Below are positions 1-64,000 of a stretch of 64,000 bases of DNA, one piece after another (positions within the stretch are counted from its first letter, which is position 1; every line of letters starts with the position of its first letter). The notes below the pieces were generated by a model. It did not search any database, was not told where the DNA came from, and saw only the letters and a list, made by a program, of their open reading frames with translations. Both the position numbers and the translations under genes were made by a program. Origin of the DNA: a virus; IMG/VR virus record IMGVR_UViG_3300045988_062794. The stretch is one strand, 5' to 3'.

Positions 1-249
1 CAGATATAAGGGACCTAATCGTTTTGATTGTTTTGTGTGTCCCAATTCATGATACAAATGCTTAGGATTATTAACGATAATATACTTACCAAGGGTAATA
101 CCACCAGCCATTTGAGGACTGAGCTTACACTTAATACCATTCCCACAAACTTCTTTAGTACATATTTCATGACCTTTATATATTTTATATAAGGCTAGCC
201 CCAGTAGATTCTGGGGCAATTGCCAAATATATAGTAAAACTTCTTTCAT
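1..249 (-). CDS. hypothetical protein, N-terminal part only (runs off left edge); contains HELGH (HExxH) motif
   Basis: Hand translation of minus strand from ATG at 249: MKEVLLYIWQLPQN...KHLYHELGHTKQSKRLGPLYL, open to position 1. Not in ORF track because truncated. Confidence 0.35.
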   Translation of the reverse strand, partial: MKEVLLYIWQLPQNLLGLALYKIYKGHEICTKEVCGNGIKCKLSPQMAGGITLGKYIIVNNPKHLYHELGHTKQSKRLGPLYL

Positions 250-250
250 A

Positions 251-310
251 TTACTTACCTGTTTTACCAGTTTTACCACCTTTCTTGCTTCCACCTTTCT
301 TACATGCCAT
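251..310 (-). CDS. 19-aa Lys/Gly-rich micro-ORF (MACKKGGSKKGGKTGKTGK)
   Basis: ATG at 310 preceded on the minus strand by AGGAGGA about 7 nt upstream. Lies between the portal stop and the next ORF. Very short, so uncertain. Confidence 0.2.
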   Translation of the reverse strand: MACKKGGSKKGGKTGKTGK

Positions 311-322
311 AATTAGTTCCTC

Positions 323-2902
323 CTATTTTTTAGTTTTAGATTTACTTTTTTCTCCTACCACTTTATTCTTTAAAGCCGTTTTGGCTTTCAGTTTTTCTCT
401 TTCCATTGCAGCTTTATCTTTAAGAATCTGCAACTTCTTAGCTTCCTCAAGTTTCTGCTTTTCTAATGCTATCTTTTCTCTTTCAATAGTAGCTTTAAGC
501 TTTTCAGCTTTATCTGACTGTTCAATCTTCTTAGCTTCTATCTGTTTCTTATTCTCAGCTTCACGAGCTTTATTAGCTTGTTCAATCTGTTTAGACATAA
601 TATCAGAGTAAAGACGTTGCTGTTCAATTGCTTGATTACCAATCTCAATAGGATCTGGTATACCATTGCCATCTTGATCCATACTTTCAGAACCACGATA
701 AGCATTCAATTGAGCAACAGTAATCTTAGTAGCATTGTCCTGATCAATCTTGTATTTCTCAAGGTCAAGTTCTGCTTCTTTAAGCATAAGTTCTTGTTCC
801 TTAACTTGATTCTGCATTTGGACAAGTTGCTGCTGTTGCATTGCTTCTTGTTCTTGCATAGCTTGCTGCTGAGATATTCTTTGATTTTCAAGTTCTTGTA
901 ACTTATTCTTTAACATTGATAGATTATCCATCATATACATTTCAGCAGCATCTACAAGACTTGCACCATTCTGCATAGCTGGTTGTATCAATGCTCTTAA
1001 CTGCTCAATTGCTTGAGATTCTTTAGTAGAATCCGTTACAAAAATATCAAAGTCTTCATATGGGAAATTATCTGATACTGAGACAAATGCTCTAGTAGTG
1101 TCATCAAATATATAATTGAGATACTGTTTATCACTATCTTTCCATGCAGCTTTTGCAGCATTTAATAACATTAATAAAGCTTGTTTCTTTACTTGGTTAT
1201 GCATCCAGAATAAAGGTTCAGTAATATGAGCAGATTGTATTACAGATCTTTCTACATTACCTACTAATTCTGTACTAGAGATAGCACCTTGTCTTTGAGG
1301 AGTTACCCCAGACAACTCTGAAGCCATAGCTTCAATCTTATCAAGTAACTGTATATACTGAGCTATGACATTACCCATAGTAAGATCCCAAGTAGAGAAT
1401 CCATTCCAACTTGATGGTCTACCACCTTCTCTACCAGGTATATCCCAACCTTCATCATATGGGTTAATAAATGCAACACCTAGTGCACTTAAGTAATGTA
1501 ACCATTTTGAAGTATCTATACCTAATCCTTTAGGTATCTGTGTAACATCTACTACAGGTACTTTACCTTTATCTCTAGCCATAGCTAGTTCTAATCGATA
1601 GAATGTAGTAATATATAAATACTGTAATGGTTTCATTATACTAACTAATGATTTTGGTACACTGTTAGTATTACTATAGACTACCCCAGTATATGGTAAT
1701 CTCTGCGAATTAAGATTGTTACTAGTAATATACTGATATTCTATAGGTTGAATACCAAAGTAAATGTCATCATCTGCTCTATATCCTTCCCATACTTCTA
1801 CAATCCAATCCCATTCTACTGTTTCGGTTTCGAGTGGTTTATAATATTCGTCTACTACAATTTCTTCAGGTAAACCTGTTTCAGGGTTGATAGTTGTTAA
1901 GAAACCTATTTTCTTAAAAGATTTCCAACATACATGATAAACTACCACATCTTCAGCATCACCATAAGGATTATGATCAGGTAACTTACTATAAATCTTA
2001 GTATCTATATGGTTCCAATCGTCAACCATATTCTTATCACCTAACCAGTTCTTACCACTCTTACCATACTGATCGAATTTCTCTAGTAACTTATTGAGTT
2101 GTTTTTCATCCATTTTATCATAAAACTCATCATATACCTGAGTATATGACATAATCATTTTATTACAACACATAGGTGCTTCATGAATGAATTCTATGCC
2201 ATCACAATCATCATACCAGAAACCTTTTGGGTTAACCCTATTTAAACAAGGTTCTCCATTCCTAATGCCTACGTAAAGAACTTCTTCCCCAGCAATAAGT
2301 GCATCTTTCCATGTCTTTACAAACTCATGGTCTATATTCAAAGAGTTCTTCAAATAGTTTAAACTGTGATAAGCAGTTAATTCGGCAACATCCTTATAAT
2401 CCTTAGTAAGGTATTCCTGTATTTGTTCTGGAGTCTGTATTTCCCCAGATTGTAAGGCTTCTTCATATCTTGCTTGTCCTTCAGGGCTCATCTTAGCCAT
2501 GATTGCTGCTTGTACATAATCTAAAAGCATTTGCTTAGCTTTTTCTTGCATTTCACTTGCAGCAGCATCGCTAGTACGGCATACCTTAAAATTGAAAGGT
2601 CGTTTAGTTTCTTCACCAATAAGTAAATCAATCTTAGGTCTGATAATGTTATAATCCTGTGCCATTGCTGGGAAACCATCATCTTGGTTAAAAGGGTTAG
2701 TAACATACTTCAAATCCTTTTCACTATAGACACTATTATATAGATCATAATAAGTCTGCATTTCTTCTTCTGAAGGTACTGTATCAGAATTAGTTATTTG
2801 TGATTGACCTATAATGTAATCCACACAACATTCCCGCCATTCGTCAGTCTTCTTGTTATAAGGTATTTTCTGTATAGGAAAGCTATTTACTGTGCGTTCC
2901 AT
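323..2902 (-). CDS. portal protein (crAss-like), with long Q/E/K-rich C-terminal tail
   Basis: 859-aa ORF directly downstream of and co-oriented with the large terminase. Size and position are typical of a portal. Recognised by eye only. Confidence 0.65.
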   Translation of the reverse strand: MERTVNSFPIQKIPYNKKTDEWRECCVDYIIGQSQITNSDTVPSEEEMQTYYDLYNSVYSEKDLKYVTNPFNQDDGFPAMAQDYNIIRPKIDLLIGEETKRPFNFKVCRTSDAAASEMQEKAKQMLLDYVQAAIMAKMSPEGQARYEEALQSGEIQTPEQIQEYLTKDYKDVAELTAYHSLNYLKNSLNIDHEFVKTWKDALIAGEEVLYVGIRNGEPCLNRVNPKGFWYDDCDGIEFIHEAPMCCNKMIMSYTQVYDEFYDKMDEKQLNKLLEKFDQYGKSGKNWLGDKNMVDDWNHIDTKIYSKLPDHNPYGDAEDVVVYHVCWKSFKKIGFLTTINPETGLPEEIVVDEYYKPLETETVEWDWIVEVWEGYRADDDIYFGIQPIEYQYITSNNLNSQRLPYTGVVYSNTNSVPKSLVSIMKPLQYLYITTFYRLELAMARDKGKVPVVDVTQIPKGLGIDTSKWLHYLSALGVAFINPYDEGWDIPGREGGRPSSWNGFSTWDLTMGNVIAQYIQLLDKIEAMASELSGVTPQRQGAISSTELVGNVERSVIQSAHITEPLFWMHNQVKKQALLMLLNAAKAAWKDSDKQYLNYIFDDTTRAFVSVSDNFPYEDFDIFVTDSTKESQAIEQLRALIQPAMQNGASLVDAAEMYMMDNLSMLKNKLQELENQRISQQQAMQEQEAMQQQQLVQMQNQVKEQELMLKEAELDLEKYKIDQDNATKITVAQLNAYRGSESMDQDGNGIPDPIEIGNQAIEQQRLYSDIMSKQIEQANKAREAENKKQIEAKKIEQSDKAEKLKATIEREKIALEKQKLEEAKKLQILKDKAAMEREKLKAKTALKNKVVGEKSKSKTKK

Positions 2903-2904
2903 AT

Positions 2905-4965
2905 TTAAAATGAAAATGTTAATATATTTGAATCAAATAATTTATTTGTAGAATCAGAAGTGTCTTGTTCAAACCATTTATCTGTAAATATAGGTAAATC
3001 AAACAATCTTTGGTTCCTCTCTACTTCTTGTTTTTGCTTTACTTGAGACGTATACAATTGTTCCCTGTATATCATTAACTGAATCATTGCCATTACCCTA
3101 TCGAAGTTACCTTTATCATTATACATTATTAATTCCTGTAGTAATGGTTCTGATAGTATAGACTCAAGTCTCATATGACCAGGTTCTGTTTCTTCCTCTA
3201 GCCATTCCTTAATCTTACCCTCACCCCAAAGTTTTATCTCTTTATTCATATGACAACCTTTACGTCTATTTACTTTGGAGTCTCTTACGATATCTTTGAT
3301 AATATCTGGTTGATCAGCTAGTAAGTAATCACAGTGCTTATTATTAAAGTAAGCGAATATACCAGTGTTTTGGTTTTCTACCATAGCCCTAGCATTATAA
3401 TACATTAATAGTTTACGTACATTATCATAGAATTCTTCTGCTGTTTTTGGTCTACCAGTATATTCTGCTACTAATATGTCACTATAAGATTCAAAGTTCT
3501 GTATACGCTTGTATATAAATATAGAACCTAATGAGTTAGTACCGGATTGATCTTGATCATATGGGTCTAAACCTGCTATATATAAGCCTATGGGAGGATC
3601 AGGGCAAGGGTGTTCCCATATTACTATAGAACCTGTAGGATCTGCCATCTTTGGTAGAGGATATTCTGTAATATCGCCTGTCTTTTTGATTACCCATTTA
3701 GGCACACCCTGTTCCCATACTAAATCACCAACTTGCTTGTGATTTTGTAATTTACGATTAGTTCTTATCCTAGCTAATTGTTTTTGTAATTCTCGTTTAG
3801 GGAATATATTACCAGATAGTTCAGTAAAGGCTTCAGCGGGTGTTTCTGCATGTTCTGCAGTATACCTGTCTACTTGTTGAGAGTCTTTAGCACTCTTTAA
3901 TTCTTTAGCTCTTAGGTTAAGTATATATGCCCTAGCTTTATCGTGAAGAGTATTACCATCGTCATCCATATATATACGATTACCATTTGAATCACGTATA
4001 TCTAGGTTAGTATGTTGAGGTACAAAGAAACCACATTTCTTACCACCAACTGCACCTTCATCCCATATATTATCAAAACCAATACAGTTAAATGCTTCAG
4101 GGTCGTAAAAGGCTTCCCTTAAACCTGCTACATTATCACCCTCGTCACCACCTGTACCAAACAAAAGCATTAGACCAAAGGCAACGCCATCTTGTTCTAC
4201 TGATGGTCTAGCAATTTCCCATGCAGCTTTTAATTCTTTGAATGAACCACCTTCTTCCCACACAATTAGTTTAGCAGCCTTACCACGAACAGCATTTGGG
4301 TTATCTTTAACAGATACACCCATTATTTCAGATTTATAACCCATTTCTACTTTGTTACCAAATTCATCAGTAACAAGCATAGATGCTCTTTTACGCATAG
4401 CTGTATTAGCTACTTGCCTTTTCTTACCCCATGCGGTATTAGCATCAATAAAATCCATATAATCCCAAGCTTTGGTTAAGTTACCATCTTCAGTAAGATA
4501 TTGCTTGTTTGATGCATATACATAAGACTTTGAATTAGGGATAAGAAAGAAGTTACGACACAACATGGAAGCAGTTTTATATGAATAACCCTTACGTCTT
4601 GCTTTTGTGAGTACCATATGTTTACCTTGATTCTCTGCTTCCTCTACAGCTTGAAAGAAGTAATAATCGTAATCATAGAAATCAGGGAATGCAGCCTGTC
4701 TAACCTTCTTAGTTTCACCATTAGTTGTGATATAAACAAGTCTTTGAATAGGACAATAGTTTAAATAGAAATAGTTATACCCAGTAATGTAATCACCATC
4801 TTCTGCAGTATAACCATTAACACATCTATCTACTTCTTGGTCCCAGAAATTGTAATATTCAGTAGTACCTTTCGGGTAAGCACAATAAGACCCCGACGCT
4901 AAATAAGTCAACGCCGGGGTTCTAAACTTGTCACTATTCTTGATTTTCTTACTGAAATCAATCAT
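2905..4965 (-). CDS. terL: terminase large subunit
   Basis: 686 aa. P-loop-like KARRKGYSYK, Walker-B-like IVWEEGGSF, and a C-terminal nuclease-type acidic cluster GLDPYDQD. Adjacent to the portal. Confidence 0.8.
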   Translation of the reverse strand: MIDFSKKIKNSDKFRTPALTYLASGSYCAYPKGTTEYYNFWDQEVDRCVNGYTAEDGDYITGYNYFYLNYCPIQRLVYITTNGETKKVRQAAFPDFYDYDYYFFQAVEEAENQGKHMVLTKARRKGYSYKTASMLCRNFFLIPNSKSYVYASNKQYLTEDGNLTKAWDYMDFIDANTAWGKKRQVANTAMRKRASMLVTDEFGNKVEMGYKSEIMGVSVKDNPNAVRGKAAKLIVWEEGGSFKELKAAWEIARPSVEQDGVAFGLMLLFGTGGDEGDNVAGLREAFYDPEAFNCIGFDNIWDEGAVGGKKCGFFVPQHTNLDIRDSNGNRIYMDDDGNTLHDKARAYILNLRAKELKSAKDSQQVDRYTAEHAETPAEAFTELSGNIFPKRELQKQLARIRTNRKLQNHKQVGDLVWEQGVPKWVIKKTGDITEYPLPKMADPTGSIVIWEHPCPDPPIGLYIAGLDPYDQDQSGTNSLGSIFIYKRIQNFESYSDILVAEYTGRPKTAEEFYDNVRKLLMYYNARAMVENQNTGIFAYFNNKHCDYLLADQPDIIKDIVRDSKVNRRKGCHMNKEIKLWGEGKIKEWLEEETEPGHMRLESILSEPLLQELIMYNDKGNFDRVMAMIQLMIYREQLYTSQVKQKQEVERNQRLFDLPIFTDKWFEQDTSDSTNKLFDSNILTFSF

Positions 4966-4969
4966 ATTA

Positions 4970-5215
4970 TTAATGATTAAACAATTTCTTTATATTTCTC
5001 CAAACTCTCTTATAGAGAGGCATTGTAGCTTGTTTCAATTTTTCTACTGCTGCCTTCTCTGCAGCTTCCTGCTCCATTAGAGTAACCTCTATATCTTTAA
5101 GGGCTTTATAGTCATATGCGGGTCCCATATTAACAATCGTATCATACTGATTGTATTTAACTTTAACTGATTTTGCCTTACTAGTAGTTTTAGTAGCTTT
5201 CTTTTCCTTAGTCAT
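4970..5215 (-). CDS. hypothetical protein (81 aa, basic N-terminus)
   Basis: ORF tightly packed upstream of terL. Confidence 0.45.
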   Translation of the reverse strand: MTKEKKATKTTSKAKSVKVKYNQYDTIVNMGPAYDYKALKDIEVTLMEQEAAEKAAVEKLKQATMPLYKRVWRNIKKLFNH

Positions 5216-5275
5216 AGTTATTATATTTTGTGCGTTTAACGCGTAGTTAGTTTATTTTGTTTCAAAATGTATTAC

Positions 5276-5836
5276 TTACCGTACAGCTTGTCTATTTGAT
5301 AGTTCATATGGGTTAACTTCTGCACCACCACGAATCCTATTATTAGCTAATTCTTCTGATCTTACTGCGGACTCTAATGCATCTAGAGATTTAATAGTAT
5401 TACCAAGTTTTTCCATACCTGCTAGGATTAATTGAACTTTCTTATCATCAAGTTCATCTTGTAGTGACTCTGCATAATATCTAGATACACTATCTAATTT
5501 TAACCTAGCATTCTTAAGTAAGCCTAAGATAAGAGTTTCATTGAAATTAATGTAAGCTTGTTCTGCTTCTATTACCTCTACTGGTAATTTATAGTTAGCA
5601 TCATCAAAGAGCTCTTTCTTAAGTCTTGGTTCTATGTCTTCAGGAGACATACTTTTTACATAAGGACTATCATATTTATTCTTTAGTACAATATAAGTAA
5701 TGTATTTAGTAGCCATTTCTTTATCTGCCTTATCGGCATCCCATACCTTTTTAAAGGCTGGGATACCTAGGGCATCATTGTGTATAACTACTTTTCCTGC
5801 AAGAATATCAAATAGTTTCATTAGTTCGGACAACAA
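5276..5836 (-). CDS. hypothetical protein (186 aa)
   Basis: ORF in the late block. No motif recognised. Confidence 0.5.
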   Translation of the reverse strand: MLSELMKLFDILAGKVVIHNDALGIPAFKKVWDADKADKEMATKYITYIVLKNKYDSPYVKSMSPEDIEPRLKKELFDDANYKLPVEVIEAEQAYINFNETLILGLLKNARLKLDSVSRYYAESLQDELDDKKVQLILAGMEKLGNTIKSLDALESAVRSEELANNRIRGGAEVNPYELSNRQAVR

Positions 5837-6171
5837 TCACAACAAATTTTTTCACAATTACCGCAATCACGTACTTTCTGATAATTGTGTCTCATTTCTT
5901 TTAATTCAATTAATCTGTTGATAGCGGAAGCACAAGGTACAATTACAATCTCAGGAGCTTTATCTTTTTCTGTAGTATAAGCTTTGAACAACAAACTAGG
6001 TTCAGTAATTTCGTATTTCTTACCTTCATAAAACAATTCCCCAGCTTCAGGTAAAATATAGTAATAATCAATTATATCATATTTTTCAACATTATCTTGA
6101 ATATTTTCAAGAGAACCATCTTTACTACTTAACAAATTGTTATATCTTAAATTGTAAATCATATTAATCAA
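5821..6171 (-). CDS. hypothetical protein with Cys-rich C-terminus (CGNCEKICCDCCPN)
   Basis: 116-aa ORF with a 16-nt overlap onto the next gene. Has a C-terminal cysteine cluster. Confidence 0.45.
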   Translation of the reverse strand: MINMIYNLRYNNLLSSKDGSLENIQDNVEKYDIIDYYYILPEAGELFYEGKKYEITEPSLLFKAYTTEKDKAPEIVIVPCASAINRLIELKEMRHNYQKVRDCGNCEKICCDCCPN

Positions 6172-6266
6172 ATTTTATATACCTTAATTTATAGTGTCTA
6201 TTTAAAGCATCAACAGCTTCTTGTTTAGTGTAAAACATATTTACATACTCTGGATTACGACTGTAG

Positions 6267-6767
6267 TTATTTATTATCTCCTTCAGTTGTTCCGCTATCT
6301 CGTCCTGATTCTTGTGTCTCATTTTCTATTGTATTATCTGATGAACCAAAACCGTTTTCACCTCTGTCACCTTCAACTAATTCTTCAGCTAGAGTAGGTT
6401 CAATAGTAGGATAAGGCATAATAATTAACTGTGCAATCTTTTCACCTGGTTGATAGATAGTAGGCAATGCATCAGTAGTAAGTTTAAACTTACACATGAT
6501 TTCACCTCTGTAACCAGCATCTACTACACCTACACAATTGCACAATGATAAGGATCTCTGAGATACAGATGATCTCATAAAGATGAGACCTACATATCCT
6601 TCAGGAATCTCTACTGCTAAATCAGTATGATATACTAGTACCATTTTACCACTCTTATCAAATTCCTGAGTAAACCTAGTAGCGGTTAAATCTAATCCAG
6701 CATCATTAGGATTAGCATAAGTAGGTAATACTGCATCTTGTGCTAATTTCTTAAACTTTACTTCCAT
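6267..6767 (-). CDS. dut: dUTP diphosphatase (dUTPase) with acidic/polar C-terminal extension
   Basis: Classical trimeric dUTPase motifs: AGLDLTA, RSS, GVVDAGYRGEI, RGENGFGSSD. Confidence 0.85.
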   Translation of the reverse strand: MEVKFKKLAQDAVLPTYANPNDAGLDLTATRFTQEFDKSGKMVLVYHTDLAVEIPEGYVGLIFMRSSVSQRSLSLCNCVGVVDAGYRGEIMCKFKLTTDALPTIYQPGEKIAQLIIMPYPTIEPTLAEELVEGDRGENGFGSSDNTIENETQESGRDSGTTEGDNK

Positions 6768-6850
6768 GTTATTTTCTTACTATATTATTTCCTAATATTA
6801 TTTCCGTCATCTGTGCTGCTAGATTTGCAGCATAATCTTCAGCAAATTGA

Positions 6851-7627
6851 CTACGATTCGTGTCCTGTAGTATCTGTTTCAGATACAGTAGAATCACTTG
6901 TTGATTCAATAGTATCTGATCCAGTTTCTCTTCTATGTTTGTTTCTTTCATATTCAATTTCCTCTACAGCATTCTTGAGAAAGTTTATTAGTTCTCGTCT
7001 AAGCAAGTTAGATCTTAATACTGGATCACCTTTGTATTGCGCTTCTAATGTATATACAAATCTACCATCTCTATCTTTATTCTCTTCTGCTTTATCATCA
7101 TAATTAAAGATTTCTCTATAATAGATCTTGATATTGTCAAGAGAACATTTCTTAATAGCTTTGTTGATTTGCTTATCAGTGAACATATACTTTTGTTCTT
7201 TACTAGAGATAGCGTCACAATCAGCTTTGATAATCTCATTATAGGCATCCATTACTTCCCAAAAGTCGTCTATTAATTTCTGCTTACGAGCTGCTTCAGG
7301 AACAATATCTCCTTCACGGTGTTTACTTATCCAAAGTAAAGCAATAGCATTCCAGGCTACTTGTGCTAGATGCCTACATCCTGTTTCTTCATCAAAGATT
7401 TCATTCTCTGCAGCATACAAGTGTCTAAGTAATGCACCTTTATATCTTTCATAACCGTTTTCTAGATTCTGCCAAGTATTATCATTATACTTCTTAGCAC
7501 CCTCTGTATATACTCTAGCAATATCTTCAAGACAGTCCAATGGCATTAATTCCCATCTTGTTTTATCGTCTTTACGATCGTTCTTCATATCCATCTGGTT
7601 TAGGCATTTTTTGTATTCGTATTGCAT
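6851..7627 (-). CDS. dATP/dGTP diphosphohydrolase-N-terminal-domain-like protein
   Basis: RWELMPLDCLEDIARVYTEGAKKYNDNTWQN...ALLRHLYA...ETGCRHLAQVAWNAIALLW matches, from memory, the phage dATP/dGTP pyrophosphohydrolase N-domain pattern. The real start may be an internal Met (7594 or 7588). Confidence 0.55.
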   Translation of the reverse strand: MQYEYKKCLNQMDMKNDRKDDKTRWELMPLDCLEDIARVYTEGAKKYNDNTWQNLENGYERYKGALLRHLYAAENEIFDEETGCRHLAQVAWNAIALLWISKHREGDIVPEAARKQKLIDDFWEVMDAYNEIIKADCDAISSKEQKYMFTDKQINKAIKKCSLDNIKIYYREIFNYDDKAEENKDRDGRFVYTLEAQYKGDPVLRSNLLRRELINFLKNAVEEIEYERNKHRRETGSDTIESTSDSTVSETDTTGHES

Positions 7628-7961
7628 CTATTTCAGTCTTATTCTCTAGTATAGCTTTACATATCCTGTGATAACCATCACATATTCTACCGTAACTATC
7701 TAGTATAATTGGATATTTAGTATCTGCTTTTTGTATTCGTAAAGAATGAAATATAAAATCATCTAAACATCCAACATCCCAAGGTAAGTGTGATAGATCT
7801 ATGCCAACTAGAGGTAATTTAAATACAGGATATTTCTGTTCTTTACAGTAGGTAATAAGTGTTGATGCATTCCATATTTTACCCTCACATATATATCTAT
7901 TCTCTGTGATTCCAGAGTCTTCAAATATTACTCTTGGGTTCTTGTCTTTCTTTGCTAGCAT
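7572..7961 (-). CDS. ParB-like nuclease-domain protein
   Basis: ILDSYGRICDGYHRICKAI contains the DGxHR signature of ParB/sulfiredoxin-fold domains. Confidence 0.45.
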   Translation of the reverse strand: MLAKKDKNPRVIFEDSGITENRYICEGKIWNASTLITYCKEQKYPVFKLPLVGIDLSHLPWDVGCLDDFIFHSLRIQKADTKYPIILDSYGRICDGYHRICKAILENKTEIDAIRIQKMPKPDGYEERS

Positions 7962-8145
7962 ATTTCTTTTTTAGTTTTATTTTAAAAAGATATCCAAACA
8001 TAATAGATTTTGTATCATCATTACTTGCAATTATATTAGAAGCAAATTTAAAAGGATGATTACATATTACTTCTATTACTTGATATGGTATGTTATATTT
8101 ATTAGCTAATTGAGTATATATGCTAGTTCTTTTTTGAGAAGTCAT
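7921..8145 (-). CDS. hypothetical protein (74 aa)
   Basis: ORF in an operon-like array with short overlaps on both neighbours. Confidence 0.4.
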   Translation of the reverse strand: MTSQKRTSIYTQLANKYNIPYQVIEVICNHPFKFASNIIASNDDTKSIMFGYLFKIKLKKKYASKERQEPKSNI

Positions 8146-8515
8146 ATACTACTTTATATTCTTTATTCTGGAGTAAATCATCAAAGGATGATGCTGCATC
8201 AATAGAACCCGGTCTAATAGTATTAACTATTATCTTTAAAGTATCAAGTGCTGTGTTATCAGCATATACTTTAATACTTTGTAACTTCTTTGCTTCTTGT
8301 TTAGAATAATCTACTATAGGTTCTAACGCTAACGTATTCTCCTCACTTAAAGGGTTATCCAGAGTAATAGGATAATGTAAAACCGTTTCTGTCTTTATTA
8401 TTATTCCTTTATTGTAGTCTAGTTTCTTACCAAGAAGTTTATTAAACCATATTTTAATCTTAGAGTAATCTTGCCAAAGGATTATAGTACCTGGCTTAAA
8501 TGTTATTATTTTCAT
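8123..8515 (-). CDS. hypothetical protein (130 aa)
   Basis: ORF in the array. Confidence 0.5.
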   Translation of the reverse strand: MKIITFKPGTIILWQDYSKIKIWFNKLLGKKLDYNKGIIIKTETVLHYPITLDNPLSEENTLALEPIVDYSKQEAKKLQSIKVYADNTALDTLKIIVNTIRPGSIDAASSFDDLLQNKEYKVVYDFSKKN

Positions 8516-8876
8516 GTATTCTAATTATGATGGTTACTTGAACTCTGTCTCCGATGATCTCTGGTATTAGAGCTTTATTAACACTTAATTCATCTTCGGC
8601 AGGACCTGCAATTAGAATTCCTTTTTCTTTGAAAGCTTTAATGTACCGACTTAGATTATCCTTAGTAATACCTAATGTTTGAATTATATGCTTTCTATTC
8701 TGTCTATTAGCTATATTCTTGTGTTCATTAGGTAGTTTATTATAATTAATGTCTAATCTAATTAACTCAGCCATTAATTCTAGTTCCCTGTCCGTAAGCC
8801 GAAGTATGCCATTAAGTGATGTTAAGAACTCTGTAATAAGATCATCCTTATTTACAGTCTTAACTAATTTATTCAT
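8496..8876 (-). CDS. putative winged-helix/HTH DNA-binding protein
   Basis: HIIQTLGITKDNLSRYIKAFKEKGIL reads as a helix-turn-helix. Eye call only. Confidence 0.4.
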   Translation of the reverse strand: MNKLVKTVNKDDLITEFLTSLNGILRLTDRELELMAELIRLDINYNKLPNEHKNIANRQNRKHIIQTLGITKDNLSRYIKAFKEKGILIAGPAEDELSVNKALIPEIIGDRVQVTIIIRIHENNNI

Positions 8877-9318
8877 TGTCTTCCTTGTCTACATCTAAGA
8901 TCTGCTGAATAGCATTAATAAGTTTCAACAGATTTTGGTTTACTGTTTCAGATTCTAATTTCAAACAAGGTTGAATCTTACCTTCTTCAAAATCCTTTCT
9001 TACTTTATCCAGATTACCTTCATATTTGGTTTTGCAATCATTGATAAAAGCTTCCAATGCAATCAACTTCAGTTCAGCAATAGTAGGTAATGTTTCTTCT
9101 TCTACTTCAGCAACTTCTGAACCATACGGTTCCAAATTGCCACCTTTTACTAATGCGTCAACATATTCTTCGTTAATAGACATAAAACGAGAATTAGTAC
9201 CTTTCTTTGTAGTTTTAGTGTCTTCCATTACAAATTCTCTATCATCAGAGTCGAAATTAAAGATATCACCAATCTTTGCACAACCAAAAGGTTTAATTAC
9301 TTTATAAGCTACGTTCAT
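8869..9318 (-). CDS. hypothetical protein (149 aa)
   Basis: ORF in the array. Confidence 0.5.
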   Translation of the reverse strand: MNVAYKVIKPFGCAKIGDIFNFDSDDREFVMEDTKTTKKGTNSRFMSINEEYVDALVKGGNLEPYGSEVAEVEEETLPTIAELKLIALEAFINDCKTKYEGNLDKVRKDFEEGKIQPCLKLESETVNQNLLKLINAIQQILDVDKEDNE

Positions 9319-9319
9319 A

Positions 9320-9619
9320 TTATTTACTTATTTGTTTAACCATTAATTCTACCCACTTGTTAATATCAAACTTTGTATCACCTTCCTTAATCACTGTATC
9401 GCCGTCTGTAGTATACTGCTTTGGTTGATTCATGATCATATATGCATTCATTAAATCTTGTAAAGATACTGTTATTTTGTAAGCATTTGTTTTAGATGGG
9501 GAATGCATATCTTTAGGTATGAACAAATTGTATTGACCATTAGGTAGTTTTTCTATCCATTCTGATAGACCACTCATGTTAATGAGGTTATCTATCAAGC
9601 TATTATTTTCAATGTTCAT
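9320..9619 (-). CDS. hypothetical protein (99 aa)
   Basis: ORF in the array. Confidence 0.5.
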   Translation of the reverse strand: MNIENNSLIDNLINMSGLSEWIEKLPNGQYNLFIPKDMHSPSKTNAYKITVSLQDLMNAYMIMNQPKQYTTDGDTVIKEGDTKFDINKWVELMVKQISK

Positions 9620-9715
9620 GATTATATAACGCGTATGATTTATTTTTGTTGTAATTTTTATGCAATAAAAAAGCCCCTAATTTCTTAGGAGCTAATTTAT
9701 AAAAATGAAAAAAGC

Positions 9716-10102
9716 CTATTTGTTTTTACTAATGAAAGCTACCACATTGTATGGATTTACTAATTGACTATCTTTAAAGAGATCAAAATGTGCAGCAGCT
9801 TTAGAAGGATACGCTACAATATCACCTACTTCAGGATGATTCTCTTTATCTTGCCATTCATAATTTGAAGGGATTGCTAATACTACACCCTTTCTAAAGG
9901 TAGTAGGTACTTTCTTTACTTCTGTTTTAGTATCATACTTGTCAATACCATCTACATCTTTCTTACCAGTTGGTATTGGTTCTGAGATCTCTTTCTCAAT
10001 ATATTCTTCAGGTAACGGTTTAACTAAAATGTCCCGAGTAAACGAATACTCTACTTTTTCTAGTACCTGATCCAGTAATATATTATCTTTATTCTCTGCC
10101 AT
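9716..10102 (-). CDS. putative GroES/gp31-like co-chaperonin
   Basis: Pattern ILVKPL ... KGVVLAIP ... VGDIVAY ... NVVAFI parallels GroES VIVKR ... GEVLAVG ... VGDIVIF. It has a long insertion where the mobile loop sits. Confidence 0.4.
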   Translation of the reverse strand: MAENKDNILLDQVLEKVEYSFTRDILVKPLPEEYIEKEISEPIPTGKKDVDGIDKYDTKTEVKKVPTTFRKGVVLAIPSNYEWQDKENHPEVGDIVAYPSKAAAHFDLFKDSQLVNPYNVVAFISKNK

Positions 10103-10150
10103 AATCCTTATTTTTGCTGTTAAAACGCGTTATAATGCAAATTGTTCCTT

Positions 10151-10396
10151 TTAAAAGTTACTATATTTCAGTATATTTCCTCCAGTACAGCAGATATTTA
10201 GTGCTAACTGTGGACAGTGTTCCCTATCTTCAAATGCACAATTATCGCAACTACCATTATTTTGTGGGTGTATTATGTATTCTATACCGTCAATAGTAAC
10301 AAAACCTTTTAAGATAGCTTCTTTAGCTTCTGGTTCTCCCATATTAGTCATAATATTCAAATTCATCATCTGAGTATAAATCCTCAAACTCATCAT
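10151..10396 (-). CDS. hypothetical Cys-containing protein (81 aa)
   Basis: ORF containing CDNCAFEDREHC...CC. Confidence 0.4.
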   Translation of the reverse strand: MMSLRIYTQMMNLNIMTNMGEPEAKEAILKGFVTIDGIEYIIHPQNNGSCDNCAFEDREHCPQLALNICCTGGNILKYSNF

Positions 10397-10539
10397 AAAA
10401 ATAGAAATCTTCCATATACTATTACTTTAGATATTAGTAGTATAATCCAGAGTAAGGAGTAATGGTTGATATTACTTACTATCTCTATATATACTCTCCT
10501 ATCTCTCTACTCTAGACATAGAGAGTAACGAAATATATA

Positions 10540-10716
10540 TTAATTTTGTTCTATTTCTATCAAATATTTGTGCAATATGTCACTCTTATTATCTCCTTTA
10601 TTAGCGTATTTTACTACTTTATACTTAGCGTTTCTACCAATAACAGGCCAATATTCTGTTGTATAATACTCTTCTATTACTTCTTTTTCTCTATTTGATT
10701 TACAATTTTTTAACAT
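10540..10716 (-). CDS. hypothetical protein (58 aa, below ORF-track cutoff)
   Basis: Hand translation: MLKNCKSNREKEVIEEYYTTEYWPVIGRNAKYKVVKYANKGDNKSDILHKYLIEIEQN. It fills an otherwise empty gap in the late block. Confidence 0.35.
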   Translation of the reverse strand: MLKNCKSNREKEVIEEYYTTEYWPVIGRNAKYKVVKYANKGDNKSDILHKYLIEIEQN

Positions 10717-10736
10717 CTTTTAACTATATTTAACTA

Positions 10737-10967
10737 TTATACAAAACTCATACTATCATGAGTACCATTTGTGTTCTTACAAAAGAGTTCACAGCCTGTC
10801 ATATATTCTGATATAAGCTCCCCTGGTGTATCTGTTTCTTCTATATAAATCTCTAAGATATCACCATTTTCATATACTTTTTGATATGTTTTATAGCTCC
10901 AATCTCCTACTTTATTATCTTTTACTTTGGTAAAACCGTGCTGTTCTAACCACTCTGAGCGTGTCAT
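10737..10967 (-). CDS. hypothetical protein (76 aa), first gene of the minus-strand block
   Basis: ORF bordering the divergent control region. Confidence 0.5.
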   Translation of the reverse strand: MTRSEWLEQHGFTKVKDNKVGDWSYKTYQKVYENGDILEIYIEETDTPGELISEYMTGCELFCKNTNGTHDSMSFV

Positions 10968-11183
10968 TTTAACATTATTTAATTATTTTTAACATATAGC
11001 TTCTAACGTACACATAAAATTTTTGTTAAAAATATGTAAAAAATAAAAATTGAGCGCAAGGAGAAATTTGAGAGAGCGGGAAGTAGTATATAATTGCCCT
11101 CCCCCTATCATAAGTGAAAGGAAAGTCCCCCGGGGGTTCTCAATGCATCAAGCTGTGTTTTGGGCTTGTTATTTGCTTTAATA

Positions 11184-11218
11184 ATGCATCAAATTGGTTA
11201 ACTTATTTGTTTATTGTG
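11184..11218 (+). promoter_or_regulatory. bipartite motif copy C: ATGCATCAA-N20-ATTGTG (candidate early promoter)
   Basis: Exact 20-nt spacing shared with the copies at 11751 and 12332. Lies 79 nt upstream of the 11297 ATG. Confidence 0.45.
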
Positions 11219-11296
11219 ATTATTAACGTTTCAGCCACAGCGGAAGGCGGTTGTGGTGTAGTACTACTACTGAAGGGTAGATAGCCGAGAAGAAAG

Positions 11297-11704
11297 ATGA
11301 AGTGCGCAATCATGGAGTTGGAAGCAAAACAAGCAAGTAATGGTAACTGGTATGTGAACATCACAGCACAGCCAGAGAACGATCCATTTGCTGAAGAGTT
11401 ACACTACCGTATGTGGTGTAGCGAAGCGTTAGCTGAGAAGCTAACAGCTAAGAAACCAGCGTCTATCGAACTAAGACGAGTTAGTGTTAAGGTTGAGCAG
11501 TTCCAACGGGTTGATGATGACGGTACAATCAAGCCACAAGTGTTCAACACCTTGTCTGTGGTGGTACGTCAGTTCCAGAATGCAGATGTAGATGACCCAA
11601 CAGTCATGGCTGAGAAGCTGCGTTCATCTCTGTTGAAGGACGGTAAGATCTGTGATGTCCAGACAGATGACTTTGACGGTGCTACTGGTGACATTCCTGA
11701 GTGA
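11297..11704 (+). CDS. early protein, paralog of 12534..13154
   Basis: 135 aa. Shares MKCxI...NGNxY...DxF...YxM...AxxLxAKxP...VxVK...GDIPE with the 206-aa ORF. G+C-richer than its surroundings. Confidence 0.65.
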   Translation: MKCAIMELEAKQASNGNWYVNITAQPENDPFAEELHYRMWCSEALAEKLTAKKPASIELRRVSVKVEQFQRVDDDGTIKPQVFNTLSVVVRQFQNADVDDPTVMAEKLRSSLLKDGKICDVQTDDFDGATGDIPE

Positions 11705-11708
11705 GAGT

Positions 11709-11741
11709 AAGGGCTTCGGCCCTTCTCTTCATTCTTTTGTT
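11709..11741 (+). terminator. intrinsic terminator
   Basis: AAGGGC-TTCG-GCCCTT hairpin (11709-11724) followed by a T-rich run. Confidence 0.65.
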
Positions 11742-11750
11742 TTCTACGAC

Positions 11751-11785
11751 ATGCATCAAGTCCTTTTCCCTCTTAGCAGATTGTG
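11751..11785 (+). promoter_or_regulatory. bipartite motif copy A: ATGCATCAA-N20-ATTGTG
   Basis: Begins 27 nt after the terminator hairpin. About 50 nt are alignable with copy B. Confidence 0.45.
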
Positions 11786-12099
11786 AGGAGTATATTATAA
11801 AGTGTATATTTCTCATCATATTTATATTTATTTATATTCTTATGCCTAAACAGGTGATATTAGCCAGTATCATCGCTTTAAGTAAGAGTGTAGGCTAGTA
11901 GAGAACGGCATCTCTACGAAATCAGTAGCTATTGGTTAAACCTCTTTAGAAAAGGACTACTGAGCTATTATCCTTTGATAGCAAGCTTGATACCGAGTGA
12001 CTCTCGGTTGCATGTCGTAAAGACCAGGTAGGTGGTATAGTCAACTGCATCTAGACTACCTGGTTTACTTTTGATTATTAATCAATAAAATTATATATT

Positions 12100-12282
12100 A
12101 TGATAGCAGTGGTAAGATGCTATAAGCACATAACTCCGGTAATTGTTACAGTATTTGAAAAAAACGATGAACAAACTCAGAAAGATGCTCTAGAAATGGC
12201 TACTATCTTAAGTAGAAGAGACAACTGTGAGTATAGAGTAATGGTAGAGTATTGGGTTGCGTTTGGTACTCCAGCAAAGTAA
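12100..12282 (+). CDS. hypothetical early protein (60 aa)
   Basis: ORF preceded by TACTTTTG (12066-12073), which fits the Bacteroidota -7 pattern TAnnTTTG. Confidence 0.45.
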   Translation: MIAVVRCYKHITPVIVTVFEKNDEQTQKDALEMATILSRRDNCEYRVMVEYWVAFGTPAK

Positions 12283-12290
12283 GCTATTTA

Positions 12291-12330
12291 TAAGGTGTTG
12301 GTTTTGCCTTCACCTTATTTACTTTCTTAT
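12291..12330 (+). terminator. hairpin terminator candidate
   Basis: TAAGGTG (12291-12297) pairs with CACCTTA (12311-12317) around a 13-nt loop, followed by a T-rich tail. Confidence 0.45.
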
Positions 12331-12331
12331 A

Positions 12332-12366
12332 ATGCACCAAGTTAATTACCCTTTTAGCATATTGTG
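12332..12366 (+). promoter_or_regulatory. bipartite motif copy B: ATGCACCAA-N20-ATTGTG
   Basis: Same spacing as copies A and C. Begins 15 nt after the preceding hairpin. Confidence 0.45.
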
Positions 12367-12533
12367 CGAGATATAGTATACTTATAAGCGTACGAGAGTA
12401 TTAGAGTATGAGGATTAGATAATCCTCACCTTTCATCTTTTTCATCTCTTTCTCTTATTACTCTTTACGCCTATATATAATATATAGCGTATCATAGACA
12501 ATTAAACAATTAAACAACTAAATTATCAAAATT

Positions 12534-13154
12534 ATGAAATGTGACATTTTAGCTCATGAATTTAACACAGCTGAGAACGGTAATAGATACTGTAAGCTGG
12601 AAGTACGTCAATCTGGTGACGAATTCGGTAGAACATTCAATTATGTAATGTTTATTACTGATGCAATGGAAGCAGCTTTAGAAGCTAAGTTTCCGAAGTT
12701 TATCTACCTACAAGAGGTACGTGTAAAGGCACCTAAACCCTTTTATAGAGTTTGGGAGACTGATGGACCTGGTCATGCTCAGGGTGAGTTTGTTACTCGG
12801 CCTAATAGAGAAGATCCTGATAATCCTATAATGATTGTATTTGAGGATATCAAAGTTATTATTAGAACTATGCCTGATGGTTCACCCGCAAGAGGTGAAG
12901 ATGCGCAGAAATTAGCTGAATCAAGCTATTATAGAGGTATTAGTATGAATACTATTGTACCTATAGATGCGTATGATGATGGTGATACTGATAACAATAT
13001 TGGTGCTACAAATACAGGAGCTGATCCATTTGCTGGGGCATCTACAGCTGGTGATGGTGATATACCTGAAACCGCTACAGATCCAGCAGAACAACCTACG
13101 CAACAACCCGCTGGTAGACCGACTGGTAGACCTGGCGTAACAATTAGACGTTAA
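12534..13154 (+). CDS. early protein, paralog of 11297..11704, with Asp/Gly/Pro-rich C-terminal extension
   Basis: 206 aa. The N-terminal ~100 aa align with the 135-aa paralog, and the GDIPE motif is shared. Confidence 0.65.
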   Translation: MKCDILAHEFNTAENGNRYCKLEVRQSGDEFGRTFNYVMFITDAMEAALEAKFPKFIYLQEVRVKAPKPFYRVWETDGPGHAQGEFVTRPNREDPDNPIMIVFEDIKVIIRTMPDGSPARGEDAQKLAESSYYRGISMNTIVPIDAYDDGDTDNNIGATNTGADPFAGASTAGDGDIPETATDPAEQPTQQPAGRPTGRPGVTIRR

Positions 13155-13168
13155 TAATCATGAGAATG

Positions 13169-13199
13169 GCTGGTCTTAGTGATCAGCTGTTCTTTTTTT
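13169..13199 (+). terminator. intrinsic terminator
   Basis: GCTGGTC-TTAGT-GATCAGC (one G-U pair) followed by TGTTCTTTTTTT. Confidence 0.6.
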
Positions 13200-13231
13200 C
13201 AATTTACAAACGATAATCTGTATATTGTAAT

Positions 13232-13432
13232 ATGAGACAGTTAAATTCATTAGAAGAAAATGCTTTAAAGATTTCAAAATACTCTACAATAGCATTTGTT
13301 ATATTCTTCTTTTTCTTTATAGGCTTTGTTGCAGAGTCTGTACGCCCTTTATACATATTGGGTGGACTAATGCTTATAGTATGGAAATACATAGCATACG
13401 TTGCTATAAAAGATCTATTACATATTAATTAG
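13232..13432 (+). CDS. small membrane protein (66 aa, two hydrophobic segments)
   Basis: ORF with hydrophobic stretches IAFVIFFFFFIGFV and ILGGLMLIVW. Confidence 0.4.
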   Translation: MRQLNSLEENALKISKYSTIAFVIFFFFFIGFVAESVRPLYILGGLMLIVWKYIAYVAIKDLLHIN

Positions 13433-13434
13433 TC

Positions 13435-13659
13435 ATGAGTAAGAAGAAATATCACAAGCAAAATTGCAATAGCTCAGTACGTGCTGTTGTACATTTAGGT
13501 AATGAAATTATTTCATTAATAGGGACACATGCCTTTGAATGGTCTATTGTAAAACAGACTAAGAATAAGGTAAACATTCTCACATTCTCTAATAGAGAAA
13601 TGGCTGTTAAGGATTTTGAAAAATACAAGAACTTAGAGCATGAAAGCGGAAAGAGGTAG
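13435..13659 (+). CDS. hypothetical protein (74 aa)
   Basis: ORF packed against its neighbour. Confidence 0.45.
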   Translation: MSKKKYHKQNCNSSVRAVVHLGNEIISLIGTHAFEWSIVKQTKNKVNILTFSNREMAVKDFEKYKNLEHESGKR

Positions 13660-13882
13660 TTTAATTCAGCAATTAATAGGTAGAAAAATAACTATTATAA
13701 GCTGTAATTTAGTCGGTACAGTTATATATGCAGAGATTGCTAAACAGAGTAGATCTGTAAATATACTATTAAGGGTTAAAAGACTTGATAAATTGTCCTA
13801 TAAGAGCATTACAGAAGATAAAGAGATATCTCTTAGTCTTACAGGCTTATTAAAGGATGTCAGGTTACATGCCTTAATATAA
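13640..13882 (+). CDS. hypothetical protein (80 aa)
   Basis: ORF with a 20-nt overlap onto the previous ORF. Confidence 0.4.
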   Translation: MKAERGSLIQQLIGRKITIISCNLVGTVIYAEIAKQSRSVNILLRVKRLDKLSYKSITEDKEISLSLTGLLKDVRLHALI

Positions 13883-14073
13883 CTTTTATTGAACTAATTA
13901 TTCATTAAAAGACATAGTCTTATAGAAAGACAATATCCGAATTAACTTGTTGAATATGTAAATTATAGACTCTATCTCGGATAACATGTGAATGGACTAG
14001 AGATTATCTTAACCAGAGTAAGATTTGCTTGACGGCATTATATCATTACTCTGGTTATTTTAAACTAATCAAC

Positions 14074-14370
14074 ATGAAAAAGTATCACAGACTACGATTA
14101 CTCAGTAATCTCATTGAGATAATTGAAATGATATTGTTCATACTATGGGGATTATCAATATTATTTATTGAATCATTCATAGGTCTTCTCATCTATTATA
14201 TGGTAGGCATCATACCTATCTTATTTATTTGGCGAAAACATATAGTTAAAAAGCATTTAAAAAAGAAAATATATGCTACTATTTGTATTTTTAACAGGTT
14301 GCTTATTGATAGCATATCTGTACTACGTGCTCACAATAAGAGCAAAAAAGAGGAAAAAGCTTTTAAATAG
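14074..14370 (+). CDS. small membrane protein (start moved to ATG at 14074)
   Basis: The track ORF 14029.. starts on TTG inside a 10-bp hairpin (14011-14020 / 14047-14056). The ATG at 14074 is in frame. The product is hydrophobic. Confidence 0.35.
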   Translation: MKKYHRLRLLSNLIEIIEMILFILWGLSILFIESFIGLLIYYMVGIIPILFIWRKHIVKKHLKKKIYATICIFNRLLIDSISVLRAHNKSKKEEKAFK

Positions 14371-14647
14371 GGTTCATAGAGTATTAAATATGTTATATGC
14401 TTCTAAAAACTCTATTGAAAACACAGAAGATCTTTCCGATATACGATTCTATGTTAATAGATTAGGATCTTATATTAATCTAATTGAAGCTGATATATTT
14501 GATTCAGAAAGACTTGCAAATTACTATCAAGAGTATATGGAAGCTTTAAAAGAATATGAAAGTATTTCTGCAGTAAAGAGAATAGCATTAGCTCATACTC
14601 GATACTGTATTAGTAAATTAGAAGAATACGAGAGAACTCTTAATTGA
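14273..14647 (+). CDS. hypothetical protein with N-terminal transmembrane segment (124 aa)
   Basis: ORF that overlaps the previous ORF by 98 nt, so one of the two boundaries is probably wrong. Confidence 0.4.
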   Translation: MLLFVFLTGCLLIAYLYYVLTIRAKKRKKLLNRVHRVLNMLYASKNSIENTEDLSDIRFYVNRLGSYINLIEADIFDSERLANYYQEYMEALKEYESISAVKRIALAHTRYCISKLEEYERTLN

Positions 14648-14653
14648 TATAAT

Positions 14654-15052
14654 ATGGAAAGGAATAAGAACTTCGCGCATTTTCTGCAACAGATAGGATA
14701 TATTCCATATGAATTAGATATGAAAGTTCAGAAATTCTTTAATGTCAAAGATCCTGATTTTATTAGTTCATATGGTCCTATAAATATAGAGTTTTTTCCA
14801 TCTTGGCTAGGGCCAGAAATACCGCTAAATGCGGTAGTAAACAGGAGTGAAAACTTCTGTTATGGATTGCATGAACATGGACACAGTCCTTGTTTAATCT
14901 ATCCACGACCATATGTACTATGGACAAATGATCTAAATGAACTAAGAGCTACTAAAATATACCCGGATATAATTATGGATCGTATAATCTCTAAATACAC
15001 GTGTGAAGAGATATACCGTGCCATAACGCAAAATAATATGCTTATTCTCTAA
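14654..15052 (+). CDS. hypothetical protein (132 aa)
   Basis: ORF. Confidence 0.5.
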   Translation: MERNKNFAHFLQQIGYIPYELDMKVQKFFNVKDPDFISSYGPINIEFFPSWLGPEIPLNAVVNRSENFCYGLHEHGHSPCLIYPRPYVLWTNDLNELRATKIYPDIIMDRIISKYTCEEIYRAITQNNMLIL

Positions 15053-15069
15053 TATCCCGGTAATTAGAA

Positions 15070-15155
15070 GTAAATGTAGTTTAAACACTATTATAGTGTA
15101 AGGAGAAAACAAGCAATTTTCATTGCTTATAAGAGTTCGAGTCTCTTCATTTACT
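15070..15155 (+). ncRNA. tRNA-like element 1 (86 nt): canonical acceptor stem and T arm, expanded D region, non-canonical 6/8-nt loop in the anticodon-arm position
   Basis: GTAAATG pairs with CATTTAC (7 bp). T arm is AAGAG-TTCGAGT-CTCTT. The internal arm AAGCAA-TTTTCA-TTGCTT cannot form a 7-nt anticodon loop. An extra hairpin ACACT-ATTAT-AGTGT sits in the D region. Confidence 0.55.
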
Positions 15156-15183
15156 TTTTTTAGATCATTTTAAATAATACAAT

Positions 15184-15534
15184 ATGCTAAGATTAACAAC
15201 TATTCAGAAGTTACCGTGGACGAAACTATTCTCGGTAGCAAATTTGTTTATACGCTATTTGGGTCTTACTAAGTATGACGCATTTCGGCTAGCGTATAGT
15301 TGCGTGTGTGGTCATAATATCCTTATTCAAGGGCCACAAAGAACCAATTTCTATTTGTTGCATAATAAACTGTCTAATATCAATTTTCGAGTATATCTTG
15401 AACAAGTTGATGGTTTATCTATGCAAATAGATAGAAAATACTATGAACCTGTGAGAATGGGTTTAGAGAGAAAAGGTAAACCAAATCTTTGGGAAAGCAA
15501 ACTCAAAGAGGTACTGATTTTTAGAACTATTTAA
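15184..15534 (+). CDS. hypothetical protein (116 aa)
   Basis: ORF. Confidence 0.5.
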   Translation: MLRLTTIQKLPWTKLFSVANLFIRYLGLTKYDAFRLAYSCVCGHNILIQGPQRTNFYLLHNKLSNINFRVYLEQVDGLSMQIDRKYYEPVRMGLERKGKPNLWESKLKEVLIFRTI

Positions 15535-15551
15535 CTTAGATAAGAGTAGAA

Positions 15552-15947
15552 ATGACAATAAAACTTTTATTTAATTATAAGAATTTAGATCAAAAACTTC
15601 GCCAAATAAAACTTTTACAAACATTGTTTGGTTTAGGTTTAAAGGAAGCTAAATATGCTGTAGATTGTGGAGAAATTCTACAATGTGAATGTGATAAAAG
15701 TATAGTCGAAACGATTCGAAGTAGTAATGCTAATATTGAAGTAATAACACTTCCTTCTCCAATAAAAGCAGAAGAATCATTTCAGCTAACAGTTTATTCG
15801 AATTTACAGAATTTATTTCCTCAGGATAAGTCAGAATGTGTACTTATAAGTAAAGAAGAATATAATCTTTTAACTAAATACAAAGGATTATACTTAGATA
15901 TAATTGGTACTCTCAACAATGTTGTAAAGCAATTTTCAAATTCTTAG
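15552..15947 (+). CDS. protein with N-terminal ribosomal bL12 (L7/L12) C-terminal-domain-like module
   Basis: [29 protein letters not shown]...IEVI compares with E. coli L7/L12 [30 protein letters not shown]...VEVK. The GLGLKEAK core is identical. Confidence 0.6.
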   Translation: [131 protein letters not shown]

Positions 15948-15989
15948 TTTTATACCTTTACTCAGTTATTAATTAATAATTTATCAAAA

Positions 15990-16499
15990 ATGGAAAATCA
16001 AAGTTCAGGAGCCTTTAAAGGCTTTGTCGCAGTAATTTTATTGCTGCTTGGAGTATGTGCCGGCATTTGCACATACAAGTACGTGAAGGGAGAAATCCCA
16101 AACATTACACAATCCGCTACGGAAGAGTTTATTGAATCCGAGATGGAAGCAGTGCCTACAGTGGAAGAAGCTATGCAAGAATGGAATGATCTTAAAGAGT
16201 CATCCAGGTGTTACGAAGTTTATAGTAACTTTCCACCTGAAATAATGCAGGCATTGTTCGAGAAATTAGGAACGCAAGAGCCTATAAAGAGGTATGTTCA
16301 AGAGTATGAACGTAACAGGGAATACTACATATCTCTACAGATTGCGGAACAATTAAAACATCAAGGACTTAATAATCCTGGAGTAGATGGAAAAAGGATT
16401 GAAGGAGTAGAAATAACTACTAAGTTAAAGAAAGAAAAGGAACCTGAGAAGGTACCAATTCCAGCAAAAGCTGCCAAGGATACAATAGTGTATCAATAA
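15990..16499 (+). CDS. membrane-anchored protein (169 aa, one N-terminal TM)
   Basis: ORF with hydrophobic FVAVILLLLGVCAGICTY near the N-terminus. Confidence 0.5.
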   Translation: MENQSSGAFKGFVAVILLLLGVCAGICTYKYVKGEIPNITQSATEEFIESEMEAVPTVEEAMQEWNDLKESSRCYEVYSNFPPEIMQALFEKLGTQEPIKRYVQEYERNREYYISLQIAEQLKHQGLNNPGVDGKRIEGVEITTKLKKEKEPEKVPIPAKAAKDTIVYQ

Positions 16500-16793
16500 C
16501 AGTTTACAACTTCATTATTTCTTCAGTGGCTGTACTTGCATGCGAATGTAGGTGCAGTCGTCCTCAGAAAATGACAAACCTGTGGGGCGTAAGTAACTAA
16601 GTAGTAATACTATAATGTCAGTATGTAGTATTACACTGAAACTGACTGTTATGATCGTGCGGACGTAAAAATCAGGTAGATGATAAGAATTGTACTGACA
16701 ATACAATTCTGCTGTATCTTAAAACAAGTTTTGATAGTCAAATTTTCCTAAACCAATCCTCGTTATTAGGTAAAATTTCTTTTTGTTTACGTA

Positions 16794-17315
16794 TTGCTAC
16801 AACAATACACATCTGTTATGTATTTATTTTGCATTGTAGTTGTAGATACAATGCCGTCATCAACAATTTTAATAAAATCAAAAATGAAAGCAACAGTAAA
16901 CGGGTTAGCAATGATTGTATTGCCTCCCAACATTTCTGTAGAAGAAGCAGAGGTTTTATTCTCTGAAGTACTTAAAAAATTGCGTTCAGAATCTGCTAAG
17001 ATTTCTGTTATTAACGCTAACAATGAAGCATTTGCAAGTATTTTTAATGCTAATGACTTATTCAAGCCAAGTGAAGCTCGAGTATTACTTGCAGATAATT
17101 TATTAGTAAAGTTTGCGCAATTTGTTAACGATCCTATCTCTTTTGCAACGGCGTTTGTCAGTGAGTACTATGGCCCTCGTGATGAAATCAATCATGCTGT
17201 AGTAACAGATATTGCCAGTATTGAAGAAGGCTCTGCTGATTGGGCTTTATTCGAGAGAAAGAGATTAACATTTCTTATCTATCAATGTCGTAACATTCTC
17301 AATAATCAACGATAA
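16794..17315 (+). CDS. hypothetical protein (start uncertain; internal Mets at MPSST/MKATV plausible)
   Basis: 173-aa ORF. Confidence 0.45.
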   Translation: MLQQYTSVMYLFCIVVVDTMPSSTILIKSKMKATVNGLAMIVLPPNISVEEAEVLFSEVLKKLRSESAKISVINANNEAFASIFNANDLFKPSEARVLLADNLLVKFAQFVNDPISFATAFVSEYYGPRDEINHAVVTDIASIEEGSADWALFERKRLTFLIYQCRNILNNQR

Positions 17316-17437
17316 TGGGAAAAACGAAGAAAGATAGTAGAGAACAAAAGGCTATGCATAGAAAAGATTCTATGCATAAGCCTAAAATGACTCCTTACAA
17401 AAGAGAGTCAAAAAGTAAAAGAATATACGAGAAGTAA
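17315..17437 (+). CDS. 40-aa highly basic micro-ORF (MGKTKKDSREQKAMHRKDSMHKPKMTPYKRESKSKRIYEK)
   Basis: The ATG overlaps the upstream stop (TAATG), suggesting translational coupling. Hand translation. Confidence 0.35.
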   Translation: MGKTKKDSREQKAMHRKDSMHKPKMTPYKRESKSKRIYEK

Positions 17438-17689
17438 CTCGCCAGTTATAACTCTTTTATTAATAACTCTAAAGTTAACGCTTATGAGTATGGTGGTTAT
17501 CCCCAAGCATGTTAAACCTAACGCCCTAAACTCACTAAAATGTATATGAAGATATATACTACGAGTTGTGTATTTATATACAAATGACATAGTAAAAGTT
17601 CTATGTTAATTATAAGAAGGAAAGGAGGTAAGATAGGAATAAGGAATAAGAATACTATCTCATGCTTTTTACTTTAGAAACTTATTTGT

Positions 17690-17956
17690 ATGTTAGAAAG
17701 AATAGAAATTAAAAAACTTGTAAAACAAGCTGTTTCAAGAGATCCACCATTAAACTGGTATCTCTATCATATGTGCATATATGGTCGTTTTATATCAAAA
17801 TTAACTGATTATGTTAGCAGTTTTTGTCTTCGTACAGCGAGAAGTTATGAAACATTAATTAATAATATAATTAGTGGTTATGATCCAGTTAATTTTGTAT
17901 TAGATGATCATAAATATGAACGTAGATCAGTATTTGAAGGTATTTATCATTACTAA
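17690..17956 (+). CDS. hypothetical protein (88 aa)
   Basis: ORF. Confidence 0.45.
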   Translation: MLERIEIKKLVKQAVSRDPPLNWYLYHMCIYGRFISKLTDYVSSFCLRTARSYETLINNIISGYDPVNFVLDDHKYERRSVFEGIYHY

Positions 17957-17982
17957 TTATTAACATTTAAAACATTATCAAA

Positions 17983-18402
17983 ATGGAAGAAAAAGACATT
18001 ATTTCGCAGATCAAAGAAGGTAGAACAGTGAGCAAGTCTATGGTAGAAGAAGTAAATAAGGATATCCTCAAAAACAAAGAGGATGCTCTGAAAAGAGAAC
18101 TTGCAACAGCGCTGGTCGACAGCGAGTACAATGTTTCATACAGCAAACTGAAACTGAAACGTGCTCGTGCATTTGAGGAAGTAGAACGCACTCACATTCA
18201 GGAAACCGGTGCAAATCGGGAATCTCTCATGGCAGGCGGTCTGACTCCGGAAGAGTATAACAAGAAACAGAAGGAAATTGACAAGAAGCGCGAAGAAGAG
18301 CTTCTCAAAGTAAAACAAGAGTACAATACCTATCTTCGTCAGCTGAATGATCAGAATCCGGACATTTCCTGGGATACTCGAAAGAATAGTTTTAATAACT
18401 AA
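17983..18402 (+). CDS. hypothetical charged/coiled-coil protein (139 aa), G+C-rich coding
   Basis: ORF. One 60-nt line (18181-18240) counted by hand is 32/60 G+C. Confidence 0.55.
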   Translation: MEEKDIISQIKEGRTVSKSMVEEVNKDILKNKEDALKRELATALVDSEYNVSYSKLKLKRARAFEEVERTHIQETGANRESLMAGGLTPEEYNKKQKEIDKKREEELLKVKQEYNTYLRQLNDQNPDISWDTRKNSFNN

Positions 18403-18750
18403 TCTACAATCCAGTACTAAAGTGTCTATGTACTAATAGTATGTGTAATGTGAATCTTGAGTAGCATTACAGAGAGGAATAAACCTCTCTACTCAAGTCC
18501 CTTGTGGCAGTAGTAGGATATATGAGCGTATCAAAGACGGCAAGTATGTGTGCCTTAGTGCCAGCTTTTTGCTACATACTTTCTATCAAAGATTTCAAAT
18601 TGAAAACAGTATATGCTTTATGCTAGATTCTATGAGTATGTCTTGTATTTTGTTTAGCATTCAATAAGTCCCAGGCATGGGCAAGGAATCAATAACACTA
18701 TTACAAATATACTCTTTATAGAATCAATACTATTAGTAAATTCTTAGAGA

Positions 18751-18780
18751 GTAAGGAGAGTGATCTCCTTACTTTCACTA
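18751..18780. terminator. hairpin between convergent genes
   Basis: GTAAGGAG (18751-18758) pairs with CTCCTTAC (18765-18772). Lies between the plus-strand 17983..18402 and the minus-strand HNH gene. Confidence 0.4.
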
Positions 18781-18842
18781 TATTCACGGTATAAGAACTG
18801 TGCTGTGTCTTATTAGGCTTATTAATCATTGTTAGGACGGGG

Positions 18843-19388
18843 CTATCGTATGCCCCCATCTCCACTATACTTTTGTGCAATTATATTGCATAATTTAATA
18901 GTATCTTCATGAGACATTGTATTTTTCATATAATTTATTGCAGTAGATATAAATTGTACATTACCAATTTCATATCCTTTAGAAGAATCTATTCTATCTA
19001 AAGATGCAGTATAAATAGGATTATTATGATTTTTAGTATAAGTTGCTAATTGTAATTTAATTCCAGTATATGGACAAATACCGTTTTGTTGTTCCCATAT
19101 TTCTTTTAGATATTCTAATGTTAAATTAAAGTTTTTAAGTCTTTTCTTTGCATTTCTAAGATAATATCTAAAAGGAGTAAATTCATCTTTGCGATTATTT
19201 GAAATAAGATTAATAATATTACCACTTTTATTATTTTTATTTCCTTTCATTGAACAAGATCTACAACAATAATTATGTCTTTTCAATCGTATATTACGAT
19301 TATATTCTGTAATTGGTTTATCATACAGTTGTCCACAATTATCACAAACTATTTGAATTAATTTTCTATTCTGTTTATATTTTAACAT
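18843..19388 (-). CDS. HNH homing-type endonuclease
   Basis: CDNCGxxxxxxxxxxxxxxxxxxxxxxCCRSC zinc-like pairs plus SLDRIDSSKGYEIGNVQFISTAINYMKN (HNH-type). It is the only minus-strand gene inside the plus-strand block. Confidence 0.6.
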   Translation of the reverse strand: MLKYKQNRKLIQIVCDNCGQLYDKPITEYNRNIRLKRHNYCCRSCSMKGNKNNKSGNIINLISNNRKDEFTPFRYYLRNAKKRLKNFNLTLEYLKEIWEQQNGICPYTGIKLQLATYTKNHNNPIYTASLDRIDSSKGYEIGNVQFISTAINYMKNTMSHEDTIKLCNIIAQKYSGDGGIR

Positions 19389-19591
19389 AATATTAAAATT
19401 TTTAATTCGAAAACGTATAATATGTGGAATAGTTCTGTTTCGATATTAAAATATACGGGGATGAACGGTTTTGACTAGCAATTAGAGAGATAAGATAGGT
19501 TCGTTGTGTGTTTAAATGGCAATATTTTTGTCACAGACTATACCGGCTTAGTAGCTGCGTAAGTTTGCGTGCTAACTACGAAAGTGAGGGA

Positions 19592-19657
19592 GATAATATA
19601 GTTCAATGGTAGAATAATGCTTATGCATAGATCTGGGTTCAAATCCCAGTATTATCA
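19592..19657 (+). ncRNA. tRNA-like element 2 (66 nt), anticodon arm replaced by 4-bp stem + TTAT loop
   Basis: GATAATA TA GTTC-AATGGTA-GAAT A ATGC-TTAT-GCAT AGAT CTGGG-TTCAAAT-CCCAG TATTATC A. Twin of 29965..30030. Confidence 0.7.
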
Positions 19658-19675
19658 CATTAAAATTCTATTAAT

Positions 19676-19990
19676 ATGAACAAGGAAGGTATAACGTACA
19701 GTAGTTATCTACAATATGTAGAAGAGAATTTACCGTTATCTTGGCGGAAAGTATCTCAGAAATATAATGTAGAAAAGCAATTGATTGAAGCAATCGCAAA
19801 GTATTGCTATGAACACCTCTTAAAAGGTTGTGAACTATATTATCATCTTCATGAAAATGAATTGATATGTAGTGCTGACTTTAGTAGAGAATCTCAAGGA
19901 ATAGATTGGTGGATGGATTTAAGCTCAGAAGCCAGTATGTTAGAAAACAATGGTTGTATAGAAACATTCTGTGACAATGACAAAGAGTGA
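19676..19990 (+). CDS. hypothetical protein (104 aa)
   Basis: ORF. Confidence 0.5.
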   Translation: MNKEGITYSSYLQYVEENLPLSWRKVSQKYNVEKQLIEAIAKYCYEHLLKGCELYYHLHENELICSADFSRESQGIDWWMDLSSEASMLENNGCIETFCDNDKE

Positions 19991-20372
19991 AAGCAAGTTT
20001 TATAATTACAATTTCAGTTATTTTGATACAGATCAAGGATTTGTATGTGCTGGAATAAGAGACAATGTTGTCGGTATGTATAACTTACTCGTCTCAAAAG
20101 GTGCCAACGTAGTTAATAAAGATGCAGATATAATTAGAATTAGCAGTAAGAAACCTATTGTTTTATTCTGTTTTAACAGCAATACTAGCATTGGCAATAA
20201 ACTTGGTAGTGTCCAGATAATGTCTCATCATTGGTGGAATTATTATCACAACAAAGCACACAGGCATTTGAGTAAAACAAAAATCCATACATATAACTTA
20301 CCTTCGCAATGGAATAAAGTACTGATGGAAGGCTGCGTATGGAAGGAAGTAGAAGTATTAATACCAGAGTAA
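19971..20372 (+). CDS. hypothetical protein (133 aa)
   Basis: ORF. Confidence 0.5.
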   Translation: MTMTKSESKFYNYNFSYFDTDQGFVCAGIRDNVVGMYNLLVSKGANVVNKDADIIRISSKKPIVLFCFNSNTSIGNKLGSVQIMSHHWWNYYHNKAHRHLSKTKIHTYNLPSQWNKVLMEGCVWKEVEVLIPE

Positions 20373-20373
20373 T

Positions 20374-20568
20374 ATGAAAGTAGGTAAAAGAATTTATTTC
20401 GAGAATCAAAATGAGAGAAAAGAGTTCATTGCATTACTAAAGGATGCTAAGGACTCTATAGAAGCTGCCAGAATTATAAGTAAAACTTATAATAAGGATA
20501 TAACAGCTGCTATGGAAATCGCTGAAGTTTATTTTAATTATATCAGAAAGGACGGTAAAAATGAATGA
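20374..20568 (+). CDS. hypothetical protein (64 aa)
   Basis: ORF. Confidence 0.45.
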   Translation: MKVGKRIYFENQNERKEFIALLKDAKDSIEAARIISKTYNKDITAAMEIAEVYFNYIRKDGKNE

Positions 20569-20986
20569 ATTGAAAGAAAGTGGAAGCTATTTAGTAGTCG
20601 TAGAAGGATGCGAAATCATTGCAGTAATAGAAGGATGCGCACCTATGTTACGAATAACTCGTGCATTTAACTTATCTAAGTTCATAGAAGATGGAACAAT
20701 GATCGACAGTAAAGAAGCCGTAGAGGCTATAAGTCAGAATCCTTCTAATTTCAATTTCAAACCATTAAATTTAACTGTTGAGCAATTCTCGTTGCAAGAG
20801 ATTAAACAAGACAAATCATTAGCTTACACTAATAAAGAATACCAAAGATGGTTATCTATCTGTGGTAGTATTGACGATAGTGTTCTAATTAGCAATATCA
20901 TGCTCGAAAAAGGGTTTAGTCATGCACAAGCAAACTTAATAGTTGAACAGTTATGGAAGGACAAAAGAAACTCATTACAGCGGTAG
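20561..20986 (+). CDS. hypothetical protein (141 aa)
   Basis: ORF. Confidence 0.5.
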   Translation: MNELKESGSYLVVVEGCEIIAVIEGCAPMLRITRAFNLSKFIEDGTMIDSKEAVEAISQNPSNFNFKPLNLTVEQFSLQEIKQDKSLAYTNKEYQRWLSICGSIDDSVLISNIMLEKGFSHAQANLIVEQLWKDKRNSLQR

Positions 20987-21432
20987 ATGAGCAAGACTTA
21001 AACAAATATTTAAGGAGTCGATTAGTAGAACCATATCTTCCAAAAGATTTAGTAGAAGATTGGTCTATATTTGGGTCTGTAGTATCAAATGTATATGGAC
21101 CAAACGGTATATTACCACCTGAATACAGAAACAACGATTTAAAACTATGGCTACTACATAAGTTGCAAGTAAAAGCGTTGTTAAAGTATGCTCAGTGGAA
21201 GATTTTCAGTAATATAGCTATGCTAAATAACAGAAGATCCACTGATAATGTATTAACAAGGATATTTGTATCTAAGTTAAACAATTTGGAACTGCCTAAA
21301 GTTTATGCAGATGAAATATTTGATAATTTTCATCTACAATATGTGGTACGCAAGCCTGTCTTTGAAGACTATTTTGTTATCAAAGTATTAGGTTTACCAT
21401 TCGGGTATGAACGAAAGGAGTGTCCTTTTTAG
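20953..21432 (+). CDS. hypothetical protein (159 aa)
   Basis: ORF. Its stop codon overlaps the first base of the minihelix. Confidence 0.5.
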   Translation: MEGQKKLITAVDEQDLNKYLRSRLVEPYLPKDLVEDWSIFGSVVSNVYGPNGILPPEYRNNDLKLWLLHKLQVKALLKYAQWKIFSNIAMLNNRRSTDNVLTRIFVSKLNNLELPKVYADEIFDNFHLQYVVRKPVFEDYFVIKVLGLPFGYERKECPF

Positions 21433-21469
21433 ATAGGTAGGGGTTCGACTCCCCTACTTATCACCACCA
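21432..21469 (+). ncRNA. tRNA-like element 3: acceptor/T-arm minihelix with encoded ACCACCA
   Basis: GATAGGT AGGGG-TTCGACT-CCCCT ACTTATC A CCA CCA. The 7-bp acceptor (one G-U) stacks directly on the 5-bp T stem, with no D or anticodon arm. Confidence 0.6.
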
Positions 21470-21485
21470 TTTAGTTTATTAGCCT

Positions 21486-22046
21486 ATGAAGAGAGAAGAT
21501 GAAGACAATCTAATTAGGCAGGCTAAACTTGGCGATCAGAAAGCTTTTAGTACGCTTTACGACCGTCACAAGCCATTAATTCGATACATTATCTTTGATA
21601 TTGTAAAGAATGATGATGTAGCAGATGATCTCCTATCTGTTACATTTACTAAGGCTTTCAGTCGTATAGACTCATATGTTAATCCTATTTCATTTGAGTT
21701 ATGGTTGAAGAGTATTGCGGTCAATACCTCAATTGATTACATACGACACACTAAGAATGAGAAGCAGAATCATTATATTGATTCCGAGGATAATTACATT
21801 CAATTGCAAGATAGTGAATTGTCTGCAGAAGATATTATATCTAAGCGAGAATCTATTGATCAATTGAAAGTAGCTCTGAGTAGATTGAGGTTTAAGTACC
21901 GTAATATATTAGAATTACGGTACTTTAAAGGCCTCAGCTATGAACAACTCGCAAATGAATTAGCCGTGCCTATAGGAACTATAAAAAGTGACTTAAACAA
22001 GGCTAAAAAGAAATTACGAGAATTCTATAACAAACTTAATAACTAA
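21486..22046 (+). CDS. ECF-type sigma-70 family RNA polymerase sigma factor
   Basis: Region-2-like LGDQKAFSTLYDRHKPLIRYII...DLLSVTFTKAF and region-4 HTH LSYEQLANELAVPIGTIKSDLNKAKKKL. Confidence 0.75.
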   Translation: MKREDEDNLIRQAKLGDQKAFSTLYDRHKPLIRYIIFDIVKNDDVADDLLSVTFTKAFSRIDSYVNPISFELWLKSIAVNTSIDYIRHTKNEKQNHYIDSEDNYIQLQDSELSAEDIISKRESIDQLKVALSRLRFKYRNILELRYFKGLSYEQLANELAVPIGTIKSDLNKAKKKLREFYNKLNN

Positions 22047-22058
22047 TATTTACAAACA

Positions 22059-22439
22059 ATGGCAGAAGTAGCAATTATCGCAATTGTAGTCATCTTATTA
22101 GCCATCATTATCGGTAAGGCCAACCATAGTGATGCATTAATTTGGAGATTACTATTCGTCTTTAGCCTTACTGTTTGCGTATCTGTTGGTCTTCTCTATA
22201 TTCTGAATGAAAAGCCAAAGCTTTCAGCTCAGACTATTGAGAAAGATAGTAAGATGATTATAGATGCAGACACGTCCCACACAGTAAACTTCAACCAGAT
22301 TACAATGGAAGAAGCGTCTTGTGACACTGTGGGTCAGGACACTACATCTTATGATCATCTTACTCGGATACAGTGCATAAACATGATGCCAGCAATTGCA
22401 AAAGCAATAGCTGAGCATGCTATCTTTGATTCTTCATAG
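22059..22439 (+). CDS. membrane protein (two N-terminal TM segments) immediately after the sigma gene
   Basis: 126-aa ORF. Hydrophobic segments are VAIIAIVVILLAIIIG and LLFVFSLTVCVSVGLLYIL. Confidence 0.5.
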   Translation: MAEVAIIAIVVILLAIIIGKANHSDALIWRLLFVFSLTVCVSVGLLYILNEKPKLSAQTIEKDSKMIIDADTSHTVNFNQITMEEASCDTVGQDTTSYDHLTRIQCINMMPAIAKAIAEHAIFDSS

Positions 22440-22522
22440 ATGGTGAGATCTAAAGACATTACTGAGAATGAGAATTAGCTTAAAAGCGTAGTATTAACAA
22501 TTTAAAAAGTATCAAACTTAAA

Positions 22523-23941
22523 ATGGGAAAGAATAAAACAGCAGCAAAGAAGGCTGCACAAGAAAAAGCAGTAGAGACTAAGCAAGGCGAAACTAAAGCC
22601 AAAGTAGAAACAAAGGTAGTAGAAACAAAGGAAAAACCTACAATTAAGGTTGATCCGAAACCGGCTCCTTCACCAACACCAGCACCTAAAGCTGAAGAAA
22701 AACCTACCGAAGAAGGTGGTGTACAGGTTGTTTCTCCTGTTGAACAGTCCTCTGCTCAGCTATCCGCAGAAGTATTCCAGAATGAGGATTTGCGGACGCT
22801 TTTGATGAAGGATGTGCTTACTCCAGAAACTACTATTGATGCAAATCATATGGTAGAGCTGGCAAAAGTTGCAACTGAACGATTCAAAACAAAGGATCAG
22901 AAAGATCCGCGCGTAATCGCAACTAATGAAATGATTGACGATGTAACTGCGTATTGTCTTGCACTTGCAGGAATCAACATGCAGATTCATGGTAAAAAGC
23001 TTGGTTTGTCTGTACCGGTTGAAGCTACCGCAAGTTTCGTACGAACTATGGGCTTCTTCGGTGTAGCTTTGCCTGAAGGTAAAGCAATCGAGGATCCTAA
23101 GAATCCTGGTCAGATGATCTTGCCCTTTGAAGCTTCTGAAGAAGCAGTGAAAACTGTAAAGGAAGAGATCAAGATTCAGAAGAGTAAACCTACGATGGAT
23201 CCGTCATTGTGGAAGAGTGATGACGATGCTAAGAAAGCAGTTCGTTATATCATGTCTGATACCTTGACTAAGGACAATCGCTTCTTAGTTTCTATTTCAA
23301 AGGTAAGAATGTACAAGATGCTTACTTCAGCTAACGAAGACGAAAAGAAGATGTGGGAAAACTCCAGCAATGCTGTTATCCTTGAAGTTATCTTCAACAT
23401 CCTCGGTGATAGCAAGTCAACATTAATGAATGCTATCGGTGGTCAGATTTATTCCGCAGCAGCAACTCGGAAGAATCCAGTCTTAAGCCATCTTATAGCT
23501 AAGCGTAACTTCTCGCAGTTTAGTGACGAAGATATTCGTGATATCACGAAGGTATTCGTTAAATTTAAAGCTGCGGATAGCTCTAAAGACCCTCTTGAAA
23601 ACAACATTGCCTGGGTTGGCTTAACTCAAGGTAAGAAAGAGGATGCTTTACTTTATCCGAAACGTCTCAGTGACTTCGATAAGAATGTGATGAACCGTAT
23701 TGACAACTTATATCCGGACAAAGTTGGCGTACCATCTGATCCTGATTATCGTAGAAAAGCTTCAAACTTGATGATAACGATTATGAACCTGTATAAGGAG
23801 AATGATCTGCTTCCTCAGGTATCTGAAACTGATTACAAACAGGCTGTAGAAGATGCTGTTAAAGCAACTTCAGGTGAAACTGCTCCGAAAGAAGAACCCA
23901 AACCAGCCGAAGACAAAAAGGATAAAGGAGAAAAGAAATAA
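22523..23941 (+). CDS. hypothetical protein (472 aa) with K/E/P/T-rich low-complexity termini, G+C-rich coding
   Basis: Long ORF. Line 22681-22740 counted by hand is 27/60 G+C. Confidence 0.6.
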   Translation: MGKNKTAAKKAAQEKAVETKQGETKAKVETKVVETKEKPTIKVDPKPAPSPTPAPKAEEKPTEEGGVQVVSPVEQSSAQLSAEVFQNEDLRTLLMKDVLTPETTIDANHMVELAKVATERFKTKDQKDPRVIATNEMIDDVTAYCLALAGINMQIHGKKLGLSVPVEATASFVRTMGFFGVALPEGKAIEDPKNPGQMILPFEASEEAVKTVKEEIKIQKSKPTMDPSLWKSDDDAKKAVRYIMSDTLTKDNRFLVSISKVRMYKMLTSANEDEKKMWENSSNAVILEVIFNILGDSKSTLMNAIGGQIYSAAATRKNPVLSHLIAKRNFSQFSDEDIRDITKVFVKFKAADSSKDPLENNIAWVGLTQGKKEDALLYPKRLSDFDKNVMNRIDNLYPDKVGVPSDPDYRRKASNLMITIMNLYKENDLLPQVSETDYKQAVEDAVKATSGETAPKEEPKPAEDKKDKGEKK

Positions 23942-23957
23942 CTCCTAAATCAAAAGG

Positions 23958-24350
23958 ATGAGCCGTTTAACAGATTTTCTTTGGTGCGTATTGTTCGCTT
24001 TTGCAGCGGTTATTATTAGCATCAAATTGAGCCCACAAAGGGTAGAAGCTGTTGAGGTTAAACCTCATTACGAGCTTACAATTCCTAAGGTCGAGCCTAA
24101 GTCTTTTAACTTAGAGCTTGACCTCTCTAAGGGAACAGCGAGAGTAGAAAGTGACGCAGGAATCAGTAACGCTAACGTTACAGTAAATCACCCTGCACCA
24201 CAAGTAATTAACAAACCTGCAAAGGTTAAAATTAAGAAAGTATATGAAACAAAAACTGAGGTGTTGTCGAAGGTCGTGATGTTTAAAATGCCTACCCCAC
24301 GATTGATTCACACAACAACACCTGAGTATCCTACAAGGGTAGTGAAGTAA
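23958..24350 (+). CDS. membrane-anchored hypothetical protein (130 aa)
   Basis: ORF with N-terminal hydrophobic FLWCVLFAFAAVIISI. Confidence 0.5.
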   Translation: MSRLTDFLWCVLFAFAAVIISIKLSPQRVEAVEVKPHYELTIPKVEPKSFNLELDLSKGTARVESDAGISNANVTVNHPAPQVINKPAKVKIKKVYETKTEVLSKVVMFKMPTPRLIHTTTPEYPTRVVK

Positions 24351-26644
24351 TTAACATTGTGCTTACTGTAGAATGGCACCAGGGAAAACGAGTCTACCCC
24401 TGTAGTAAGAAGATAGATAGTGGTATTGTAGCTGATACACTTAAAAAGCAATAAAATCAGCGTATATAAATTACGATAAATCTGATCAATTTATGGTTTG
24501 TATAGACAAGTAATACAGAATACGAGAATATGATAACAGCTAACACTGTGATTCAAAAGGTAGTATAATAACTTGCTGTGGATTTATTACTTTATCCATG
24601 AAGAATCAGCAAGAAAATGGGTAACGGGTATAACCCATAAAGCTCGAGAACCGTCTGGTGGAGCGATTACAACACGGCACGTAGGTCAGCAGACACGAAG
24701 GCAAAGTATACAAATGGGGTACAAATCCTTAAGTAAGTAGAAATGGCAATTCTACTGAATCCCCAATAGAGTCTGTAGGTACTATCAAGTACGGCATCAC
24801 AGAAGGACGAAAAGGGTTAATTATCGTTAGAATTCCAAACTAATGATAGCCGTTTAGACTGACTAACGTCTTCGATGGGTCCAAACTATCGTTAAAAATA
24901 GCTACTTCTAGTGTTCTACTCTACTGTTATTACTGCTTTGTATTACAGTAATAAAGATCTTGACAACATAACATATGGTATAGTTATGGATGAGTATGTG
25001 AAAGGAAGGATTCAAACCAAGAAAATTAATAATCGAAACTAAAAGCTGAGTGGCTATGATCCATACAAAGTTAAAGAGGTAACGGACTTTAATAGCGTAT
25101 GACAGATTATCCGGAGCAGGTGCCAAACCTGTGCTTGAGAAAGCTTATTAGAATGTTCACTTAGCCTTGCAAACTAAGTTAAATAGTTCTTTTAAGGGGG
25201 TATTCCAGGTGCTAGGTCTAGATTATGTGGGAGAGATTACCACGTCTTTGCGAAATCAAGGATTAAGAAAGGTATAAGGTTTGAAGAACAGTGACCGAGT
25301 TTTGTGCTTACATTATTTAATGAGAGTTATGTCACTATAAGTCATGGAAACTAAGCACACAGTGGTAAAAGTACTGAGAACTACTACCAAACAACAGAGG
25401 TGCAGTAGCGATGCACGTTGTACGCAATAAAAAAGGAATCCTACCGCCTGCGGTGTTTTAAAGGTGTAGGTAAGTTTAGTTAAAGCTTTCTTTAATAGAT
25501 ATAACGAAAGTGGGGCTAATGTATAGTCAATGGGCTAAATTCAAGTCTGTTAATCCAGAGAAATGTAAATGTTACGATGTTTACCTGAATCCAACGATTC
25601 ATCACTGGCTCGAGAGTTAACGAGACTCTTAAATAAAAGCGTGGATAACATGTCTAACTAACGTAGGTCCAAAAACCGAATAATAAATCTGTGGAAGTCC
25701 TCGCTAAGGAAACTGACTGCGACCACAGCTTGGCGAATGCGATTGCTTAGTAGTATCAGGGTATAATGCGCAACATTATATGTCCGAGAGAAAGCGTCTC
25801 ATTGAAGCTTATAGACCTTTAAGAGTGAACCTAATAGGGAAACTATACTTATAGACCTGTCATAAGCGAGAGTAGATGAGAAGAGGTGAAAGTCCTCAAT
25901 CTTCAACCAAGTAAAATAAATAAAATCCTAGTCATGGTTACGTTGGCATCCCTATACTTAGTAATAAGTATTATATGGCGTAAGAAGTAGGTATTAGTGA
26001 ATAACTATATGAATCCTATAAGTTATTACAAATAACAAAGAATGATGAAACTTACTTCATTCACTTCGCAGTTTTAGTAACGTTCTGAAAAACGACCGGA
26101 CATAACTACTTGCCCGATAGAGAGTTTTATTTTGTTGCCACATAAAATAATTATTAGAGGTCAATCTCTGGATAATCTAAAAGTTAGGCAGTTGTACGCT
26201 GTTTTATGTGAGTGCAGTTGGTCCTGAGACACCAGGAGAACCTTGGCAAAATATTACGGATCCTCTATGATAACGATTGTAGAGTATTTCACACATATTG
26301 ACTGAACTAAGAGAATCCTTCGAAGAGTCTCATTAGCTCTGGTCATAAAGCGATTTGATAGTTCCAAAGTAAGATAAATAAGTAATTTTGTAGTATCTGT
26401 CTCATATTATAAAAGGATATAGCAATAGCATAATATCAAGAAAGTTTATCTCGCTTCTAAAACAAATTAAAGTAAAAACAGTTTCTTTTCGTATTTCTAT
26501 CTCAGTATCTCTTGAATGAGACACGACCGTGGTTTTAACCTATCTGATATAAGATGATGATAAATCGTGCATAAAAACAAAGAGAAGAATACGGAGCACC
26601 AATTAAAATTATTATTAACAAACTTATCAAAAGGAGAAAATAAA
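24351..26644 (+). other. 2.3-kb ORF-free, G+C-enriched, hairpin-dense region; candidate large structured non-coding RNA locus (strand inferred from context only)
   Basis: The track has no plus-strand ORF of 60 codons or more and only one 72-codon minus ORF. TAA, TAG and TGA all recur in every frame I read. Hand-counted lines 24601-24660 and 24661-24720 are 27/60 and 30/60 G+C, against 14-15/60 in typical gene lines. Confidence 0.5.
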
Positions 26645-27211
26645 ATGGCAAATATCAATTATAGTTTAGTAGTTGCATCTCAGTTAGGTGCACTTTTAGG
26701 AATGAATCTCATTCACATTCGTCGCAAAAATGTAGATCCCGACTATTCTAACAAAGAACGGGAAGGTAAACAACGTCTGGCAATTCCAGTATATATCTAT
26801 GGTATTGACCGTATTAAGATTAAGAAAGCTGAACTTGTAGACCTTGGTGAAGGTCAGCGGATTGTTCAGTTTAATGATGATCCGAAATTGCAGTTATCTC
26901 TGGCAAATGCAAAAGATATCACAGATGTTATTAAGAAACCAACTGTTCAGGAGGTTGCGAATGCTGTAATGGCTGAAGAAGCCAGTGCGCAACAGACGTT
27001 CTTTGTAGACGACAAAACTGCAACAGAACTTGCGGTTTCCTTTAACAACAGATCGTATAAGGAACTTTCCTCCATGATGGAGGTGCTCTCACGTCAGGCA
27101 GCCTGTTTAACGGATGCTAATGACGCTATGATGAATGCTTGCAAGTTAGAAATGGCACAGGTAGGTAAAAGTGTCGATTTCGTTCCCATTAACGTTAATG
27201 AAACAAAATAA
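26645..27211 (+). CDS. hypothetical protein (189 aa; start moved to ATG at 26645)
   Basis: AAGGAGAAAATAAA precedes the ATG. The track start at 26567 is a GTG without such a site. Confidence 0.55.
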   Translation: MANINYSLVVASQLGALLGMNLIHIRRKNVDPDYSNKEREGKQRLAIPVYIYGIDRIKIKKAELVDLGEGQRIVQFNDDPKLQLSLANAKDITDVIKKPTVQEVANAVMAEEASAQQTFFVDDKTATELAVSFNNRSYKELSSMMEVLSRQAACLTDANDAMMNACKLEMAQVGKSVDFVPINVNETK

Positions 27212-27729
27212 TGACAGAACTAAGCAAGACTTCGAAGTTAAATCTCGAACGTATTCTTGCAGATGAAGATATTCGTAGCTCTTTGCTTTATAATGGCAAA
27301 AAGCCAGGTATCTTTAAATTAAATGCAGATGGATCGCTTACACTTGGTGAAACTACATTTGGTTGGTGGAATAGTTTTATTGGGTGTCAGCAGCACTTAA
27401 GCTTTTCAGATCTGACTGTACATTTGATTAATTTCATGGCTGGTGTTGGTAAAAATCAAAATGATTTTGCTCTGAATGGATTATTCCAAGATTTCGTTAA
27501 CTTTGCACTTAAGCAGAAAGACAAGAATAGGATGGTAGATATCTTGTTAACTGCATATTTGTATGGTTATAAAGAAATACAGAAGGATGGAAGGAAACCT
27601 TCTGTGGATACAGTAATTAATTCAGTTATCAGACAACAAGATGTTCGTGATTTAGATGGTGTCGCTGTTTTAACCAGCGATGGTCCTGTATTACTAAGAA
27701 ATAACTTAGTATTCCAAAGACTTAAATAG
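27211..27729 (+). CDS. hypothetical protein (172 aa)
   Basis: ORF whose start overlaps the upstream stop (ATAATG). Confidence 0.55.
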   Translation: MTELSKTSKLNLERILADEDIRSSLLYNGKKPGIFKLNADGSLTLGETTFGWWNSFIGCQQHLSFSDLTVHLINFMAGVGKNQNDFALNGLFQDFVNFALKQKDKNRMVDILLTAYLYGYKEIQKDGRKPSVDTVINSVIRQQDVRDLDGVAVLTSDGPVLLRNNLVFQRLK

Positions 27730-27806
27730 GATATATCAATATGTTTTTGAATTAGGAAGGTATAATAAACATTAGTATATATGTTATTTTCGTAAAAAAT
27801 ATAGTA

Positions 27807-27836
27807 AAAGGATTAGGAAGGTTATCCTTTTATATT
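27807..27836 (+). terminator. hairpin terminator candidate
   Basis: AAAGGAT (27807-27813) pairs with ATCCTTT (27824-27830), followed by a T/A-rich tail. Confidence 0.4.
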
Positions 27837-27990
27837 GCTGTGATATGGTACTTATAAAAGAGTGCTAAGTGAAGGAAAGCCCCGAGAATAAGAAGGGGAT
27901 GCTTCATCGAGGAAGACACAGCATCGATACATGTGAGCGTATTATCAAAATATTTACTCATATAAAATTATTAATTTAAAATATTTTTAT

Positions 27991-29304
27991 ATGGTTAAAA
28001 CGTACAATAACATTGCAGAATATGCCAAAAAGTTACTAATTGAAGCAAATCCGTATATTGATGAAAAAGATATTTATATCACAGCTAATACAGATATAGC
28101 TAGTACTTTTCGAATATTAAAAGAAAAAGACTTAGCCTGTATTGACACAAGTGGTACTGAAGAAATACCATTAATACATTATACTATTTATAGTGAATCT
28201 TTAAAAGAAAAAGAGAAAGCATTTAGTAAAGAACGAGCATGTGAGCGTATTTTACAAGGTATAACTTCATATTCTTGTGAAGGGTTTACTGTAATTTCAG
28301 TTAGAGTAATTAATAAAGAAGAATCGCCAAGTGAAGAAGATTTTATACTATATGCTTTTACTGAAGCTATGTATAATCGAGCATTTGAATTAGCCTATAA
28401 AGAAGGAGAGATCAAATACACTATCGTACCAGATAATGGTATACATCGTGCAATCGTGCGTGATTCTATGATGGGAAAATATCTTGAATATATTAAAGTA
28501 GAAGATATACCGTCTAATAGTGCTATTCATCAATGCAAAGAAGATATTCTTAAAAGTGCAGAGTTCTTCTTTAAGAATATTCCATTATTCTCACGATTTG
28601 GACAGAAACCGTTACGTAAGTTCTTATTGTGTGGAGAACCTGGAACAGGTAAAACTTCTATTTGTTATGATATTGCTAAGGAATATCAGAAAGATATACC
28701 TATAGTATTTGTGACAGATTTTGATTCTTTAGCAAAACACATTTCAGAATGTGCAAAGGTTAATAAACGAACCATTGTAGTATTTGAAGATTGTGAAGTT
28801 GGCTTCCGTAATTCTGCAATTGACTCTTCAATTCTTAACTTCCTTGATGGTATTGATCGACCGAATATTCAGGATGGTGCTATAGTTATTATGACTACTA
28901 ATCATCCAGAACGTATTGAGGCTCGTATTACCAAACGTCCAGGTCGTATCGATAAGTTATTCTTTATAAACGCCTTAGAAGGACAATCAGCAATTGATGT
29001 CTTTAACCTTTACTTTGGTGAATTTATGAAGGAAAATAATTTTGATGCTACTACTCAAACAGCAAAAGAAGCTATTGAAATTATTGCTTCTGGTATGACT
29101 GGTGCTCAGATTAAGGAATTATTTAACAGTTATGTTTGTTACATGGTATCAGAAGCAAAAGATTTTAACCTCAATGACGTATTTAATACGAAAGTTGAAT
29201 TGTTTAAATCTTTTGATGACATGGACAAGAACTATAACTCTATAGAAGCTAATAAAGAGTTTGATAAAGCTCGAGGTAAAATTCTATCTGTTTTGAACAG
29301 ATAA
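27991..29304 (+). CDS. AAA+ ATPase (classic AAA clade)
   Basis: Walker A GEPGTGKT, Walker B VVFEDCE, and sensor/arginine-finger region MTTNHPERIEARITKRPGRIDKL. Confidence 0.75.
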   Translation: MVKTYNNIAEYAKKLLIEANPYIDEKDIYITANTDIASTFRILKEKDLACIDTSGTEEIPLIHYTIYSESLKEKEKAFSKERACERILQGITSYSCEGFTVISVRVINKEESPSEEDFILYAFTEAMYNRAFELAYKEGEIKYTIVPDNGIHRAIVRDSMMGKYLEYIKVEDIPSNSAIHQCKEDILKSAEFFFKNIPLFSRFGQKPLRKFLLCGEPGTGKTSICYDIAKEYQKDIPIVFVTDFDSLAKHISECAKVNKRTIVVFEDCEVGFRNSAIDSSILNFLDGIDRPNIQDGAIVIMTTNHPERIEARITKRPGRIDKLFFINALEGQSAIDVFNLYFGEFMKENNFDATTQTAKEAIEIIASGMTGAQIKELFNSYVCYMVSEAKDFNLNDVFNTKVELFKSFDDMDKNYNSIEANKEFDKARGKILSVLNR

Positions 29305-29310
29305 GCATAG

Positions 29311-29338
29311 AGTAGGAGAAATTAAGTTTTCTCCTACT
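29311..29338 (+). terminator. strong hairpin after the AAA+ gene
   Basis: AGTAGGAGAA (29311-29320) pairs with TTCTCCTACT (29329-29338), giving 10 bp around an 8-nt loop. There is no clear U tract. Confidence 0.4.
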
Positions 29339-29391
29339 TACACTGGTAATTGATGCAAAATCGATAGTATTAATTTTAAAATCAAATCGAT

Positions 29392-29922
29392 ATGTTGACA
29401 TCAAAAGATATTATTACAAAACGCGACACTTTGTCTGAAACCATTACTCGTAATTGGGATATCATTAAGAGTGAAAACGTAGTTTTTCGTGGTTATAAAC
29501 GTAACTATGATATGAAGTTAGTTCTTGATAACATTTTAACTCTGTGTAAGGAAAGAATTGAAGTAAAACTTCAGTCTTTAGCATTAAACCTTGGATTCGA
29601 AGATATTGACGATCTTCCCGAGGATAATAATTATGCTACAATCTATGCTATAAGTGAATTGAAAGAGATTCACAAGCAGTTAGGCATTGTTCCTACAATC
29701 GACCCAGAGATTATTAAAAAATACGGTAAGAAGAAAATGCGTAAAACGCAGATTTTGAGTCGAGCATATATTACGACCCTACGGAATACTATTCAGATTC
29801 AAATCAATACTCTTACTGTAGAACTTGAAAACTTCAATAGCAGTCATTCATTGAAAAATGGTGATCGTAAGAAAGGAAAGTCTGTTACAATGGACTTCTC
29901 TAAACAGAAAGCTGCTGCATAA
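29392..29922 (+). CDS. hypothetical protein (176 aa)
   Basis: ORF. Confidence 0.55.
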   Translation: MLTSKDIITKRDTLSETITRNWDIIKSENVVFRGYKRNYDMKLVLDNILTLCKERIEVKLQSLALNLGFEDIDDLPEDNNYATIYAISELKEIHKQLGIVPTIDPEIIKKYGKKKMRKTQILSRAYITTLRNTIQIQINTLTVELENFNSSHSLKNGDRKKGKSVTMDFSKQKAAA

Positions 29923-29964
29923 TCGTTTGAAAGTCTCTGAAAATTTTACGGCAATTTGCTTGCC

Positions 29965-30030
29965 TTGTGTATAGTTTAATGGTAGAATATCTCGAAAGAG
30001 AAGATATGAGTTCGAGCCTCATTACACAAC
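29965..30030 (+). ncRNA. tRNA-like element 4 (66 nt), anticodon arm replaced by 4-bp stem + GAAA tetraloop
   Basis: TTGTGTA TA GTTT-AATGGTA-GAAT A TCTC-GAAA-GAGA AGAT ATGAG-TTCGAGC-CTCAT TACACAA C. Twin of 19592..19657. Confidence 0.7.
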
Positions 30031-30080
30031 TCCGTTACAAATTAACATTTTACATTAACATCAAATTAATTAAGTAAGAT

Positions 30081-30875
30081 ATGGAAACAATTCATTTATA
30101 CAAAACAAAGAAAGAACTGATTGAAGAAAGTTCAAAACGTGGTATTACAGTAAAACAACTTATCGCTGAAATTAAAGCAACAGCAAAGGCTGAACGGCGA
30201 AAGAAAGTATTATCTCATCAACAGAAATTAAACTATTGGAAAGTACATCGCTTTGATGCTGATGTACAACTTGTCAAGAAACATACTTCAGCTCAAGCTC
30301 GTTTTGAGAAGGTAATTCAAGACAAGATTAAAGGTCTTCATCAGTTTAAGAAACAGACAAATATGTCTGATGAAGCTTTTGAAGCGGCAAAAGAACGTAT
30401 TGAAAAGCACTCACAGAGAGAAAAAGCTCTCGAAGAGAGACGAGCTGATCGTAGAGCTCGAATCGAGAAAGAAGCTCTCAGAGTCACAAAAAAGATGAAA
30501 AGTGACTTAGAAAGATTTATCCAGGCTGAACAATTACGAAAGACTCGAAAAGAGGAGAAACGGTCCAAATATGCCGGCAAAAAAGTGAAGGTCGCTCCTC
30601 GACCCATTGTAGACAACCCTCTTGTTAAGCTAAAGAAAGGAGAAGCTATTTATAGTATCGAAATTCGTTACCTTAACAGCAAGAGTGTTCTTCCTCCAAC
30701 GTCTCCCTACACTATCGACAAGTTAGAGAAACGTATGTCTGATATTCATACTTATCAGTTAGGAAAGAAGAACAATGGTTATATAGGTGTATATGCCTAC
30801 AATATTGCTAATCCTTCTATTTGCGTGAAGGAAATGGTTAAGCCAGAAGAATCAAAACTTGATTCTGCAGCTTAA
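30081..30875 (+). CDS. hypothetical highly basic K/R/E-rich protein (264 aa)
   Basis: ORF. Confidence 0.55.
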   Translation: METIHLYKTKKELIEESSKRGITVKQLIAEIKATAKAERRKKVLSHQQKLNYWKVHRFDADVQLVKKHTSAQARFEKVIQDKIKGLHQFKKQTNMSDEAFEAAKERIEKHSQREKALEERRADRRARIEKEALRVTKKMKSDLERFIQAEQLRKTRKEEKRSKYAGKKVKVAPRPIVDNPLVKLKKGEAIYSIEIRYLNSKSVLPPTSPYTIDKLEKRMSDIHTYQLGKKNNGYIGVYAYNIANPSICVKEMVKPEESKLDSAA

Positions 30876-30909
30876 CAAGCACAGGGGCGCGTCTGTAACG
30901 CGCAATAAG

Positions 30910-31006
30910 GTAGGATAATAGTGTGATAAGCTATAAAAGGCACTATACAGTTTTGTGGGAACGAAACTAGGCGCATGTATAGGGCAGTTCGATACTGCAT
31001 CCTACC
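30910..31006 (+). ncRNA. tRNA-like element 5 (97 nt): perfect 7-bp acceptor closure and T-loop hairpin, non-tRNA interior
   Basis: GTAGGAT (30910-30916) pairs with ATCCTAC (30999-31005). T hairpin is GCAG-TTCGATA-CTGC. The interior holds TAGTG/CACTA and AGTTT/AAACT hairpins. Confidence 0.45.
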
Positions 31007-31022
31007 ACTAAATAACCACACT

Positions 31023-32972
31023 ATGAAAATTAGAAACAAACCAGTATTAGTATATGATATTGAAGTATTTCAAAATATCTTTCATTGTACTGTAAAAAAT
31101 ACTGAAACTAATGAACTATTTCTATTTGAAATATCTGAACGTAAGAATCAGTTAAGTGAATTAGTTAAGTTTTTTAAACATTTTGATAATCAAGTTGGTT
31201 CATGGAACCAATCATATACAATAGATTATCAATTTGATACAGATGTAATATTCGCAGGATACAATAATATTCATTATGATAATCCTATTATAAATTATAT
31301 AATAGATTATTATAATCGCATGGTACAAAAACCTTATTGGGAAATTTGTCAGTCTATTTTTAACCTAAGTAAAGTAATACTGTCAAGTAAAGATGGTAAT
31401 GAAGATGCTTGGGAGAAATGGAAATATCAACAATGGTTTGAATCATTTGATATTCTTACTATGCTATATTCAACTCAACTACGTGTTGGCTTGAAAGAAA
31501 TGCAAGTAACAATGCAATATCCCAATGTTCAAGAATTTGTATATGATTGGAGTAGTCCTTTAAAAAAGGAATTATTTGATGAAATGATTCAATATAATAT
31601 AAATGATGTTGAATCTACTTCAGAACTACTACAAAGATGCAAGAAAGATGTTGACCTACGAATTGCAATTGAAGATGAATATGGTGTAAGAGTCTTAAGT
31701 AAAGATGGAGTAAATATCGGTATGAAAATTATTACTCAAAAGTATCTTGAAAAGACAGGGTTAACATGGAAACAGATTAAAGATCTTCGTTCTCCTATGG
31801 ACCTAATTCCACTGAAAGATGTTATACTTCCTTTTGTTAAATATGAATCTCCTATTCTTAAAAACATGCTTGAAGAAATGAAAAAACAAATAGTTCCTCC
31901 AGGTAGAAAAGGATATGAGTATAAATTTATATTTGATAATCTACGTTATTCAGTAGGAGTAGGAGGTATTCATTCAGTAAATAACCCTGAGATTATTATA
32001 CCAAAAGAAGATGAAATGCTAATAGATATAGACGTTGCTTCTCTATATCCAAGTATGCTAATACAATACAAGTTTTATCCTAAACATTTAGGACCTGAAT
32101 TTCTTGAAGTTTATTCTCAAATTAGAGAAGAACGATTAGAAGCAAAAAGAAATGGAAACAAAGTAAAGAATGAAACTTTGAAACTTGCGTTAAATGGTTT
32201 AAGTGGTAATTTACAAAACGAACATAATTTTTGTTATAGTCCTTTTGCAGTAATGCAAATCCGTATTAACGGGCAATTGCTATTACTTATGTTAGCTGAA
32301 TCATTAGTTAAATTAGGCTGTAGAATAGTGCAGGCTAATACTGATGGTTTATTTGTCTTACTTAAGAAAAACAAATACGAACAGGTTAAACAAGCTTGTA
32401 AAGCCTGGGAACAGTTAACAAAGCTTGAACTTGAAGAAGATCGTTTTGAAGCTATGTATCAATTTGCAATTAATGATTATATTGCAATTAAAGAAGGATA
32501 TAAAGCTAATAAAGATGATAAACTTATTAAAAAGAAAGGTATGTTTATTACAGATGTCTTACTTGGTAAAGGTCTTAATCCTAAGATAATACCTGAAGCA
32601 GTTATTAGATATTTTGCAAATGGAATACCTGTGAAAGATACTATAATGAACTGTAAAGACATTCGTAAATTCTTACAAGCTGAAAAAACAGGTAAACAAT
32701 GGACAGTAGAATACAACAATGAAGTACAACAGCGAATTAATCGTTTTTATGTTAGTACAAATGGTTTATATTTATGGAAATGGAAAGATAATAAAGGTAT
32801 AAAAGAGTATCAAAATATGCTTAAAGGATATGGTGTTACTATACTTAATACTCTTCCAGAAGATAAACCCATTGACCAGTATAATATTAATTACACTTAT
32901 TATATTCTACAGGCAACAAAGATTATTAACGCATTAAAGCCACAACAGCTAAGTCTATGGGGCTTTTCATAA
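31023..32972 (+). CDS. family B DNA polymerase (start moved to ATG at 31023)
   Basis: Exo I YDIEVF, Exo II NNIHYDNPII, Exo III YNINDV, motif A DVASLYPS, motif B KLALNGLSG, motif C ANTDGLFV. The track start at 30975 would overlap the tRNA-like element. Confidence 0.85.
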   Translation: MKIRNKPVLVYDIEVFQNIFHCTVKNTETNELFLFEISERKNQLSELVKFFKHFDNQVGSWNQSYTIDYQFDTDVIFAGYNNIHYDNPIINYIIDYYNRMVQKPYWEICQSIFNLSKVILSSKDGNEDAWEKWKYQQWFESFDILTMLYSTQLRVGLKEMQVTMQYPNVQEFVYDWSSPLKKELFDEMIQYNINDVESTSELLQRCKKDVDLRIAIEDEYGVRVLSKDGVNIGMKIITQKYLEKTGLTWKQIKDLRSPMDLIPLKDVILPFVKYESPILKNMLEEMKKQIVPPGRKGYEYKFIFDNLRYSVGVGGIHSVNNPEIIIPKEDEMLIDIDVASLYPSMLIQYKFYPKHLGPEFLEVYSQIREERLEAKRNGNKVKNETLKLALNGLSGNLQNEHNFCYSPFAVMQIRINGQLLLLMLAESLVKLGCRIVQANTDGLFVLLKKNKYEQVKQACKAWEQLTKLELEEDRFEAMYQFAINDYIAIKEGYKANKDDKLIKKKGMFITDVLLGKGLNPKIIPEAVIRYFANGIPVKDTIMNCKDIRKFLQAEKTGKQWTVEYNNEVQQRINRFYVSTNGLYLWKWKDNKGIKEYQNMLKGYGVTILNTLPEDKPIDQYNINYTYYILQATKIINALKPQQLSLWGFS

Positions 32973-33029
32973 CTTAACAAAGACTATCCAATCTATAACA
33001 TAGACTTCTTTTAACGAAAGGAGAAGAAT

Positions 33030-33596
33030 ATGGTATTAGAACTAGATATAAGCTTGATTGATATGATCAAGCCATTAACTATAAATCAGTTAGTGTTCTT
33101 AAATCTTGTATTAGACGTTAATCAAAAAAGCATCAAGCACGTCTCGCAACTCGTCAGTCTGGTGAGCGAGGCAGAAATACAAGATTTAATCAATCGAGGC
33201 TACATAGTAAAAGAGATATCAAATGAAGCAATCACTTATTTGCCTACTGATAATCTTATAAAAATCGTCGAAAGAAAAATTACAATGTTTGACGAATTCT
33301 ATGCAGCTTATCCACAAGTTGTCATTCGACCAGATGGTACAAAGAGTTTTCTTCGAGCAAATGTAAACAATTGCCGTAAAAAGTATAACTCTATAGTAGG
33401 AAAAAGCAAAGCAACTCACCAACATTTAATGGAATGCTTAAAGTTTCAATTAAATGATCTTACTATGACAGGTCGTATGGGTTATATGAAAACTATGTGG
33501 AAATGGTTAACCCAGTGTGAGTGGGAATCACTCGATGAGCAAATGAAGTCTAATGAAATAACAGAAGCAAACACATATGGAACAACCCTTATATAA
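33030..33596 (+). CDS. hypothetical protein (188 aa), replication-module position
   Basis: ORF between the polymerase and helicase genes. Confidence 0.5.
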   Translation: MVLELDISLIDMIKPLTINQLVFLNLVLDVNQKSIKHVSQLVSLVSEAEIQDLINRGYIVKEISNEAITYLPTDNLIKIVERKITMFDEFYAAYPQVVIRPDGTKSFLRANVNNCRKKYNSIVGKSKATHQHLMECLKFQLNDLTMTGRMGYMKTMWKWLTQCEWESLDEQMKSNEITEANTYGTTLI

Positions 33597-34533
33597 TGCT
33601 CCTTTATCATTTAGACATATTTCAGAAGTAGCTAAAGAAACTCTGGAATATATAGATTTACGTAGGAAACACGAAATTGAACCTCTAATTACAAGATGGA
33701 GAAAATTCAATAGAGTTTGTAGTATAGAACCTGGTACTATTTACACTATAGTAGGAGCATCAGGATCTGGTAAATCAGCATTTGCGAGCATGTTAGAAAA
33801 TGATTTTTGTAGTTTAAATCCTAATAAAGATATTATTATCTTGTCTTTTTCATTTGAAATGCTTTCAAGCCGACAAGTAGGTAGAAAGATAAGCGGTAAA
33901 TTAGGTGTTACTACTAATACCTTATATAGCGGTGAAGGAGATATTTCAGATACTGAATTTGAGACCATAGAAGCGGTTGCAAATGATTTATCTAAATATC
34001 CTATCTACTATGTAGATACAGCTGCAAATGTAGCTCAAATAGCTGCTACAATAGCTAAATTTCAAGAGGAAATGGCAAAAGATAAATGGTTAGTAATAGT
34101 ACTTGACCACACTCTCTTAGTACGCGGAAAAAGCGAAGAGAATGCTTTATCTATTATTAGAGATTTACAGAACTGTTTTATTAATGCAAAGAAGGTAGGT
34201 TGCACTACAATAATTCAGCTCTCTCAAATGAATAGGAACATTGAGTCTCCTGATCGAATTAATAACCCATCCTGTCACTATCCTATGAGAAGTGACATTT
34301 CATCTGCTGATGCTATTTTTCAAGGTAGTGATGTTGTGTTAGTAATAGCCCGTCCAGAAACTTTAGGCTTTACTATATATGGTCCTCATCGATTACCAGT
34401 ACAAAATAAGATCTATATTCACATTTTAAAGAATCGTGAAGGTCAATTAGCAATTTTAGATTTTGAAAACGACCTAGCACACAATAACATTATTGAAATA
34501 GATAGACAAGCAGAAGCTAATCCTACCGATTAG
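33577..34533 (+). CDS. DnaB-like replicative helicase (RecA-like C-terminal domain only)
   Basis: Walker A GASGSGKS, Walker B VIVLDHTLL, and a DnaB-type LSQMNRNIE motif. Confidence 0.7.
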   Translation: MEQPLYNAPLSFRHISEVAKETLEYIDLRRKHEIEPLITRWRKFNRVCSIEPGTIYTIVGASGSGKSAFASMLENDFCSLNPNKDIIILSFSFEMLSSRQVGRKISGKLGVTTNTLYSGEGDISDTEFETIEAVANDLSKYPIYYVDTAANVAQIAATIAKFQEEMAKDKWLVIVLDHTLLVRGKSEENALSIIRDLQNCFINAKKVGCTTIIQLSQMNRNIESPDRINNPSCHYPMRSDISSADAIFQGSDVVLVIARPETLGFTIYGPHRLPVQNKIYIHILKNREGQLAILDFENDLAHNNIIEIDRQAEANPTD

Positions 34534-34556
34534 TTAAATTTAAAAAATAGACTGAC

Positions 34557-35039
34557 ATGAAAGATTTTATTATCTCTTTGAATAATTCTAATAAGAATTC
34601 TAATTATAGTGCTTATACGCAGAATCTTTTTGACAAAGCTACAAGTTTTGTACCGTATTTTAAAAGTTCCTTTCTGGATCGGCGAACGAGTAATACGGAA
34701 GATTTTGTTTATACTCTTCCTTTTAGTTTGAAAACAAACAAGAGTTCTTTGTATGACGCAGCTTATCGCTTTAAGAAAATTCAGCGTGATCTTGACGCAT
34801 TCGAAGCATGGCAGCGTGCAATTAACGCAATGAAAGCATATCGGAATTATCGTGGAGAAGAAAGCTATGATGCTCTTGTTAACGGCATCCCGGCTAACTT
34901 TTTTGGTGATTTTGTACAGATCGGAGATGTTGTAATTCCGACCTATGCAAATCGTGATTATTTTCGCTCGTTATCACGAGAAACTCGTACAACAATTATT
35001 AATGTTTCAATTACTATTGTTAACGTTTTTGCAATATAA
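34557..35039 (+). CDS. hypothetical protein (160 aa), G+C-richer coding
   Basis: ORF. Confidence 0.5.
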   Translation: MKDFIISLNNSNKNSNYSAYTQNLFDKATSFVPYFKSSFLDRRTSNTEDFVYTLPFSLKTNKSSLYDAAYRFKKIQRDLDAFEAWQRAINAMKAYRNYRGEESYDALVNGIPANFFGDFVQIGDVVIPTYANRDYFRSLSRETRTTIINVSITIVNVFAI

Positions 35040-35118
35040 TATTAACAAACTTACTATCTCAGAAATTTTCAAAACTTGACAAACATTATCATACTATGTA
35101 AGTAATAAAATCTAATTT

Positions 35119-35856
35119 ATGATAGTATTACCTACTGAAAAAGTAAAAGCTAAGGTATCTAATCCAAGATTCCTTATCATTTTTGGCAAACCTAAGTCAG
35201 GCAAGACTACTATAGTAAGTGAACTAGAGAATAACTTAATCATTGATCTTGAAGGTGGTTCTCAGTTCTTAGATGCACTTAGTGTTCAAGCTCGTAATGT
35301 AGCAGATTTAGGCGAAATTGCAGCTGCAATTCGTCAAAAGAACAAAGAGTGTAATGGCTTCTTTTATAAACATATTACTATTGATAATGCAACACGCTTA
35401 GAAGAGATGACGTTAAGTTATGCTCTTACTTTGTATAATCAGACTCCAATGGGTAAATCCTATAGAGGTGATGTTCGTATGTTGCCTAATGGCGCTGGTT
35501 GGTTCTATATCAGACAGGCTGTAAGAAAAGTTATCGATATGTTTCGCGAATTATGCGAAGAATTTATCTTAGTAGGTCATACTAAAGATAAATTAGTCAA
35601 TAAAGAAGGTGAAGAACTTTCCGAAATGCAGTTAGATTTAGCTGGTAGACTAAGTGATATCATCTGTGGTGAAGCAGATGCTATTGGATATGTTTATAGA
35701 AAGAAAAACCAAACTCTCATATCTTTTCAAGGTGGAGAGAATAATATAGTAGAAGCGAGAGCACCTCATCTTAGAGGTAAAACAGTTGTTATTGCAGAAA
35801 GTGACGAATCTGGCAAAATAACTACTGATTGGAATAAAATATATTTGCCTAACTAA
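35119..35856 (+). CDS. Sak4-like/AAA_24-type P-loop ATPase
   Basis: Walker A FGKPKSGKT near the N-terminus, Walker-B-like ITIDNATR, and VGHTKDK. Adjacent to an SSB-like gene. Confidence 0.5.
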   Translation: MIVLPTEKVKAKVSNPRFLIIFGKPKSGKTTIVSELENNLIIDLEGGSQFLDALSVQARNVADLGEIAAAIRQKNKECNGFFYKHITIDNATRLEEMTLSYALTLYNQTPMGKSYRGDVRMLPNGAGWFYIRQAVRKVIDMFRELCEEFILVGHTKDKLVNKEGEELSEMQLDLAGRLSDIICGEADAIGYVYRKKNQTLISFQGGENNIVEARAPHLRGKTVVIAESDESGKITTDWNKIYLPN

Positions 35857-35870
35857 AAATTAAGAATAGT

Positions 35871-36503
35871 ATGTATAGTTCAAGTAGAGCAAAACAAATT
35901 GAAAAGAAGGATGTAGCATTTTTGTCTGCTGGCATTCATGATGATGTATTCCTTACAGGAGTACGATATGGTACATCAGTACAAGGTAGAAATTTTATTG
36001 AGTTTAAGTTTGTTAAAGATAACAGAACTATGACTCATACAGAATGGGAACCACGTCGTACAACAAGTACAGGAGAAAATCTTCCTGATGATGTATTCTA
36101 TGCTAAAGTAGATAATCAGTGGGAAAGAATTAAAGAAATCCTTATTTGTTATTATAAGGAAGAAGAACTCCAGTACGAAGAAGAAGGCGGATTTAAAGAA
36201 TACGCACAGTGGGTAATTGATAAGTTATCTACTGAAAAAGTTAAGACGACTCCTGTTCGTATTAAAGCTGTATATAGTAAAACTGGCTATATTTCTTTAC
36301 CACAGTATGCAAAGTATACATTTATCGAACCGATGTCTACAGTAAATGAAGGCAAATCTGTTATCGTTAAATTAGGTATTGATTTATTTGAAAAACCAGT
36401 AGTAGCTGATACAGAATCTTCTACAGCTAATCCTTTTCAGGTAGTAAATGGAACATTAGATAATACATCACAACAGAATAATGTTGATGATTTGCCGTTT
36501 TAG
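35871..36503 (+). CDS. single-stranded DNA-binding protein-like
   Basis: The C-terminus ends ...NNVDDLPF, the canonical acidic SSB tail (D-D-[IL]-P-F). Sits in the replication module. Confidence 0.55.
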   Translation: MYSSSRAKQIEKKDVAFLSAGIHDDVFLTGVRYGTSVQGRNFIEFKFVKDNRTMTHTEWEPRRTTSTGENLPDDVFYAKVDNQWERIKEILICYYKEEELQYEEEGGFKEYAQWVIDKLSTEKVKTTPVRIKAVYSKTGYISLPQYAKYTFIEPMSTVNEGKSVIVKLGIDLFEKPVVADTESSTANPFQVVNGTLDNTSQQNNVDDLPF

Positions 36504-36522
36504 GCATACCAATATAGAAATT

Positions 36523-36559
36523 GGGGGGGGGGTAACAAAAGTTATCCTCCCTTTTTATT
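36523..36559 (+). terminator. terminator-like hairpin built on a G10 homopolymer
   Basis: GGGGGGGGGG (36523-36532) ... CCTCCC (36546-36551) followed by TTTTT. Confidence 0.45.
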
Positions 36560-36578
36560 AACTTTAAAACGAATCAAT

Positions 36579-37889
36579 ATGTTAGATTATCAAACTATAG
36601 ACGAAACAATCAAAGCAACACTTTTAGATAAGAAAGGTTCAGGTGCAACTCCTAAGGTAAAAACAGGTGGTTATGATGTATCTAGTGGTTTTCTTGCTAT
36701 GTTACAGAAAACATTAGAAAGTCAAGTAAAAAAAACAAGTAAAAAAGCAAGTGAAGCATTACAAGAATCATCAAGTGATTCTTTAACTTCTAAGACAAAT
36801 CCAAAAGAACTTGAAGTTGGAGACCAGTTCTTTGGTAGTATTACCACTACTAAAAAGAATGAAGCTGGTAAAAAGTCCAGATATAAACCTATTGATTATT
36901 GGAAAGTAATCAAAAAGGAAAAAAATGAAGCTACCGGAAATACTAGTTTTACTGTAGAAAATCCTAAAGGAGAAAAATATAAAACTTCTCCTGGTGGCAT
37001 AAATATGCAGAATCCTAGTGAACATCAGGAGAAACTACGAAAACTTGCTGAAAAGCTTAAAGCTGAAGAAGAGGAAAAGAAACGTAAAGCTGAAGAAGAA
37101 GCAAAGATGATAGATATGTCTAAACTTCAGCCTCACGAACAGCTTAAAAAGCTTATTGAAGCAGGTATGCGTAACATCTGGATGGTAGGTCCTGCAGGCT
37201 GTGGTAAATCTACTATGGCTCGTATGACTGCAAAAGAACTGAATTTACCTTACTTGTGTATATCTTGTGGTATTGGAACATCTGCTACAGAGTTCCTTGG
37301 ATATAAATATCCTACTCGAGAAAGCACAAAGTTTGCTGAATACTACGCAAAGCCATCTATTATCTTGATTGATGAGATGACAGCATTAGACCCTGCGGTA
37401 GGTCAAGTCCTAAATGCCGCTCTTGCTAACGATGAGATAGAGACTACTACTGGTTTAGTTAGTCGTAACCCCGAGTGTATCATCATTGCTACTTCTAATA
37501 CATTTGGCAGTGGTGCGAGTCGACAGTATGTGGCTAACAATCAATTAGACGCATCTACTATTGACCGATTCATCGGAGGCATTATAGAAGTTGACTATTC
37601 TGTAGATTACGAAAGTCAATATGATGTTGATGTAGTAAACTACGTTTGGAAACTTCGTGAGTGTATCAAAGCTTGTAACATACGTCGTATTGCGTCTACG
37701 CGTATGATTCAATCTGGTACCCGTATGAAGAAGGCTTATTTCAAAAATTGGAAGGACATGCTAATCTGTAACTGGACTGATACCGAAAGGGAAATGGTCA
37801 AGAAGTTCTTTACTCCAGAGAATAAAGAACGAATTACAGAGAGTAAAGAATTAGATTCTTCTGGAAGAACTAAAGTATTTTTTGGATAA
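36579..37889 (+). CDS. AAA_5/MoxR-like ATPase with K/E-rich N-terminal half
   Basis: Walker A GPAGCGKS, Walker B ILIDEMTALD, and downstream IIIATSN. Confidence 0.6.
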   Translation: MLDYQTIDETIKATLLDKKGSGATPKVKTGGYDVSSGFLAMLQKTLESQVKKTSKKASEALQESSSDSLTSKTNPKELEVGDQFFGSITTTKKNEAGKKSRYKPIDYWKVIKKEKNEATGNTSFTVENPKGEKYKTSPGGINMQNPSEHQEKLRKLAEKLKAEEEEKKRKAEEEAKMIDMSKLQPHEQLKKLIEAGMRNIWMVGPAGCGKSTMARMTAKELNLPYLCISCGIGTSATEFLGYKYPTRESTKFAEYYAKPSIILIDEMTALDPAVGQVLNAALANDEIETTTGLVSRNPECIIIATSNTFGSGASRQYVANNQLDASTIDRFIGGIIEVDYSVDYESQYDVDVVNYVWKLRECIKACNIRRIASTRMIQSGTRMKKAYFKNWKDMLICNWTDTEREMVKKFFTPENKERITESKELDSSGRTKVFFG

Positions 37890-37901
37890 ATTATGTGAAG
37901 T

Positions 37902-38711
37902 ATGGGTAAAAAATTGACTGTACATTTTGATTCTCTCGAAAAGTTTTACACGGAGTGTGAAATTGTCGAAGATACTGGGACTAAAGGTCATTATGATGAA
38001 ATTTGTAATGAAGATGACCCAGGTTGGAAAGGTTTATCTCTTGAGGAAATACAAAAAGCAAAATATTTCTATAATAAAGGCTTAGACAAACTTGAGTCTT
38101 TAACTCAAGAGATGCAATTAGGTGGCTCTGGAAAATCCTATAAATGGGATGAAAACGATGGTGATGAGCTTAATTATGATCGTTTTCTCGAAGGGCTACC
38201 TTGCCTTAAAAAGCGAGTAAAGAAATTAGGTAATAAAAATGGTAAATTTATACGATTACATATTGGGATAGGTGAAAACTGGATGGTAACAGCAGAAGAT
38301 ATGCTTTACAAGTCCTATACAGCTATTAAATTAGCAGATTACCTTGAACAACAAGGGTATCGTGTAGAAATTTCTACGTTTGCTGAGGTTGCAGATTTAG
38401 GTCGATTCAAAGGTGAACAATTAGAGTATCTTATTACTGAGGTAATCATTAAAAAAGCAGAAGATCCACTGATACTACCTCAAATTCTTACTTGTATCTC
38501 TCCTTGGATGTTTAGATACCATGTGTTTAAGTTTTGGACAGCAAAATTTCAATGTAGGAGTGGTTTAGGCCATTCTATAGCTGCTAAACATAAGGAGACT
38601 AAAGAAGATATTTGGATTACATCAGGACAATGTCTTGATGAAAATTCAGCCAATCAAAAGATTGAGCAAATTATAAAACTCTTCGACAAAGAGCATGGGG
38701 ACGAAGATTAA
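37902..38711 (+). CDS. hypothetical protein (269 aa), partner position to the MoxR-like ATPase
   Basis: ORF. No MIDAS motif seen. Confidence 0.5.
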   Translation: MGKKLTVHFDSLEKFYTECEIVEDTGTKGHYDEICNEDDPGWKGLSLEEIQKAKYFYNKGLDKLESLTQEMQLGGSGKSYKWDENDGDELNYDRFLEGLPCLKKRVKKLGNKNGKFIRLHIGIGENWMVTAEDMLYKSYTAIKLADYLEQQGYRVEISTFAEVADLGRFKGEQLEYLITEVIIKKAEDPLILPQILTCISPWMFRYHVFKFWTAKFQCRSGLGHSIAAKHKETKEDIWITSGQCLDENSANQKIEQIIKLFDKEHGDED

Positions 38712-38830
38712 CGATTGCTCAGTAATGAGCGGACACCACTGGCATGGAGAAGGCAAACTTGAAAAGAGTGTGGAATCGTTAAATTGGCGATAAGGAAACT
38801 TATCTGGGGGTTCGAATCCCCCCTCGTTAC
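38708..38830 (+). ncRNA. tRNA-like element 6 (~123 nt): acceptor (6/7 bp), D-arm-like hairpin, large insertion, GAAA-capped stub, canonical T arm
   Basis: TTAACGA...TCGTTAC closure. D-like hairpin GCTC-AGTAAT-GAGC. ACAC...GTGT closes an insertion. Stub is GATAAG-GAAA-CTTATC. T arm is GGGGG-TTCGAAT-CCCCC. Confidence 0.45.
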
Positions 38831-38847
38831 ATTGTTTTTAAAAACAA

Positions 38848-38944
38848 AGGGAGTAAACACAATCTATTAATAATAGATAGATACGAAGATGTGTGAATGG
38901 ACCAGGTTTATACCTATGGAGCGGTTCGAGTCCGCTACTCCCAC
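38848..38944 (+). ncRNA. tRNA-like element 7 (97 nt): acceptor (6/7 bp), insertion hairpin, TTAT-capped stub, canonical T arm
   Basis: A-GGGAGT pairs with ACTCCC-A. ACAC(30-nt insert with palindrome ATCTATTA-A-TAATAGAT)GTGT. Stub is AGGT-TTAT-ACCT. T arm is AGCGG-TTCGAGT-CCGCT. Confidence 0.5.
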
Positions 38945-38961
38945 TATTAAAATTGTAGCAT

Positions 38962-39948
38962 ATGTATGATTCAAGAAGAGCAAATAAAGCAAAGGCAATA
39001 ACACTTGATTATATTTTATCAAGAGTATCAGAATATGATATATATGCTCGTTACTTAGGACAATTTAAAATAGGTTATATTTACAATAGTCCTTTTAGAG
39101 AGGATAAGAATCCCTCATTTGGTATATTCCATAGTAAAAAGACAGGTAAATTATTATTTAAAGATCATGGCAATGGTTTATGTGGTGATGTCATTAAATT
39201 TGTACAAGAATTTACTGGCATTACTAACTATAATGAGACATTAAACCAAATAGTCAAAGACCTTAATATAAAAAATAATACTATTTTAAAGAGTACTAAA
39301 GAACAAAAACCTACTGAGGAAACTGTAATAGGTGTAGTAAGACAAGATTTTACAGAAATTGACAAAAGTTATTGGTCACAGTTTCATATATCTATCGATA
39401 CTTTAAAACTATACAATGTAAATAGTATTAAATATTATTTATGTAACGGTATAGTAAAGGGTATATATAAAGATGAGAATCCTATGTATGCTTATAAAGT
39501 ATATGATCATTTCAAAATTTATAGACCTTTAGCAGATAAATACACTAAATGGCGTAATAATTTAACAGAGTATGATATACAAGGTTATGCTCAATTACCA
39601 GAAAAAGGTAATCTATTAATTATTACTAAATCTATGAAGGATGTAATGTGTCTTAAAGAGTTAGGGTATAATGCAATATCTCCCTCTTCTGAATCTACAT
39701 TCATACCAGATAACGCCTTAGAGGTATTAAAGAAGCGTTTTAAGCATATTTTAATATGTTTTGATAGAGATGCTCCTGGTATTAAAAATATGCGCAAAAT
39801 AAGCCTTAAAACAGGCTTAAATTGCTTTTTAGTGCATAAAAAGTTTAAAAGTAAAGACATTAGCGATGCTATAAAAAATAATAGTTTTGAAGCAATCCGC
39901 GAATGGCTAAACCAAACATTAAAAAGATATGAAGAATTTTCTAATTAA
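38962..39948 (+). CDS. DnaG-like DNA primase (degenerate zinc-finger region + Toprim)
   Basis: SPFREDKNPSFGIF...GLCGDVIKFV parallels the DnaG CPFHxEKTPSF...GCGxxGxxIxF. Toprim-like LLIITKSMKDVM and ICFDRDAPG. Confidence 0.7.
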   Translation: MYDSRRANKAKAITLDYILSRVSEYDIYARYLGQFKIGYIYNSPFREDKNPSFGIFHSKKTGKLLFKDHGNGLCGDVIKFVQEFTGITNYNETLNQIVKDLNIKNNTILKSTKEQKPTEETVIGVVRQDFTEIDKSYWSQFHISIDTLKLYNVNSIKYYLCNGIVKGIYKDENPMYAYKVYDHFKIYRPLADKYTKWRNNLTEYDIQGYAQLPEKGNLLIITKSMKDVMCLKELGYNAISPSSESTFIPDNALEVLKKRFKHILICFDRDAPGIKNMRKISLKTGLNCFLVHKKFKSKDISDAIKNNSFEAIREWLNQTLKRYEEFSN

Positions 39949-40201
39949 AGCTAAAAACAGTATTTGCACAGCAATTTCTTGGTTGTTTGCAATTCCAACA
40001 GTTCTTTTTCTATTGATCTCTGTATTCTTTGGTATTATTATGCATTTCTTTGATAAAGAGACAAATACTAAAATTAATCGTTTGATTAACAATCAAGCTG
40101 ATTCAAGTGAAAAACGCTTAGATGATAAGATTAAAGAACTTAAAGAATTAAAAAAGGAACTGTCTGAAATGGCAGATAAGATTGAAAAAGAACAATCATG
40201 A
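39929..40201 (+). CDS. small membrane/coiled-coil protein (90 aa)
   Basis: ORF with hydrophobic ISWLFAIPTVLFLLISVFFGIIM. Confidence 0.45.
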   Translation: MKNFLIKAKNSICTAISWLFAIPTVLFLLISVFFGIIMHFFDKETNTKINRLINNQADSSEKRLDDKIKELKELKKELSEMADKIEKEQS

Positions 40202-40330
40202 GTTTAGACATACTTAATACTACGTTAACCTGTAGTATTTTTGAATTAATATGTTTCTGCTTCTTATGCTGTACTATCAGCAACATAGTAAATCTTACTA
40301 CGTTCATGTTTATATTTAAATCATATATGC

Positions 40331-40735
40331 ATGATAAAGAAGAAGAAAAACTCAGTAAACAAAAAAGTCAAGAATGCTACTCCAATTCAGATAGACGGAA
40401 TATCATTCAAGAGTAAATTAGAAGGTTATGTTTACTCTAGACTTAAAGAAGAGAAGTTAAAAGCTGAATATGAACCTATTAAGTTTGAACTTATACCTTC
40501 ATTTCAGTTTCAAGATAAAAAAATTCGGCCTATGACTTATACTCCAGATTTTGTTGGTAACAACTTTATAATCGAAGCAAAAGGTAGGCCGAATGATGTG
40601 TTTCCTTATAAATGGAAGTTATTTATGTATTATCTTAAATTAAATAATTTAGATAAGAAATATATGCTTTTCATAGTACATAATCATAAGGAAACAGAAG
40701 AATGTATAAAGAAGATAAAAGCCTATGAAAACTAA
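40331..40735 (+). CDS. T7 endonuclease I-like Holliday-junction resolvase
   Basis: FKSKLEGYVYSRLKEEKLKAEYE...YTPDFVGNNFIIEAKG parallels T7 gp3 FRSGLEDKVSKQLESKGIKFEYE...YTPDFLLPNGIFVETKG (recalled from memory). Confidence 0.7.
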   Translation: MIKKKKNSVNKKVKNATPIQIDGISFKSKLEGYVYSRLKEEKLKAEYEPIKFELIPSFQFQDKKIRPMTYTPDFVGNNFIIEAKGRPNDVFPYKWKLFMYYLKLNNLDKKYMLFIVHNHKETEECIKKIKAYEN

Positions 40736-40835
40736 TATTTTGAATTTTGATCTCATTATTGATTTTGGTCCAAAAAGAGAATTTACCTTTATAGGATTAG
40801 AAGAAGAAAACAATGATGACGATGAAGACGGTTGA
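40725..40835 (+). CDS. 36-aa micro-ORF with acidic tail (MKTNILNFDLIIDFGPKREFTFIGLEEENNDDDEDG)
   Basis: Hand translation. It fills the gap between the resolvase and exonuclease genes, and its stop is 3 nt before the next ATG. Confidence 0.3.
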   Translation: MKTNILNFDLIIDFGPKREFTFIGLEEENNDDDEDG

Positions 40836-40837
40836 TT

Positions 40838-41857
40838 ATGGATTTAAGTATACCTTATTATGAAGATATGACGCGTATCTCTAACAGTAATTTAGGGATC
40901 TTTATAAAAAAGGGCCCAAGATGCTTGAAAGATACGTTAGACGGAACCGCTGAAGGTCTTAAAGCTAGTTATTTAGATAAAGGAACTATGATACATATGT
41001 ATATACTCCAACCAGATGAATTCTGGGCTCATTATCGAATATTAGACTTTGATACTCCAAGTAGTAAACAGCAACAATTATTTGCTGAGAATCTAGTTGG
41101 TACTGTAGAAATAGACCCTGATTTAGCCCTTATAAAGGCTTATTCAGCTGCTTATAGTACAAAAGGTAAGAGTAATGATAAAGTGCTCTTAGAAGCCAAG
41201 GAAATGGCTAAAAAGCTAGAGAACTATATTGAATATCTTAAGACTGAGAGGCAAACTGAGATGAAAGTAATATCGTTTGCAGATCTTCAGATGCTAAAAA
41301 CAATCAAGAGTAATCTTGAGAAGCATAAGAAAGCAAACGAATTACTATATAACTTACCAAATACGTGTGAACAAAACAATGAGTTTCACATAAATTGGGA
41401 ATTTCCAAAAACTTTCCAAAACTATCAGCTATCGTGTAAGTCTTTGTTAGATAGATTAATAATCGATCATACAGAGAAAAAGATTATCTTAGTAGACTTA
41501 AAAACTACTGCTGATGTAAACAATTTTAAGCATTCTATTGAAGAGTATGACTATCGTAGACAATTAGCTTACTATTGGTTAGCTATTCATTGGTACTTTA
41601 AGTACGAATTACAAAAAGATATTGCTGAATATACTTATGAAACATATATCATTGCTATACAAAGCAATAATGGTTATGAAGTAAAAGTATTTAAGTTTAC
41701 ACCAGAATCTATTGAAGCAAAACTTACGTTAATATCAGATACTATCGAACAAATCTGTTGGCACAAACAGAACAATTTATGGGATTACTCTCGTAATTAC
41801 TATGAGGGAGATGGATCAGAGATATACAATGAATGCTGTGATAGCTCTATTCTTTAA
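40838..41857 (+). CDS. PD-(D/E)xK RecB/Cas4-like exonuclease (start at ATG 40838)
   Basis: LLDRLIID...IILVDLKTT (D...D/ExK) and YRRQLAYY (QxxxY). Confidence 0.55.
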   Translation: MDLSIPYYEDMTRISNSNLGIFIKKGPRCLKDTLDGTAEGLKASYLDKGTMIHMYILQPDEFWAHYRILDFDTPSSKQQQLFAENLVGTVEIDPDLALIKAYSAAYSTKGKSNDKVLLEAKEMAKKLENYIEYLKTERQTEMKVISFADLQMLKTIKSNLEKHKKANELLYNLPNTCEQNNEFHINWEFPKTFQNYQLSCKSLLDRLIIDHTEKKIILVDLKTTADVNNFKHSIEEYDYRRQLAYYWLAIHWYFKYELQKDIAEYTYETYIIAIQSNNGYEVKVFKFTPESIEAKLTLISDTIEQICWHKQNNLWDYSRNYYEGDGSEIYNECCDSSIL

Positions 41858-42314
41858 TGCTTCATATGTAAATCTTGTATTGTATAAGTATACAAAGTAT
41901 TGGATAAAAGATAACAATATCTATATAGACTACAAAGGCCTATCATACTTAGAGTATACAAATATGGTACAAAAAGTTAGTAATCACAAACTATTTATAG
42001 GTAAGTATCGTTATAAAGGAGAAATAGATTACCATACAGTATTTATTCTCCGAATAAACCCAACACAGAGAAGATTGATATCACTGGTAGAGAATAAGTA
42101 TTATCACTTACTATCAGATGAAGTAAAGAAACAAATATTTATATTTACTTCGGTATATTCAATTGACTCTAATAAAACCGATAGAACTATGATAGTGTTT
42201 GAAGATATAAACTTAGAAAGTAAGAATGAAGTATTCACACTCGATATAATCGAGGAACAAGATATAAATATTCAGATTAGCCCATGTTTAGAAGATATGA
42301 GTTACTTTGAATAG
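41802..42314 (+). CDS. hypothetical protein (170 aa; start uncertain, overlaps previous gene)
   Basis: Last ORF of the plus-strand block. Confidence 0.45.
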   Translation: MREMDQRYTMNAVIALFFNASYVNLVLYKYTKYWIKDNNIYIDYKGLSYLEYTNMVQKVSNHKLFIGKYRYKGEIDYHTVFILRINPTQRRLISLVENKYYHLLSDEVKKQIFIFTSVYSIDSNKTDRTMIVFEDINLESKNEVFTLDIIEEQDINIQISPCLEDMSYFE

Positions 42315-42353
42315 TCGCTGTAATTTAGTTGTTTTAATATTAATTGTAAAAAG

Positions 42354-42385
42354 AAAGGGGACCGTTGTGAAACGCTCCCCTTTTT
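42354..42385. terminator. bidirectional intrinsic terminator between convergent blocks
   Basis: AAAGGGGA-C-CGTT-GTGA-AACG-C-TCCCCTTT flanked by an A-run upstream and a T-run downstream. The inner helix is capped by a GNRA loop. Confidence 0.7.
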
Positions 42386-42387
42386 GT

Positions 42388-45300
42388 TTATCCACCAATA
42401 CGATTCTGTAAGTCTCGTAATTTTTCTCCTGGATTCTTCATATTATAATAAGCATTAAGCCAAGGAATAACTTTAATAAAGTCTCTTTGCCAGCCATACA
42501 GACCTTTAAAAGCTCCCTTTTTAATCTTCTTATATTTCCTTTCTTTAAAGTAAGACCAAGGACCAAATGCAGTACCTATATCTTCTACAGTTTGTAGTAA
42601 TGGAGATACTGAGTTAAATATATCAGCAATATCCATAACATTATATCTTGAACCTGATTCAAGTGAGATTTTCTTTAATTCAAGCATGAGAATATTTTGA
42701 TACCAATAGTCATCATCAGGTCCTGTACTACCTATCATACCTAAAGCATTAAATAGAGTAAGCCAGAATATATAAGTAAATACCTGAGCATTAAATCTCT
42801 TAGCATAAGTTTCAATTTGTTTCCTTGTATAACTTTCACTAACATTAAATTTATCTGATAACTCAGATATATCTCTTTCCTTATTTCTAAATGTAAGAGC
42901 TCTTATTGCTTTTATACCCCAGTTATTAGCTCCGTAAAGCCATCCATACCAATAAGCCATTGCTGTACCTATAGCAAGTTCCTTTGTTTGGTAATTCCAA
43001 TATGCTGGATTCCATGTATTTTCTATATTTTTCGGTAGAAAAGCACGGAACATCAGTATAGTAGAAAGTGCAGTATGTAAATGTACACCTGATTTATCAG
43101 CAGTTTCAACCATACCTTCTGCATGACTTGATATATTACCTAACTTATCACTTATCTCATTCTCTAACTCTTTAGTTACATACTTCTTATACTCTGGTTT
43201 TATCTTAACTCCGCCTTTCTTATCATATGCTGACCATAATGTAGTTTTAGTAGAATTATAGATAGCTCTCTTTTCTTCTATAGACTGTTCAGGAAAATGG
43301 TTATAAAGAAAATCATTCTCAGAAATAAAATGCTTATTACCATCTTCTAATTCGAGCAATCTATAGTTGTTATAGATCCCTCTCATAAACACAGAGTTAG
43401 GTAAGAAAGACATTAGTTTAAATGCAGAATATGGTTCTATAGTTCTTGTTATCATTCTACCAACTCTCCATCTATTGGTATTAGCCATATCTTCTTCCTG
43501 ATTAAACGATAACCCATTGTATTCAAGCATAGATACTAAATCACTGTCTCCCATATTCTTACCAAGCTGTCTTAAAGTTTTAAGAGTAAGCAATTCTTTA
43601 GCTAATTCAGCATTACCAAGAGTAAAATCACGGACATTCATATGCCTATTAATATAGGCATCAGCAGCATAAAAAGACCATGCAGAAACACCACCTGATA
43701 TAGCTGAACGTAAGTTCCAAGACAAACCTATATCTCTACCCCATGTAGCAAAGTGTCTAAAAATCTTATCTAATGAAATACGACTATTACCTATAGTAAT
43801 TTCAGGTAATGCGGTTCGTCTACCATATAAGTGATAAGAAATATACTTATGTATTACATTACTAAGATTAGAATTTGCGGCAGATACAGTATTTTGACTC
43901 TTTACTACCTTACCTTCTCTTTTAATAGTTTCATCTAACAAATTCAACTGAGGAGCTACTTTCTTTTTAGCTTCGTAGTTACAGCCCATTCTATAGTAAC
44001 GCATTACTGCTCCAACTAAATCATTAGTACCTACAGAAGGATCTGCTAACATAGTGGTATATTGAGTAGGCATAATATTAATTTCAGTACCATTAGGTCT
44101 TACTTTATTCTTTACACCATGTAATTCATCATCTGGAGTAATAGCAAAAGCATCTAACATATAATCTCTTACTCCGGTAACTAAACCTTTACCACTTATG
44201 TAGTTCCATATAGTACCAGGTATCTGTGGTAACTTGTAATCATTACGATAATTAGTATGAGTTAATTTAGCATTAGTTTCTCCTATGGTATCTATTAAAG
44301 CCTGTCTAAGCTTAGATAAATTAGTGTTTCTCATAACAGCATTGTAATCTTTTCTGTTATCATATAACTCTAATTTAGGCTGTTCAGCTTCAGGTATAGT
44401 AGGATCATAATTAGGATTATAGAAAGCAGATTCTTCAGATGTCTCAGCCCAATTATTATTAGGTACTCTATGCATGTACTTATCATTTATTGGCTTTACT
44501 GTGGTCATATAAGAGAAGTAATGCTTGACACCTTTATCATCTACCCATATATCATCAGGAGATACTGCATCTTTACCACCATTATCTTTAGCTATATCAC
44601 TAAGTTCAGACTTAAACAGTCTTCTACCACCACCTAACTTACCTGATTTACGACGGATTCTATACATAGCTATATCAAGTTCTCTAATCTTCTCTTTTAC
44701 TTCTTGTGGCATACGAACATAATCTACTTCGTATCTATCGGTTCTGTAAAGTTTTAAGAGATTAGTTCTTGCTTGATATAGTCTGTCATATATCTCTCCG
44801 TAATCTTTCTTATTCTGTTTAGATACAAGAGCTTCAAATTCTGGAGTATATTCCCATCTCGTATTTCTTTCTAACCAAGCCTCATAGATAGTGTACCTAC
44901 CATCAGGAGTATATCCTTCTATTTCTCTCATTTTTTCCATCTCAGCCATGAAAGCAGCCATATTAGCCTTTGATTTAAGCCCTTTACGGAGCTTTTCATA
45001 AGCTTCTGTAAGTTCCATAGCTATCTTATACTCTACGCTATCTTCTGGCTTTATTTCGCCTGTAAGAGCATCATATGGGTTAGCTAAATTCCTTTTCTTT
45101 TCAAGTAATCTTTGATATTTATCATAATCATCTTGAGACATATTTTCGAATCTAGGTTTCTTAGTAACATTATCTAAATAAGGCTTAAGTAAGTTATCAA
45201 TATCTATATTTACTTCGGATAATGCTTGATTAGCTTCTATGCTAAGATTAGCAAATATATCGTAGAACTCAGGAGTATATTTTCTTTCAGCATGTTTAGA

Positions 45301-48300
45301 TTTCCAGTCATTATACGCTCTCTGATATTCTAACCATAGATTTTGATCAAGTTTCAACTCATCTACACTAGCTAATTTATGGTCTTTTAACCATTTCTTA
45401 CGCCAATTATACTTATCATTTTGATATTCACCATACTTTCTATCTCTAATGATATAACCTGTTTTTTTACCTTTAGAGTTTCTTTCAAACAGCAATAGGT
45501 GATCTCTTGTAGCAGCAGCTAAACCCATAAGTTCAGCATACTTGTGATATACTTTCTTATGAACTTCATTGTTTACATCACCTATAACCTTTCTAACAGA
45601 AGAAATAACAACATTATTTGTACTATTTGGTAAACCTGCATACTTATGATAAGCCGAGATATCAGAATCAAAACTTAACCAGTTCATTAGTGCACTTTCT
45701 ATACGAGGATCGTTCGCTTCTTCCATTTCACCTTTTAAGAAGTTAGTAAGAGTTCTAATAACTGTGTTTTTATACTTCCAACCAATATTATTTCTACTAT
45801 CCATCTTAATTGAACTGAACTCAGCTCTTAAAGCATTTAAAGTCTGTCTAATATCATTAAATACATTAGTACCAAGTAGTGATTCGTATATAGCATCATT
45901 AAACTCCTGTGAGAATACTGTCTCATATAGATTATTCAAGTTAGCTTCATGAGGATATAAATATTCAGCACCAAAGTTATCTAGTGCTACTCTATACTTA
46001 TTAGTAGTTGCTTCATCACCCATCGTCTTAGCGTTCTCAATCTTCTCATTAATATTATCAAGAACTTTTTCTGCTTCAGCTAATGAGTCTATTACACTAT
46101 TCATATACTCAATACTACCATTAAGCACATCAAGCATACTATTAGGATCAGTAATATTCTTTACAGTATTAGAAAGATTATTTAATCTATTGAAAACACT
46201 TGTATTTCTAACAGTTTCTCTTCTATCAAATGAATCATCAATAGGGTTATACTGCATAGATTGAGTACGTATTTCTAATGTCTTTACTATAGAGTCAAAA
46301 GTAGACATTAACTTAGTAGCAGCAATCTCTTCACGTTTACTTGCAGCAGGTAATGCTAAAGGTATGTAATCATCAGTATTTTCATTATGCTCTAATGTCT
46401 GATAAGCATTATATTCAATTACATTCTCTACTATCCTGTTTATAAGATTCTCATGAGTAGTATTCTTACCAAACAATCTCTTAAACCAATCCATTAACCT
46501 TTGTAGTATAGTCTTTTTACCAGTAGATGCAGGGAAATCCTGCATATTGTGGATTACTTCAGGATTAGAAAACAGCTCAGCTGCAAACTCATATACATTT
46601 TTACTAGCATGGTCTTCATGAGTAGCTGCATACTCTTTCTGTATAGCTCTAAGTTCATTAGCTGCTTCTGTATCTGCTGCTAAAGAATCTAGAGTAATCG
46701 CATGAGCTATTTCATGTAGTAATACATTCTCTAATGAACCATATCTACTAAAATCACCAGTAGTATTTACTACAATCTTATTTGTATTTCTATCGTATAT
46801 AGCAGGTGTCCAATAAGTAGCTTCAGGATATATCTCATTTAATGGTCTATCTGTATATTCAATAGATACAGGTTGCATGTTTATTTTATTAGCAACATCC
46901 CTAAGTACAGTAGCCATTTTAGATCTAGAGTTATCTAATAAATCCTTACTATTAGAAATAACTTTTGTTATTACTTGATTATTTGTATAGTTATCACTAT
47001 TGTATTCCCTATTAGGATTGTATTTAATCGTATTATTCTTATGTAAGTCAGATTGAAAGTCTATAATCTTATACATTAATGGTTCAATCTGATTATATAG
47101 ATTCTTCTCTTTATTAAAGAATGAAGCAAAGAACTTAGTTATAGCCTCTACTACAGATTTAAAGATATTCTTTTCTTTTATTTCTGTCTCTCCGATTGCT
47201 GGTATCTCTTTTAATAACATCTGAAAAGCAGGATTACTAAAAAATTCAGCAATAAATTCTTGAGGGTTAGTAAAACCATAATTTAACGAATCTTGCATTA
47301 ATGTTCCAAATATTTTTGGAATCTCAAAATACTTATTACAATGGTCTATGATAGCAATTATATCAGATACAAATTCATTATTACCGTATTCATCTCTTCC
47401 GGCTAATGCTATAGAACTAAAAGCATGTACAATTTCGTGTAGCAAAGTTCTATAACCAAAAGATTCTTTATTTATAGTTATCTTAGCAGTGTATTCGTTT
47501 GTTTCTGGATCAATTTTAAAGGAAGTATTACCAACCGCTTTAGTTAAAGCAAAAGAATCTTCTGAGTTATAATCAATCTCTATTAATATATCTTCATAAT
47601 AAGGTATTTCCTGCAAATGTCTTATAAAAGGAGCGTATTCAGGCAACTCTTTAGATAATAGTTCTAATGCTTGTTTGATGTTAGTAACATTAGATATTTT
47701 TTGCATTTGTTCATTAGCATTTCTAGTATCCAACTCAGATTGTCCTTTTGCTAAATCCTCTAACAAATTATATGTACCTTGTAGTTTTGGAGCTTTCTTA
47801 GACAAAAGTGATGTTCTATATAAGTATTCATCTAATACTTTTAGTTTCATGTCTTCAAAACCACGGTCATACTCTTCAACAAACATCTTGATTGTATCTA
47901 AATGATACTTTCTTGCAGCTAATTTTAATTGAGTTAATTTTAAATTAGAAATAAATGTATTTAATTCCTTATTATATTTTATCTTTTGATAAGCATTGTA
48001 TTGTTTTAAGCTCTTTGCTCGTGTTATTACAGGTAATTCTGTTGCTTCCCTATACACAGGCATGTTAAATAGACGATCCTGTACTTCTTTAGAATAGTCT
48101 GAAAGTTTATTGTATCCTTTGTTAATGTTATTAACTGCTGCTATTAAAGAGTCAACAGGTATCAACAGTCTATCTAATTTGTCTATTTCCTCATTTAATA
48201 GAGTTAGATAGCGACTCTCAGAAAGATTATTTAATTCTCTTAATGTACTATCTGTTGTAGAGTAATCCGCATCATATATGTATATACCTAGAATTTCTTG

Positions 48301-49833
48301 CATTATAGCATCTAGGTTAGTTTCACGTAACTTTGAATTACTCGATAGTTTACTACGTCTTTTACGTAATTCAGTTTCATTCTCAGCTTTCTCTACAGTT
48401 TTAGTTCTTAGCTTAACATAGGAATTATAGAAATTTTCTAATCTAGTCTCTCTATTTACTATTTTCTGATTATATATATTATTATCCTGAGTAGAGAATG
48501 TACCTTGATTATCTATTGATTTAATTTGATTTGGATCAAGAACTACGATTTGATCGGCATTAAATCTTTTGAGTGTACCAAGAAATGTTTTACCACTGTC
48601 TGTTAAATGTTGAAGATATGCTCCATCTTTATTTAAGAGTCTAGCTAACTTAATTAATGCATTAGCATTATAAAATGCATATTTGCTGTCTTTATTTTTA
48701 CCAAAAATCTCTTTGATAGATTGTAATAAGGTTGGTTGATATTTTGGACGAACCACACTTCTTAAAGTGTCTTCGTCAATATTTAATATTTTTGAAACTT
48801 CTTTAAAACTAATTTCATTCCAAGCAACACCATTACCATCAAACTCTAACGGATCTTTAATTGATAAAAATACAGGCATTATATTATTTTTGACAGTATA
48901 ACCTTTAGCAAATTTTTTATTTGAAGTAAAATATGCACCATCTTTAAACCCATTGTATGATTCATAGTCAATTTGAAATGTATCAAAGGAAGCATCTGTT
49001 CCATGATACACCACTAAAGGTTCACCATTCTCGTCTACTACTTTGGATACACCAATATATTTATTTAAATAATCTTCAAAATGTTGATTTTCATTTAAAT
49101 ACTCTATTGGAATGTTAGTAATGTTTAAAATAGTATTATTTATCCCTTCTTTCCATAATTTAGATTCTCTTTCTTTCCCACCTCTTTCAATATTTCTTTT
49201 TACAAAATCTTCGTCTTTTAAATTTATAATTCTGTCGAAGTCTTGTGGAAACATTTTAAGCAAATTATGTGGAGAAGCAAATAATATTTTACCTTCTTTT
49301 TTAGTTTTACTTTTTACTCTTTCCCATTCTTCTGTAAGAAACTCTACATAATCTGGATGGTTTTCTGGATAAATTAAATACTCATTTCTAGCTTTTTTAT
49401 ATTCTGGAGTTCCTTTAACAGTATTTGAATGGTCTTCAATCCATTTGTCTCGTTTTTCATTGAACTCTACATCCCAATCGATGATTTTATCTTTATATTT
49501 ACCAGATTCCAATGAGTATGTTTTACCAATTGCAGGGTGACCAAAAACGATATCACCAGGTTTTAATGGATTAACCCAATCCCCAAACCAGTCTTTAAAG
49601 CTCTCAGAGTAAGTTCTAGCCTTAGCTTGAATAGCAGCTACTCTATCACCATTATAATGCTCTAAAAGGTCTGAAAATAGCTTAGATGGCTCCCCATTGG
49701 GAGCCTTATCTATGCCATTACCATTGTTAAGCGACCATATATGATAAGCCGCTGCTTCACTTGTTGCATTTTTTAATTCTTCGAATTCTCTTGCAACTTC
49801 TTCGTTTTTTAAATTAGGACAAATTATACTCAT
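42388..49833 (-). CDS. giant multi-domain virion protein (2481 aa): N-terminal P-loop, YHGT module, two tandem HExxH zincin modules, hydrophobic C-terminal region
   Basis: GHPAIGKT at aa 98-105 (49519-49542). VVYHGTDASFDTF at aa ~274 (YHGT 48997-49008). HEIVH aa 799-803 (47425-47439). HEIAH aa 1040-1044 (46702-46716). Each HExxH is followed by EFxAExFSNP. Confidence 0.8.
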   Translation of the reverse strand: MSIICPNLKNEEVAREFEELKNATSEAAAYHIWSLNNGNGIDKAPNGEPSKLFSDLLEHYNGDRVAAIQAKARTYSESFKDWFGDWVNPLKPGDIVFGHPAIGKTYSLESGKYKDKIIDWDVEFNEKRDKWIEDHSNTVKGTPEYKKARNEYLIYPENHPDYVEFLTEEWERVKSKTKKEGKILFASPHNLLKMFPQDFDRIINLKDEDFVKRNIERGGKERESKLWKEGINNTILNITNIPIEYLNENQHFEDYLNKYIGVSKVVDENGEPLVVYHGTDASFDTFQIDYESYNGFKDGAYFTSNKKFAKGYTVKNNIMPVFLSIKDPLEFDGNGVAWNEISFKEVSKILNIDEDTLRSVVRPKYQPTLLQSIKEIFGKNKDSKYAFYNANALIKLARLLNKDGAYLQHLTDSGKTFLGTLKRFNADQIVVLDPNQIKSIDNQGTFSTQDNNIYNQKIVNRETRLENFYNSYVKLRTKTVEKAENETELRKRRSKLSSNSKLRETNLDAIMQEILGIYIYDADYSTTDSTLRELNNLSESRYLTLLNEEIDKLDRLLIPVDSLIAAVNNINKGYNKLSDYSKEVQDRLFNMPVYREATELPVITRAKSLKQYNAYQKIKYNKELNTFISNLKLTQLKLAARKYHLDTIKMFVEEYDRGFEDMKLKVLDEYLYRTSLLSKKAPKLQGTYNLLEDLAKGQSELDTRNANEQMQKISNVTNIKQALELLSKELPEYAPFIRHLQEIPYYEDILIEIDYNSEDSFALTKAVGNTSFKIDPETNEYTAKITINKESFGYRTLLHEIVHAFSSIALAGRDEYGNNEFVSDIIAIIDHCNKYFEIPKIFGTLMQDSLNYGFTNPQEFIAEFFSNPAFQMLLKEIPAIGETEIKEKNIFKSVVEAITKFFASFFNKEKNLYNQIEPLMYKIIDFQSDLHKNNTIKYNPNREYNSDNYTNNQVITKVISNSKDLLDNSRSKMATVLRDVANKINMQPVSIEYTDRPLNEIYPEATYWTPAIYDRNTNKIVVNTTGDFSRYGSLENVLLHEIAHAITLDSLAADTEAANELRAIQKEYAATHEDHASKNVYEFAAELFSNPEVIHNMQDFPASTGKKTILQRLMDWFKRLFGKNTTHENLINRIVENVIEYNAYQTLEHNENTDDYIPLALPAASKREEIAATKLMSTFDSIVKTLEIRTQSMQYNPIDDSFDRRETVRNTSVFNRLNNLSNTVKNITDPNSMLDVLNGSIEYMNSVIDSLAEAEKVLDNINEKIENAKTMGDEATTNKYRVALDNFGAEYLYPHEANLNNLYETVFSQEFNDAIYESLLGTNVFNDIRQTLNALRAEFSSIKMDSRNNIGWKYKNTVIRTLTNFLKGEMEEANDPRIESALMNWLSFDSDISAYHKYAGLPNSTNNVVISSVRKVIGDVNNEVHKKVYHKYAELMGLAAATRDHLLLFERNSKGKKTGYIIRDRKYGEYQNDKYNWRKKWLKDHKLASVDELKLDQNLWLEYQRAYNDWKSKHAERKYTPEFYDIFANLSIEANQALSEVNIDIDNLLKPYLDNVTKKPRFENMSQDDYDKYQRLLEKKRNLANPYDALTGEIKPEDSVEYKIAMELTEAYEKLRKGLKSKANMAAFMAEMEKMREIEGYTPDGRYTIYEAWLERNTRWEYTPEFEALVSKQNKKDYGEIYDRLYQARTNLLKLYRTDRYEVDYVRMPQEVKEKIRELDIAMYRIRRKSGKLGGGRRLFKSELSDIAKDNGGKDAVSPDDIWVDDKGVKHYFSYMTTVKPINDKYMHRVPNNNWAETSEESAFYNPNYDPTIPEAEQPKLELYDNRKDYNAVMRNTNLSKLRQALIDTIGETNAKLTHTNYRNDYKLPQIPGTIWNYISGKGLVTGVRDYMLDAFAITPDDELHGVKNKVRPNGTEINIMPTQYTTMLADPSVGTNDLVGAVMRYYRMGCNYEAKKKVAPQLNLLDETIKREGKVVKSQNTVSAANSNLSNVIHKYISYHLYGRRTALPEITIGNSRISLDKIFRHFATWGRDIGLSWNLRSAISGGVSAWSFYAADAYINRHMNVRDFTLGNAELAKELLTLKTLRQLGKNMGDSDLVSMLEYNGLSFNQEEDMANTNRWRVGRMITRTIEPYSAFKLMSFLPNSVFMRGIYNNYRLLELEDGNKHFISENDFLYNHFPEQSIEEKRAIYNSTKTTLWSAYDKKGGVKIKPEYKKYVTKELENEISDKLGNISSHAEGMVETADKSGVHLHTALSTILMFRAFLPKNIENTWNPAYWNYQTKELAIGTAMAYWYGWLYGANNWGIKAIRALTFRNKERDISELSDKFNVSESYTRKQIETYAKRFNAQVFTYIFWLTLFNALGMIGSTGPDDDYWYQNILMLELKKISLESGSRYNVMDIADIFNSVSPLLQTVEDIGTAFGPWSYFKERKYKKIKKGAFKGLYGWQRDFIKVIPWLNAYYNMKNPGEKLRDLQNRIGG

Positions 49834-49839
49834 ATATGA

Positions 49840-52800
49840 TTAACTTTTAATACAATGATTCATTTCATCAGTAGGAAATTCATTTTTATCATTAAAATCA
49901 CTAGTAGTTTCTGTAGATTGTCCCTCTGTAGTAGGTCTAACTTCAGATGCTTGTTCTACTTCACCATCTTCACTCATTTCCTCATTCAATTGATATCTAA
50001 TATCATTATTATTACCATCAAGACCAAACATATAATCTATACTACTTGCTGGATGGAATACACCATCTAACCCAGCTTTAGTAACATCATTGGTTTGAGA
50101 ATTAAGTTTAGGTATAACATTGTTGTTAATCAGTTCTGGTACATCTTCTAAGAAATTACCACCATAATTTGAATAACTAGGAGCAACATTGTTGCCAGGT
50201 ATTATAGAGTATCTTGATGCTGTTTCACCAACTACCCATTTACTTAAATATTCTGTTACCATACCTTTACCACCTTCTCTGTACCCTTTCTTATTAACAA
50301 GTATGTATACAGGCTTTTCAATAATCTGTTTGCCATCATCCTTTACAAAAGTACCGATATACTTATATAAATCAAAATTACCAGTAGACCTATTATTTCT
50401 TACCTTAACATAAGGATGATAAATAGATATGCCTTCTAAATTCTTACATAAAGCTCGTTTATCAGAACCTTTAAAGGCAACATTGGTTAACTTGCCTCTA
50501 ACAACAGCAGTAAGTTTATATATACCTTTCCTTGTTAAATTTACAGTAGGTACTAATGTATCATTCTGCCAGTTATTACGATAGATTTCATCTATATCTT
50601 CCTTAGTAAATAAGAGATCAAAATCTACAGTATCATCTTCTATATTGCGTACTGCATCAAAGTAACCTATTTCTTCTAAAGCTCTTTGCGGAATAAAGTC
50701 AAATAGTGAATTAAGATGTTTAATACCTGTACCACTAAACACTGCATAACGAATTAAATCATATGCAAAATCGTGTAATTCTGGCACATTACTATCTAAT
50801 AACTCTTGCCAGTATTCACGTATTTGTCTACTTGCATTAGAATTAATATCATCAGAATAGTCAAGGCGAATATAATCTATACCTTTATTAGTGGTATCTG
50901 TAACACCTGTTATACTGTTAAGGAATAGATTACTGATTCTACCATTAGTAACAGATATCATAGGATACTTATTACCATTATTAGCTTTATCAGCAAGTAT
51001 ATCCTTTTTCAGTCTATTTAATCTCTTAGCTATACTATCTGTACCAATAAACAGTCTATTAAGCTCTCTCATACTATTAATAAGTGGACTAGAAGAGTCA
51101 GCATATAAAGCTGTTGATCTCCAGAAAGAGTCTATAGCATTGGTAATAGCAGTAATGGCTTGTTTATTAGATATAGTTGCTAATCCACTTGCATTAACAA
51201 AAGACCTAAACTTATTATAATATTTATCTTTACTCTGGATATTTATATTACCTAATAGATTTAAAGTAAATATAATACTATTGTCAATCTTCTTTTGTAA
51301 GAAGGTATCTTTATAGAATTTGTCTATCATTTCTGGAGTAAAGTAAGGAGATGACTGTACATCAGCTATTTTATCTAAGAATTGACGCATTTCTATAGCA
51401 TTTTTACCAAACTTCTTAGTATCAACCTGTGATGCTTTAACGAGATCTGATAAGGCTCTAGCCATAGGATCTATCTGTTTATACATCTTATATACAAGAA
51501 GTTGTCCATAGTAATAGTCAAAATCTTTTTCTTTCTCATTAGCTTTACGCAATAGATTCTCAAGATAACCTAACTTACCAGCTTCAGGTATTTCAAATAA
51601 TTCATCACAACTAAGTTTATCATTATTTAAAAGATTTGTTATAGCATCTCTCTGAATTTTATTAGTAGCCGCTTGATTAGCTTTCTTAGTAAACTCTTCA
51701 AGAATAGCTTTCTCTTTCTCATTATACCTACTCTGGAATGATTTAGTAGAATCAATAGCATAAGTACCTTTACTCTGAATGTAATCTTGTGCCATGCGTT
51801 TCATTATCTCTTGAGATACAAAATACATAGTGTTCTTACCAGCACCGCTTCTTAGCAATAAATTAGTAACATTATAAGTAAATGTATTTACATTCAGTTT
51901 AATAATGTAGTTATCTTTAGCAACGTCTACGTGAGCACTAATCAATGCAGACAACCAGTCAAGAATATGAATATCGTCTACACCAGATACTCTATGTAAA
52001 TTACCAAATTTAGGCATATACTCTGGTGCTTGCATTACTAACTCTACCAACTGACCTAATACATGATGAGGGTTATTCAAAGCAAAAGGACCAATACCTG
52101 ATTTACTATCAGCAAAGTCTTGTTTTAAATTATCCTGATATGCTTCTGTATATTCAAATAGAGCTTGATTATTCTTAACATCTAGGAAATATACTTCTAC
52201 AATACCTTTCTTCATGATATTTACAGGTACGTCAAGAGGTCTAGTAGTATCGTGTACATTCTTAGGATCGAGTAATGAAGCCATAAATGTATCAATAAGT
52301 AGATTCTCTACTGCTCCTTGACTATTCTCTGACATAGGTTTATCAAAGTTATATTCAGTTTTAGCAGTTACATACTCATATACTTTGTAGTTACCATCTG
52401 TATTGTCGTAACGTACATTGGAATTCTTACTTTTTAAGTATTCATTTATAGCTTCAGAAGCCTTCATTGAGTTTCTCCTTGTAACAGGTTCTCCATTACG
52501 AATAGCTAATACTTCATCTGCCCAAGCGTCATACCCTTTTAAAGCATTTTCTCTTTCAGCATTAGTAGCATTTCTACCAAGCTTGTTAGAACGTTTTGTA
52601 GTATAGTTATAACGGGTTAAGAACAGTTTATCAATATCGAAGTCAGAACCAGTTCTTGCAGTAAATTCATCAGGTAGTATTATAATATCTCCTGCTTGAG
52701 ACATTACTACATCCCTAATAGTAAGAGCAGCAATAGAAGACATACCCTGTGTTGGCACACGATAAGCCATACTTGAAGGTGAAGCATTATCGCCGATAAT

Positions 52801-55800
52801 ATGGTTATCAATTAACCACTGTCTAGCTTCTAAGAATGACATATTGTCATAACCAGGTATAATGTGCTTAAGTAAATTAATACTAATTACACAGTCCATA
52901 GAATTATTTTCATTCTTAAGCATTAGCTTACGACCTTCATTTACCATGTACTTACTATAGTCTTGTTTAGCTTCTGCTTGACTAAGCTTGTCTATAGATT
53001 TCATACCAAATGAAGACATCTGTACAAATGTACCACCAGGTAAATTAATATCTACAGTCTCTTTATTTACTTTGGATATTAACTTAGTTACAAGTTGTTT
53101 TGATAATGGTGATGCTGAAATAGGTACATTAAACTCGCCTCTTTCATTCAATGCAACTTGATTTACTATATCAGAATCAGTATTACTTGCAATTAAGTCT
53201 CTTACAAGCGAATCTGAGATACCTTGTAAGTCTTTGAAGGTAAACGTACCATCTTCATTTTTAACTGCGTGTAAATCCTTTAAAAGCCTATTTAAACCTC
53301 TATCTGATAAGTCATCAATAGCTCTCATAGCATAATCACGTAATTCACGACCAGATAGCTTCTTACCATTTGGTAAATAATAATCACCATCAAGTCTGAT
53401 GTTAGAATATACAGTTTTCATAGCCTGTGTTACCAACATACGCTTTTCTGCTTCGTGAGCTTCAATAGGCATCTGATTTAATAAGTTACCAAAGCTCTGT
53501 TGTCTAAAAGTAATGGGTTTGTTATAAGAACCGTTTTCATCCTTAGTAAATTCTTCGGATATTTGAGACTGAGAAGTATCTGTATAGAAATCATATTCAA
53601 CAATATTACCTACTTTTACTGCTGATTTAGTAGTAAACATATCAATAGGATTGGTAGTATCATTCATTCTATCATACAGAGCTTTTAAGTCTCCAGTTGC
53701 TAATACTTTAAACAGAGGGAAGATAGCCATCTTATTAAAGATAGGCATATTTATGAATTCACCTTGTAATGGTTCAAGTATTTCATTACCAAAGTAAACC
53801 ATCTTCTTTGGTGACATTACTGCTGCTAGGGTATTTATATATTTACGTACATCACCAAGATCATCAGCATGTTCTTCTACATAATCAATAGCAGCTTCAG
53901 TTTCAGCATCTAATAATCCTTGTGTAGCAAGAATAGCTTTATACATAGTAGGAGAACAATATACAGAAGCATCTGCTTGGTTAATAGGATTGTCTTCTGT
54001 ATTTATAGTAATATTACCCTCTTTATCCATAGTAATATCACCATATAGTTTTAAATCTCGCTCTGTACTAGTTTTAGCTTTATCTTTAATAGCCTGAGGT
54101 ATATCTTCATGACTAAATAAATCATCAGATTCAAATACATTGTCTATGAATTCTTTAGTATAATTACCATCATTTTCCATAAGTTCTCTTACATAAGCTC
54201 TGTAAATAGCTTTGTAAAGTTCTTTAGGTTGATTAGTGTGTGTTTCGATATCTTTCAGACCAGCCACATTGTATCTGCCATTCTTATACCTAGGTATTTT
54301 ATTCATAATGTGATTTGGATCTGTAAAGTCCAATCTAGGTCTATCACCAGTTGATAGCGTACCAGCAAGACGTTTAGATACATCAGGATAGTTCTTAAAG
54401 AATGCTACATCTTTGTATATTACTTTTTCTGTTTCAAACATTGAAACAAAATGATTAACAGTAAATGTCCAAATAGCATCCATAATAGCAAGATTCTCTC
54501 TTAACATTTTATTCTGAGAACCTGATAACTGAGCATATGTATTAGCATAGTTATTACTTCTTTCATTTATAGATGAAACAGGTAAAAACTTATTAGACCA
54601 TAAGCCTGATTTCTTTTGTTCAATCAAACCTAATTTCTGTACATACATTAACTGTTCATGAGCTCTGTGAATAAGAGTGGTATTAATGTCTTCTTTCAAT
54701 TGAGCAACATTATTGAAAGTATCCATTAACTCCTGATCACTTAAACTATTAAAGTCTATATAGTTAGTATTACCGTTTTCATCAGTATGCCATACTCCAC
54801 GAGCAATACGGAACTTACCACCTTTACCAGTATCCTTTCCTTTCTTACCAAAGTACATAGTAGGTCTATTAGCATCGTCTATTTGGTCTTCTGCTAATTT
54901 CATTCTACGATACTGTAGTATAGCATCATATTCACTCTTATAATACTTATAGAACTGCTCTATTACATCTTTAGACATCCTAATACTGAGTTCACCATCC
55001 AAAGGTACAATCTCCATTGTACGGTCTTTAAACAGTCTAAGACCTTGTATAGGCATATATGTCTTTTTGTCAGACATAGTAGGAAGTACCAATATATCAT
55101 TCTCAGATAATGTAAATTTAGAAATGAATGTTTCTACTTTAGGAGCAGATTGATAATCTGTACCTGTGTTACCAGAGTTATATTCGGTAATGTTAAGTAA
55201 TGTACCTACAGTAAGACGAGTATTAGGGTTACTCTTTAACTGATTATACACTATAGAAGAACTATTGATAGGACACTTTAACAGTTTATTAACGTAAGAT
55301 CTATCGTTATTCAATTTCTTTATTTCTAGAGTAATATAGTTATGTTTAGATAGAGGATAAACTGTAGTATTTTTTGGACCTAATACCTTTTCTTCAAGGT
55401 TATTGTTATTCAATTGATAATGTACAATAGCTAAGTTAAGTATGCTATTTTCCCCAGTAAATATAGCATCAGCAGTACGTTTAATACGGTCAGATGGTTT
55501 ATCTTTTACTGGTCTACGTAATATTTCAGGTATAGCTTTAGCTAAACTACCATCTCTATTACTTGTTAATAAGTCTTTAGCTGCCTGTAATATAGTAGGC
55601 TTGTTAACAGAATTGATAGCTGATACTTTATCTACAATTGCTTGGAACAAAGTATCATAAGTAATAGATATACCTATTTTATTATAAATATCTAGTAATT
55701 TATATAATGCCTGACTAAGATCTTCATTAGTAGATGAATCTGTCAACTTAGCTAATTCATTTGTAGCTTTAGTGAGTTCATCTCTTAATTCTTTAAGTTT

Positions 55801-58800
55801 AGCCATATCAGGTTTTCTATTACCCTGCTCATCAGTTATCATAAATTCACTGTTATAGAAATTTCTATTCCAGTCACTTACAATACGCTTACCATTACGT
55901 ACATTTACACTACCACCTAAGTTAGATATGTACATTACCTCATTAGTACCCACATCTTGATATCCTACAGTAAGGAAATTGTGTCTAAATCCAGTAATAG
56001 TTTGGAATATCTGTGTCTGTAAGTTAGAGTCTTTTATCTTAGATAATCTATTATATACAGAAGCAAAGAAAGGATCTGTTTTAGATAATTGAGCAGCTTT
56101 ACGTATTAAGCCACCATAACTATCTTCATCAAATAGCTTATCTACAATTCTACGCCAAGCTGCCACAAATGGAGTTACACGTGGAATACCTGTTTCAGGA
56201 TTAATATCCCTAGTATAGGTTTTAGTAGCAGTGTTATATACACGATCTTCTATTGAAGATAGAAACAGTTTAACAGCTGGTCTAATGTTGTGTAGAATGG
56301 ATACTTCATAAGATGCTTTATCATATTTATCAAAGTTATCCTTTTCTATTTCACCACCATCACGTTCTTCTGTTTCTTCATACTCTTGCTCTTCCTTGAT
56401 TTGCTTTAAGCTTAACTCTGCTAACTTTGATTGTACATCCTGTTTGAATATACTAAAATTATCAAACAGTTCTTTAGCAGCAGCTCTCTGTTCAGGTGTA
56501 GCAGCTTCATCATATGAAAGATCTTCTAAGAATTCTCTCATATCATTGTAGTCTATGTTAATTCTAGATAAGTCATCTACTATATCTTCAGTAGTCATAG
56601 ACTGGCTAATATAAGATGTAGTAAAGTAATCTACAGCCTGGAAATAACTATCAAGAGATTTAATATTCTGAAATTCATGACCATGCTGTGTGAAATTAAC
56701 CCGATCACCATAAGCTGCTACAAATCTATCCTTAGCTTCTTGTGTTACAGGTACATTAGCATATTTACCTTCATATATACCTCTAAAGATGCTCGTAGGT
56801 CTTATTTTACCTACTAAGGAGTATACAAAATCTATAAGCTTATTAAACCATTTAGTAATTCTATAAACCTTAGAAGGTACAGTTTCAAGCATATACTTTC
56901 TAAAGTCTTCAGCCAATGCTTCTTCAACTTGTTTGTTAGAAGCATTTTTCATATTTTCATGAGAAGCTCTGTAAGAATCATATACTTTATTACGCTGCTG
57001 TTCGGACATTAACAATAGAGATACCCTATGGTATGCTTCATGGTATTCAACACCAGCTGGGTCACTAGAGTAAAGATGAATAGCATCTTGTGTCATATGA
57101 GATAATGCTGTAGCTGGCATATCAGAAGATACTGCTACATCAATTATATCAATTTCAGCATCAGACATACCTAACTTCTCTTTCAAGAAGTTACGTGCTT
57201 GAACCTTATTCATCTTTTCTTTAGAAGTATATGTCTTCTTAGGAGTAAAGTTTACTCTTACTTCAGTTTCACTACCACCAAATGTATTAAGATCGCGGAA
57301 TGTACGACGTTTGCGAGTAGGAGCAGGTTTCTCTTCTACTGTAGGTTGTTCAACTTGAGGTTCACTTACTGTTGGAACAGCTGTAGAATTAGGAATATTA
57401 GTTGGAGCATCCTGAGTAATACCATCAGCAATGACGAATGGTCTTTCATATCTCTCTGTATTAAGATTAGATTTTAACATACCATTCTTAATCATCCATG
57501 CTAATAAAGAATGATCTAAGTCATCTTTAGTAAATACTACGCCAGGCACTAATTCTAATCTACCATTAGCTTTTTCTACACTACTTGCTAGTCTTCCTTG
57601 AAATAGATCTCTAAGCTTCATGTCTACTGACACAACATCGTTGTTTTTTGAAGGTACCTTAAAGGGCATAGAACCTTCTTTCATAAGCCAATCTACAAAA
57701 GCTTTTCTCTCTTTATCTCTCTGGTCTGATGTTAAGCCAGCAATTGAGGTGCTATTATTACCATATACTAATTTACCTACTACACCACTGTTATCTACAT
57801 ATAACTGCTTATTACGTAAGTTTTTAGCAGCAGCATCACTAATGTCACTATTATCTTTTACTTGGGTAGCTTCTCCATAATTCAAGAATAACTTGATTAA
57901 GTCAGAGCCAATAAGATCTGTATTACCTATCTTATCATAGCTTGAGAACCCAGACTTAAACACAATAGTAGATAATAGATTAGCTAGTTCTTCTAAGTTG
58001 TTATAACTTACTGTGCTAATCTTTAATGGCAATGGTCTACCTGATAAACGTTTGTTGCCAGCTATAATATAATATACACCACCTGAAGTAGTACCAGTAA
58101 AACCAGTATTATCCCCATGTATAGTATATATAGTTTCAGCAGATCTTACGCCAGTGCTGTAACCAAAGTTATCAAGTTCTTCATCTAAGTTAGTACTTAA
58201 CTGTAAGATATTATTGAACTTAGCATCATTAATAGGAGCATACTTACTAATACCTTCTACTGCATTATGTATTAATGTACGTGTAGGAGTTACTTTGATA
58301 TTATAATCTATTGCATTAGTAAGATTACCATTAGAATCTTTCACAACAAATCTAGATATAATATCAGCACGTGCAGCCCTAAGATCATTTATTAAAGTAT
58401 TATACTCTTCACTAGTATCTCCTACTCTAAGATTATTAGGACTACGCATAGCTAACCAGTATTTCTTACCAGTTTTACTATCTGTAATTATCATACCTAC
58501 CCTAGCCCAATCATATGTAGCTGGATTGTTCCATTTTACTTTAGTACTATTGGTCTTATAGTGTATAAAAGGTGCTACAGAATATTCAAATGATAAGTCA
58601 CTTAATCTAGTACGGAATAACTCTGGTAATTCCGTATTAAGTGAGAATGTTACTCGATTACCGTTTGCAAAAGTTATTGTTTCGCTTAATTGAGCATCGT
58701 GTTTATAGTGAAAGGTATTGAGGATACCTAATCTACTATCTTCTGAAAAGTCCTTTAATTCATTATCGGTAATCGCATCTGCTGGAATGGCTTCTGGAGC

Positions 58801-61800
58801 TTGTGGAGTTGGTAATACGCCAGCTTTGGTAGCTTCTTCTACTTGACTTTCTGTAAGATCACTCACGGGTGTATCAAAGAGATCATCCACAGTAATAGCA
58901 GCAACTTCTTGAGGAGAACTCATTCTAGCTCTATCTTCCTCTGGCATCTGATAATAAGCAGTAGTATAAGCACCTTTAATAGAATCAAAGTGAGTAGTTA
59001 ACTTTTCCCTATTGTTACCAATAGCCTCATACATATTCAGGGCTACTTCTTTAAATTTGTATGCACCTAAATTAAACGCATTACCTAATAATTTTAAGAA
59101 AGCAACAAATATCTTTGCTTGTTTCTCAGCATTTGCTGCTGGGTCAAAGGCAAAGCCCACACTATTGTCGTCAAGTAAATCAAAGAAATCTTGAACGGAC
59201 TTATTGAACTTAGCTTTAGCATCCTGAGCATCTTGTTTAGCTTTTGCTGCTTTACTAGGTTTAGATACTTCTACTGCTTCACCACCTCTTTCATCAAATA
59301 CACCTTCGCCTGTAGGATCACCAAAACCACCTGCAAAAGGATCTTCATCAGAACTTAATATGTCATTATTTACTACAGGTTTTTCCTTTTCTGTATCTGT
59401 TGTATCTATAGAAGAAGGAGCAGCAGTAGCAGCAGGTTGAACAGTAGGTGTACCTAAGCCTATATCTTGACCTTCTGCAGCAGCTATTAAAGCTGCATCT
59501 GCTTCATCCAGCTCACTAGCACTTATGGTTCTTCTAGGTTTACTTGGCTTAACCGGTTTGATAGGTTTAGTGGGAGTGACCGGTTTAACTTGTTCTACAG
59601 TAGGAGCAGGTTGTTCTGTAACTGTACCAGTGGGTACTGTAACAGGTTTAGATGGTACTACAGGCTTATTAACAGTTTGTTGTTCAGTAACACCAGTAGT
59701 TCCTTCCATCATCTCTCTGCTCTGTTCTTTCTTAGCTTGATAAAGCTCAAGCATTTCATCAATGAGCTTTTCACCCTGAGCATTATGAATGTTACGTAAA
59801 GCCTTTAATTTAAGGTTTCTACGCTTTTTAGGCGTTTTCTTTTCCTTAGCCTCAGTAATGATATCAGCACGTTGTGAAGCCTCTGTAGGGGTTATTTTAG
59901 CACCATTCTCAATACCATTGAAAGCATTATAAATTTCCTGGTTTCTTTCAGCGTTAATTTCTGAGAATAATCTATCTTCTATAGCATTCTCATATTCAGT
60001 AACTTCATTGAAAGCACCAACAGATGCCACCTGGTTATTTAATAATGTCTTATCACCAGTATAGTTCTTATACCAGGATGGCATTGCTTTATCTATAGAC
60101 TTCTTTCTTGCTTGAAGTCTATAACGCATATCATCTAGTTTAGCTAAAGTATATTCATTACCTCTTAATTCAGCAGGATTAGATGTTGATTTAACTATTT
60201 CTGTAGCATTATTAACCTCATTGAGCATATTATCTAACACTCTCTGTTGTTCTTGTAACTTAAATAGTTCTCTAATCTCATCTTTAGATACAATTTGGTC
60301 TGTAGATTGAGCATTGTTATTAATGACATTAAATGCGTTGTCTACAGCTTTTTCCATCTGAGTAGATAATACTGCATTTGAATTAAGTGCTTGTGCTTTA
60401 CTAGTAAGTTGCTGATTCTTATCCGTAAGGTCTTCTAATGAAGCTTTAAAATCTTTCTCAGCTTGCATATACAAACCTACTAAGTTACCAAATTCTTCAG
60501 TATTCAGTTCTATGCCTAAATTCTCAGCTAGGTCTTTCATCCTATCAGATTTAGCCACAGTAAATACACGAGATGCAAACTGTGCTTCTTCTAAAGCATC
60601 ATCACTTGTAAAACCTTCTGGTAGATTCTCTGTAGGTCCTTCAGCTAGATTAGCCCATGCATTAACTACTTCAGATTCAACACCTTTAAACTTGCCACTA
60701 GCATAGGTAACTGCTTTAGACATATCTTCTTTAGTATTGATCTCACCTACAGCAAGTTCATTTACTTTATCCATCCCTTTAGTTTCCTTATACAAGGAGT
60801 ATGCTCCTCGAGCATTTACACCTACTTGCATAGGGGATAAAAGACTAGCAGCTGCACCAAGCTTTACATTATTCCAGTACTCACTGTCGTTCTCATACAA
60901 AGCATCCTGGTAACCAAAAGGACTACCAAGTATATTTGCAAGGGTTCTACCTTTTTCTTTATAAGCACCAAACAGAGATGAAGCTAATCCTTCTAGATTC
61001 AAATCACTATCATCAAAGTCACCTCTTTTATAAGCTGCGCCAGTAGTATATTGTGCGCCCTCTTCTAATGCTTCATTAAAAGAAGTAGCAAGATTACGCA
61101 CTGCTAAATCACCGCCTATATAAGCAGCTTTAGCAGCTCTACTAGCCCAACTTCTAGTTGCTTTATCTATAGCATTTCTACCTAATATATATTTAGATAG
61201 AGTCTTTTTAGCAGCATCAGCAGCTTTATCACCTATTGCTTCAATAGGGTCTGATAATAAAGCACCTTTCTTTATAGTCTTACCTAACCAACCATCAGCA
61301 ATTTTACCAAAGTATGGTAACATGATAACATCACTAGCTAAATTAGATGCGTAGGTAATTGACATATTTTGAGCAAAATCTCTATCTAAACCTTGTCTTG
61401 CTTGTATCTGAGCTTCTGCTAAGATAGGATTAGTAGATTCAATCTGACCATCTAATATCTTTTCAAATATCTTATCGTCAGATAACCTTGCATATCTTTC
61501 ATCTAGACCGTTTGCACGAGCTTCATCTGCAATGTTGGAAATAGTTAAACCTGTGCTAGTAATTAACTGAGTTACTCTATCTCTATAATCATCTGCAACA
61601 TTAGCGTTAGCTTCATTTTCAGCTTGCTTATAGTTAGAATAAAGTAACATACCAGCATTAGCTACGTCTAAAGCAGCTGATATAGCACCTACTGTACCAG
61701 CAGCTACACCACCAACAGTACCACCTGCAGCAGTACCAGCACCAGGTACAACACTACCTGCTATAGCACCTGAAGCTGCCCCTATAGCTGCTTTAGAGAT

Positions 61801-62619
61801 TGCCTTTTTGAAGACGGATCTAAGAGCGGTAGAAGCATATGGAGCTACTTGCCACAACCATGCGGATGAAGAAGAACCTACAGCTTGTGGTACAGTATAT
61901 ATCCATTTACTTGGCTCTGTCCACTTAAACTCTTGATTCTCACTCATAGCTTGTTCAAATCTAGAATCTACTTTATATCTTTCAATATCAGCTTCATCTG
62001 TTTCAATATCTGCATAGAGTTCATTAGCTTTATTCTGATAGGACTTTAAGTCTGCTTCTTGCTTTTCTCTGATATCAGAAATATTGCTCATATCAGGAGA
62101 TACACCTAGAGACATTAATGCTTCTCTAGTGTTATACAAGTTACTATCTATATTGCTCAATTCATTCTGAATCTGTGATATCTCAGTGTCATCTTGTGAA
62201 ACTGCTAAATGGTTTAGCAAGTTATTTCTTTGACTCACTAAACCATTATAAGTTTCAAACAAATTAATGTTCGATTTAATTCTATCCATCTGTGGTAATA
62301 CTTCACGTCTAAGTATACCCTGAGTATTAGCCAATTGTGCTTCGTTCATAGCACGTAAAGAAGCTGCCACAGAGTTAGTTATTAAATCATATGTACTAAG
62401 ATTATTACGAGATTCGTCTAATGTGTCATCAGTATCTAGAGCTGGCTTATAAGAATCTTTCTGATAACTAGCAAGATCTCTAAGTATTTCATGAGGACTA
62501 ATAGTACTACCTACTTCAGGGTTTACAGTACCGTTAGAAGCACCTAAATAATCTTCATAATTCTTCTTGCGAAGCTCTATTGCCAATGGAACACCACTGT
62601 TGTTTTTAGTTTTCTCCAT
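49840..62619 (-). CDS. giant virion protein (4259 aa) containing the crAss-type virion RNA polymerase catalytic domain plus an HExxH module
   Basis: AYRVPTQGMSSIAALTIRDVV...ARTGSDFDIDKLF, with DFDID at aa 3326-3330 (52630-52644). HEAYH at aa 1860-1864 (57028-57042). Gly/Ala-rich hydrophobic patch at aa ~285-335. P/T/V/K-rich linker at aa ~975-1025. Confidence 0.85.
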   Translation of the reverse strand: MEKTKNNSGVPLAIELRKKNYEDYLGASNGTVNPEVGSTISPHEILRDLASYQKDSYKPALDTDDTLDESRNNLSTYDLITNSVAASLRAMNEAQLANTQGILRREVLPQMDRIKSNINLFETYNGLVSQRNNLLNHLAVSQDDTEISQIQNELSNIDSNLYNTREALMSLGVSPDMSNISDIREKQEADLKSYQNKANELYADIETDEADIERYKVDSRFEQAMSENQEFKWTEPSKWIYTVPQAVGSSSSAWLWQVAPYASTALRSVFKKAISKAAIGAASGAIAGSVVPGAGTAAGGTVGGVAAGTVGAISAALDVANAGMLLYSNYKQAENEANANVADDYRDRVTQLITSTGLTISNIADEARANGLDERYARLSDDKIFEKILDGQIESTNPILAEAQIQARQGLDRDFAQNMSITYASNLASDVIMLPYFGKIADGWLGKTIKKGALLSDPIEAIGDKAADAAKKTLSKYILGRNAIDKATRSWASRAAKAAYIGGDLAVRNLATSFNEALEEGAQYTTGAAYKRGDFDDSDLNLEGLASSLFGAYKEKGRTLANILGSPFGYQDALYENDSEYWNNVKLGAAASLLSPMQVGVNARGAYSLYKETKGMDKVNELAVGEINTKEDMSKAVTYASGKFKGVESEVVNAWANLAEGPTENLPEGFTSDDALEEAQFASRVFTVAKSDRMKDLAENLGIELNTEEFGNLVGLYMQAEKDFKASLEDLTDKNQQLTSKAQALNSNAVLSTQMEKAVDNAFNVINNNAQSTDQIVSKDEIRELFKLQEQQRVLDNMLNEVNNATEIVKSTSNPAELRGNEYTLAKLDDMRYRLQARKKSIDKAMPSWYKNYTGDKTLLNNQVASVGAFNEVTEYENAIEDRLFSEINAERNQEIYNAFNGIENGAKITPTEASQRADIITEAKEKKTPKKRRNLKLKALRNIHNAQGEKLIDEMLELYQAKKEQSREMMEGTTGVTEQQTVNKPVVPSKPVTVPTGTVTEQPAPTVEQVKPVTPTKPIKPVKPSKPRRTISASELDEADAALIAAAEGQDIGLGTPTVQPAATAAPSSIDTTDTEKEKPVVNNDILSSDEDPFAGGFGDPTGEGVFDERGGEAVEVSKPSKAAKAKQDAQDAKAKFNKSVQDFFDLLDDNSVGFAFDPAANAEKQAKIFVAFLKLLGNAFNLGAYKFKEVALNMYEAIGNNREKLTTHFDSIKGAYTTAYYQMPEEDRARMSSPQEVAAITVDDLFDTPVSDLTESQVEEATKAGVLPTPQAPEAIPADAITDNELKDFSEDSRLGILNTFHYKHDAQLSETITFANGNRVTFSLNTELPELFRTRLSDLSFEYSVAPFIHYKTNSTKVKWNNPATYDWARVGMIITDSKTGKKYWLAMRSPNNLRVGDTSEEYNTLINDLRAARADIISRFVVKDSNGNLTNAIDYNIKVTPTRTLIHNAVEGISKYAPINDAKFNNILQLSTNLDEELDNFGYSTGVRSAETIYTIHGDNTGFTGTTSGGVYYIIAGNKRLSGRPLPLKISTVSYNNLEELANLLSTIVFKSGFSSYDKIGNTDLIGSDLIKLFLNYGEATQVKDNSDISDAAAKNLRNKQLYVDNSGVVGKLVYGNNSTSIAGLTSDQRDKERKAFVDWLMKEGSMPFKVPSKNNDVVSVDMKLRDLFQGRLASSVEKANGRLELVPGVVFTKDDLDHSLLAWMIKNGMLKSNLNTERYERPFVIADGITQDAPTNIPNSTAVPTVSEPQVEQPTVEEKPAPTRKRRTFRDLNTFGGSETEVRVNFTPKKTYTSKEKMNKVQARNFLKEKLGMSDAEIDIIDVAVSSDMPATALSHMTQDAIHLYSSDPAGVEYHEAYHRVSLLLMSEQQRNKVYDSYRASHENMKNASNKQVEEALAEDFRKYMLETVPSKVYRITKWFNKLIDFVYSLVGKIRPTSIFRGIYEGKYANVPVTQEAKDRFVAAYGDRVNFTQHGHEFQNIKSLDSYFQAVDYFTTSYISQSMTTEDIVDDLSRINIDYNDMREFLEDLSYDEAATPEQRAAAKELFDNFSIFKQDVQSKLAELSLKQIKEEQEYEETEERDGGEIEKDNFDKYDKASYEVSILHNIRPAVKLFLSSIEDRVYNTATKTYTRDINPETGIPRVTPFVAAWRRIVDKLFDEDSYGGLIRKAAQLSKTDPFFASVYNRLSKIKDSNLQTQIFQTITGFRHNFLTVGYQDVGTNEVMYISNLGGSVNVRNGKRIVSDWNRNFYNSEFMITDEQGNRKPDMAKLKELRDELTKATNELAKLTDSSTNEDLSQALYKLLDIYNKIGISITYDTLFQAIVDKVSAINSVNKPTILQAAKDLLTSNRDGSLAKAIPEILRRPVKDKPSDRIKRTADAIFTGENSILNLAIVHYQLNNNNLEEKVLGPKNTTVYPLSKHNYITLEIKKLNNDRSYVNKLLKCPINSSSIVYNQLKSNPNTRLTVGTLLNITEYNSGNTGTDYQSAPKVETFISKFTLSENDILVLPTMSDKKTYMPIQGLRLFKDRTMEIVPLDGELSIRMSKDVIEQFYKYYKSEYDAILQYRRMKLAEDQIDDANRPTMYFGKKGKDTGKGGKFRIARGVWHTDENGNTNYIDFNSLSDQELMDTFNNVAQLKEDINTTLIHRAHEQLMYVQKLGLIEQKKSGLWSNKFLPVSSINERSNNYANTYAQLSGSQNKMLRENLAIMDAIWTFTVNHFVSMFETEKVIYKDVAFFKNYPDVSKRLAGTLSTGDRPRLDFTDPNHIMNKIPRYKNGRYNVAGLKDIETHTNQPKELYKAIYRAYVRELMENDGNYTKEFIDNVFESDDLFSHEDIPQAIKDKAKTSTERDLKLYGDITMDKEGNITINTEDNPINQADASVYCSPTMYKAILATQGLLDAETEAAIDYVEEHADDLGDVRKYINTLAAVMSPKKMVYFGNEILEPLQGEFINMPIFNKMAIFPLFKVLATGDLKALYDRMNDTTNPIDMFTTKSAVKVGNIVEYDFYTDTSQSQISEEFTKDENGSYNKPITFRQQSFGNLLNQMPIEAHEAEKRMLVTQAMKTVYSNIRLDGDYYLPNGKKLSGRELRDYAMRAIDDLSDRGLNRLLKDLHAVKNEDGTFTFKDLQGISDSLVRDLIASNTDSDIVNQVALNERGEFNVPISASPLSKQLVTKLISKVNKETVDINLPGGTFVQMSSFGMKSIDKLSQAEAKQDYSKYMVNEGRKLMLKNENNSMDCVISINLLKHIIPGYDNMSFLEARQWLIDNHIIGDNASPSSMAYRVPTQGMSSIAALTIRDVVMSQAGDIIILPDEFTARTGSDFDIDKLFLTRYNYTTKRSNKLGRNATNAERENALKGYDAWADEVLAIRNGEPVTRRNSMKASEAINEYLKSKNSNVRYDNTDGNYKVYEYVTAKTEYNFDKPMSENSQGAVENLLIDTFMASLLDPKNVHDTTRPLDVPVNIMKKGIVEVYFLDVKNNQALFEYTEAYQDNLKQDFADSKSGIGPFALNNPHHVLGQLVELVMQAPEYMPKFGNLHRVSGVDDIHILDWLSALISAHVDVAKDNYIIKLNVNTFTYNVTNLLLRSGAGKNTMYFVSQEIMKRMAQDYIQSKGTYAIDSTKSFQSRYNEKEKAILEEFTKKANQAATNKIQRDAITNLLNNDKLSCDELFEIPEAGKLGYLENLLRKANEKEKDFDYYYGQLLVYKMYKQIDPMARALSDLVKASQVDTKKFGKNAIEMRQFLDKIADVQSSPYFTPEMIDKFYKDTFLQKKIDNSIIFTLNLLGNINIQSKDKYYNKFRSFVNASGLATISNKQAITAITNAIDSFWRSTALYADSSSPLINSMRELNRLFIGTDSIAKRLNRLKKDILADKANNGNKYPMISVTNGRISNLFLNSITGVTDTTNKGIDYIRLDYSDDINSNASRQIREYWQELLDSNVPELHDFAYDLIRYAVFSGTGIKHLNSLFDFIPQRALEEIGYFDAVRNIEDDTVDFDLLFTKEDIDEIYRNNWQNDTLVPTVNLTRKGIYKLTAVVRGKLTNVAFKGSDKRALCKNLEGISIYHPYVKVRNNRSTGNFDLYKYIGTFVKDDGKQIIEKPVYILVNKKGYREGGKGMVTEYLSKWVVGETASRYSIIPGNNVAPSYSNYGGNFLEDVPELINNNVIPKLNSQTNDVTKAGLDGVFHPASSIDYMFGLDGNNNDIRYQLNEEMSEDGEVEQASEVRPTTEGQSTETTSDFNDKNEFPTDEMNHCIKS

Positions 62620-64000
62620 AGATCAAATCTTCATTACTTTGTCTATAATTTATATTACCTTTAGAACCTAATTTGCTATATTGGAACTCTTCAAGATTTG
62701 CTCTTTCTCTTGTTTGTTCATTATTGAGTACCCCTTTCATAACCGGTATCTCAATGTATACCCCATTATATTGAGTTTCATGACCAGGTGCAAATGTACC
62801 ATCATCTGCAATTCTCACACTCTTAATATCAGCAATTCTGCCATTATAGTTAGGTATCTTACCATTTAGACTATTTACAAACTTTTGGAAGTCTTCATTC
62901 TTTATAATATCTTCAGATGTATCGTCCCCAAAGAAACCAGTATCAAAGTAGTCTTTATAGATGTCTTTATTGTTTAAGAAATAATCTACTGGTATATATG
63001 CTTTATATTCCTGAGTATATGATTCATTACCGGGAAGACCGTTCTCAAGTAATACTTTACTGGTAGGAGTAATACCCATATTGGGTATATTATTATTAAT
63101 GAGATCCTGTTCAAACTTAGTTCTAGCTGAACTCCAATTAGCACTATTAACAGGTACACCCATCTTAGCATTAACATACTGCTCTTGTGTCATCATACCA
63201 AATATATTATTACCAGAGTAAATAGGACTACCATTGATACCCTTTACTACTGAATTCTTATCAAGCTCAGCATCGTTGATAAAGTTAGCTTGAGAACCTA
63301 TATCTGTTGATAATTCTTCCCATACTGTCTTAGCAGTTTTGTTACGGTTTAACGGTAATTGTTTACCGCTTTCTGTAACTCTATCTACATAGGCTTTTTG
63401 CCATTTACTACCAGGTGTAAATGTCTTTTGAGCTCTTTCAAATTGAGAATTATATTTTATGGTTACACCATCTTCAGTTTTGACTGTGCCTGGTTTACTT
63501 AGCAGTGTAGAAGCAAGTTTAGTAGAGAATTGAACTGGCATAGTCTCTTCTCCAGATGCTTTCTTTGTAGCAGTAGCTCTAGCTGTAATTAAAGAGAAAG
63601 GATTAACCTCTCTAGTAGGTCTAATAGTTCTATCAATATTAGATTCTACAATAGAATCTCTTAGCCACTGAATTGCTTCAGCATCACTTGCTCCTGTATT
63701 TCTCTTATAAACTTCCATATGCTTTTGAGCTTCTGGAGTGTTTACTATATCGTTCAGGTGAGCATCTGCTACTTTCTCAATATCACCGCGTGTATTACCG
63801 AAATAATCGTAATTACCATCTGTATATAAAAAACCCTTCTGTAATTTAGCATAATAAGGATCTGCTAATTCTCTAATATCTTTATATGCTAAAGGAGCAA
63901 TATCGTTGAAAATACCTGATTTTGTACTATCATAGTTTGCAAAGTCTACATTATGCCACATCTCATTAAATTTACCAGCAGCAGCTAACTGTTGATTAAA
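62606..64000 (-). CDS. large virion-block protein, at least 464 aa, probably 5'-truncated by the window edge
   Basis: The frame of the 451-aa track ORF stays open upstream of its first ATG (63961) through to position 64000 (FNQQLAAAGKFNE-MWHN...). It overlaps the start of the 4259-aa gene by 14 nt. Confidence 0.6.
   Translation of the reverse strand, partial: FNQQLAAAGKFNEMWHNVDFANYDSTKSGIFNDIAPLAYKDIRELADPYYAKLQKGFLYTDGNYDYFGNTRGDIEKVADAHLNDIVNTPEAQKHMEVYKRNTGASDAEAIQWLRDSIVESNIDRTIRPTREVNPFSLITARATATKKASGEETMPVQFSTKLASTLLSKPGTVKTEDGVTIKYNSQFERAQKTFTPGSKWQKAYVDRVTESGKQLPLNRNKTAKTVWEELSTDIGSQANFINDAELDKNSVVKGINGSPIYSGNNIFGMMTQEQYVNAKMGVPVNSANWSSARTKFEQDLINNNIPNMGITPTSKVLLENGLPGNESYTQEYKAYIPVDYFLNNKDIYKDYFDTGFFGDDTSEDIIKNEDFQKFVNSLNGKIPNYNGRIADIKSVRIADDGTFAPGHETQYNGVYIEIPVMKGVLNNEQTRERANLEEFQYSKLGSKGNINYRQSNEDLIYGEN

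Follow-up and report, generated by a model that had tools for sequence, protein, structure and literature searches.

A bipartite sequence, ATGCAYCAA-N20/21-ATTGTR, recurs in a small array where the replication block begins in an uncultured gut phage and in its relatives among the crAss-like phages, the most abundant viruses of the human gut, and its copies are predicted with high confidence from their sequence context to be promoters. The best overall explanation, to which slightly better than even chances are given, is that the copies head lineage-specific promoter cassettes that are used early in infection and for which the RNA polymerase delivered with the virion is the best candidate reader. 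Promoters of this lineage-specific type would consist of two boxes, ATGCAYCAA and ATTGTR, held apart by a 20-21-nt spacer with a fixed TT.

The window, meaning the whole stretch of 64,000 nt that was analysed (IMG/VR record IMGVR_UViG_3300045988_062794), belongs to an uncultured crAss-like phage of the Suoliviridae (Boorivirinae) that is related to cr10_1. Megablast of the region against GenBank phages gave no match, and the sole GenBank phage relative of the protein encoded by the first unit of the array is found in cr10_1 (Crassvirales, Suoliviridae, Boorivirinae, Canhaevirus; 63% identity). The gene map of the window was drawn by synteny with the annotated cr10_1 genome. A leftward block (323-10967) holds small genes, then the terminase and portal genes, and continues into the structural genes; several predicted transcriptional regulators are encoded in it. 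The rightward block (11297-42314) opens with the three units of the array, termed A, B, and C, which are followed by non-coding RNAs and genes for an ECF-type sigma factor (21486-22046), DNA polymerase, helicase, and primase. A second leftward block, also placed by synteny with cr10_1, encodes a 2481-aa protein and an ORF of 4259 aa (49840..62619, minus strand), a homologue of the phi14:2 virion RNA polymerase gp66 (PDB 6VR4, E = 1.2e-28) with a DFDID motif at residue 3326. On the synteny, the array opens a replication ("early"-type) block, and the DFDID motif marks the genome as one with a gp66-type virion polymerase.

Exactly three matches to ATGCAYCAA-N20-ATTGTG occur in the 64-kb window, all on the plus strand, at 11184-11218 (copy A), 11751-11785 (copy B), and 12332-12366 (copy C), and none was obtained in 100 dinucleotide-preserving shuffles, confirming at all three coordinates the exactly spaced copies reported in the initial annotation. 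Copy A reads ATGCATCAA-N20-ATTGTG, and its conservation runs on into ATTATTAACG (to ~11228). A relaxed search that allowed three mismatches added just a partial copy at 11143 and matches at background level. The partial copy is an orphan box 1 (ATGCATCAA, 11143-11151, plus strand) without a proper box 2, the downstream box that had already been described as poor differing at three positions. An extended similarity of ~50 nt (CAAGT...CCCTYTTAGCAKATTGTG), earlier attributed to copies A and B, in fact joins the second and third copies (11751 and 12332) and does not include the first.

Conservation across relatives is concentrated in the two boxes. A footprint alignment was made of nine copies from three clades, with four types of cargo. 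It gives 1.89 and 1.87 bits per position for the boxes, as against 1.03 for the spacer and 0.51-0.53 for the flanks of 25-30 nt, and the spacer contains an invariant TT at +6/+7 after CAA. Since the proteins of units A and C, which are paralogues, are only 37% identical and the cargo is unrelated in unit B and in a further unit, X, found in relatives, the identity of 15/15 box positions must be upheld by selection and cannot be a relic of duplication. The 20-nt distance between the boxes, described as exact, is so for the three copies in the window and not across relatives, as the copy of the third unit has N21 in two related clades. Every motif copy is sense-oriented and lies upstream of an ORF, and all copies but the first lie 15-27 nt after a significant hairpin.

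IMG/VR was scanned with the exact pattern and then, completely, with a refined one, which yielded ~35 crAss-like contigs with 2-4 motif copies each; the other matches were singletons in unrelated contigs, at chance expectation. The crAss-like contigs form three clades, comprising close relatives of the window, cr10_1-like genomes, and L159/L188-like genomes, and their unit A proteins are 61-69% identical to that of the window. The relatives assemble through the junction of the divergent blocks, where the window has its cluster of three motif copies, and the complete cr10_1 genome has perfect copies at three sites only, all orthologous and all at the head of the replication block. The expectation that the motif would precede early genes in related genomes held for the head of the putative early block in three clades and failed in sibling genera, from which the full motif is absent. 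Neither exact nor near-exact copies were found in cr50_1 and cr1_1/cr55_1, which are sibling genera of the same subfamily, or in cr109_1, cr6_1, and cr125_1, which belong to other subfamilies; all six encode the same polymerase, and they retain at most CAYCAA-like cores and a conserved C-rich junction element.

Each motif copy would drive one short transcription unit ending at its own hairpin terminator. The unit A gene (11297..11704, plus strand) is followed on the same strand by a terminator hairpin at 11709..11724 with a GGGCTTCGGCCC core, an extended stem (11699-11734), and then a pyrimidine-rich tail. Unit B consists of a long, non-coding, strongly structured leader (11786..12099, plus strand, z = -5.7), a gene for a 60-aa protein that is absent from some relatives (12100..12282, plus strand), and a terminator hairpin (12291..12317, plus strand). 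The unit C gene (12534..13154, plus strand) encodes 206 aa, and a strong intrinsic terminator (13162..13200, plus strand), formed by a 14-bp stem (13162-13194) and T7, closes the array. With z = -3.5 to -4.0 for the terminators of units A, B, and C, the terminator-type hairpins that copies B and C had been said to follow by 27 and 15 nt are real and significant, and the claim that a terminator closes the third unit was likewise borne out.

A further structure lies immediately beyond copy A, where the leader of unit A forms a hairpin (11234..11257, plus strand) with an invariant GGAAGGCG loop. In the two clades that share it, three base pairs show compensatory changes and others are G.U pairs, which work only in RNA of plus sense; the hairpin is absent from the third clade. 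This covariation, taken with the G.U pairs, indicates that RNA of plus sense is made from just downstream of the motif. No Rfam family was found for the unit leaders at E <= 1. One SAM-III match (E = 0.03) falls inside the coding sequence of unit C and was treated as a chance match.

The units are distributed among relatives in the order A | [X] | [B] | C, where the brackets denote units that may be missing. Unit X, found in some genomes of two clades, has an ORF of 64 aa and comes with a terminator and a motif copy (ATGCATCAA-N20-ATTGTA) of its own. The X protein is nearly the same in both clades, while their unit A proteins are ~64% identical; set against this ~36% divergence, the near-identity indicates that the whole unit was transferred recently. 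L127/L088 lack unit B, whose leader ranges from 32 to 505 nt across relatives, several of which have no ORF within it; in the window the first ~285 nt of the leader (11786-12069) are a variable insert, in place of which relatives have another sequence or none. On these comparisons the units behave as portable promoter-cargo-terminator cassettes. The repetition of promoter, gene, and terminator proposed in the initial annotation is therefore strongly supported by the confinement of conservation to the motif, the terminator-motif-ORF order, and the sense direction, by the gain and loss of whole units with their own motif, and by the restriction of the motif to the replication-block head in cr10_1. 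Through a first-expressed region built from exchangeable cassettes, new genes for host takeover or anti-defence, and new non-coding RNAs, would be likely to enter these phages.

The least probable of the alternatives considered is that the repeats are not transcription signals at all, being instead origin iterons, recombination sites for cassette exchange, or duplication leftovers. The array adjoins a strand-switch, the cumulative GC-skew minimum, and an AT-rich inverted-repeat region, and indels between relatives have their end points at the motifs, both of which would suit such a role. However, the 570-580 nt between copies, and the genes that lie there, are unlike the arrangement of iterons, all copies are in the sense direction, close behind terminators and close ahead of ORFs, and the motif is conserved far above the level of duplicated coding sequence. 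Recombination is moreover expected at repeated promoters, and is compatible with promoter function.

If the copies are promoters, as predicted, transcription probably starts ~5-15 nt downstream of ATTGTR, at ~11219-11233, 11786-11800, and 12367-12381. In unit X the start codon follows box 2 by 15-19 nt; in the third clade the distance is 26 nt in unit A and 37 nt in unit B. These distances place initiation no more than ~15 nt beyond ATTGTR, or within the motif itself. A candidate of 35 bp that is conserved in three clades and has its start bounded to ~15 nt offers a template for in vitro transcription, binding, and structural work with the polymerase domain.

The temporal class of the three units is predicted by analogy: an array that opens the rightward replication block would, by synteny with phi14:2 and crAss001, supply the first genes expressed. 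In phi14:2 the replication module is transcribed early and in a rifampicin-resistant manner, and the long intergenic stretches close to where it begins yield abundant early non-coding RNAs; crAss001 switches on a small operon at one end of its genome within 0-10 min (10.1101/2020.03.07.982082; PMC8375218). As in both of these phages, the putative early class stands here at the start of a block running away from the structural genes, with long, highly structured non-coding stretches near its start, so that the motif copies sit where first transcription is expected from synteny with the phi14:2 early module and the crAss001 early operon. The window also shares its polymerase family with phi14:2 (E = 1e-28, DFDID). 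A difference concerns the motif itself: phi14:2 is the sole crAss-like phage with mapped early 5' ends, and no common motif was detected upstream of them (10.1101/2020.03.07.982082; PMC8375218). No comparable repeat was found where the early regions of phi14:2 and crAss001 begin, and in the literature searched neither an early promoter nor a map of transcription starts is described for any crAss-like phage. As 3-4 copies cover only the first 2 kb of a 31-kb block, the rest of the block needs other promoters or read-through.

The cargo would comprise a pair of paralogous, acidic-tailed OB-fold proteins that are SSB-like, and a small protein whose RNA leader is long and structured. PHROGs and Pfam searches gave no matches for the unit proteins. 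The 135-aa unit A protein is SSB-like, with an OB fold and an acidic C-terminal tail (...DDFDGATGDIPE), and its confident structural model (pLDDT 88) shows a beta1-3/alpha/beta4-5 barrel followed by the disordered tail. Its best PDB fold matches are all bacterial SSBs and are weak (E ~0.02, TM 0.35-0.48), and in a viral library its fold finds matches among uncharacterised proteins from many crAss-like phages, one of them the product of the first early gene of cr1_1, with weaker matches to phage SSBs and DUF669. Fold comparison links the unit A and C proteins in this way to the first early genes of other genera despite the lack of sequence homology to those genes by phmmer. An SSB-like first product is suggestive, given that the virion polymerase of N4 needs host SSB (PMC4496689) and that phi14:2 gp66 was active in vitro only on denatured DNA (10.1101/2020.03.07.982082; PMC8375218).

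The reader of such promoters is most likely neither the host primary-sigma holoenzyme nor the ECF-type sigma factor of the phage. The latter, acting with the host core polymerase, might be invoked because the phage encodes an ECF-like sigma factor (21486-22046) and the motif is bipartite, but this reading is very improbable. ECF sigma promoters have a -35 AAC and a -10 CGT 16-17 nt apart, and the present boxes differ from these in sequence and, at 20-21 nt, are spaced beyond the ECF range. A distinct motif, (G/A/C)AACA(A/T)-N14/15-CGTT(A), does possess the AAC/CGT features and the spacing of ECF promoters, and it lies on the minus strand in intergenic positions upstream of five leftward genes (11027, 10550, 10146, 9650, and 5261), with orthologous sites in cr10_1. 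This motif fits the phage sigma factor as a predicted target, and with it as the natural target, ATGCAYCAA-N20-ATTGTR is left without a sigma-type reader. The phage sigma factor cannot in any case act first, as its gene lies 10 kb downstream in the very block that the motifs head.

It is also possible, although unlikely, that the copies are strong early promoters of unusual sequence read by host RNA polymerase with a primary or alternative host sigma factor, in which case the finding would be routine regulatory annotation. A weak sigma-70-like TTAGCA-N17-TATAMW (9-10/12 match) is present in copies B and C, sibling genera share the virion polymerase yet lack the motif, and the virion-polymerase transcripts of phi14:2 have no shared motif, all of which would favour the host enzyme. 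Against it, copies A and X have both boxes but no sigma-70-like hexamers, these hexamers and the conserved boxes occupy different positions, and the boxes stand 20-21 nt apart, beyond the -35/-10 contact distance. The contrast with the Bacteroidota promoter (-33 TTTG and -7 TAnnTTTG, ~19 nt apart) that had been drawn earlier also stands, neither element being present at the motif. Its weight is reduced, however, by the fact that no canonical Bacteroidota promoters are detectable in the window, where matches to the Bacteroidota patterns were not enriched (5 matches vs 3.1 expected; 92 vs 84.5 expected).

Another reading divides the motif, box 1 (ATGCAYCAA) being the site of a phage or host regulator, either an operator or an activator site, with the core promoter in the ATTGTR-proximal part or elsewhere. 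It accounts for the orphan copies of box 1 without box 2 that are conserved in the junction, at 11143 in the window and at the equivalent place in two other clades, and for the survival of CAYCAA-like cores in genera that lost box 2, and the predicted regulators of the leftward block would provide candidate ligands of such a site. Boxes 1 and 2 are nonetheless equally conserved at a fixed distance of 20-21 nt, and box 1 is palindromic only as ATGCAT, a symmetry that the ATGCAC copies break too, so that this arrangement seems distinctly improbable.

Recognition by the 4259-aa virion RNA polymerase is consequently the best candidate among these, a plausible proposal that we judge to be about evenly balanced. 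Its strength is that only host holoenzymes and the injected enzyme are available at infection, while the phage sigma gene lies downstream in the block. Weighing against it are the lack of a common early motif in phi14:2, the absence of the full motif from sibling genera and other subfamilies with the same polymerase, and the sigma-70-like hexamers of copies B and C. More tentatively, and at somewhat less than even strength, ATGCAYCAA-N20/21-ATTGTR may constitute the first sequence-defined promoter for a crAss-type virion RNA polymerase, a single-polypeptide two-barrel (QDE-1-like) enzyme that would recognize a bipartite, double-stranded, sigma-free signal. In this fuller model the SSB-like proteins and the structured RNA would then set up the next stage of transcription or replication, and promoter specificity would evolve fast between genera.

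With the injected polymerase as reader, the system would be N4- or P23-45-like in having a few virion-polymerase promoters clustered at one place. The P1-P3 promoters of N4 are likewise three clustered promoters that head the first genes and are served by a giant virion-delivered polymerase, the class of enzyme that is the candidate reader here, and the dependence of N4 on host SSB has a possible counterpart in the SSB-like fold of the first gene products (PMC4496689). Unlike the motif, N4 promoters are DNA hairpins with a 5-7-bp stem and a 3-nt loop. Both strands of the three copies fold like shuffles (z = -0.6 to +0.9) and have no shared stem, and this lack of a conserved DNA hairpin in or around the motif indicates that it is not an N4-type promoter. 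The enzymes differ as well, that of N4 being T7-like and that of crAss-like phages two-barrel and QDE-1-like. The Thermus phage P23-45 is closer in this respect, having a two-barrel virion polymerase fused to the tape measure and a strongly conserved motif that is clustered at one genome end and whose presence tracks lineages (10.1101/2022.12.01.518664). That motif is a single AT-rich block in 14 copies, whereas the present one is bipartite and occurs in 3-4 copies; P23-45 also uses a special conserved terminator motif in place of ordinary hairpin terminators, and its motif lies upstream of experimentally mapped pre-early starts, whereas the sites in the window are predicted from sequence.

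The motif is a new candidate and, in kind, a variant of known phage early-promoter cassettes. A close parallel is the PeSL (promoter-early stem-loop) of T4-type phages, in which a terminator stem-loop and an early promoter are repeated between small, fast-evolving ORFs, indels and replacements have their end points at the repeats, and cargo travels with its own signals (PMC2839356, PMC4122927). In the crAss-like array, similarly, the motifs of units B, C, and X lie 15-27 nt after hairpins with z = -3.6 to -4.0, the presence of X and B varies, and the B leader is swapped. The two differ in that T4 early promoters are of the sigma-70 type, to which the sequence of the present motif is unrelated, in that T4-type phages have many hyperplastic regions as opposed to a single cluster of 2-4 units at the early-block head, and in that the polymerase here is probably not a host holoenzyme.

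Just upstream of the first unit lies the C-rich junction element (11097..11136, plus strand), which reads CCCTCCCCC ... GGAAAGTCCCCCGGGGG. A comparison of the window with cr10_1, cr50_1, cr1_1, cr55_1, cr109_1, cr6_1, cr125_1, and L159/L188 revealed a related CCCCTCY...GG(G)AAAnnCCCC element, mostly with an RGCAYCAA box nearby, at this junction in all the Suoliviridae genera compared. The unit A gene also occurs on short public contigs, which were examined as possible transcript-like assemblies; they are metagenomic, and their ends are scattered over 11084-11099, so that they point to neither a transcription start nor a genome end. The TGTTGTGAAA hairpin-loop repeats of cr50_1 have no copy in the window.

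A second promoter-like motif, (G/A/C)AACA(A/T)-N14/15-CGTT(A), has the character of an ECF-sigma promoter and is distinct from the ATGCAYCAA-N20-ATTGTG motif that heads each unit of the array. It occurs at five intergenic sites on the minus strand (11027, 10550, 10146, 9650, and 5261), each located 5' of one of five successive genes (or groups of genes) that run leftward, and at a further site on the plus strand (40282). Orthologous sites are present in the complete annotated relative cr10_1 at 35416, 35705, 36332, 36863, and 40884. The phage encodes its own ECF-type sigma factor, comprised of Sigma70_r2 and r4 domains (PHROG 1740), from a gene located within the replication block (21486-22046, +), and the target of this protein is probably the AACAW-N14/15-CGTT-type motif.

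The divergent junction carries a C-rich element, CCCCTCY ... GG(G)AAAnnCCCC (11097-11136), whose composition is out of the ordinary for a genome of 30% G+C. This element is kept at the junction of all Suoliviridae genera examined (the window, cr50_1, cr1_1, cr55_1, cr109_1, cr6_1, and cr125_1), is preceded on its 5' side by TTATAAAAAAT, GGGGATA, and GTGTG blocks, and could act as a promoter, replication origin, or packaging signal. In a single metagenome scaffold from ENA (L192; MUNK22-1...scaffold_123400), the first 330 nt include ∼310 nt of GC-rich, bacterial-looking DNA fused to phage sequence, with the join ∼80 nt 5' of the C-rich element. The scaffold may be chimeric through misassembly, or the join may hint at a physical end of the genome.

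The leader of unit C (12367-12533) includes a hairpin resembling a terminator (12409-12428), with a long CT-rich tract 3' of it and then ATATATAGCGTA (∼12481-12495). This last element also occurs in cr50_1 and cr1_1, in the second of their early intergenic regions, and, in a looser version, in cr109_1. Close relatives contain GAGAGTAT repeats of variable copy number in this leader, 5' of the hairpin. The fourth and fifth early intergenic regions of cr50_1 (L131) hold three hairpins whose stems covary and whose loop, TGTTGTGAAAYAC, is conserved; they have no counterpart in the window.

In the early block, a few kb 3' of the array, lie a hatchet ribozyme (16560-16677, +; 85 bits) and a RAGATH-9 RNA (17493-17670, +; 92 bits), each of which exceeds its Rfam gathering score. 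Rfam additionally calls two tRNAs (19592-19657, +, 59 bits; 29965-30030, +, 48 bits), although ARAGORN, run over the whole window, returned neither of these nor any other tRNA or tmRNA. In cr10_1, the equivalent block contains an annotated tmRNA. Within the replication block, two very long stretches have no ORF in the sense direction (18403-19675, +, 1.3 kb; 24351-26644, +, 2.3 kb) and probably harbor further non-coding RNAs or introns.

The product of the first early gene (11297-11704; paralogue at 12534-13154) combines an SSB-like OB fold with an acidic tail. Its fold, rather than its sequence, recurs among uncharacterised proteins of many crAss-like phages, including cr60_1, cr114_1, cr4_1, cr1_1, cr131_1, and cr130_1, and in cr1_1 the proteins with this fold include the first early gene product.

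Follow-up and report, generated by a model that had tools for sequence, protein, structure and literature searches.

In animal mitochondria, and in bacterial and phage tRNA-mRNA co-transcripts, tRNA units act as punctuation that sets the ends of RNAs via RNase P and RNase Z. Both enzymes recognise the G19-C56 elbow of their substrates and measure from it (PMC11693755). Plant mitochondrial t-elements set mRNA ends through the same two enzymes: the ends of these non-canonical cloverleaves coincide with mRNA ends, RNase P makes the 5' cut, RNase Z makes the 3' cut and a C or CCA tail is possible (Forner et al., 2007, PMC1920247). The mascRNA of MALAT1 is likewise processed via elbow recognition, the RNase P cut producing the mature 3' end of the upstream RNA and RNase Z with CCA addition producing an RNA of ~60 nt that is not aminoacylated (PMC11693755). 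Transcripts of permuted tmRNA genes are cut by tRNA-processing enzymes (PMC11915505), and tRNA-like RNAs of ~65 nt that lack an anticodon arm are known among tmRNAs, namely the TLD-only tmRNA of mycobacteriophage DS6A and the CDS-less tmRNAs of plastids (PMC4131195, PMC11915505). YrlA-type Y RNAs, which also occur in phages, combine T and D arms with no functional anticodon loop, and that of Mycobacterium smegmatis, with an acceptor stem of 7 bp, is an RNase P substrate and receives a CCA tail (PMC4201824).

Here we describe two 66-nt tRNA-shaped elements in a 64,000-nt stretch of DNA from a gut crAss-like phage (the window, meaning the whole stretch that was analysed), with coordinates and parts as follows.

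19592-19657, + strand: tRNA-shaped element copy 1, 66 nt, from the full-length Rfam tRNA match, our own model R1 and the MFE fold; acceptor 19592-19598 / 19650-19656, U8-A9 19599-19600, D arm 19601-19615, N26 19616, stub AUGC-UUAU-GCAU 19617-19628, variable segment AGAU 19629-19632, T arm 19633-19649, discriminator A 19657; it reads GATAATA TA GTTC AATGGTA GAAT A ATGC TTAT GCAT AGAT CTGGG TTCAAAT CCCAG TATTATC A
29965-30030, + strand: tRNA-shaped element copy 2, 66 nt, from the full-length Rfam tRNA match, R1 and orthologs; acceptor 29965-29971 / 30023-30029, D arm 29974-29988, stub UCUC-GAAA-GAGA 29990-30001, variable segment AGAU 30002-30005, T arm 30006-30022, discriminator C 30030; it reads TTGTGTA TA GTTT AATGGTA GAAT A TCTC GAAA GAGA AGAT ATGAG TTCGAGC CTCAT TACACAA C

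Both copies match the Rfam tRNA model RF00005 in Infernal over model positions 1-71, copy 1 with 59.2 bits (E 2.9e-10) and copy 2 with 48.4 bits (E 2.8e-7) against a gathering score of 29, and R1 scores them at 74.3 and 63.6 bits, respectively. The 7-bp acceptor stem, the D arm, the T arm with its T-Psi-C loop and the universal tertiary nucleotides of a tRNA are present, with U8, A14, G18/G19, A21, T54-T55-C56, A58 and C61 all in place in both copies. The sole local deletion relative to RF00005 is in the anticodon stem-loop, where 4 nt stand for 9 model positions. The 5-bp stem and 7-nt loop of a canonical arm are reduced in both copies to 4 bp closing a 4-nt loop, too small to hold an anticodon, and ARAGORN called 0 genes, neither tRNA nor tmRNA, across the window. 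An earlier sequence-only reading of this DNA had given a hand fold of copy 1 and the matching 66-nt architecture of copy 2, which agree exactly with ours, and had described the tRNA shape, the elbow nucleotides, the impossibility of an anticodon and the expected ARAGORN non-call as we find them. For copy 1 the MFE structure (-15.6 kcal/mol, z = -2.0) coincides exactly with the stub-bearing cloverleaf. For copy 2, which is AU-rich, it differs from the cloverleaf, so that the fold of this copy rests on comparison with relatives. The 3-70 pair is U3-A70 in copy 1 and G3-C70 in copy 2; G3.U70, a long variable arm and G-1 are all absent from the elements, and to our knowledge their sequences hold no known anticodon-independent aminoacylation identity set.

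Compensatory change between the two copies had been reported for all acceptor pairs, all stub pairs and the T stem. Every pair is indeed complementary in both copies, but they differ at only 5/7 acceptor, 4/4 stub and 2/5 T-stem pairs. Recent duplication of the copies could not be demonstrated either: the D-arm 17-mer that they share is found in more than 100 ordinary phage tRNAs, which leaves their paralogy unproven. The decisive evidence for selection comes from the orthologs rather than from the comparison of copy with copy.

Orthologs are present at both sites in related crAss-like phages of the Boorivirinae, in genera whose DNA polymerases are only 66-87% identical. Among 25 distinct sequences from both sites, 97% of cells in the acceptor, D and T helices are paired, compared with about 43% (37-50%) in slid controls, and 12 of the 16 pairs in these helices have changed on both sides; these figures rise to 98.7% and 15 of 16 in a larger set of 48 distinct sequences, and both alignments span several types and are not dominated by near-identical genomes. 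The 4-bp D stem is paired throughout the smaller set (100%) and in 98.4% of cells in the larger one. U8, A14, A15, G18/19, A21, G53, T54, T55, C56, A58 and C61 are invariant across the 25 sequences, and U48 nearly so. The orthologs thus uphold the claim of the sequence-only reading that selection acts on the fold and that the elements are not decaying tRNA genes. All R1 matches (110/110) lie on the gene strand, the only strand with which the G.U pairs in the D stem are compatible.

The anticodon position behaves differently from these helices, varying freely between no arm, a stub of 3-5 bp and a loop of 3-12 nt (3, 4, 5, 6, 9 or 12 nt among the orthologs). The segment between D stem and T stem measures 17-21 nt in all copy 1 and copy 2 orthologs, as opposed to 22-23 nt in canonical tRNAs, while in the wider family it can be as short as 8 nt or exceed 60 nt; cr10_1-like genomes and others have copy 2 orthologs that measure 68-69 nt or 72 nt. 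Covariation extends to the stub (CUGA/UCAG to CUGG/CCAG, CGUAA/UUACG to CGUGA/UCACG and CACGG/CCGUG to CGUGG/CCAUG). A canonical 17-nt arm in a canonical frame is seen in none of the copy 1 or copy 2 orthologs. Ordinary tRNAs at the homologous sites had been proposed as a mark of recent deletion, and superficially they are there, as an ARAGORN call of tRNA-Lys(UUU) for the cr55_1-type copy 1 ortholog and as canonical tRNA-Arg(UCU) or tRNA-Val(CAC) ahead of the DNA polymerase gene in some relatives; the truncated forms, however, are old, compensated and conserved across genera, not recent deletions.

Copy 1 lies directly behind one half of a two-piece tmRNA, whose parts and neighbours we place as follows.

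18778-18865, + strand: tmRNA acceptor piece, 5' boundary approximate, from alignment to cr10_1 and cr55_1; T arm GGGGC-UAUCGUAU-GCCCC 18839-18856, 3' acceptor strand CAUCUCC 18857-18863, discriminator A 18864
18843-19388, - strand: ORF of 181 aa, HNH / endonuclease VII-type homing endonuclease (PHROGs endonuclease families, E 1e-24 to 4e-16)
19457-19591, + strand: coding piece of the permuted (two-piece) tmRNA, from homology to the RF04321-matching regions of cr10_1 and cr50_1; 5' acceptor strand GGGGAUG 19457-19463, tag frame 19518-19562 (GNIFVTDYTGLVAA*), conserved 3' end ...GUGCUAACUACGAAAGUGAGGGA abutting copy 1
19676-19990, + strand: first ORF 3' of copy 1, 104 aa, no family match, its ATG 18 nt past the discriminator

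The homologous regions of cr10_1 and cr50_1 match the Rfam family tmRNA_permuted (RF04321) and are called tmRNA* by ARAGORN, and the tag and the length of the coding piece are conserved in 30+ loci. GGGGAUG of the coding piece and CAUCUCC of the acceptor piece form the G3.U70 pair of the tmRNA. The window has a variant with an 8-nt T loop, and its T loop and acceptor are found alongside the HNH cassette both in the window and at loci L012 and L020; the endonuclease ORF sits in the intervening segment between the two pieces, and relatives' homologs of it are annotated as endonuclease or HNH endonuclease. A predicted helix joins the last 11-12 nt of the coding piece to the 5' flank of the acceptor piece and extends as far as the junction with copy 1. 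Spacing at this junction is fixed: in 44/44 loci, covering five diverged sequence types, the copy 1 ortholog begins 0-1 nt downstream of the tmRNA 3' motif. On its other side it ends 14-36 nt ahead of the next ATG in four of the five types, while in type E the distance to the next long ATG ORF is ~140 nt.

Copy 2 precedes the DNA polymerase gene by one ORF, and a third element was found upstream of copy 1.

15070-15155, + strand: third tRNA-shaped element, 86 nt (R1 36.8 bits, E 4e-5)
30031-30050, + strand: conserved 3' flank of copy 2 (UCCGUUACAAAUUAACAUU...), common to cr10_1-type and L268-type genomes
30081-30875, + strand: first ORF 3' of copy 2, 264 aa, no family match, 50 nt past the discriminator
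30975-32972: DNA polymerase gene, following the 264-aa ORF

Since the ORF 3' of copy 2 gave only near-identical genomes when used as an anchor, the comparison of this site was anchored on the DNA polymerase. Copy 2 and its orthologs lie 44-50 nt ahead of the next ATG and are followed by the conserved 20-nt flank. Directly before the polymerase gene, 57 of 59 loci have an element that ends 18-22 nt before the polymerase ATG, a statistic drawn from related and hence phylogenetically non-independent genomes; these 59 elements are between 59 and 123 nt long, and among them are armless forms, forms with a 3-nt or a 12-nt loop and canonical tRNA-Arg/Val. The third element has all 7 acceptor pairs and all 5 T-stem pairs. 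Its D loop contains an additional hairpin, its T loop reads UUCGAGU, and the arm AAGCAA-UUUUCA-UUGCUU occupies the anticodon position. Its MFE structure is a four-way junction (-17.6 kcal/mol, z -2.1). It starts 17 nt past the upstream stop codon and ends 28 nt before the next ATG, has a counterpart in cr10_1 (locus L238, 31882-31960), scores below the Rfam gathering threshold and receives no ARAGORN call. The adjacent two-piece tmRNA, the fixed spacing to start codons and the third element did not figure in the sequence-only reading.

With moderate confidence, and on sequence evidence, we favour the reading that the elements are tRNA-derived, cis-acting RNase P/RNase Z processing ('punctuation') signals and not decoders. 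Embedded in long same-strand early and replication transcripts of a crAss-like phage, they would have lost the decoding part, the anticodon arm, and retained the parts read by host RNase P, RNase Z and CCA-adding enzyme, that is, the 7-bp acceptor stem stacked on the 5-bp T stem and the D-loop/T-loop elbow. The predicted RNase P cut lies at the 5' end of the element and at copy 1 would generate the mature 3' end of the tmRNA coding piece, flush with its terminal helix, and RNase Z or an equivalent 3' activity would cut past the discriminator and free the downstream mRNA with a short AU-rich leader. We infer that the elements are transcribed within longer RNAs and cleaved by both enzymes, and that this cleavage may matter to the function of the tmRNA and the mRNAs. 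The processing model leaves the 44-50-nt spacing and the conserved flank of copy 2 unaccounted for, and at the sites occupied by canonical tRNA-Arg(UCU) or tRNA-Val(CAC) decoding may be primary and position may be owed partly to shared ancestry.

Like t-elements and mascRNA, the phage elements are non-canonical tRNA-like folds that keep the acceptor/T stack and the elbow. They share with t-elements the non-canonical cloverleaf, the conserved T arm and the position next to genes, on the strand of those genes. However, t-elements are organellar, heterogeneous and often poorly conserved, whereas the phage elements have a complete canonical D arm and elbow and a neatly minimised arm; t-elements serve mRNAs, whereas one phage element would serve a tmRNA; and cleavage, established by experiment for t-elements, is here predicted. 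Copy 1 resembles the MALAT1 mascRNA and the MEN-beta menRNA (PMC11693755) in being tRNA-like, without a usable anticodon loop, and directly 3' of a non-coding RNA. In mascRNA the D stem-loop is reduced, the single-stranded linker residues are missing and the anticodon-equivalent stem is longer, whereas the phage elements have a full D arm, keep the U8/A9/N26 linkers and have a shortened arm; the two are evolutionarily unrelated, mascRNA being a nuclear RNA of eukaryotes. The likeness to punctuating tRNAs extends to the canonical tRNA-Arg or tRNA-Val that relatives of this phage have at the same sites, but punctuating tRNAs elsewhere also decode, which the window elements cannot.

We found no description of such elements in the literature on crAss-like tRNA-like RNAs and tmRNA or on RAGATH/Hatchet RNAs and phage tRNA, and we know of no earlier account of processing signals of this kind in phages. 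Should they be punctuation marks, a phage belonging to a group that is among the most abundant viruses of the human gut would have turned its tRNA genes into nothing but processing signals, a strategy documented to date in organelles and mammalian lncRNAs. The 3' end formation of the phage two-piece tmRNA would be explained, as would odd annotations such as 'tRNA-???', 'tRNA-Lys', 'tRNA-His', 'tRNA-Cys' and over-long 'tmRNA'. The elements also form a natural series of minimal tRNA cores, from armless to a 12-nt loop, that still satisfy their reader, which makes them a resource for working out the substrate requirements of RNase P, RNase Z and the CCA-adding enzyme in Bacteroidota.

A processing role alone sits uneasily with one observation: an acceptor/T minihelix can suffice for RNase P, yet the D arm with its Levitt pair A15-U48 and the closed stub are strictly conserved beyond this minimal substrate, which points to some further constraint, perhaps a role for the RNA once released. 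The elements could then be trans-acting mimics of tRNA, the CCA-tailed ~66-nt RNA being the functional product that binds a factor reading elbow and acceptor. It might, for instance, act as a decoy that a tRNA-targeting defence nuclease cannot cleave, or titrate away a protein that binds tRNA or tmRNA. We regard this as possible but unlikely, and such a role can coexist with one in processing. Several observations speak for it: the two elements of one genome share lineage-specific traits, as both cr10_1 elements have an A1.A72 mismatch and both window elements a paired 1-72 position and the 66-nt format; viral contigs contain truncated tRNA-shaped genes with this D arm far more often (86 loci) than prokaryotic genomes do (15 loci in ~186,000); the TLD-only tmRNA of DS6A, a precedent, is reported to inhibit trans-translation (PMC4131195); and the stub loops of most lineages are U-rich (AUUUUA, UUUUA, UUAU, UUGU, UUUU) and recall the loop of tRNA-Lys(UUU). 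A more specific version, in which the released RNA is a mimic made early in infection, perhaps a decoy for a host tRNA-targeting defence nuclease or another elbow-reading factor, the U-rich stub a relic of a tRNA-Lys(UUU) target and processing biogenesis only, seems to us doubtful. Against a product acting in trans stand the fixed spacings of 0-1 nt to the tmRNA and 18-22 nt to a start codon, which it does not need, the canonical tRNAs that substitute at the same sites, and the free variation of the stub in sequence, loop and length, down to armless forms, which implies that the stub presents nothing specific.

The placement of copy 1 could also be read to mean that it is a third attached or associated domain of the tmRNA, such as a 3' cap that stabilises the coding piece or an aid to trans-translation. 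It co-occurs with the coding piece in 100% of cases, immediately adjacent, and in cr10_1 and cr50_1 both ARAGORN and the GenBank 'tmRNA' feature take in the copy 1 ortholog. This reading is nevertheless improbable: copy 2, the third element and the pre-polymerase elements have the same architecture far from any tmRNA, and the element closes its own 7-bp acceptor stem, has no G3.U70 and carries a normal tRNA D arm instead of a tmRNA D-loop analogue. Identity with a tmRNA TLD was rejected on similar grounds. Although TLD-only tmRNAs and the phage elements are both linked to trans-translation biology, the former carry the G3.U70 pair of alanine identity and, in place of a D stem, only a D-loop analogue, whereas the latter have neither, conserve a 4-bp D stem and match the tRNA model, their only Rfam match, and not the tmRNA models. 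YrlA identity was rejected as well, because YrlA is larger, with a Ro60-binding helix, and lies beside the rsr gene, whereas the elements stand alone at 66 nt, closed by their own acceptor stem with no extra helix; the annotation of the complete relative cr10_1 lists no Ro60 gene, and no Y-RNA family of Rfam matches in the window.

That the elements are neutral remnants, tRNA genes now decaying after deletion of the anticodon arm, is very improbable and is effectively refuted by the covariation, given that the helices stay paired and compensated across genera, the stub itself covaries, the tertiary-interaction nucleotides are all invariant and the complete cr10_1 genome keeps these elements only and no ordinary tRNA. 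The canonical tRNA-Arg or tRNA-Val at equivalent sites would fit such decay, as would a one-off 51-nt deletion derivative of tRNA-Arg at locus L305 and the truncated tRNA-like sequences in or beside tRNA clusters of unrelated phages, many of which seem to be remnants. Decoding through a non-standard anticodon loop has next to no probability, despite ARAGORN calls of Lys(UUU) for the cr55_1-type and one 69-nt copy-2 ortholog and of 'His', 'Cys' and 'Ser' for other family members, given the 4-nt loops of the window copies and the range of loop sizes in the orthologs, a cr55_1 Lys fold that can form only with a D stem of 3 bp, a variable loop of 3 nt and without nucleotide 26, and a sister of that sequence, L040, with one loop nucleotide fewer and a compensated stem change.

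Scans for sigma-70 promoters and terminators around both copies gave nothing usefully above shuffled expectation. A terminator-like hairpin in the scan (GGCAA-UUUGC-UUGCC) lies 5' of copy 2, and a similar one precedes the pre-polymerase elements of cr50_1 and cr55_1; we rejected it as a general protector of the upstream RNA's 3' end, as the cr10_1-type copy-2 orthologs, whose first nucleotide lies 7-10 nt past the stop codon, lack it. Among the ORFs flanking both copies, PHROGs matched only the HNH endonuclease, the DNA polymerase and an ATPase-like protein, and the immediate neighbours of both copies had no PHROGs family. Acceptor-less tRNA-like cores with a TTCGAAG T loop, which are partial Rfam tRNA matches only, were seen in unrelated viral contigs. 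Other intergenic gaps of the same operon hold a Hatchet self-cleaving ribozyme and RAGATH RNAs.

Re-reading of the window sequence recovered two 66-nt tRNA-shaped elements, copy 1 (19592-19657, + strand) and copy 2 (29965-30030, + strand), exactly as the sequence-only reading had described them, each with a short hairpin (the stub; 4-bp stem, 4-nt loop) in place of the anticodon arm. In searches of the whole 64-kb window with the Rfam tRNA covariance model (gathering score 29), copy 1 scored 59.2 bits (E 2.9e-10) and copy 2 48.4 bits (E 2.8e-7), both over model positions 1-71, and the anticodon stem-loop is the sole site of local deletion in both alignments. ARAGORN, run on the whole window, called no tRNA and no tmRNA, as that reading had expected. 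The MFE structure of copy 1 is a cloverleaf with the 4-bp/4-nt stub (-15.6 kcal/mol, z -2.0), and that of copy 2, an AU-rich sequence, is not a cloverleaf; MFE structures of unmodified tRNA sequences often are not. From the exact sequences, the full-length Rfam matches and the folding results, we conclude that both copies are real tRNA-shaped elements, far above chance.

By blastn against phage records, the nearest annotated relatives of the window are crAss-like phages of the Suoliviridae/Boorivirinae, among them cr10_1, cr50_1 and cr55_1, and human-gut IMG/VR contigs carry DNA polymerases with up to 100% identity to that of the window. The elements are located in a long block of early and replication genes, all on the same strand. 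Three further RNA features occupy intergenic gaps upstream of a tmRNA gene, all within the same block:
16560-16677, + strand, Hatchet self-cleaving ribozyme, 85 bits
17493-17670, + strand, RAGATH-9, 92 bits
18383-18533, + strand, RAGATH-22-like, weak match of 23.7 bits (below threshold)
Relatives of the window have the same Hatchet/RAGATH set, with strong RAGATH-22 matches at the equivalent place.

The regions of cr10_1 and cr50_1 homologous to the copy 1 site match the Rfam family tmRNA_permuted (RF04321), and ARAGORN reports permuted tmRNAs in these two genomes with the tags GNNFVTDYTQLAVA* and GNNFVTDYTAIGA*. At 18778-19591 (+ strand) the window carries a complete circularly permuted (two-piece) tmRNA gene, called by neither ARAGORN nor Rfam, which consists of:
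about 18778-18865, + strand, acceptor piece, T arm followed by CAUCUCC-A
intervening segment, 617 nt, carrying an HNH endonuclease ORF
18843-19388, - strand, HNH homing-endonuclease ORF (PHROGs E 1e-24)
19457-19591, + strand, coding piece, starting GGGGAUG and forming G3.U70 with the acceptor piece
19518-19562, + strand, tag frame GNIFVTDYTGLVAA* within the coding piece
A pattern search for the conserved sequence that ends the coding piece yielded 41 loci in IMG/VR; counted together with the reference genomes and the window there are 44 instances, and in every one of them a tRNA-shaped element starts 0-1 nt past the coding piece. The coding piece ends in 11-12 nt (GAAAGUGAGGG) for which pairing with CUCCUUACUUUC, located in the acceptor piece's 5' flank, is predicted as far as the junction, with weak support from comparison of relatives. 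Just upstream of the acceptor piece lies a strong hairpin, GUAAGGAGA-GUGA-UCUCCUUAC (18750-18783, + strand), whose 3' strand complements the coding piece's terminal GAAAGUGAGGG as well, so that the hairpin and the pairing of that end are mutually exclusive; the hairpin could give the tmRNA precursor an alternative structure or play a part in its processing.

The HNH cassette always accompanies a variant T arm, with the 8-nt loop UAUCGUAU as opposed to UUCGACU, and a compensated acceptor pair, GGGGAUG/CAUCUCC as opposed to GGGGCUG/CAGCUCC (window and the related loci L012 and L020). Three other loci (L003, L036, L043) instead have a group I intron and HNH within the tmRNA T loop, and the other relatives have no insertion. 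The association of cassette with variant T arm and acceptor looks like homing-endonuclease co-conversion or target-site immunity.

Among relatives, the element that follows the tmRNA occurs in five sequence types:
type A (window), 66 nt, arm AUGC-UUAU-GCAU
type B (cr10_1), 66 nt, arm CUGA-UUGU-UCAG, with variants CUGG/CCAG and CUGG/UCAG
type C (cr55_1), 69-70 nt, arm CGUAA-UUUUA-UUACG; in L040, CGUGA-UUUA-UCACG
type D (cr50_1), 71-73 nt, arm CCUGR-AUUUUA-UCAGG
type E, 71 nt, arm CACGG-AUUUUA-CCGUG, or CGUGG/CCAUG
The segment from D stem to T stem measures 17-21 nt in all five types, compared to 22-23 nt in canonical tRNA. ARAGORN calls type C 'tRNA-Lys(UUU)', a fold that works only with a D stem of 3 bp, a missing nucleotide 26 and a variable loop of 3 nt, and the type C sister L040 has lost one loop nucleotide and compensated a stem change; on both grounds type C is likewise no ordinary tRNA. 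The U-rich loops suggest that the post-tmRNA elements may descend from a tRNA-Lys(UUU)-like gene. Judged from these types, the anticodon arm is the sole part of the post-tmRNA elements that is free to vary. Orthologs of copy 2 are 66 nt long in the window type, 68-69 nt in the cr10_1 type (arm UAACA-UUUU(U)-UGUUA) and 72 nt, with a 6-nt loop, in L268/L273. A stretch of about 20 nt directly 3' of copy 2 (UCCGUUACAAAUUAACAUU; 30031-30050, + strand) is kept across genera (equivalents in L004/L260-L273) and is better conserved than copy 2's own stems; it may be a leader or promoter.

Across 25 distinct sequences from both sites, 97.0% of the cells in the acceptor, D and T helices are standard pairs, against 37-50% in slid controls and 70.5% in column shuffles, with both-side changes in 12 of 16 pairs and a covariation score reached by none of 500 shuffles. 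A set of 48 distinct sequences found with our own covariance model, R1, gave 98.7% pairing and both-side changes in 15 of 16 pairs, figures that lean towards structure because the alignment was fitted to the model. Invariant columns are U8, A9, G10, A14, A15, G18/19, A21, G53, T54, T55, C56, A58 and C61; U48, which forms the Levitt pair with A15, is almost so, and the D-stem G.U pairs fit only the + (gene) strand. Covariation across orthologs thus bears out the earlier claim that the fold is under selection and that the copies are not a decaying tRNA gene.

A search with R1 of 80 loci, chosen around homologs of the DNA polymerase with 66-100% identity, returned 110 matches, all on the gene strand. 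Directly upstream of the polymerase gene, the element takes the form of a canonical 74-nt tRNA-Arg(UCU), a tRNA-Val(CAC), a 71-72-nt form with a 3-nt loop (called 'His' by ARAGORN or not called), an 80-84-nt form with a 12-nt loop, a 59-nt form without any arm, or a 123-nt form with a large insertion. The window architecture also recurs at other places in these loci, in 64-65-nt elements whose stubs have 3-4 bp and whose loops have 3-4 nt; the lineages concerned have polymerases of only about 70% identity. All these forms retain six or seven of the seven acceptor pairs, all five T-stem pairs and the T loop. Whatever their type or length, 57 of the 59 elements preceding the polymerase ORF leave 18-22 nt between their end and its ATG, although the genomes are related and locus counts are therefore not independent events. 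The spacers are AU-rich and mostly start C(U/A)AAC. In the window, the next ATG lies 18 nt from copy 1, 50 nt from copy 2 and 28 nt from a third element, found by the custom covariance model only:
15070-15155, + strand, tRNA-shaped element of 86 nt between two ORFs, R1 36.8 bits, MFE four-way junction
In this element the acceptor stem has 7 bp, the T arm is canonical, the D loop contains an inserted hairpin, and an arm of 6 bp carries a U-rich loop of 6 nt; its cr10_1 counterpart measures 79 nt (L238 31882-31960). Ordinary tRNAs are absent from the complete cr10_1 genome, which has only two truncated elements and one aberrant third element.

The 12-bp acceptor/T coaxial stack and the D/T elbow are kept, and the anticodon arm is expendable. 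This pattern matches what RNase P, RNase Z and the CCA-adding enzyme need in a substrate; the G19-C56 elbow is a feature that RNase P and RNase Z recognise and from which they measure (PMC11693755). Given this fit and the fixed cis positions, the best-supported reading of the sequences is that the elements are tRNA-derived processing signals. A cut by RNase P at 19591/19592 would give the tmRNA coding piece its 3' end, and permuted tmRNA precursors are cleaved by tRNA-processing enzymes (PMC11915505). A cut after the discriminator would free the mRNA that follows, whose leader would be short and unstructured; in a variant of this scheme, the element would be retained at the 5' end of that mRNA as a protective structure.

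A trans-acting role of the released RNA, as decoy or titrator, is suggested by the conservation of the whole D arm and the closed stub, by the U-rich loops and by the enrichment of truncated elements with this D arm in viruses (86 viral loci versus 15 loci in about 186,000 prokaryotic genomes), but it leaves the spacing constraints and the freely varying stub unexplained. The view that the elements are part of the tmRNA fails for those away from any tmRNA. Neutral decay of tRNA genes is contradicted by the covariation, and genuine decay resembles the singleton 51-nt deletion derivative in L305. A 4-nt loop rules out service as a decoding tRNA.

In function, the known systems closest to these putative phage processing signals are plant mitochondrial t-elements (PMC1920247) and the MALAT1 mascRNA (PMC11693755). 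Membership in the tmRNA-TLD and YrlA families was rejected; the defining features of both were tested for and are absent, which places the elements outside these families. In public annotation they appear within 'tmRNA' features, under the names 'tRNA-Lys', 'tRNA-Cys' or 'tRNA-Ser', or without any label, and the part of the literature covered gave no description of them in crAss-like phages. Whereas tRNA-like processing signals are known already, the phage setting, the full tRNA core and the minimised arm would be new, as would one such element serving a two-piece tmRNA.

Many unrelated phages in IMG/VR (L169/L202, L170/L223, L162/L231, L182, L172, L205/L210, L193/L206, L212 and others) carry 57-69-nt tRNA-shaped sequences with perfect acceptor and T stems and little or no anticodon arm. 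These mostly lie inside or beside ordinary tRNA gene clusters, and those inside may well be decaying genes. Other unrelated contigs (L186, L188, L196, L211, L218, L176, L222, L230) share a recurrent acceptor-less tRNA-like core, composed of the D arm UAGUUYAAUGGUAGAAC, a short hairpin, AGAC and a T arm with the unusual loop UUCGAAG; it gives only partial tRNA matches in Rfam (model positions 8-63) and is probably a module of a larger RNA.

Elsewhere in the window, a segment of about 2.2 kb (24350-26567) has 53-67 stop codons in each + strand frame and no Rfam match at E<1; its equivalents in cr10_1, cr50_1 and cr55_1 are unannotated, yet share 72-85% DNA identity in long blocks, and the segment is a candidate large non-coding RNA or unconventional gene. 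The structural-gene region of cr10_1 carries an annotated retron/DGR-type reverse transcriptase (L239 14930-15970; cr10_1 64930-65970).

What the first reader, a model, noticed from the sequence alone, without database searches (positions are those of the whole stretch)
24351..26644. 2.3-kb ORF-free, G+C-enriched, hairpin-dense island: candidate giant structured RNA
Elsewhere in the window, gaps between genes are mostly well under 300 nt. Here 2294 nt lack any plus-strand ORF of 60 codons or more.

Reading three frames across 24601-24780 by hand gave interspersed TAA, TAG and TGA. A single stop-codon reassignment would therefore not open a gene.

Composition changes sharply. Lines 24601-24660 and 24661-24720 are 27/60 and 30/60 G+C. 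Typical gene lines (28021-28080, 31081-31140) are 15/60 and 14/60. The sequence is purine-rich in the way structured RNAs often are.

Local helices verified by hand:
- ATGGGT/ACCCAT (24617-24622 / 24633-24638)
- AGTAGAA/TTCTACT (24736-24742 / 24750-24756)
- TTATTACTG/CAGTAATAA (24927-24935 / 24946-24954)
- GTGCA/TGCAC (25400-25404 / 25412-25416)
- AGAGT/ACTCT (25613-25617 / 25625-25629)
- GAGG/CCTC (25883-25886 / 25894-25897)

I saw no tandem or dispersed repeats, no T-arm motifs and no CRISPR-like periodicity.

The flanking genes (22523..24350 and 26645..27211) are also G+C-richer, so the whole 22.5-27.2 kb segment may be one acquired or highly expressed module.

Known large phage-associated ncRNAs such as GOLLD and ROOL are several-fold shorter. 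If this is one RNA, it would be exceptional. Alternatives are several smaller RNAs, a replication origin, or a heavily decayed gene.
Basis: partly seen in the sequence, partly recalled or inferred. Interest (0 to 1): 0.9.

Follow-up and report, generated by a model that had tools for sequence, protein, structure and literature searches.

The report
Giant conserved structured RNA in crAss-like phages
A 2.2-kb gene-free stretch of this crAss-like gut phage is a conserved, heavily base-paired non-coding RNA element that sits at the same place in all five subfamilies of its phage family, matches no catalogued RNA family, and would be far larger than any known phage non-coding RNA if it is one molecule.

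Summary
The ORF-free stretch is real: 24351-26563 has no stop-free run of 80 codons or more on either strand, and no single stop-codon reassignment opens it.

It is not decayed or recoded coding DNA. Substitutions show no 3-base periodicity, and 43 of 48 indels are not multiples of 3. The stretch is also more conserved than the genes beside it.

A 1.9-2.5 kb unannotated gap fills the same syntenic slot in all five Suoliviridae subfamilies. Homology to the window's element was shown clearly in four of them. About 15 conserved sequence blocks keep the same order.

Compensatory base-pair changes are abundant:
- 128 of 548 predicted pairs in the window's lineages, against 9-21 in slid-partner controls.
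- 129 of 478 in Loutivirinae.
- 14 of 17 pairs in three helices I specified by hand, tested across four subfamilies.

Rfam 15 gives no match, and I found no prior description in the literature.

Not shown: transcription, the RNA's ends, whether it is one RNA or several, and any long-range pairing.

One conserved module copies the translation-start region of the gene that follows.

Verdict: a real, new, very large structured-RNA locus of unknown function.

The parts
24351..26644 (+). Whole intergenic element between the stop of the 130-aa gene and the ATG of the 188-aa gene. Covariation-supported structure runs from about 24359 to about 26570.
   Evidence: ORF-free on both strands. Non-coding substitution and indel pattern. 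548 predicted pairs, 128 with changes on both sides, against 9-21 in slid controls.
24359..24402 (+). 5' hairpins that begin 8 nt after the upstream stop codon. This leaves no room for a promoter between the gene and the structure.
   Evidence: Helices 24359-63/24375-79 (4 of 5 pairs compensatory) and 24380-84/24398-402. CAGGG/CCCTG changes to CGGGT/ACCCG and CGGGG/CCCCG across lineages.
24513..24571 (+). Conserved blocks ATACAGGATAC and TATGATAACTT. The second lies next to a near-copy, ATATGATAAC, 39 nt upstream.
   Evidence: Near-invariant blocks in most of the 19 lineages of four subfamilies, in conserved order. This 65-nt stretch is the only part blastn finds in Loutivirinae.
24572..24665 (+). 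Core domain D1. It comprises helix P_a (24572-78/24607-13) enclosing hairpin 24579-83/24594-98, hairpin P_b (24617-21/24634-38) with a conserved AGAGCGTG-type loop, and helix P_c (24641-45/24661-65) closing the invariant loop GAGAACCG-N2-3-TGGNG.
   Evidence: Hand-specified structure tested on 20 lineages: 14 of 17 pairs changed on both sides, 94.5% of cells paired against 31-51% when slid, 0 of 500 shuffles as high. P_b alone has 4 of 5 pairs compensatory and none broken. The sequences are shown.
24771..24806 (+). Module that copies a translation-initiation region: a short hairpin (GTAC 24779-82 / GTAC 24789-92, loop TATCAA) followed by GGCATCACAGAAGG. No conserved start codon or ORF follows it.
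   Evidence: The block ATCAAGAAGG is conserved in all 19 lineages. The same hairpin plus ATCA-N-AAGG sits directly before the ATG of the downstream gene in L002, L003, Loutivirinae, L132 and cr273_1. ATCA-N-AAGG precedes the ATG of at least five plus-strand ORFs in the window and never occurs on the minus strand.
24907..25138 (+). Central conserved blocks: TAGTGTTC, TATGAAGG, TGAGTGGCTATGATCC, TGACAGATTA, and the hairpin 25116-21/25127-32 with loop GCCAA.
   Evidence: Conserved in order across four subfamilies. The hairpin covaries: GCAGG/CCTGTGC, TTAGG/CCTATAC, TTGGG/CCCTTAC. nhmmer finds homology of 24495-25340 in all sampled subfamilies, with E-values down to 8e-42.
25139..25330 (+). Lineage-specific inserted domain of about 190 nt. 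It is present in the window, L020 and L001 lineages and absent in the cr1_1 and cr50_1 lineages.
   Evidence: Alignment. It folds on itself with covarying helices: helices 39, 40, 42 and 46.
25400..25416 (+). Hairpin GTGCA/TGCAC.
   Evidence: 8 of 9 pairs of this helix change on both sides among the window's lineages (helix 54).
25485..25700 (+). Most conserved stretch within Boorivirinae: AGCTTTC...CGAAAGT, GGCTAAATTCAAG, hairpin 25612-18/25624-30 (CGAGAGTTAACGAGACTCTTAAA), TAACATGT and GGAAGTCC.
   Evidence: Only 0.11-0.15 mismatches per site over 25451-26000, against 0.30-0.42 in the flanking genes. Alignment. The 23-nt motif retrieves only crAss-like contigs.
25817..25849 (+). Dispensable peripheral hairpin.
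   Evidence: Deleted in the 99%-identical relative L004, between TATAGACCT direct repeats, and absent in the cr1_1 and cr50_1 lineages.
25883..25897 (+). Hairpin GAGG/CCTC with a conserved GTGAAAGT loop (block AGGTGRAARTCCT).
   Evidence: The stem covaries across four subfamilies: GAGG/CCTC, AAGG/CCTT, TAGG/CCTA, TTGG/CCAA.
26078..26098 (+). Block GTAACGTT-loop-AAACGACC, an invariant 4-5 bp stem with a loop of variable length. In the other lineages a covarying hairpin follows it.
   Evidence: Used as a search pattern, it retrieved Loutivirinae and two distant lineages, L088/L105 and L131.
26508..26521 (+). Hairpin with an invariant hexaloop TTGAAT and a 4-bp stem that covaries freely.
   Evidence: Stems seen: TCTC/GAGA, TGCA/TGCA, TAAC/GTTA, GTAC/GTAC, GCAA/TTGC, GTCA/TGAC, GTGA/TCAC, GTTA/TAAC, CCC/GGG. 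4 of 4 pairs are compensatory.
26626..27211 (+). Ribosome-binding region (ATCAAAAGGAG) and the 188-aa downstream gene of unknown function. This is the syntenic right-hand neighbour of the element.
   Evidence: Homologues flank the element in every locus.
22523..24350 (+). Syntenic left-hand neighbours: a 472-aa protein and a 130-aa protein. The 472-aa model has a low-confidence, lysine-rich N-terminus and a helical body. The 130-aa protein has a hydrophobic N-terminus. Both are of unknown function.
   Evidence: There are 58 homologue clusters and no informative Pfam or PDB match.

Best explanation
The gap encodes a conserved, highly structured non-coding RNA of about 2.1-2.2 kb. I propose it is read rightward on the plus strand as part of the same transcription unit as the genes around it: the ECF-type sigma factor gene, then a small gene, the 472-aa gene, the 130-aa gene, the RNA, then the 188-aa and 172-aa genes.

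It folds as a chain of several dozen helices grouped into local domains. About 15 near-invariant loop or junction sequences are kept in fixed order. I read these as sites of tertiary or protein contacts.

Most likely it acts as one long scaffold-type RNA made during infection, in the way GOLLD and ROOL are large ornate phage RNAs.

One module (24771-24806) copies the hairpin plus ATCA-N-AAGG translation-start region of the gene that follows. The most specific mechanism I can propose is competition with that mRNA leader for a shared partner, either the 30S subunit or a phage translational regulator. That would couple RNA abundance to translation of the downstream genes.

Shown: non-coding, conserved, base-paired, family-wide.
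Inferred: strand, co-transcription, single molecule, scaffold role, competition mechanism.
For: NON-CODING AND UNDER SELECTION
- Mismatches against L001 and L020 are evenly spread over the three codon phases (p = 0.76 and 0.23). In the flanking genes p ranges from 1e-7 to 3e-17, except the short 130-aa gene.
- 43 of 48 and 44 of 46 indels are not multiples of 3, whereas nearly all indels in the flanking genes are.
- Divergence is 0.25-0.27 per site, falling to 0.11-0.15 in 25451-26000, against 0.30-0.42 in the neighbouring genes.

FAMILY-WIDE
- A syntenic gap of 1.9-2.5 kb occurs in Boorivirinae, Loutivirinae, Bearivirinae, Uncouvirinae and Oafivirinae.
- It is present in all 39 loci first fetched.
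- About 15 ordered blocks are conserved across four subfamilies, although the flanking proteins fall to 31-35% identity.

STRUCTURE
- Window lineages: 128 of 548 pairs changed on both sides against 9-21 when slid, 95.8% of cells paired against 37-42%, 0 of 500 shuffles as high.
- Loutivirinae, an independent clade: 129 of 478 against 13-28.
- Hand-specified helices across four subfamilies: 14 of 17 pairs, 0 of 500 shuffles as high.
- The TTGAAT hairpin has nine or more stem variants.

STRAND
- The consensus folding energy is -646 kcal/mol on the plus strand and -584 on the minus strand.
- G-U to A-C cell counts are 433:49 for the plus-strand structure and 365:71 for the minus-strand one.
- All neighbouring genes are on the plus strand.

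CONTIGUITY
- Structure starts 8 nt after the upstream stop codon and runs to the downstream leader.
- No lineage has a gene inserted in the gap or a change in block order.

TRANSLATION-START MIMIC
-.
Against: - There is no transcription data, so neither the strand nor the ends are shown.
- The strand preference is modest.
- No helix spanning more than about 300 nt shows covariation in either clade. A column-pair scan for long-range 4-bp helices did no better than a parallel-strand control. A single global fold is therefore unproven.
- Single-sequence folding energy is no better than shuffled sequence.
- The main structures were predicted on the same alignments used to count covariation, which inflates the paired fraction. 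The slid-partner controls and the hand-specified test only partly offset this.
- The 3' half is poorly alignable in Bearivirinae and Uncouvirinae. In Oafivirinae only a few blocks were found, and one frame is open for 151 codons.
- The competition mechanism rests on motif resemblance alone. In the window's own lineage the downstream leader keeps only ATCAAAAGGAG, without the hairpin.
Confidence: 0.5

Rival explanations
1. The gap holds an array of several independent smaller structured RNAs or RNA motifs, for example five to fifteen domains of 100-250 nt, each made or processed separately. They would stay together only because of shared transcription.
For: All covariation-supported helices are local, spanning no more than about 220 nt. 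Whole domains can be inserted or lost without affecting their neighbours: 25139-25330 is lineage-specific, and 25817-25849 is deleted in L004. The same window carries other separate small RNAs: Hatchet, RAGATH-9 and tRNAs.
Against: Block order and contiguity are invariant across four subfamilies, with no gene, promoter-like spacer or terminator-like spacer ever intervening. Conservation is continuous rather than arranged in islands separated by free-drifting DNA. No self-cleaving ribozyme or tRNA-like processing signal was found, even at E <= 10.
Confidence: 0.25
2. It is a cis-acting intercistronic region: a giant structured 3' UTR of the upstream genes or leader of the downstream genes. It would control mRNA stability, transcription read-through or translation of the 188-aa and 172-aa genes, rather than acting as a free RNA.
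For: Structure abuts the upstream stop codon and reaches the downstream ribosome-binding region, with no recognisable promoter or terminator. The conserved TTGAAT hairpin and the hairpin plus ATCA-N-AAGG operator lie in the downstream leader.
Against: Two kilobases with about 15 invariant blocks is far more than any known bacterial or phage leader needs. The most conserved parts (24500-25140, 25480-25930) lie 700-2100 nt from the regulated start codon.
Confidence: 0.17
3. It is a DNA-level element, such as a replication origin, packaging site or recombination site, whose hairpins form in single-stranded DNA.
For: It lies in the replication-gene half of the genome, a few kb upstream of the AAA ATPase and DNA polymerase genes. 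Stem covariation alone would also fit DNA hairpins.
Against: There are no iterons, tandem repeats or AT-rich unwinding stretch, and the region is G+C-richer than average. The window's GC-skew turning points are at about 11-12 kb and about 42 kb, not here. G-U pairs are tolerated roughly nine times more often than A-C, and the plus strand folds better. Invariant loop sequences with freely varying stems are typical of RNA.
Confidence: 0.05
4. It is a decayed, recoded, frameshifted or intron-interrupted protein gene.
For: Delta-group crAss-like phages are known for TAG or TGA reassignment and for introns (PMC7886860). cr10_1 has a 61-aa ORF annotated inside its gap.
Against: All three stop codons are frequent in all six frames, and no single reassignment opens more than 112 codons. 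Substitutions show no codon periodicity, and about 90% of indels shift the frame, yet the sequence is more conserved than real genes. No group I or II intron model matches. The flanking genes are complete and end or start at the same points as their homologues.
Confidence: 0.02

Closest known systems
GOLLD RNA (about 800 nt; Rfam family; cryo-EM shows homo-oligomeric assemblies, PMC12286853)
   Same: A large, ornate, phage-borne non-coding RNA of unknown function. It is recognised by conservation and covariation, has many invariant loops and junctions, and sits among other phage RNA genes such as tRNAs.
   Different: No sequence or structure match, even at E <= 10. This locus is about 2.5-3 times longer. 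It occurs in crAss-like phages of the gut rather than in the Lactobacillales and lake-water sequences GOLLD is named for. A closed global fold and multimer formation are not shown here.
ROOL RNA (about 580 nt; rumen and gut phages and bacteria; forms RNA-only cages, PMC12286853)
   Same: A large structured RNA associated with gut and rumen phages, function unknown, with modular peripheral helices that come and go.
   Different: No covariance-model match. This locus is about 4 times longer. No covariation-supported long-range closing helices were found here.
OLE RNA (about 610 nt; works with membrane proteins OapA, OapB and OapC)
   Same: A large structured RNA. Here too, small hydrophobic proteins are encoded next to it: the 130-aa protein with a hydrophobic N-terminus, and a 30-aa hydrophobic ORF in sister lineages.
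   Different: No model match. OLE is found in extremophilic Firmicutes rather than phages. The neighbouring proteins are unrelated to Oap proteins, and any interaction is pure conjecture.
Ribosomal RNAs and group II introns (the only prokaryotic structured RNAs of comparable size)
   Same: Length in the kilobase range, a patchwork of invariant single-stranded blocks and covarying helices, and expansion segments that vary between lineages.
   Different: No match to rRNA or intron models. It is not inserted in a host gene, and no reverse transcriptase or maturase ORF is present. Long-range domain-closing helices with covariation, which define rRNA and intron architecture, were not found.
Short candidate structured RNAs mined from IMG/VR intergenic regions (PMC10690425)
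   Same: The same data source and the same covariation logic. Single hairpins of this locus may be among those 29-151-nt candidates.
   Different: That catalogue has no element above 151 nt and does not mention crAss-like phages. The 2-kb collinear unit is not described there.

Membership tests
GOLLD RNA (Rfam) | Match to the family covariance model (sequence plus secondary structure). | tested here: not met
   cmscan of 23800-27300 against all 4227 Rfam 15 families at E <= 10 gave only a chance-level 34-nt MS2 operator hit. No gathering-score hit falls in the region.
ROOL RNA (Rfam) | Match to the family covariance model. | tested here: not met
   Same searches, no hit.
OLE RNA | Match to the family model, and genetic linkage to oapA, oapB and oapC. 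| tested here: not met
   No model hit. The neighbouring proteins have no Pfam, PHROG or PDB family assignment.
Group I / group II self-splicing intron | Catalytic-core model match, and insertion within a host gene whose two exons together restore a complete ORF. | tested here: not met
   No intron model hit at E <= 10. The upstream 130-aa and downstream 188-aa proteins are complete and collinear with their homologues end to end.
Ribosomal RNA fragment | Match to the SSU or LSU rRNA models. | tested here: not met
   No hit.
Conserved structured non-coding RNA (operational class) | Non-coding pattern of substitutions and indels. | tested here: met
   Phase counts are flat (p = 0.76 and 0.23). 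5 of 48 and 2 of 46 indels are multiples of 3, against nearly all in the flanking genes.
Conserved structured non-coding RNA (operational class) | Compensatory base-pair changes above controls. | tested here: met
   128 pairs against 9-21 in slid controls. 129 against 13-28. 14 of 17 pairs against 1-6 for the hand-specified helices. 0 of 500 shuffles reach the observed score.
Conserved structured non-coding RNA (operational class) | Transcribed as RNA with defined 5' and 3' ends. | not testable with these tools
   No expression data are available. The consensus promoter and terminator scan is uninformative: 17 promoter-like sites against 23 expected.
Single large RNA with a global fold (as in GOLLD, ROOL or rRNA) | Long-range helices closing domains, supported by covariation. 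| tested here: inconclusive
   All predicted helices spanning more than 300 nt are invariant or unsupported. The long-range scan equals its control. The 18-nt inverted repeat 25613-30/26323-40 is not compensated in L002.
Phage replication origin | Iterons or repeats, an AT-rich unwinding element, and a GC-skew turning point. | tested here: not met
   No repeats. G+C is above the window mean. The skew turns at about 11-12 kb and about 42 kb.
Recoded protein gene (TAG or TGA reassignment, as in delta crAss-like phages) | A long ORF appears when one stop codon is read through. | tested here: not met
   The longest stretch opened by a single reassignment is 112 codons, and all three stops are frequent in every frame.

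The most novel reading that the evidence does not exclude
The whole 2.1-2.2 kb is one RNA. That would make it the largest structured non-coding RNA class known outside ribosomal RNA in bacteria and their viruses. It would also be a hallmark of the Suoliviridae, the largest group of crAss-like phages in the human gut virome by number of genomes. It would carry a built-in copy of a translation-start region, through which it captures ribosomes or a translational regulator during infection.
Probability: 0.4. Interest if true: 0.92.

Novelty: new variant of a known kind. Interest (0 to 1): 0.82.

Why it matters
Large ornate non-coding RNAs are rare. Each one found so far (OLE, GOLLD, ROOL, HEARO, raiA) has opened a line of structural or functional work.

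This locus is two to four times longer than the phage examples. It also belongs to the delta group of crAss-like phages, which a survey of human-gut viral genomes found to be the largest crAss-like group in the gut (PMC7886860). Current annotations leave it blank or place a spurious small ORF in it.

If it is one RNA, it is a new size class for phage RNA biology and an obvious cryo-EM target.

Even as a string of domains, it shows that about 2% of these genomes is devoted to conserved RNA structure that evolves more slowly than the neighbouring proteins.

The translation-start mimic gives a concrete hypothesis that can be tested. That is unusual for RNAs of this kind.

The invariant blocks also make a compact DNA marker for the family.

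Tried and rejected
- Rfam at gathering and at E <= 10: nothing in the region.
- Function of the flanking proteins. PHROGs, Pfam, two word-indexed homologue searches, one full HMM search (58 clusters), a profile search against PDB sequences and an AlphaFold2 model (pLDDT 54, too poor for fold search) gave no functional assignment.
- Long-range architecture. An all-against-all column-pair scan for 4-bp helices on a 19-lineage MAFFT alignment gave as many hits in the parallel-strand control, so I rejected it as uninformative.
  - The predicted helix 25048-58/26101-11 is not conserved in L002.
  - The 18-nt inverted repeat 25613-30/26323-40 is not compensated.
- Anchor-motif mapping by greedy fuzzy regex failed because it mis-anchored. 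nhmmer replaced it.
- RNAalifold on a cross-subfamily MAFFT alignment recovered only one helix, because indels put the other stems out of register. I therefore supplied the structure by hand.
- I considered building a covariance model but dropped it. MAFFT seed alignments put P_c and the inner hairpin out of register.
- The consensus promoter and terminator scan is at or below chance for promoters and is not suited to Bacteroidota-type promoters.
- The metagenome and genome scans found only DNA assemblies of about 100-kb phage genomes. No short transcript-like contigs turned up to define ends.
- One wasted call: a test pattern with no match.
- Literature. Seven searches and several papers read gave no description of this element. 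The library lacks most subscription-journal papers, so prior description cannot be excluded.
Full report
WHAT THE WINDOW IS

The region's closest GenBank relatives are uncultured crAss-like phages from human faeces. The best is cr10_1 (Suoliviridae, Boorivirinae), at 74% nucleotide identity over 96% of the finding. Genes from about 12 to 42 kb are on the plus strand. The neighbourhood runs as follows:
- ECF-type sigma factor (21486-22046)
- 126-aa protein
- 472-aa protein (22523-23941)
- 130-aa protein (23958-24350)
- the gap
- 188-aa protein (26645-27211)
- 172-aa protein
- AAA ATPase (27991-29304)
- DNA polymerase, further downstream

CHECKING THE OBSERVATION

Positions 24351-26563 hold no stop-free run of 80 codons or more on either strand. 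This is the longest such gap in the window, but not the only one: there are others of 302-817 nt.

TAA, TAG and TGA are all frequent in all six frames. Reading through any single stop opens at most 112 codons.

No tandem repeats or iterons are present.

Two parts of the description do not hold up:
- G+C content is only modestly raised, about 0.37 against about 0.33 for the window. It is lower than in the upstream gene, which is 0.40-0.42.
- The sequence does not fold better than dinucleotide shuffles: z = -0.30 and -1.18 for the two 1-kb halves. The upstream coding kilobase gives z = -4.4.

Finding six short helices by hand in 2.3 kb is therefore what chance would give.

IT IS NOT A GENE, DEAD OR RECODED

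I aligned the window with the L001 (cr10_1) and L020 lineages. Mismatches in the gap are spread evenly over the three phases (211/196/204 and 172/204/197; p = 0.76 and 0.23). In the 472-, 188- and 172-aa genes they pile up at third positions (p from 1e-7 to 3e-17).

Of 48 and 46 indels in the gap, only 5 and 2 are multiples of three. In the flanking genes nearly all are.

The gap is also more conserved than the genes around it: 0.25-0.27 mismatches per site, and only 0.11-0.15 over 25451-26000, against 0.30-0.42. The selection therefore acts on the nucleotide sequence itself.

HOW WIDELY IT OCCURS

All 39 related loci first retrieved have an ORF-poor gap of about 2.1-2.5 kb between homologues of the same two genes.

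The annotated genomes of all five Suoliviridae subfamilies show the same arrangement. In each, the order is sigma factor, small gene, 440-570-aa gene, 130-155-aa gene, an unannotated gap, then a gene of about 190 aa.

| Subfamily | Genomes | Gap (nt) |
|---|---|---|
| Boorivirinae | cr10_1, cr1_1, cr50_1 | 2456-2514 |
| Loutivirinae | cr52_1, cr53_1, cr4_1 | 2109-2147 |
| Bearivirinae | cr6_1 | 2080 |
| Uncouvirinae | cr115_1, cr125_1 | about 1850-2205 |
| Oafivirinae | cr273_1 (pig) | 2223 |

At 90% identity the collected elements form 16 clusters.

A multiple alignment of 19 lineages shows about 15 near-invariant blocks in the same order between 24513 and 26098:
- ATACAGGATAC
- TATGATAACTT
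- AAAATGGGAGAGCGTG
- GAGAACCG..TGG
- ATCAAGAAGG
- TAGTGTTC
- TATGAAGG
- TGAGTGGCTATGATCC
- TGACAGATTA
- GGAGCAGGTGCCAAACCTGTGC
- CACTATAA
- GGAAGTCC
- GCAAC
- AGGTGRAARTCCT
- GTAACGTT..AAACGACC

Between the blocks lie variable, indel-rich segments.

A profile search confirms homology of the 5' 850 nt in every sampled subfamily, with E-values down to 8e-42. It confirms the 25690-26050 part in Loutivirinae.

In Oafivirinae I checked only a few motifs. The GAGAACCG..TGG loop with a new flanking stem (CCAT/ATGG) and TAGTGTT are there. One frame is open for 151 codons, so that subfamily is the least secure.

The flanking proteins fall to 31-35% identity between lineages that still share 80% or more identical RNA blocks.

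The 23-nt motif CGAGAGTTAACGNNACTCTTAAA occurs only in crAss-like contigs: 36 in IMG/VR, and 48 human-gut metagenome contigs, mostly around 100 kb. One further 82-kb contig from a water-deer caecum is binned as a Lachnospiraceae MAG.

STRUCTURE

Compensatory changes are visible by eye in the alignments. Three formal counts follow.

1. Eight sequences of the window, L020 and L001 lineages, using the RNAalifold consensus of 548 pairs:
   - 95.8% of cells paired, against 37-42% when the 3' partner is slid by 1-3 columns.
   - 128 pairs changed on both sides, against 9-21.
   - Covariation score 0.261, against 0.04-0.06.
   - 0 of 500 shuffles as high.
2. Seven Loutivirinae lineages, analysed independently:
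   - 478 pairs, 129 with double changes, against 13-28 when slid.
   - 94.6% paired, against 34-42%.
   - Supported helices occur from position 10 to about 2025 of the element.
3. Three helices that I specified by hand from the sequences, on a 20-lineage alignment spanning four subfamilies. They are P_a 24572-78/24607-13, P_b 24617-21/24634-38 and P_c 24641-45/24661-65.
   - 14 of 17 pairs changed on both sides, against 1-6 when slid.
   - 94.5% paired, against 31-51%.
   - 0 of 500 shuffles as high.

Other clear cases:
- The hairpin with invariant loop TTGAAT (26508-26521) has a 4-bp stem that takes at least nine different sequences.
- The hairpins at 25116-32, 25400-16 and 25883-97.

Whole peripheral domains come and go. 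25139-25330 exists only in three lineages. The hairpin 25817-25849 is cleanly deleted in a 99%-identical relative. This behaviour is typical of expansion segments in large RNAs.

Caveat: in tests 1 and 2 the structure was predicted on the same alignment that was then counted.

WHAT IS NOT ESTABLISHED

No helix spanning more than about 300 nt shows covariation. The long-range pairs predicted by energy are invariant or fail in other lineages, and a systematic scan was no better than its control. The supported architecture is therefore a chain of local domains of up to about 220 nt. Whether these are parts of one folded molecule is open.

Strand assignment is only moderately supported:
- The plus-strand consensus energy is 62 kcal/mol better than the minus-strand one.
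- G-U to A-C cell counts are 433:49 against 365:71.
- All surrounding genes are on the plus strand.

Structure begins 8 nt after the upstream stop codon and continues to the leader of the next gene. I found no recognisable promoter or terminator. This suggests co-transcription with the flanking genes, followed or not by processing. No ribozyme or tRNA-like processing signal was found in the region.

A POSSIBLE HANDLE ON FUNCTION

The conserved block at 24771-24806 is a short hairpin with an (A/T)ATCA(A/T) loop followed by GG-ATCA-N1-3-AAGG.

The same composite motif sits immediately before the ATG of the downstream 188-aa gene in the cr1_1 and cr50_1 lineages, Loutivirinae, cr6_1 and cr273_1.

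ATCA-N-AAGG also precedes the ATG of at least five plus-strand ORFs in the window (20542, 23949, 26626, 36909, 40683). It never occurs on the minus strand.

The internal copy has no conserved start codon or ORF after it. Most lineages have TAAACACGA there instead.

So the RNA carries a mimic of a translation-initiation region. This suggests, but does not show, competition for ribosomes or for a regulator that binds that leader. In the window's own lineage the true leader has lost the hairpin and keeps only ATCAAAAGGAG.

COMPARISON WITH KNOWN SYSTEMS

In kind, this resembles the large ornate RNAs of phages and bacteria (GOLLD, ROOL, OLE). All are long, conserved, covarying, modular and of unknown function, and they lie near other RNA genes.

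It is a member of none of them. No Rfam 15 model matches, even at E <= 10. It is two to four times longer than those RNAs. Its length is in the range of rRNA and group II introns, but it matches neither and lacks their long-range helices, at least as far as I could test.

High-throughput catalogues of phage structured RNAs stop at 151 nt and do not mention crAss-like phages. The main comparative paper on these genomes does not mention the region. No other paper in the searchable library does either. The library does not cover most subscription journals.

VERDICT

The locus is a real, conserved, structured non-coding RNA locus of about 2.1-2.2 kb that is characteristic of the Suoliviridae.
- Confidence that it is a structured RNA element under selection: about 0.9.
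- Confidence that it is one RNA: about 0.4-0.5.
- Confidence in the proposed competition mechanism: about 0.15-0.2.

Noticed in passing
window 16560-16677 and 17493-17670 (+): A Hatchet self-cleaving ribozyme (85 bits, gathering score 51) and a RAGATH-9 RNA (92 bits, gathering score 75) lie about 7-8 kb upstream of the element on the same strand. This phage therefore carries several distinct structured RNAs.
   Followed up: no
window 19592-19657 and 29965-30030 (+): Rfam calls two 66-nt tRNAs (59 and 48 bits), but ARAGORN reports no tRNA anywhere in the window. Relatives have annotated tRNAs at comparable positions, for example tRNA-Val or tRNA-Ser just before the DNA polymerase gene. Anticodons, and any suppressor function, were not examined.
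   Followed up: partly
window 22900-23899 (+), inside the 472-aa gene: This coding kilobase folds much better than its dinucleotide shuffles: z = -4.4, with 0 of 20 shuffles as good. The non-coding element does not. The cause is unexplained, and only 20 shuffles were run.
   Followed up: no
L001 about 4885-4975, and the equivalent in the L002, L003 and L020 lineages; absent at window 24351: Sister lineages have a roughly 30-codon hydrophobic ORF (MKAKNSTLDKLAFVGLIIFFIMCLFFAWCI) between the 130-aa gene and the RNA. The window's lineage lacks it, so the RNA starts right after the 130-aa gene.
   Followed up: partly
L004 (99% identical to the window), equivalent to window 25817-25849: A 33-nt hairpin is precisely deleted between two TATAGACCT direct repeats. 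The same hairpin is missing in the cr1_1 and cr50_1 lineages. This is a natural experiment showing that the hairpin is dispensable.
   Followed up: partly
window 10427-13636: A cluster of further ORF-free gaps (310, 302, 817 and 482 nt) coincides with the GC-skew minimum and the switch from minus-strand to plus-strand genes at about 11-12 kb. This is a more plausible place for a replication origin or divergent promoters than the element studied here.
   Followed up: no
window 20542, 23949, 26626, 36909, 40683 (+): Plus-strand ORFs are preceded by ATCA-N1-3-AAGG(A/G), a strong Shine-Dalgarno-like context, which is unexpected if the host is a Bacteroidota species, where such sequences are generally not used. 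The host of this phage is not known, so this rests on my own knowledge of that phylum.
   Followed up: partly
L003 1-353 (cr50_1) and L184 1552-1921 (cr273_1): The GenBank annotations of relatives list a 370-500-nt tmRNA (SsrA) a few kb upstream of the sigma factor gene. At the roughly corresponding place the window has Hatchet and RAGATH-9 instead. I did not check whether those tmRNA calls are genuine.
   Followed up: no
L183 (JAGAKD010000106.1, 81.7-kb contig): The only hit in the species-representative genome collection is a contig binned in a Lachnospiraceae MAG from water-deer caecum. It is probably a mis-binned crAss-like phage genome. It shows that the element also occurs in ruminant guts.
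   Followed up: no
window 24351-24420 compared with L001, L003 and L039: The first 70 nt of the element are mosaic. L003 matches L001 here, while its 94%-identical relative L039 matches the window type. This suggests recombination between lineages inside the element.
   Followed up: no
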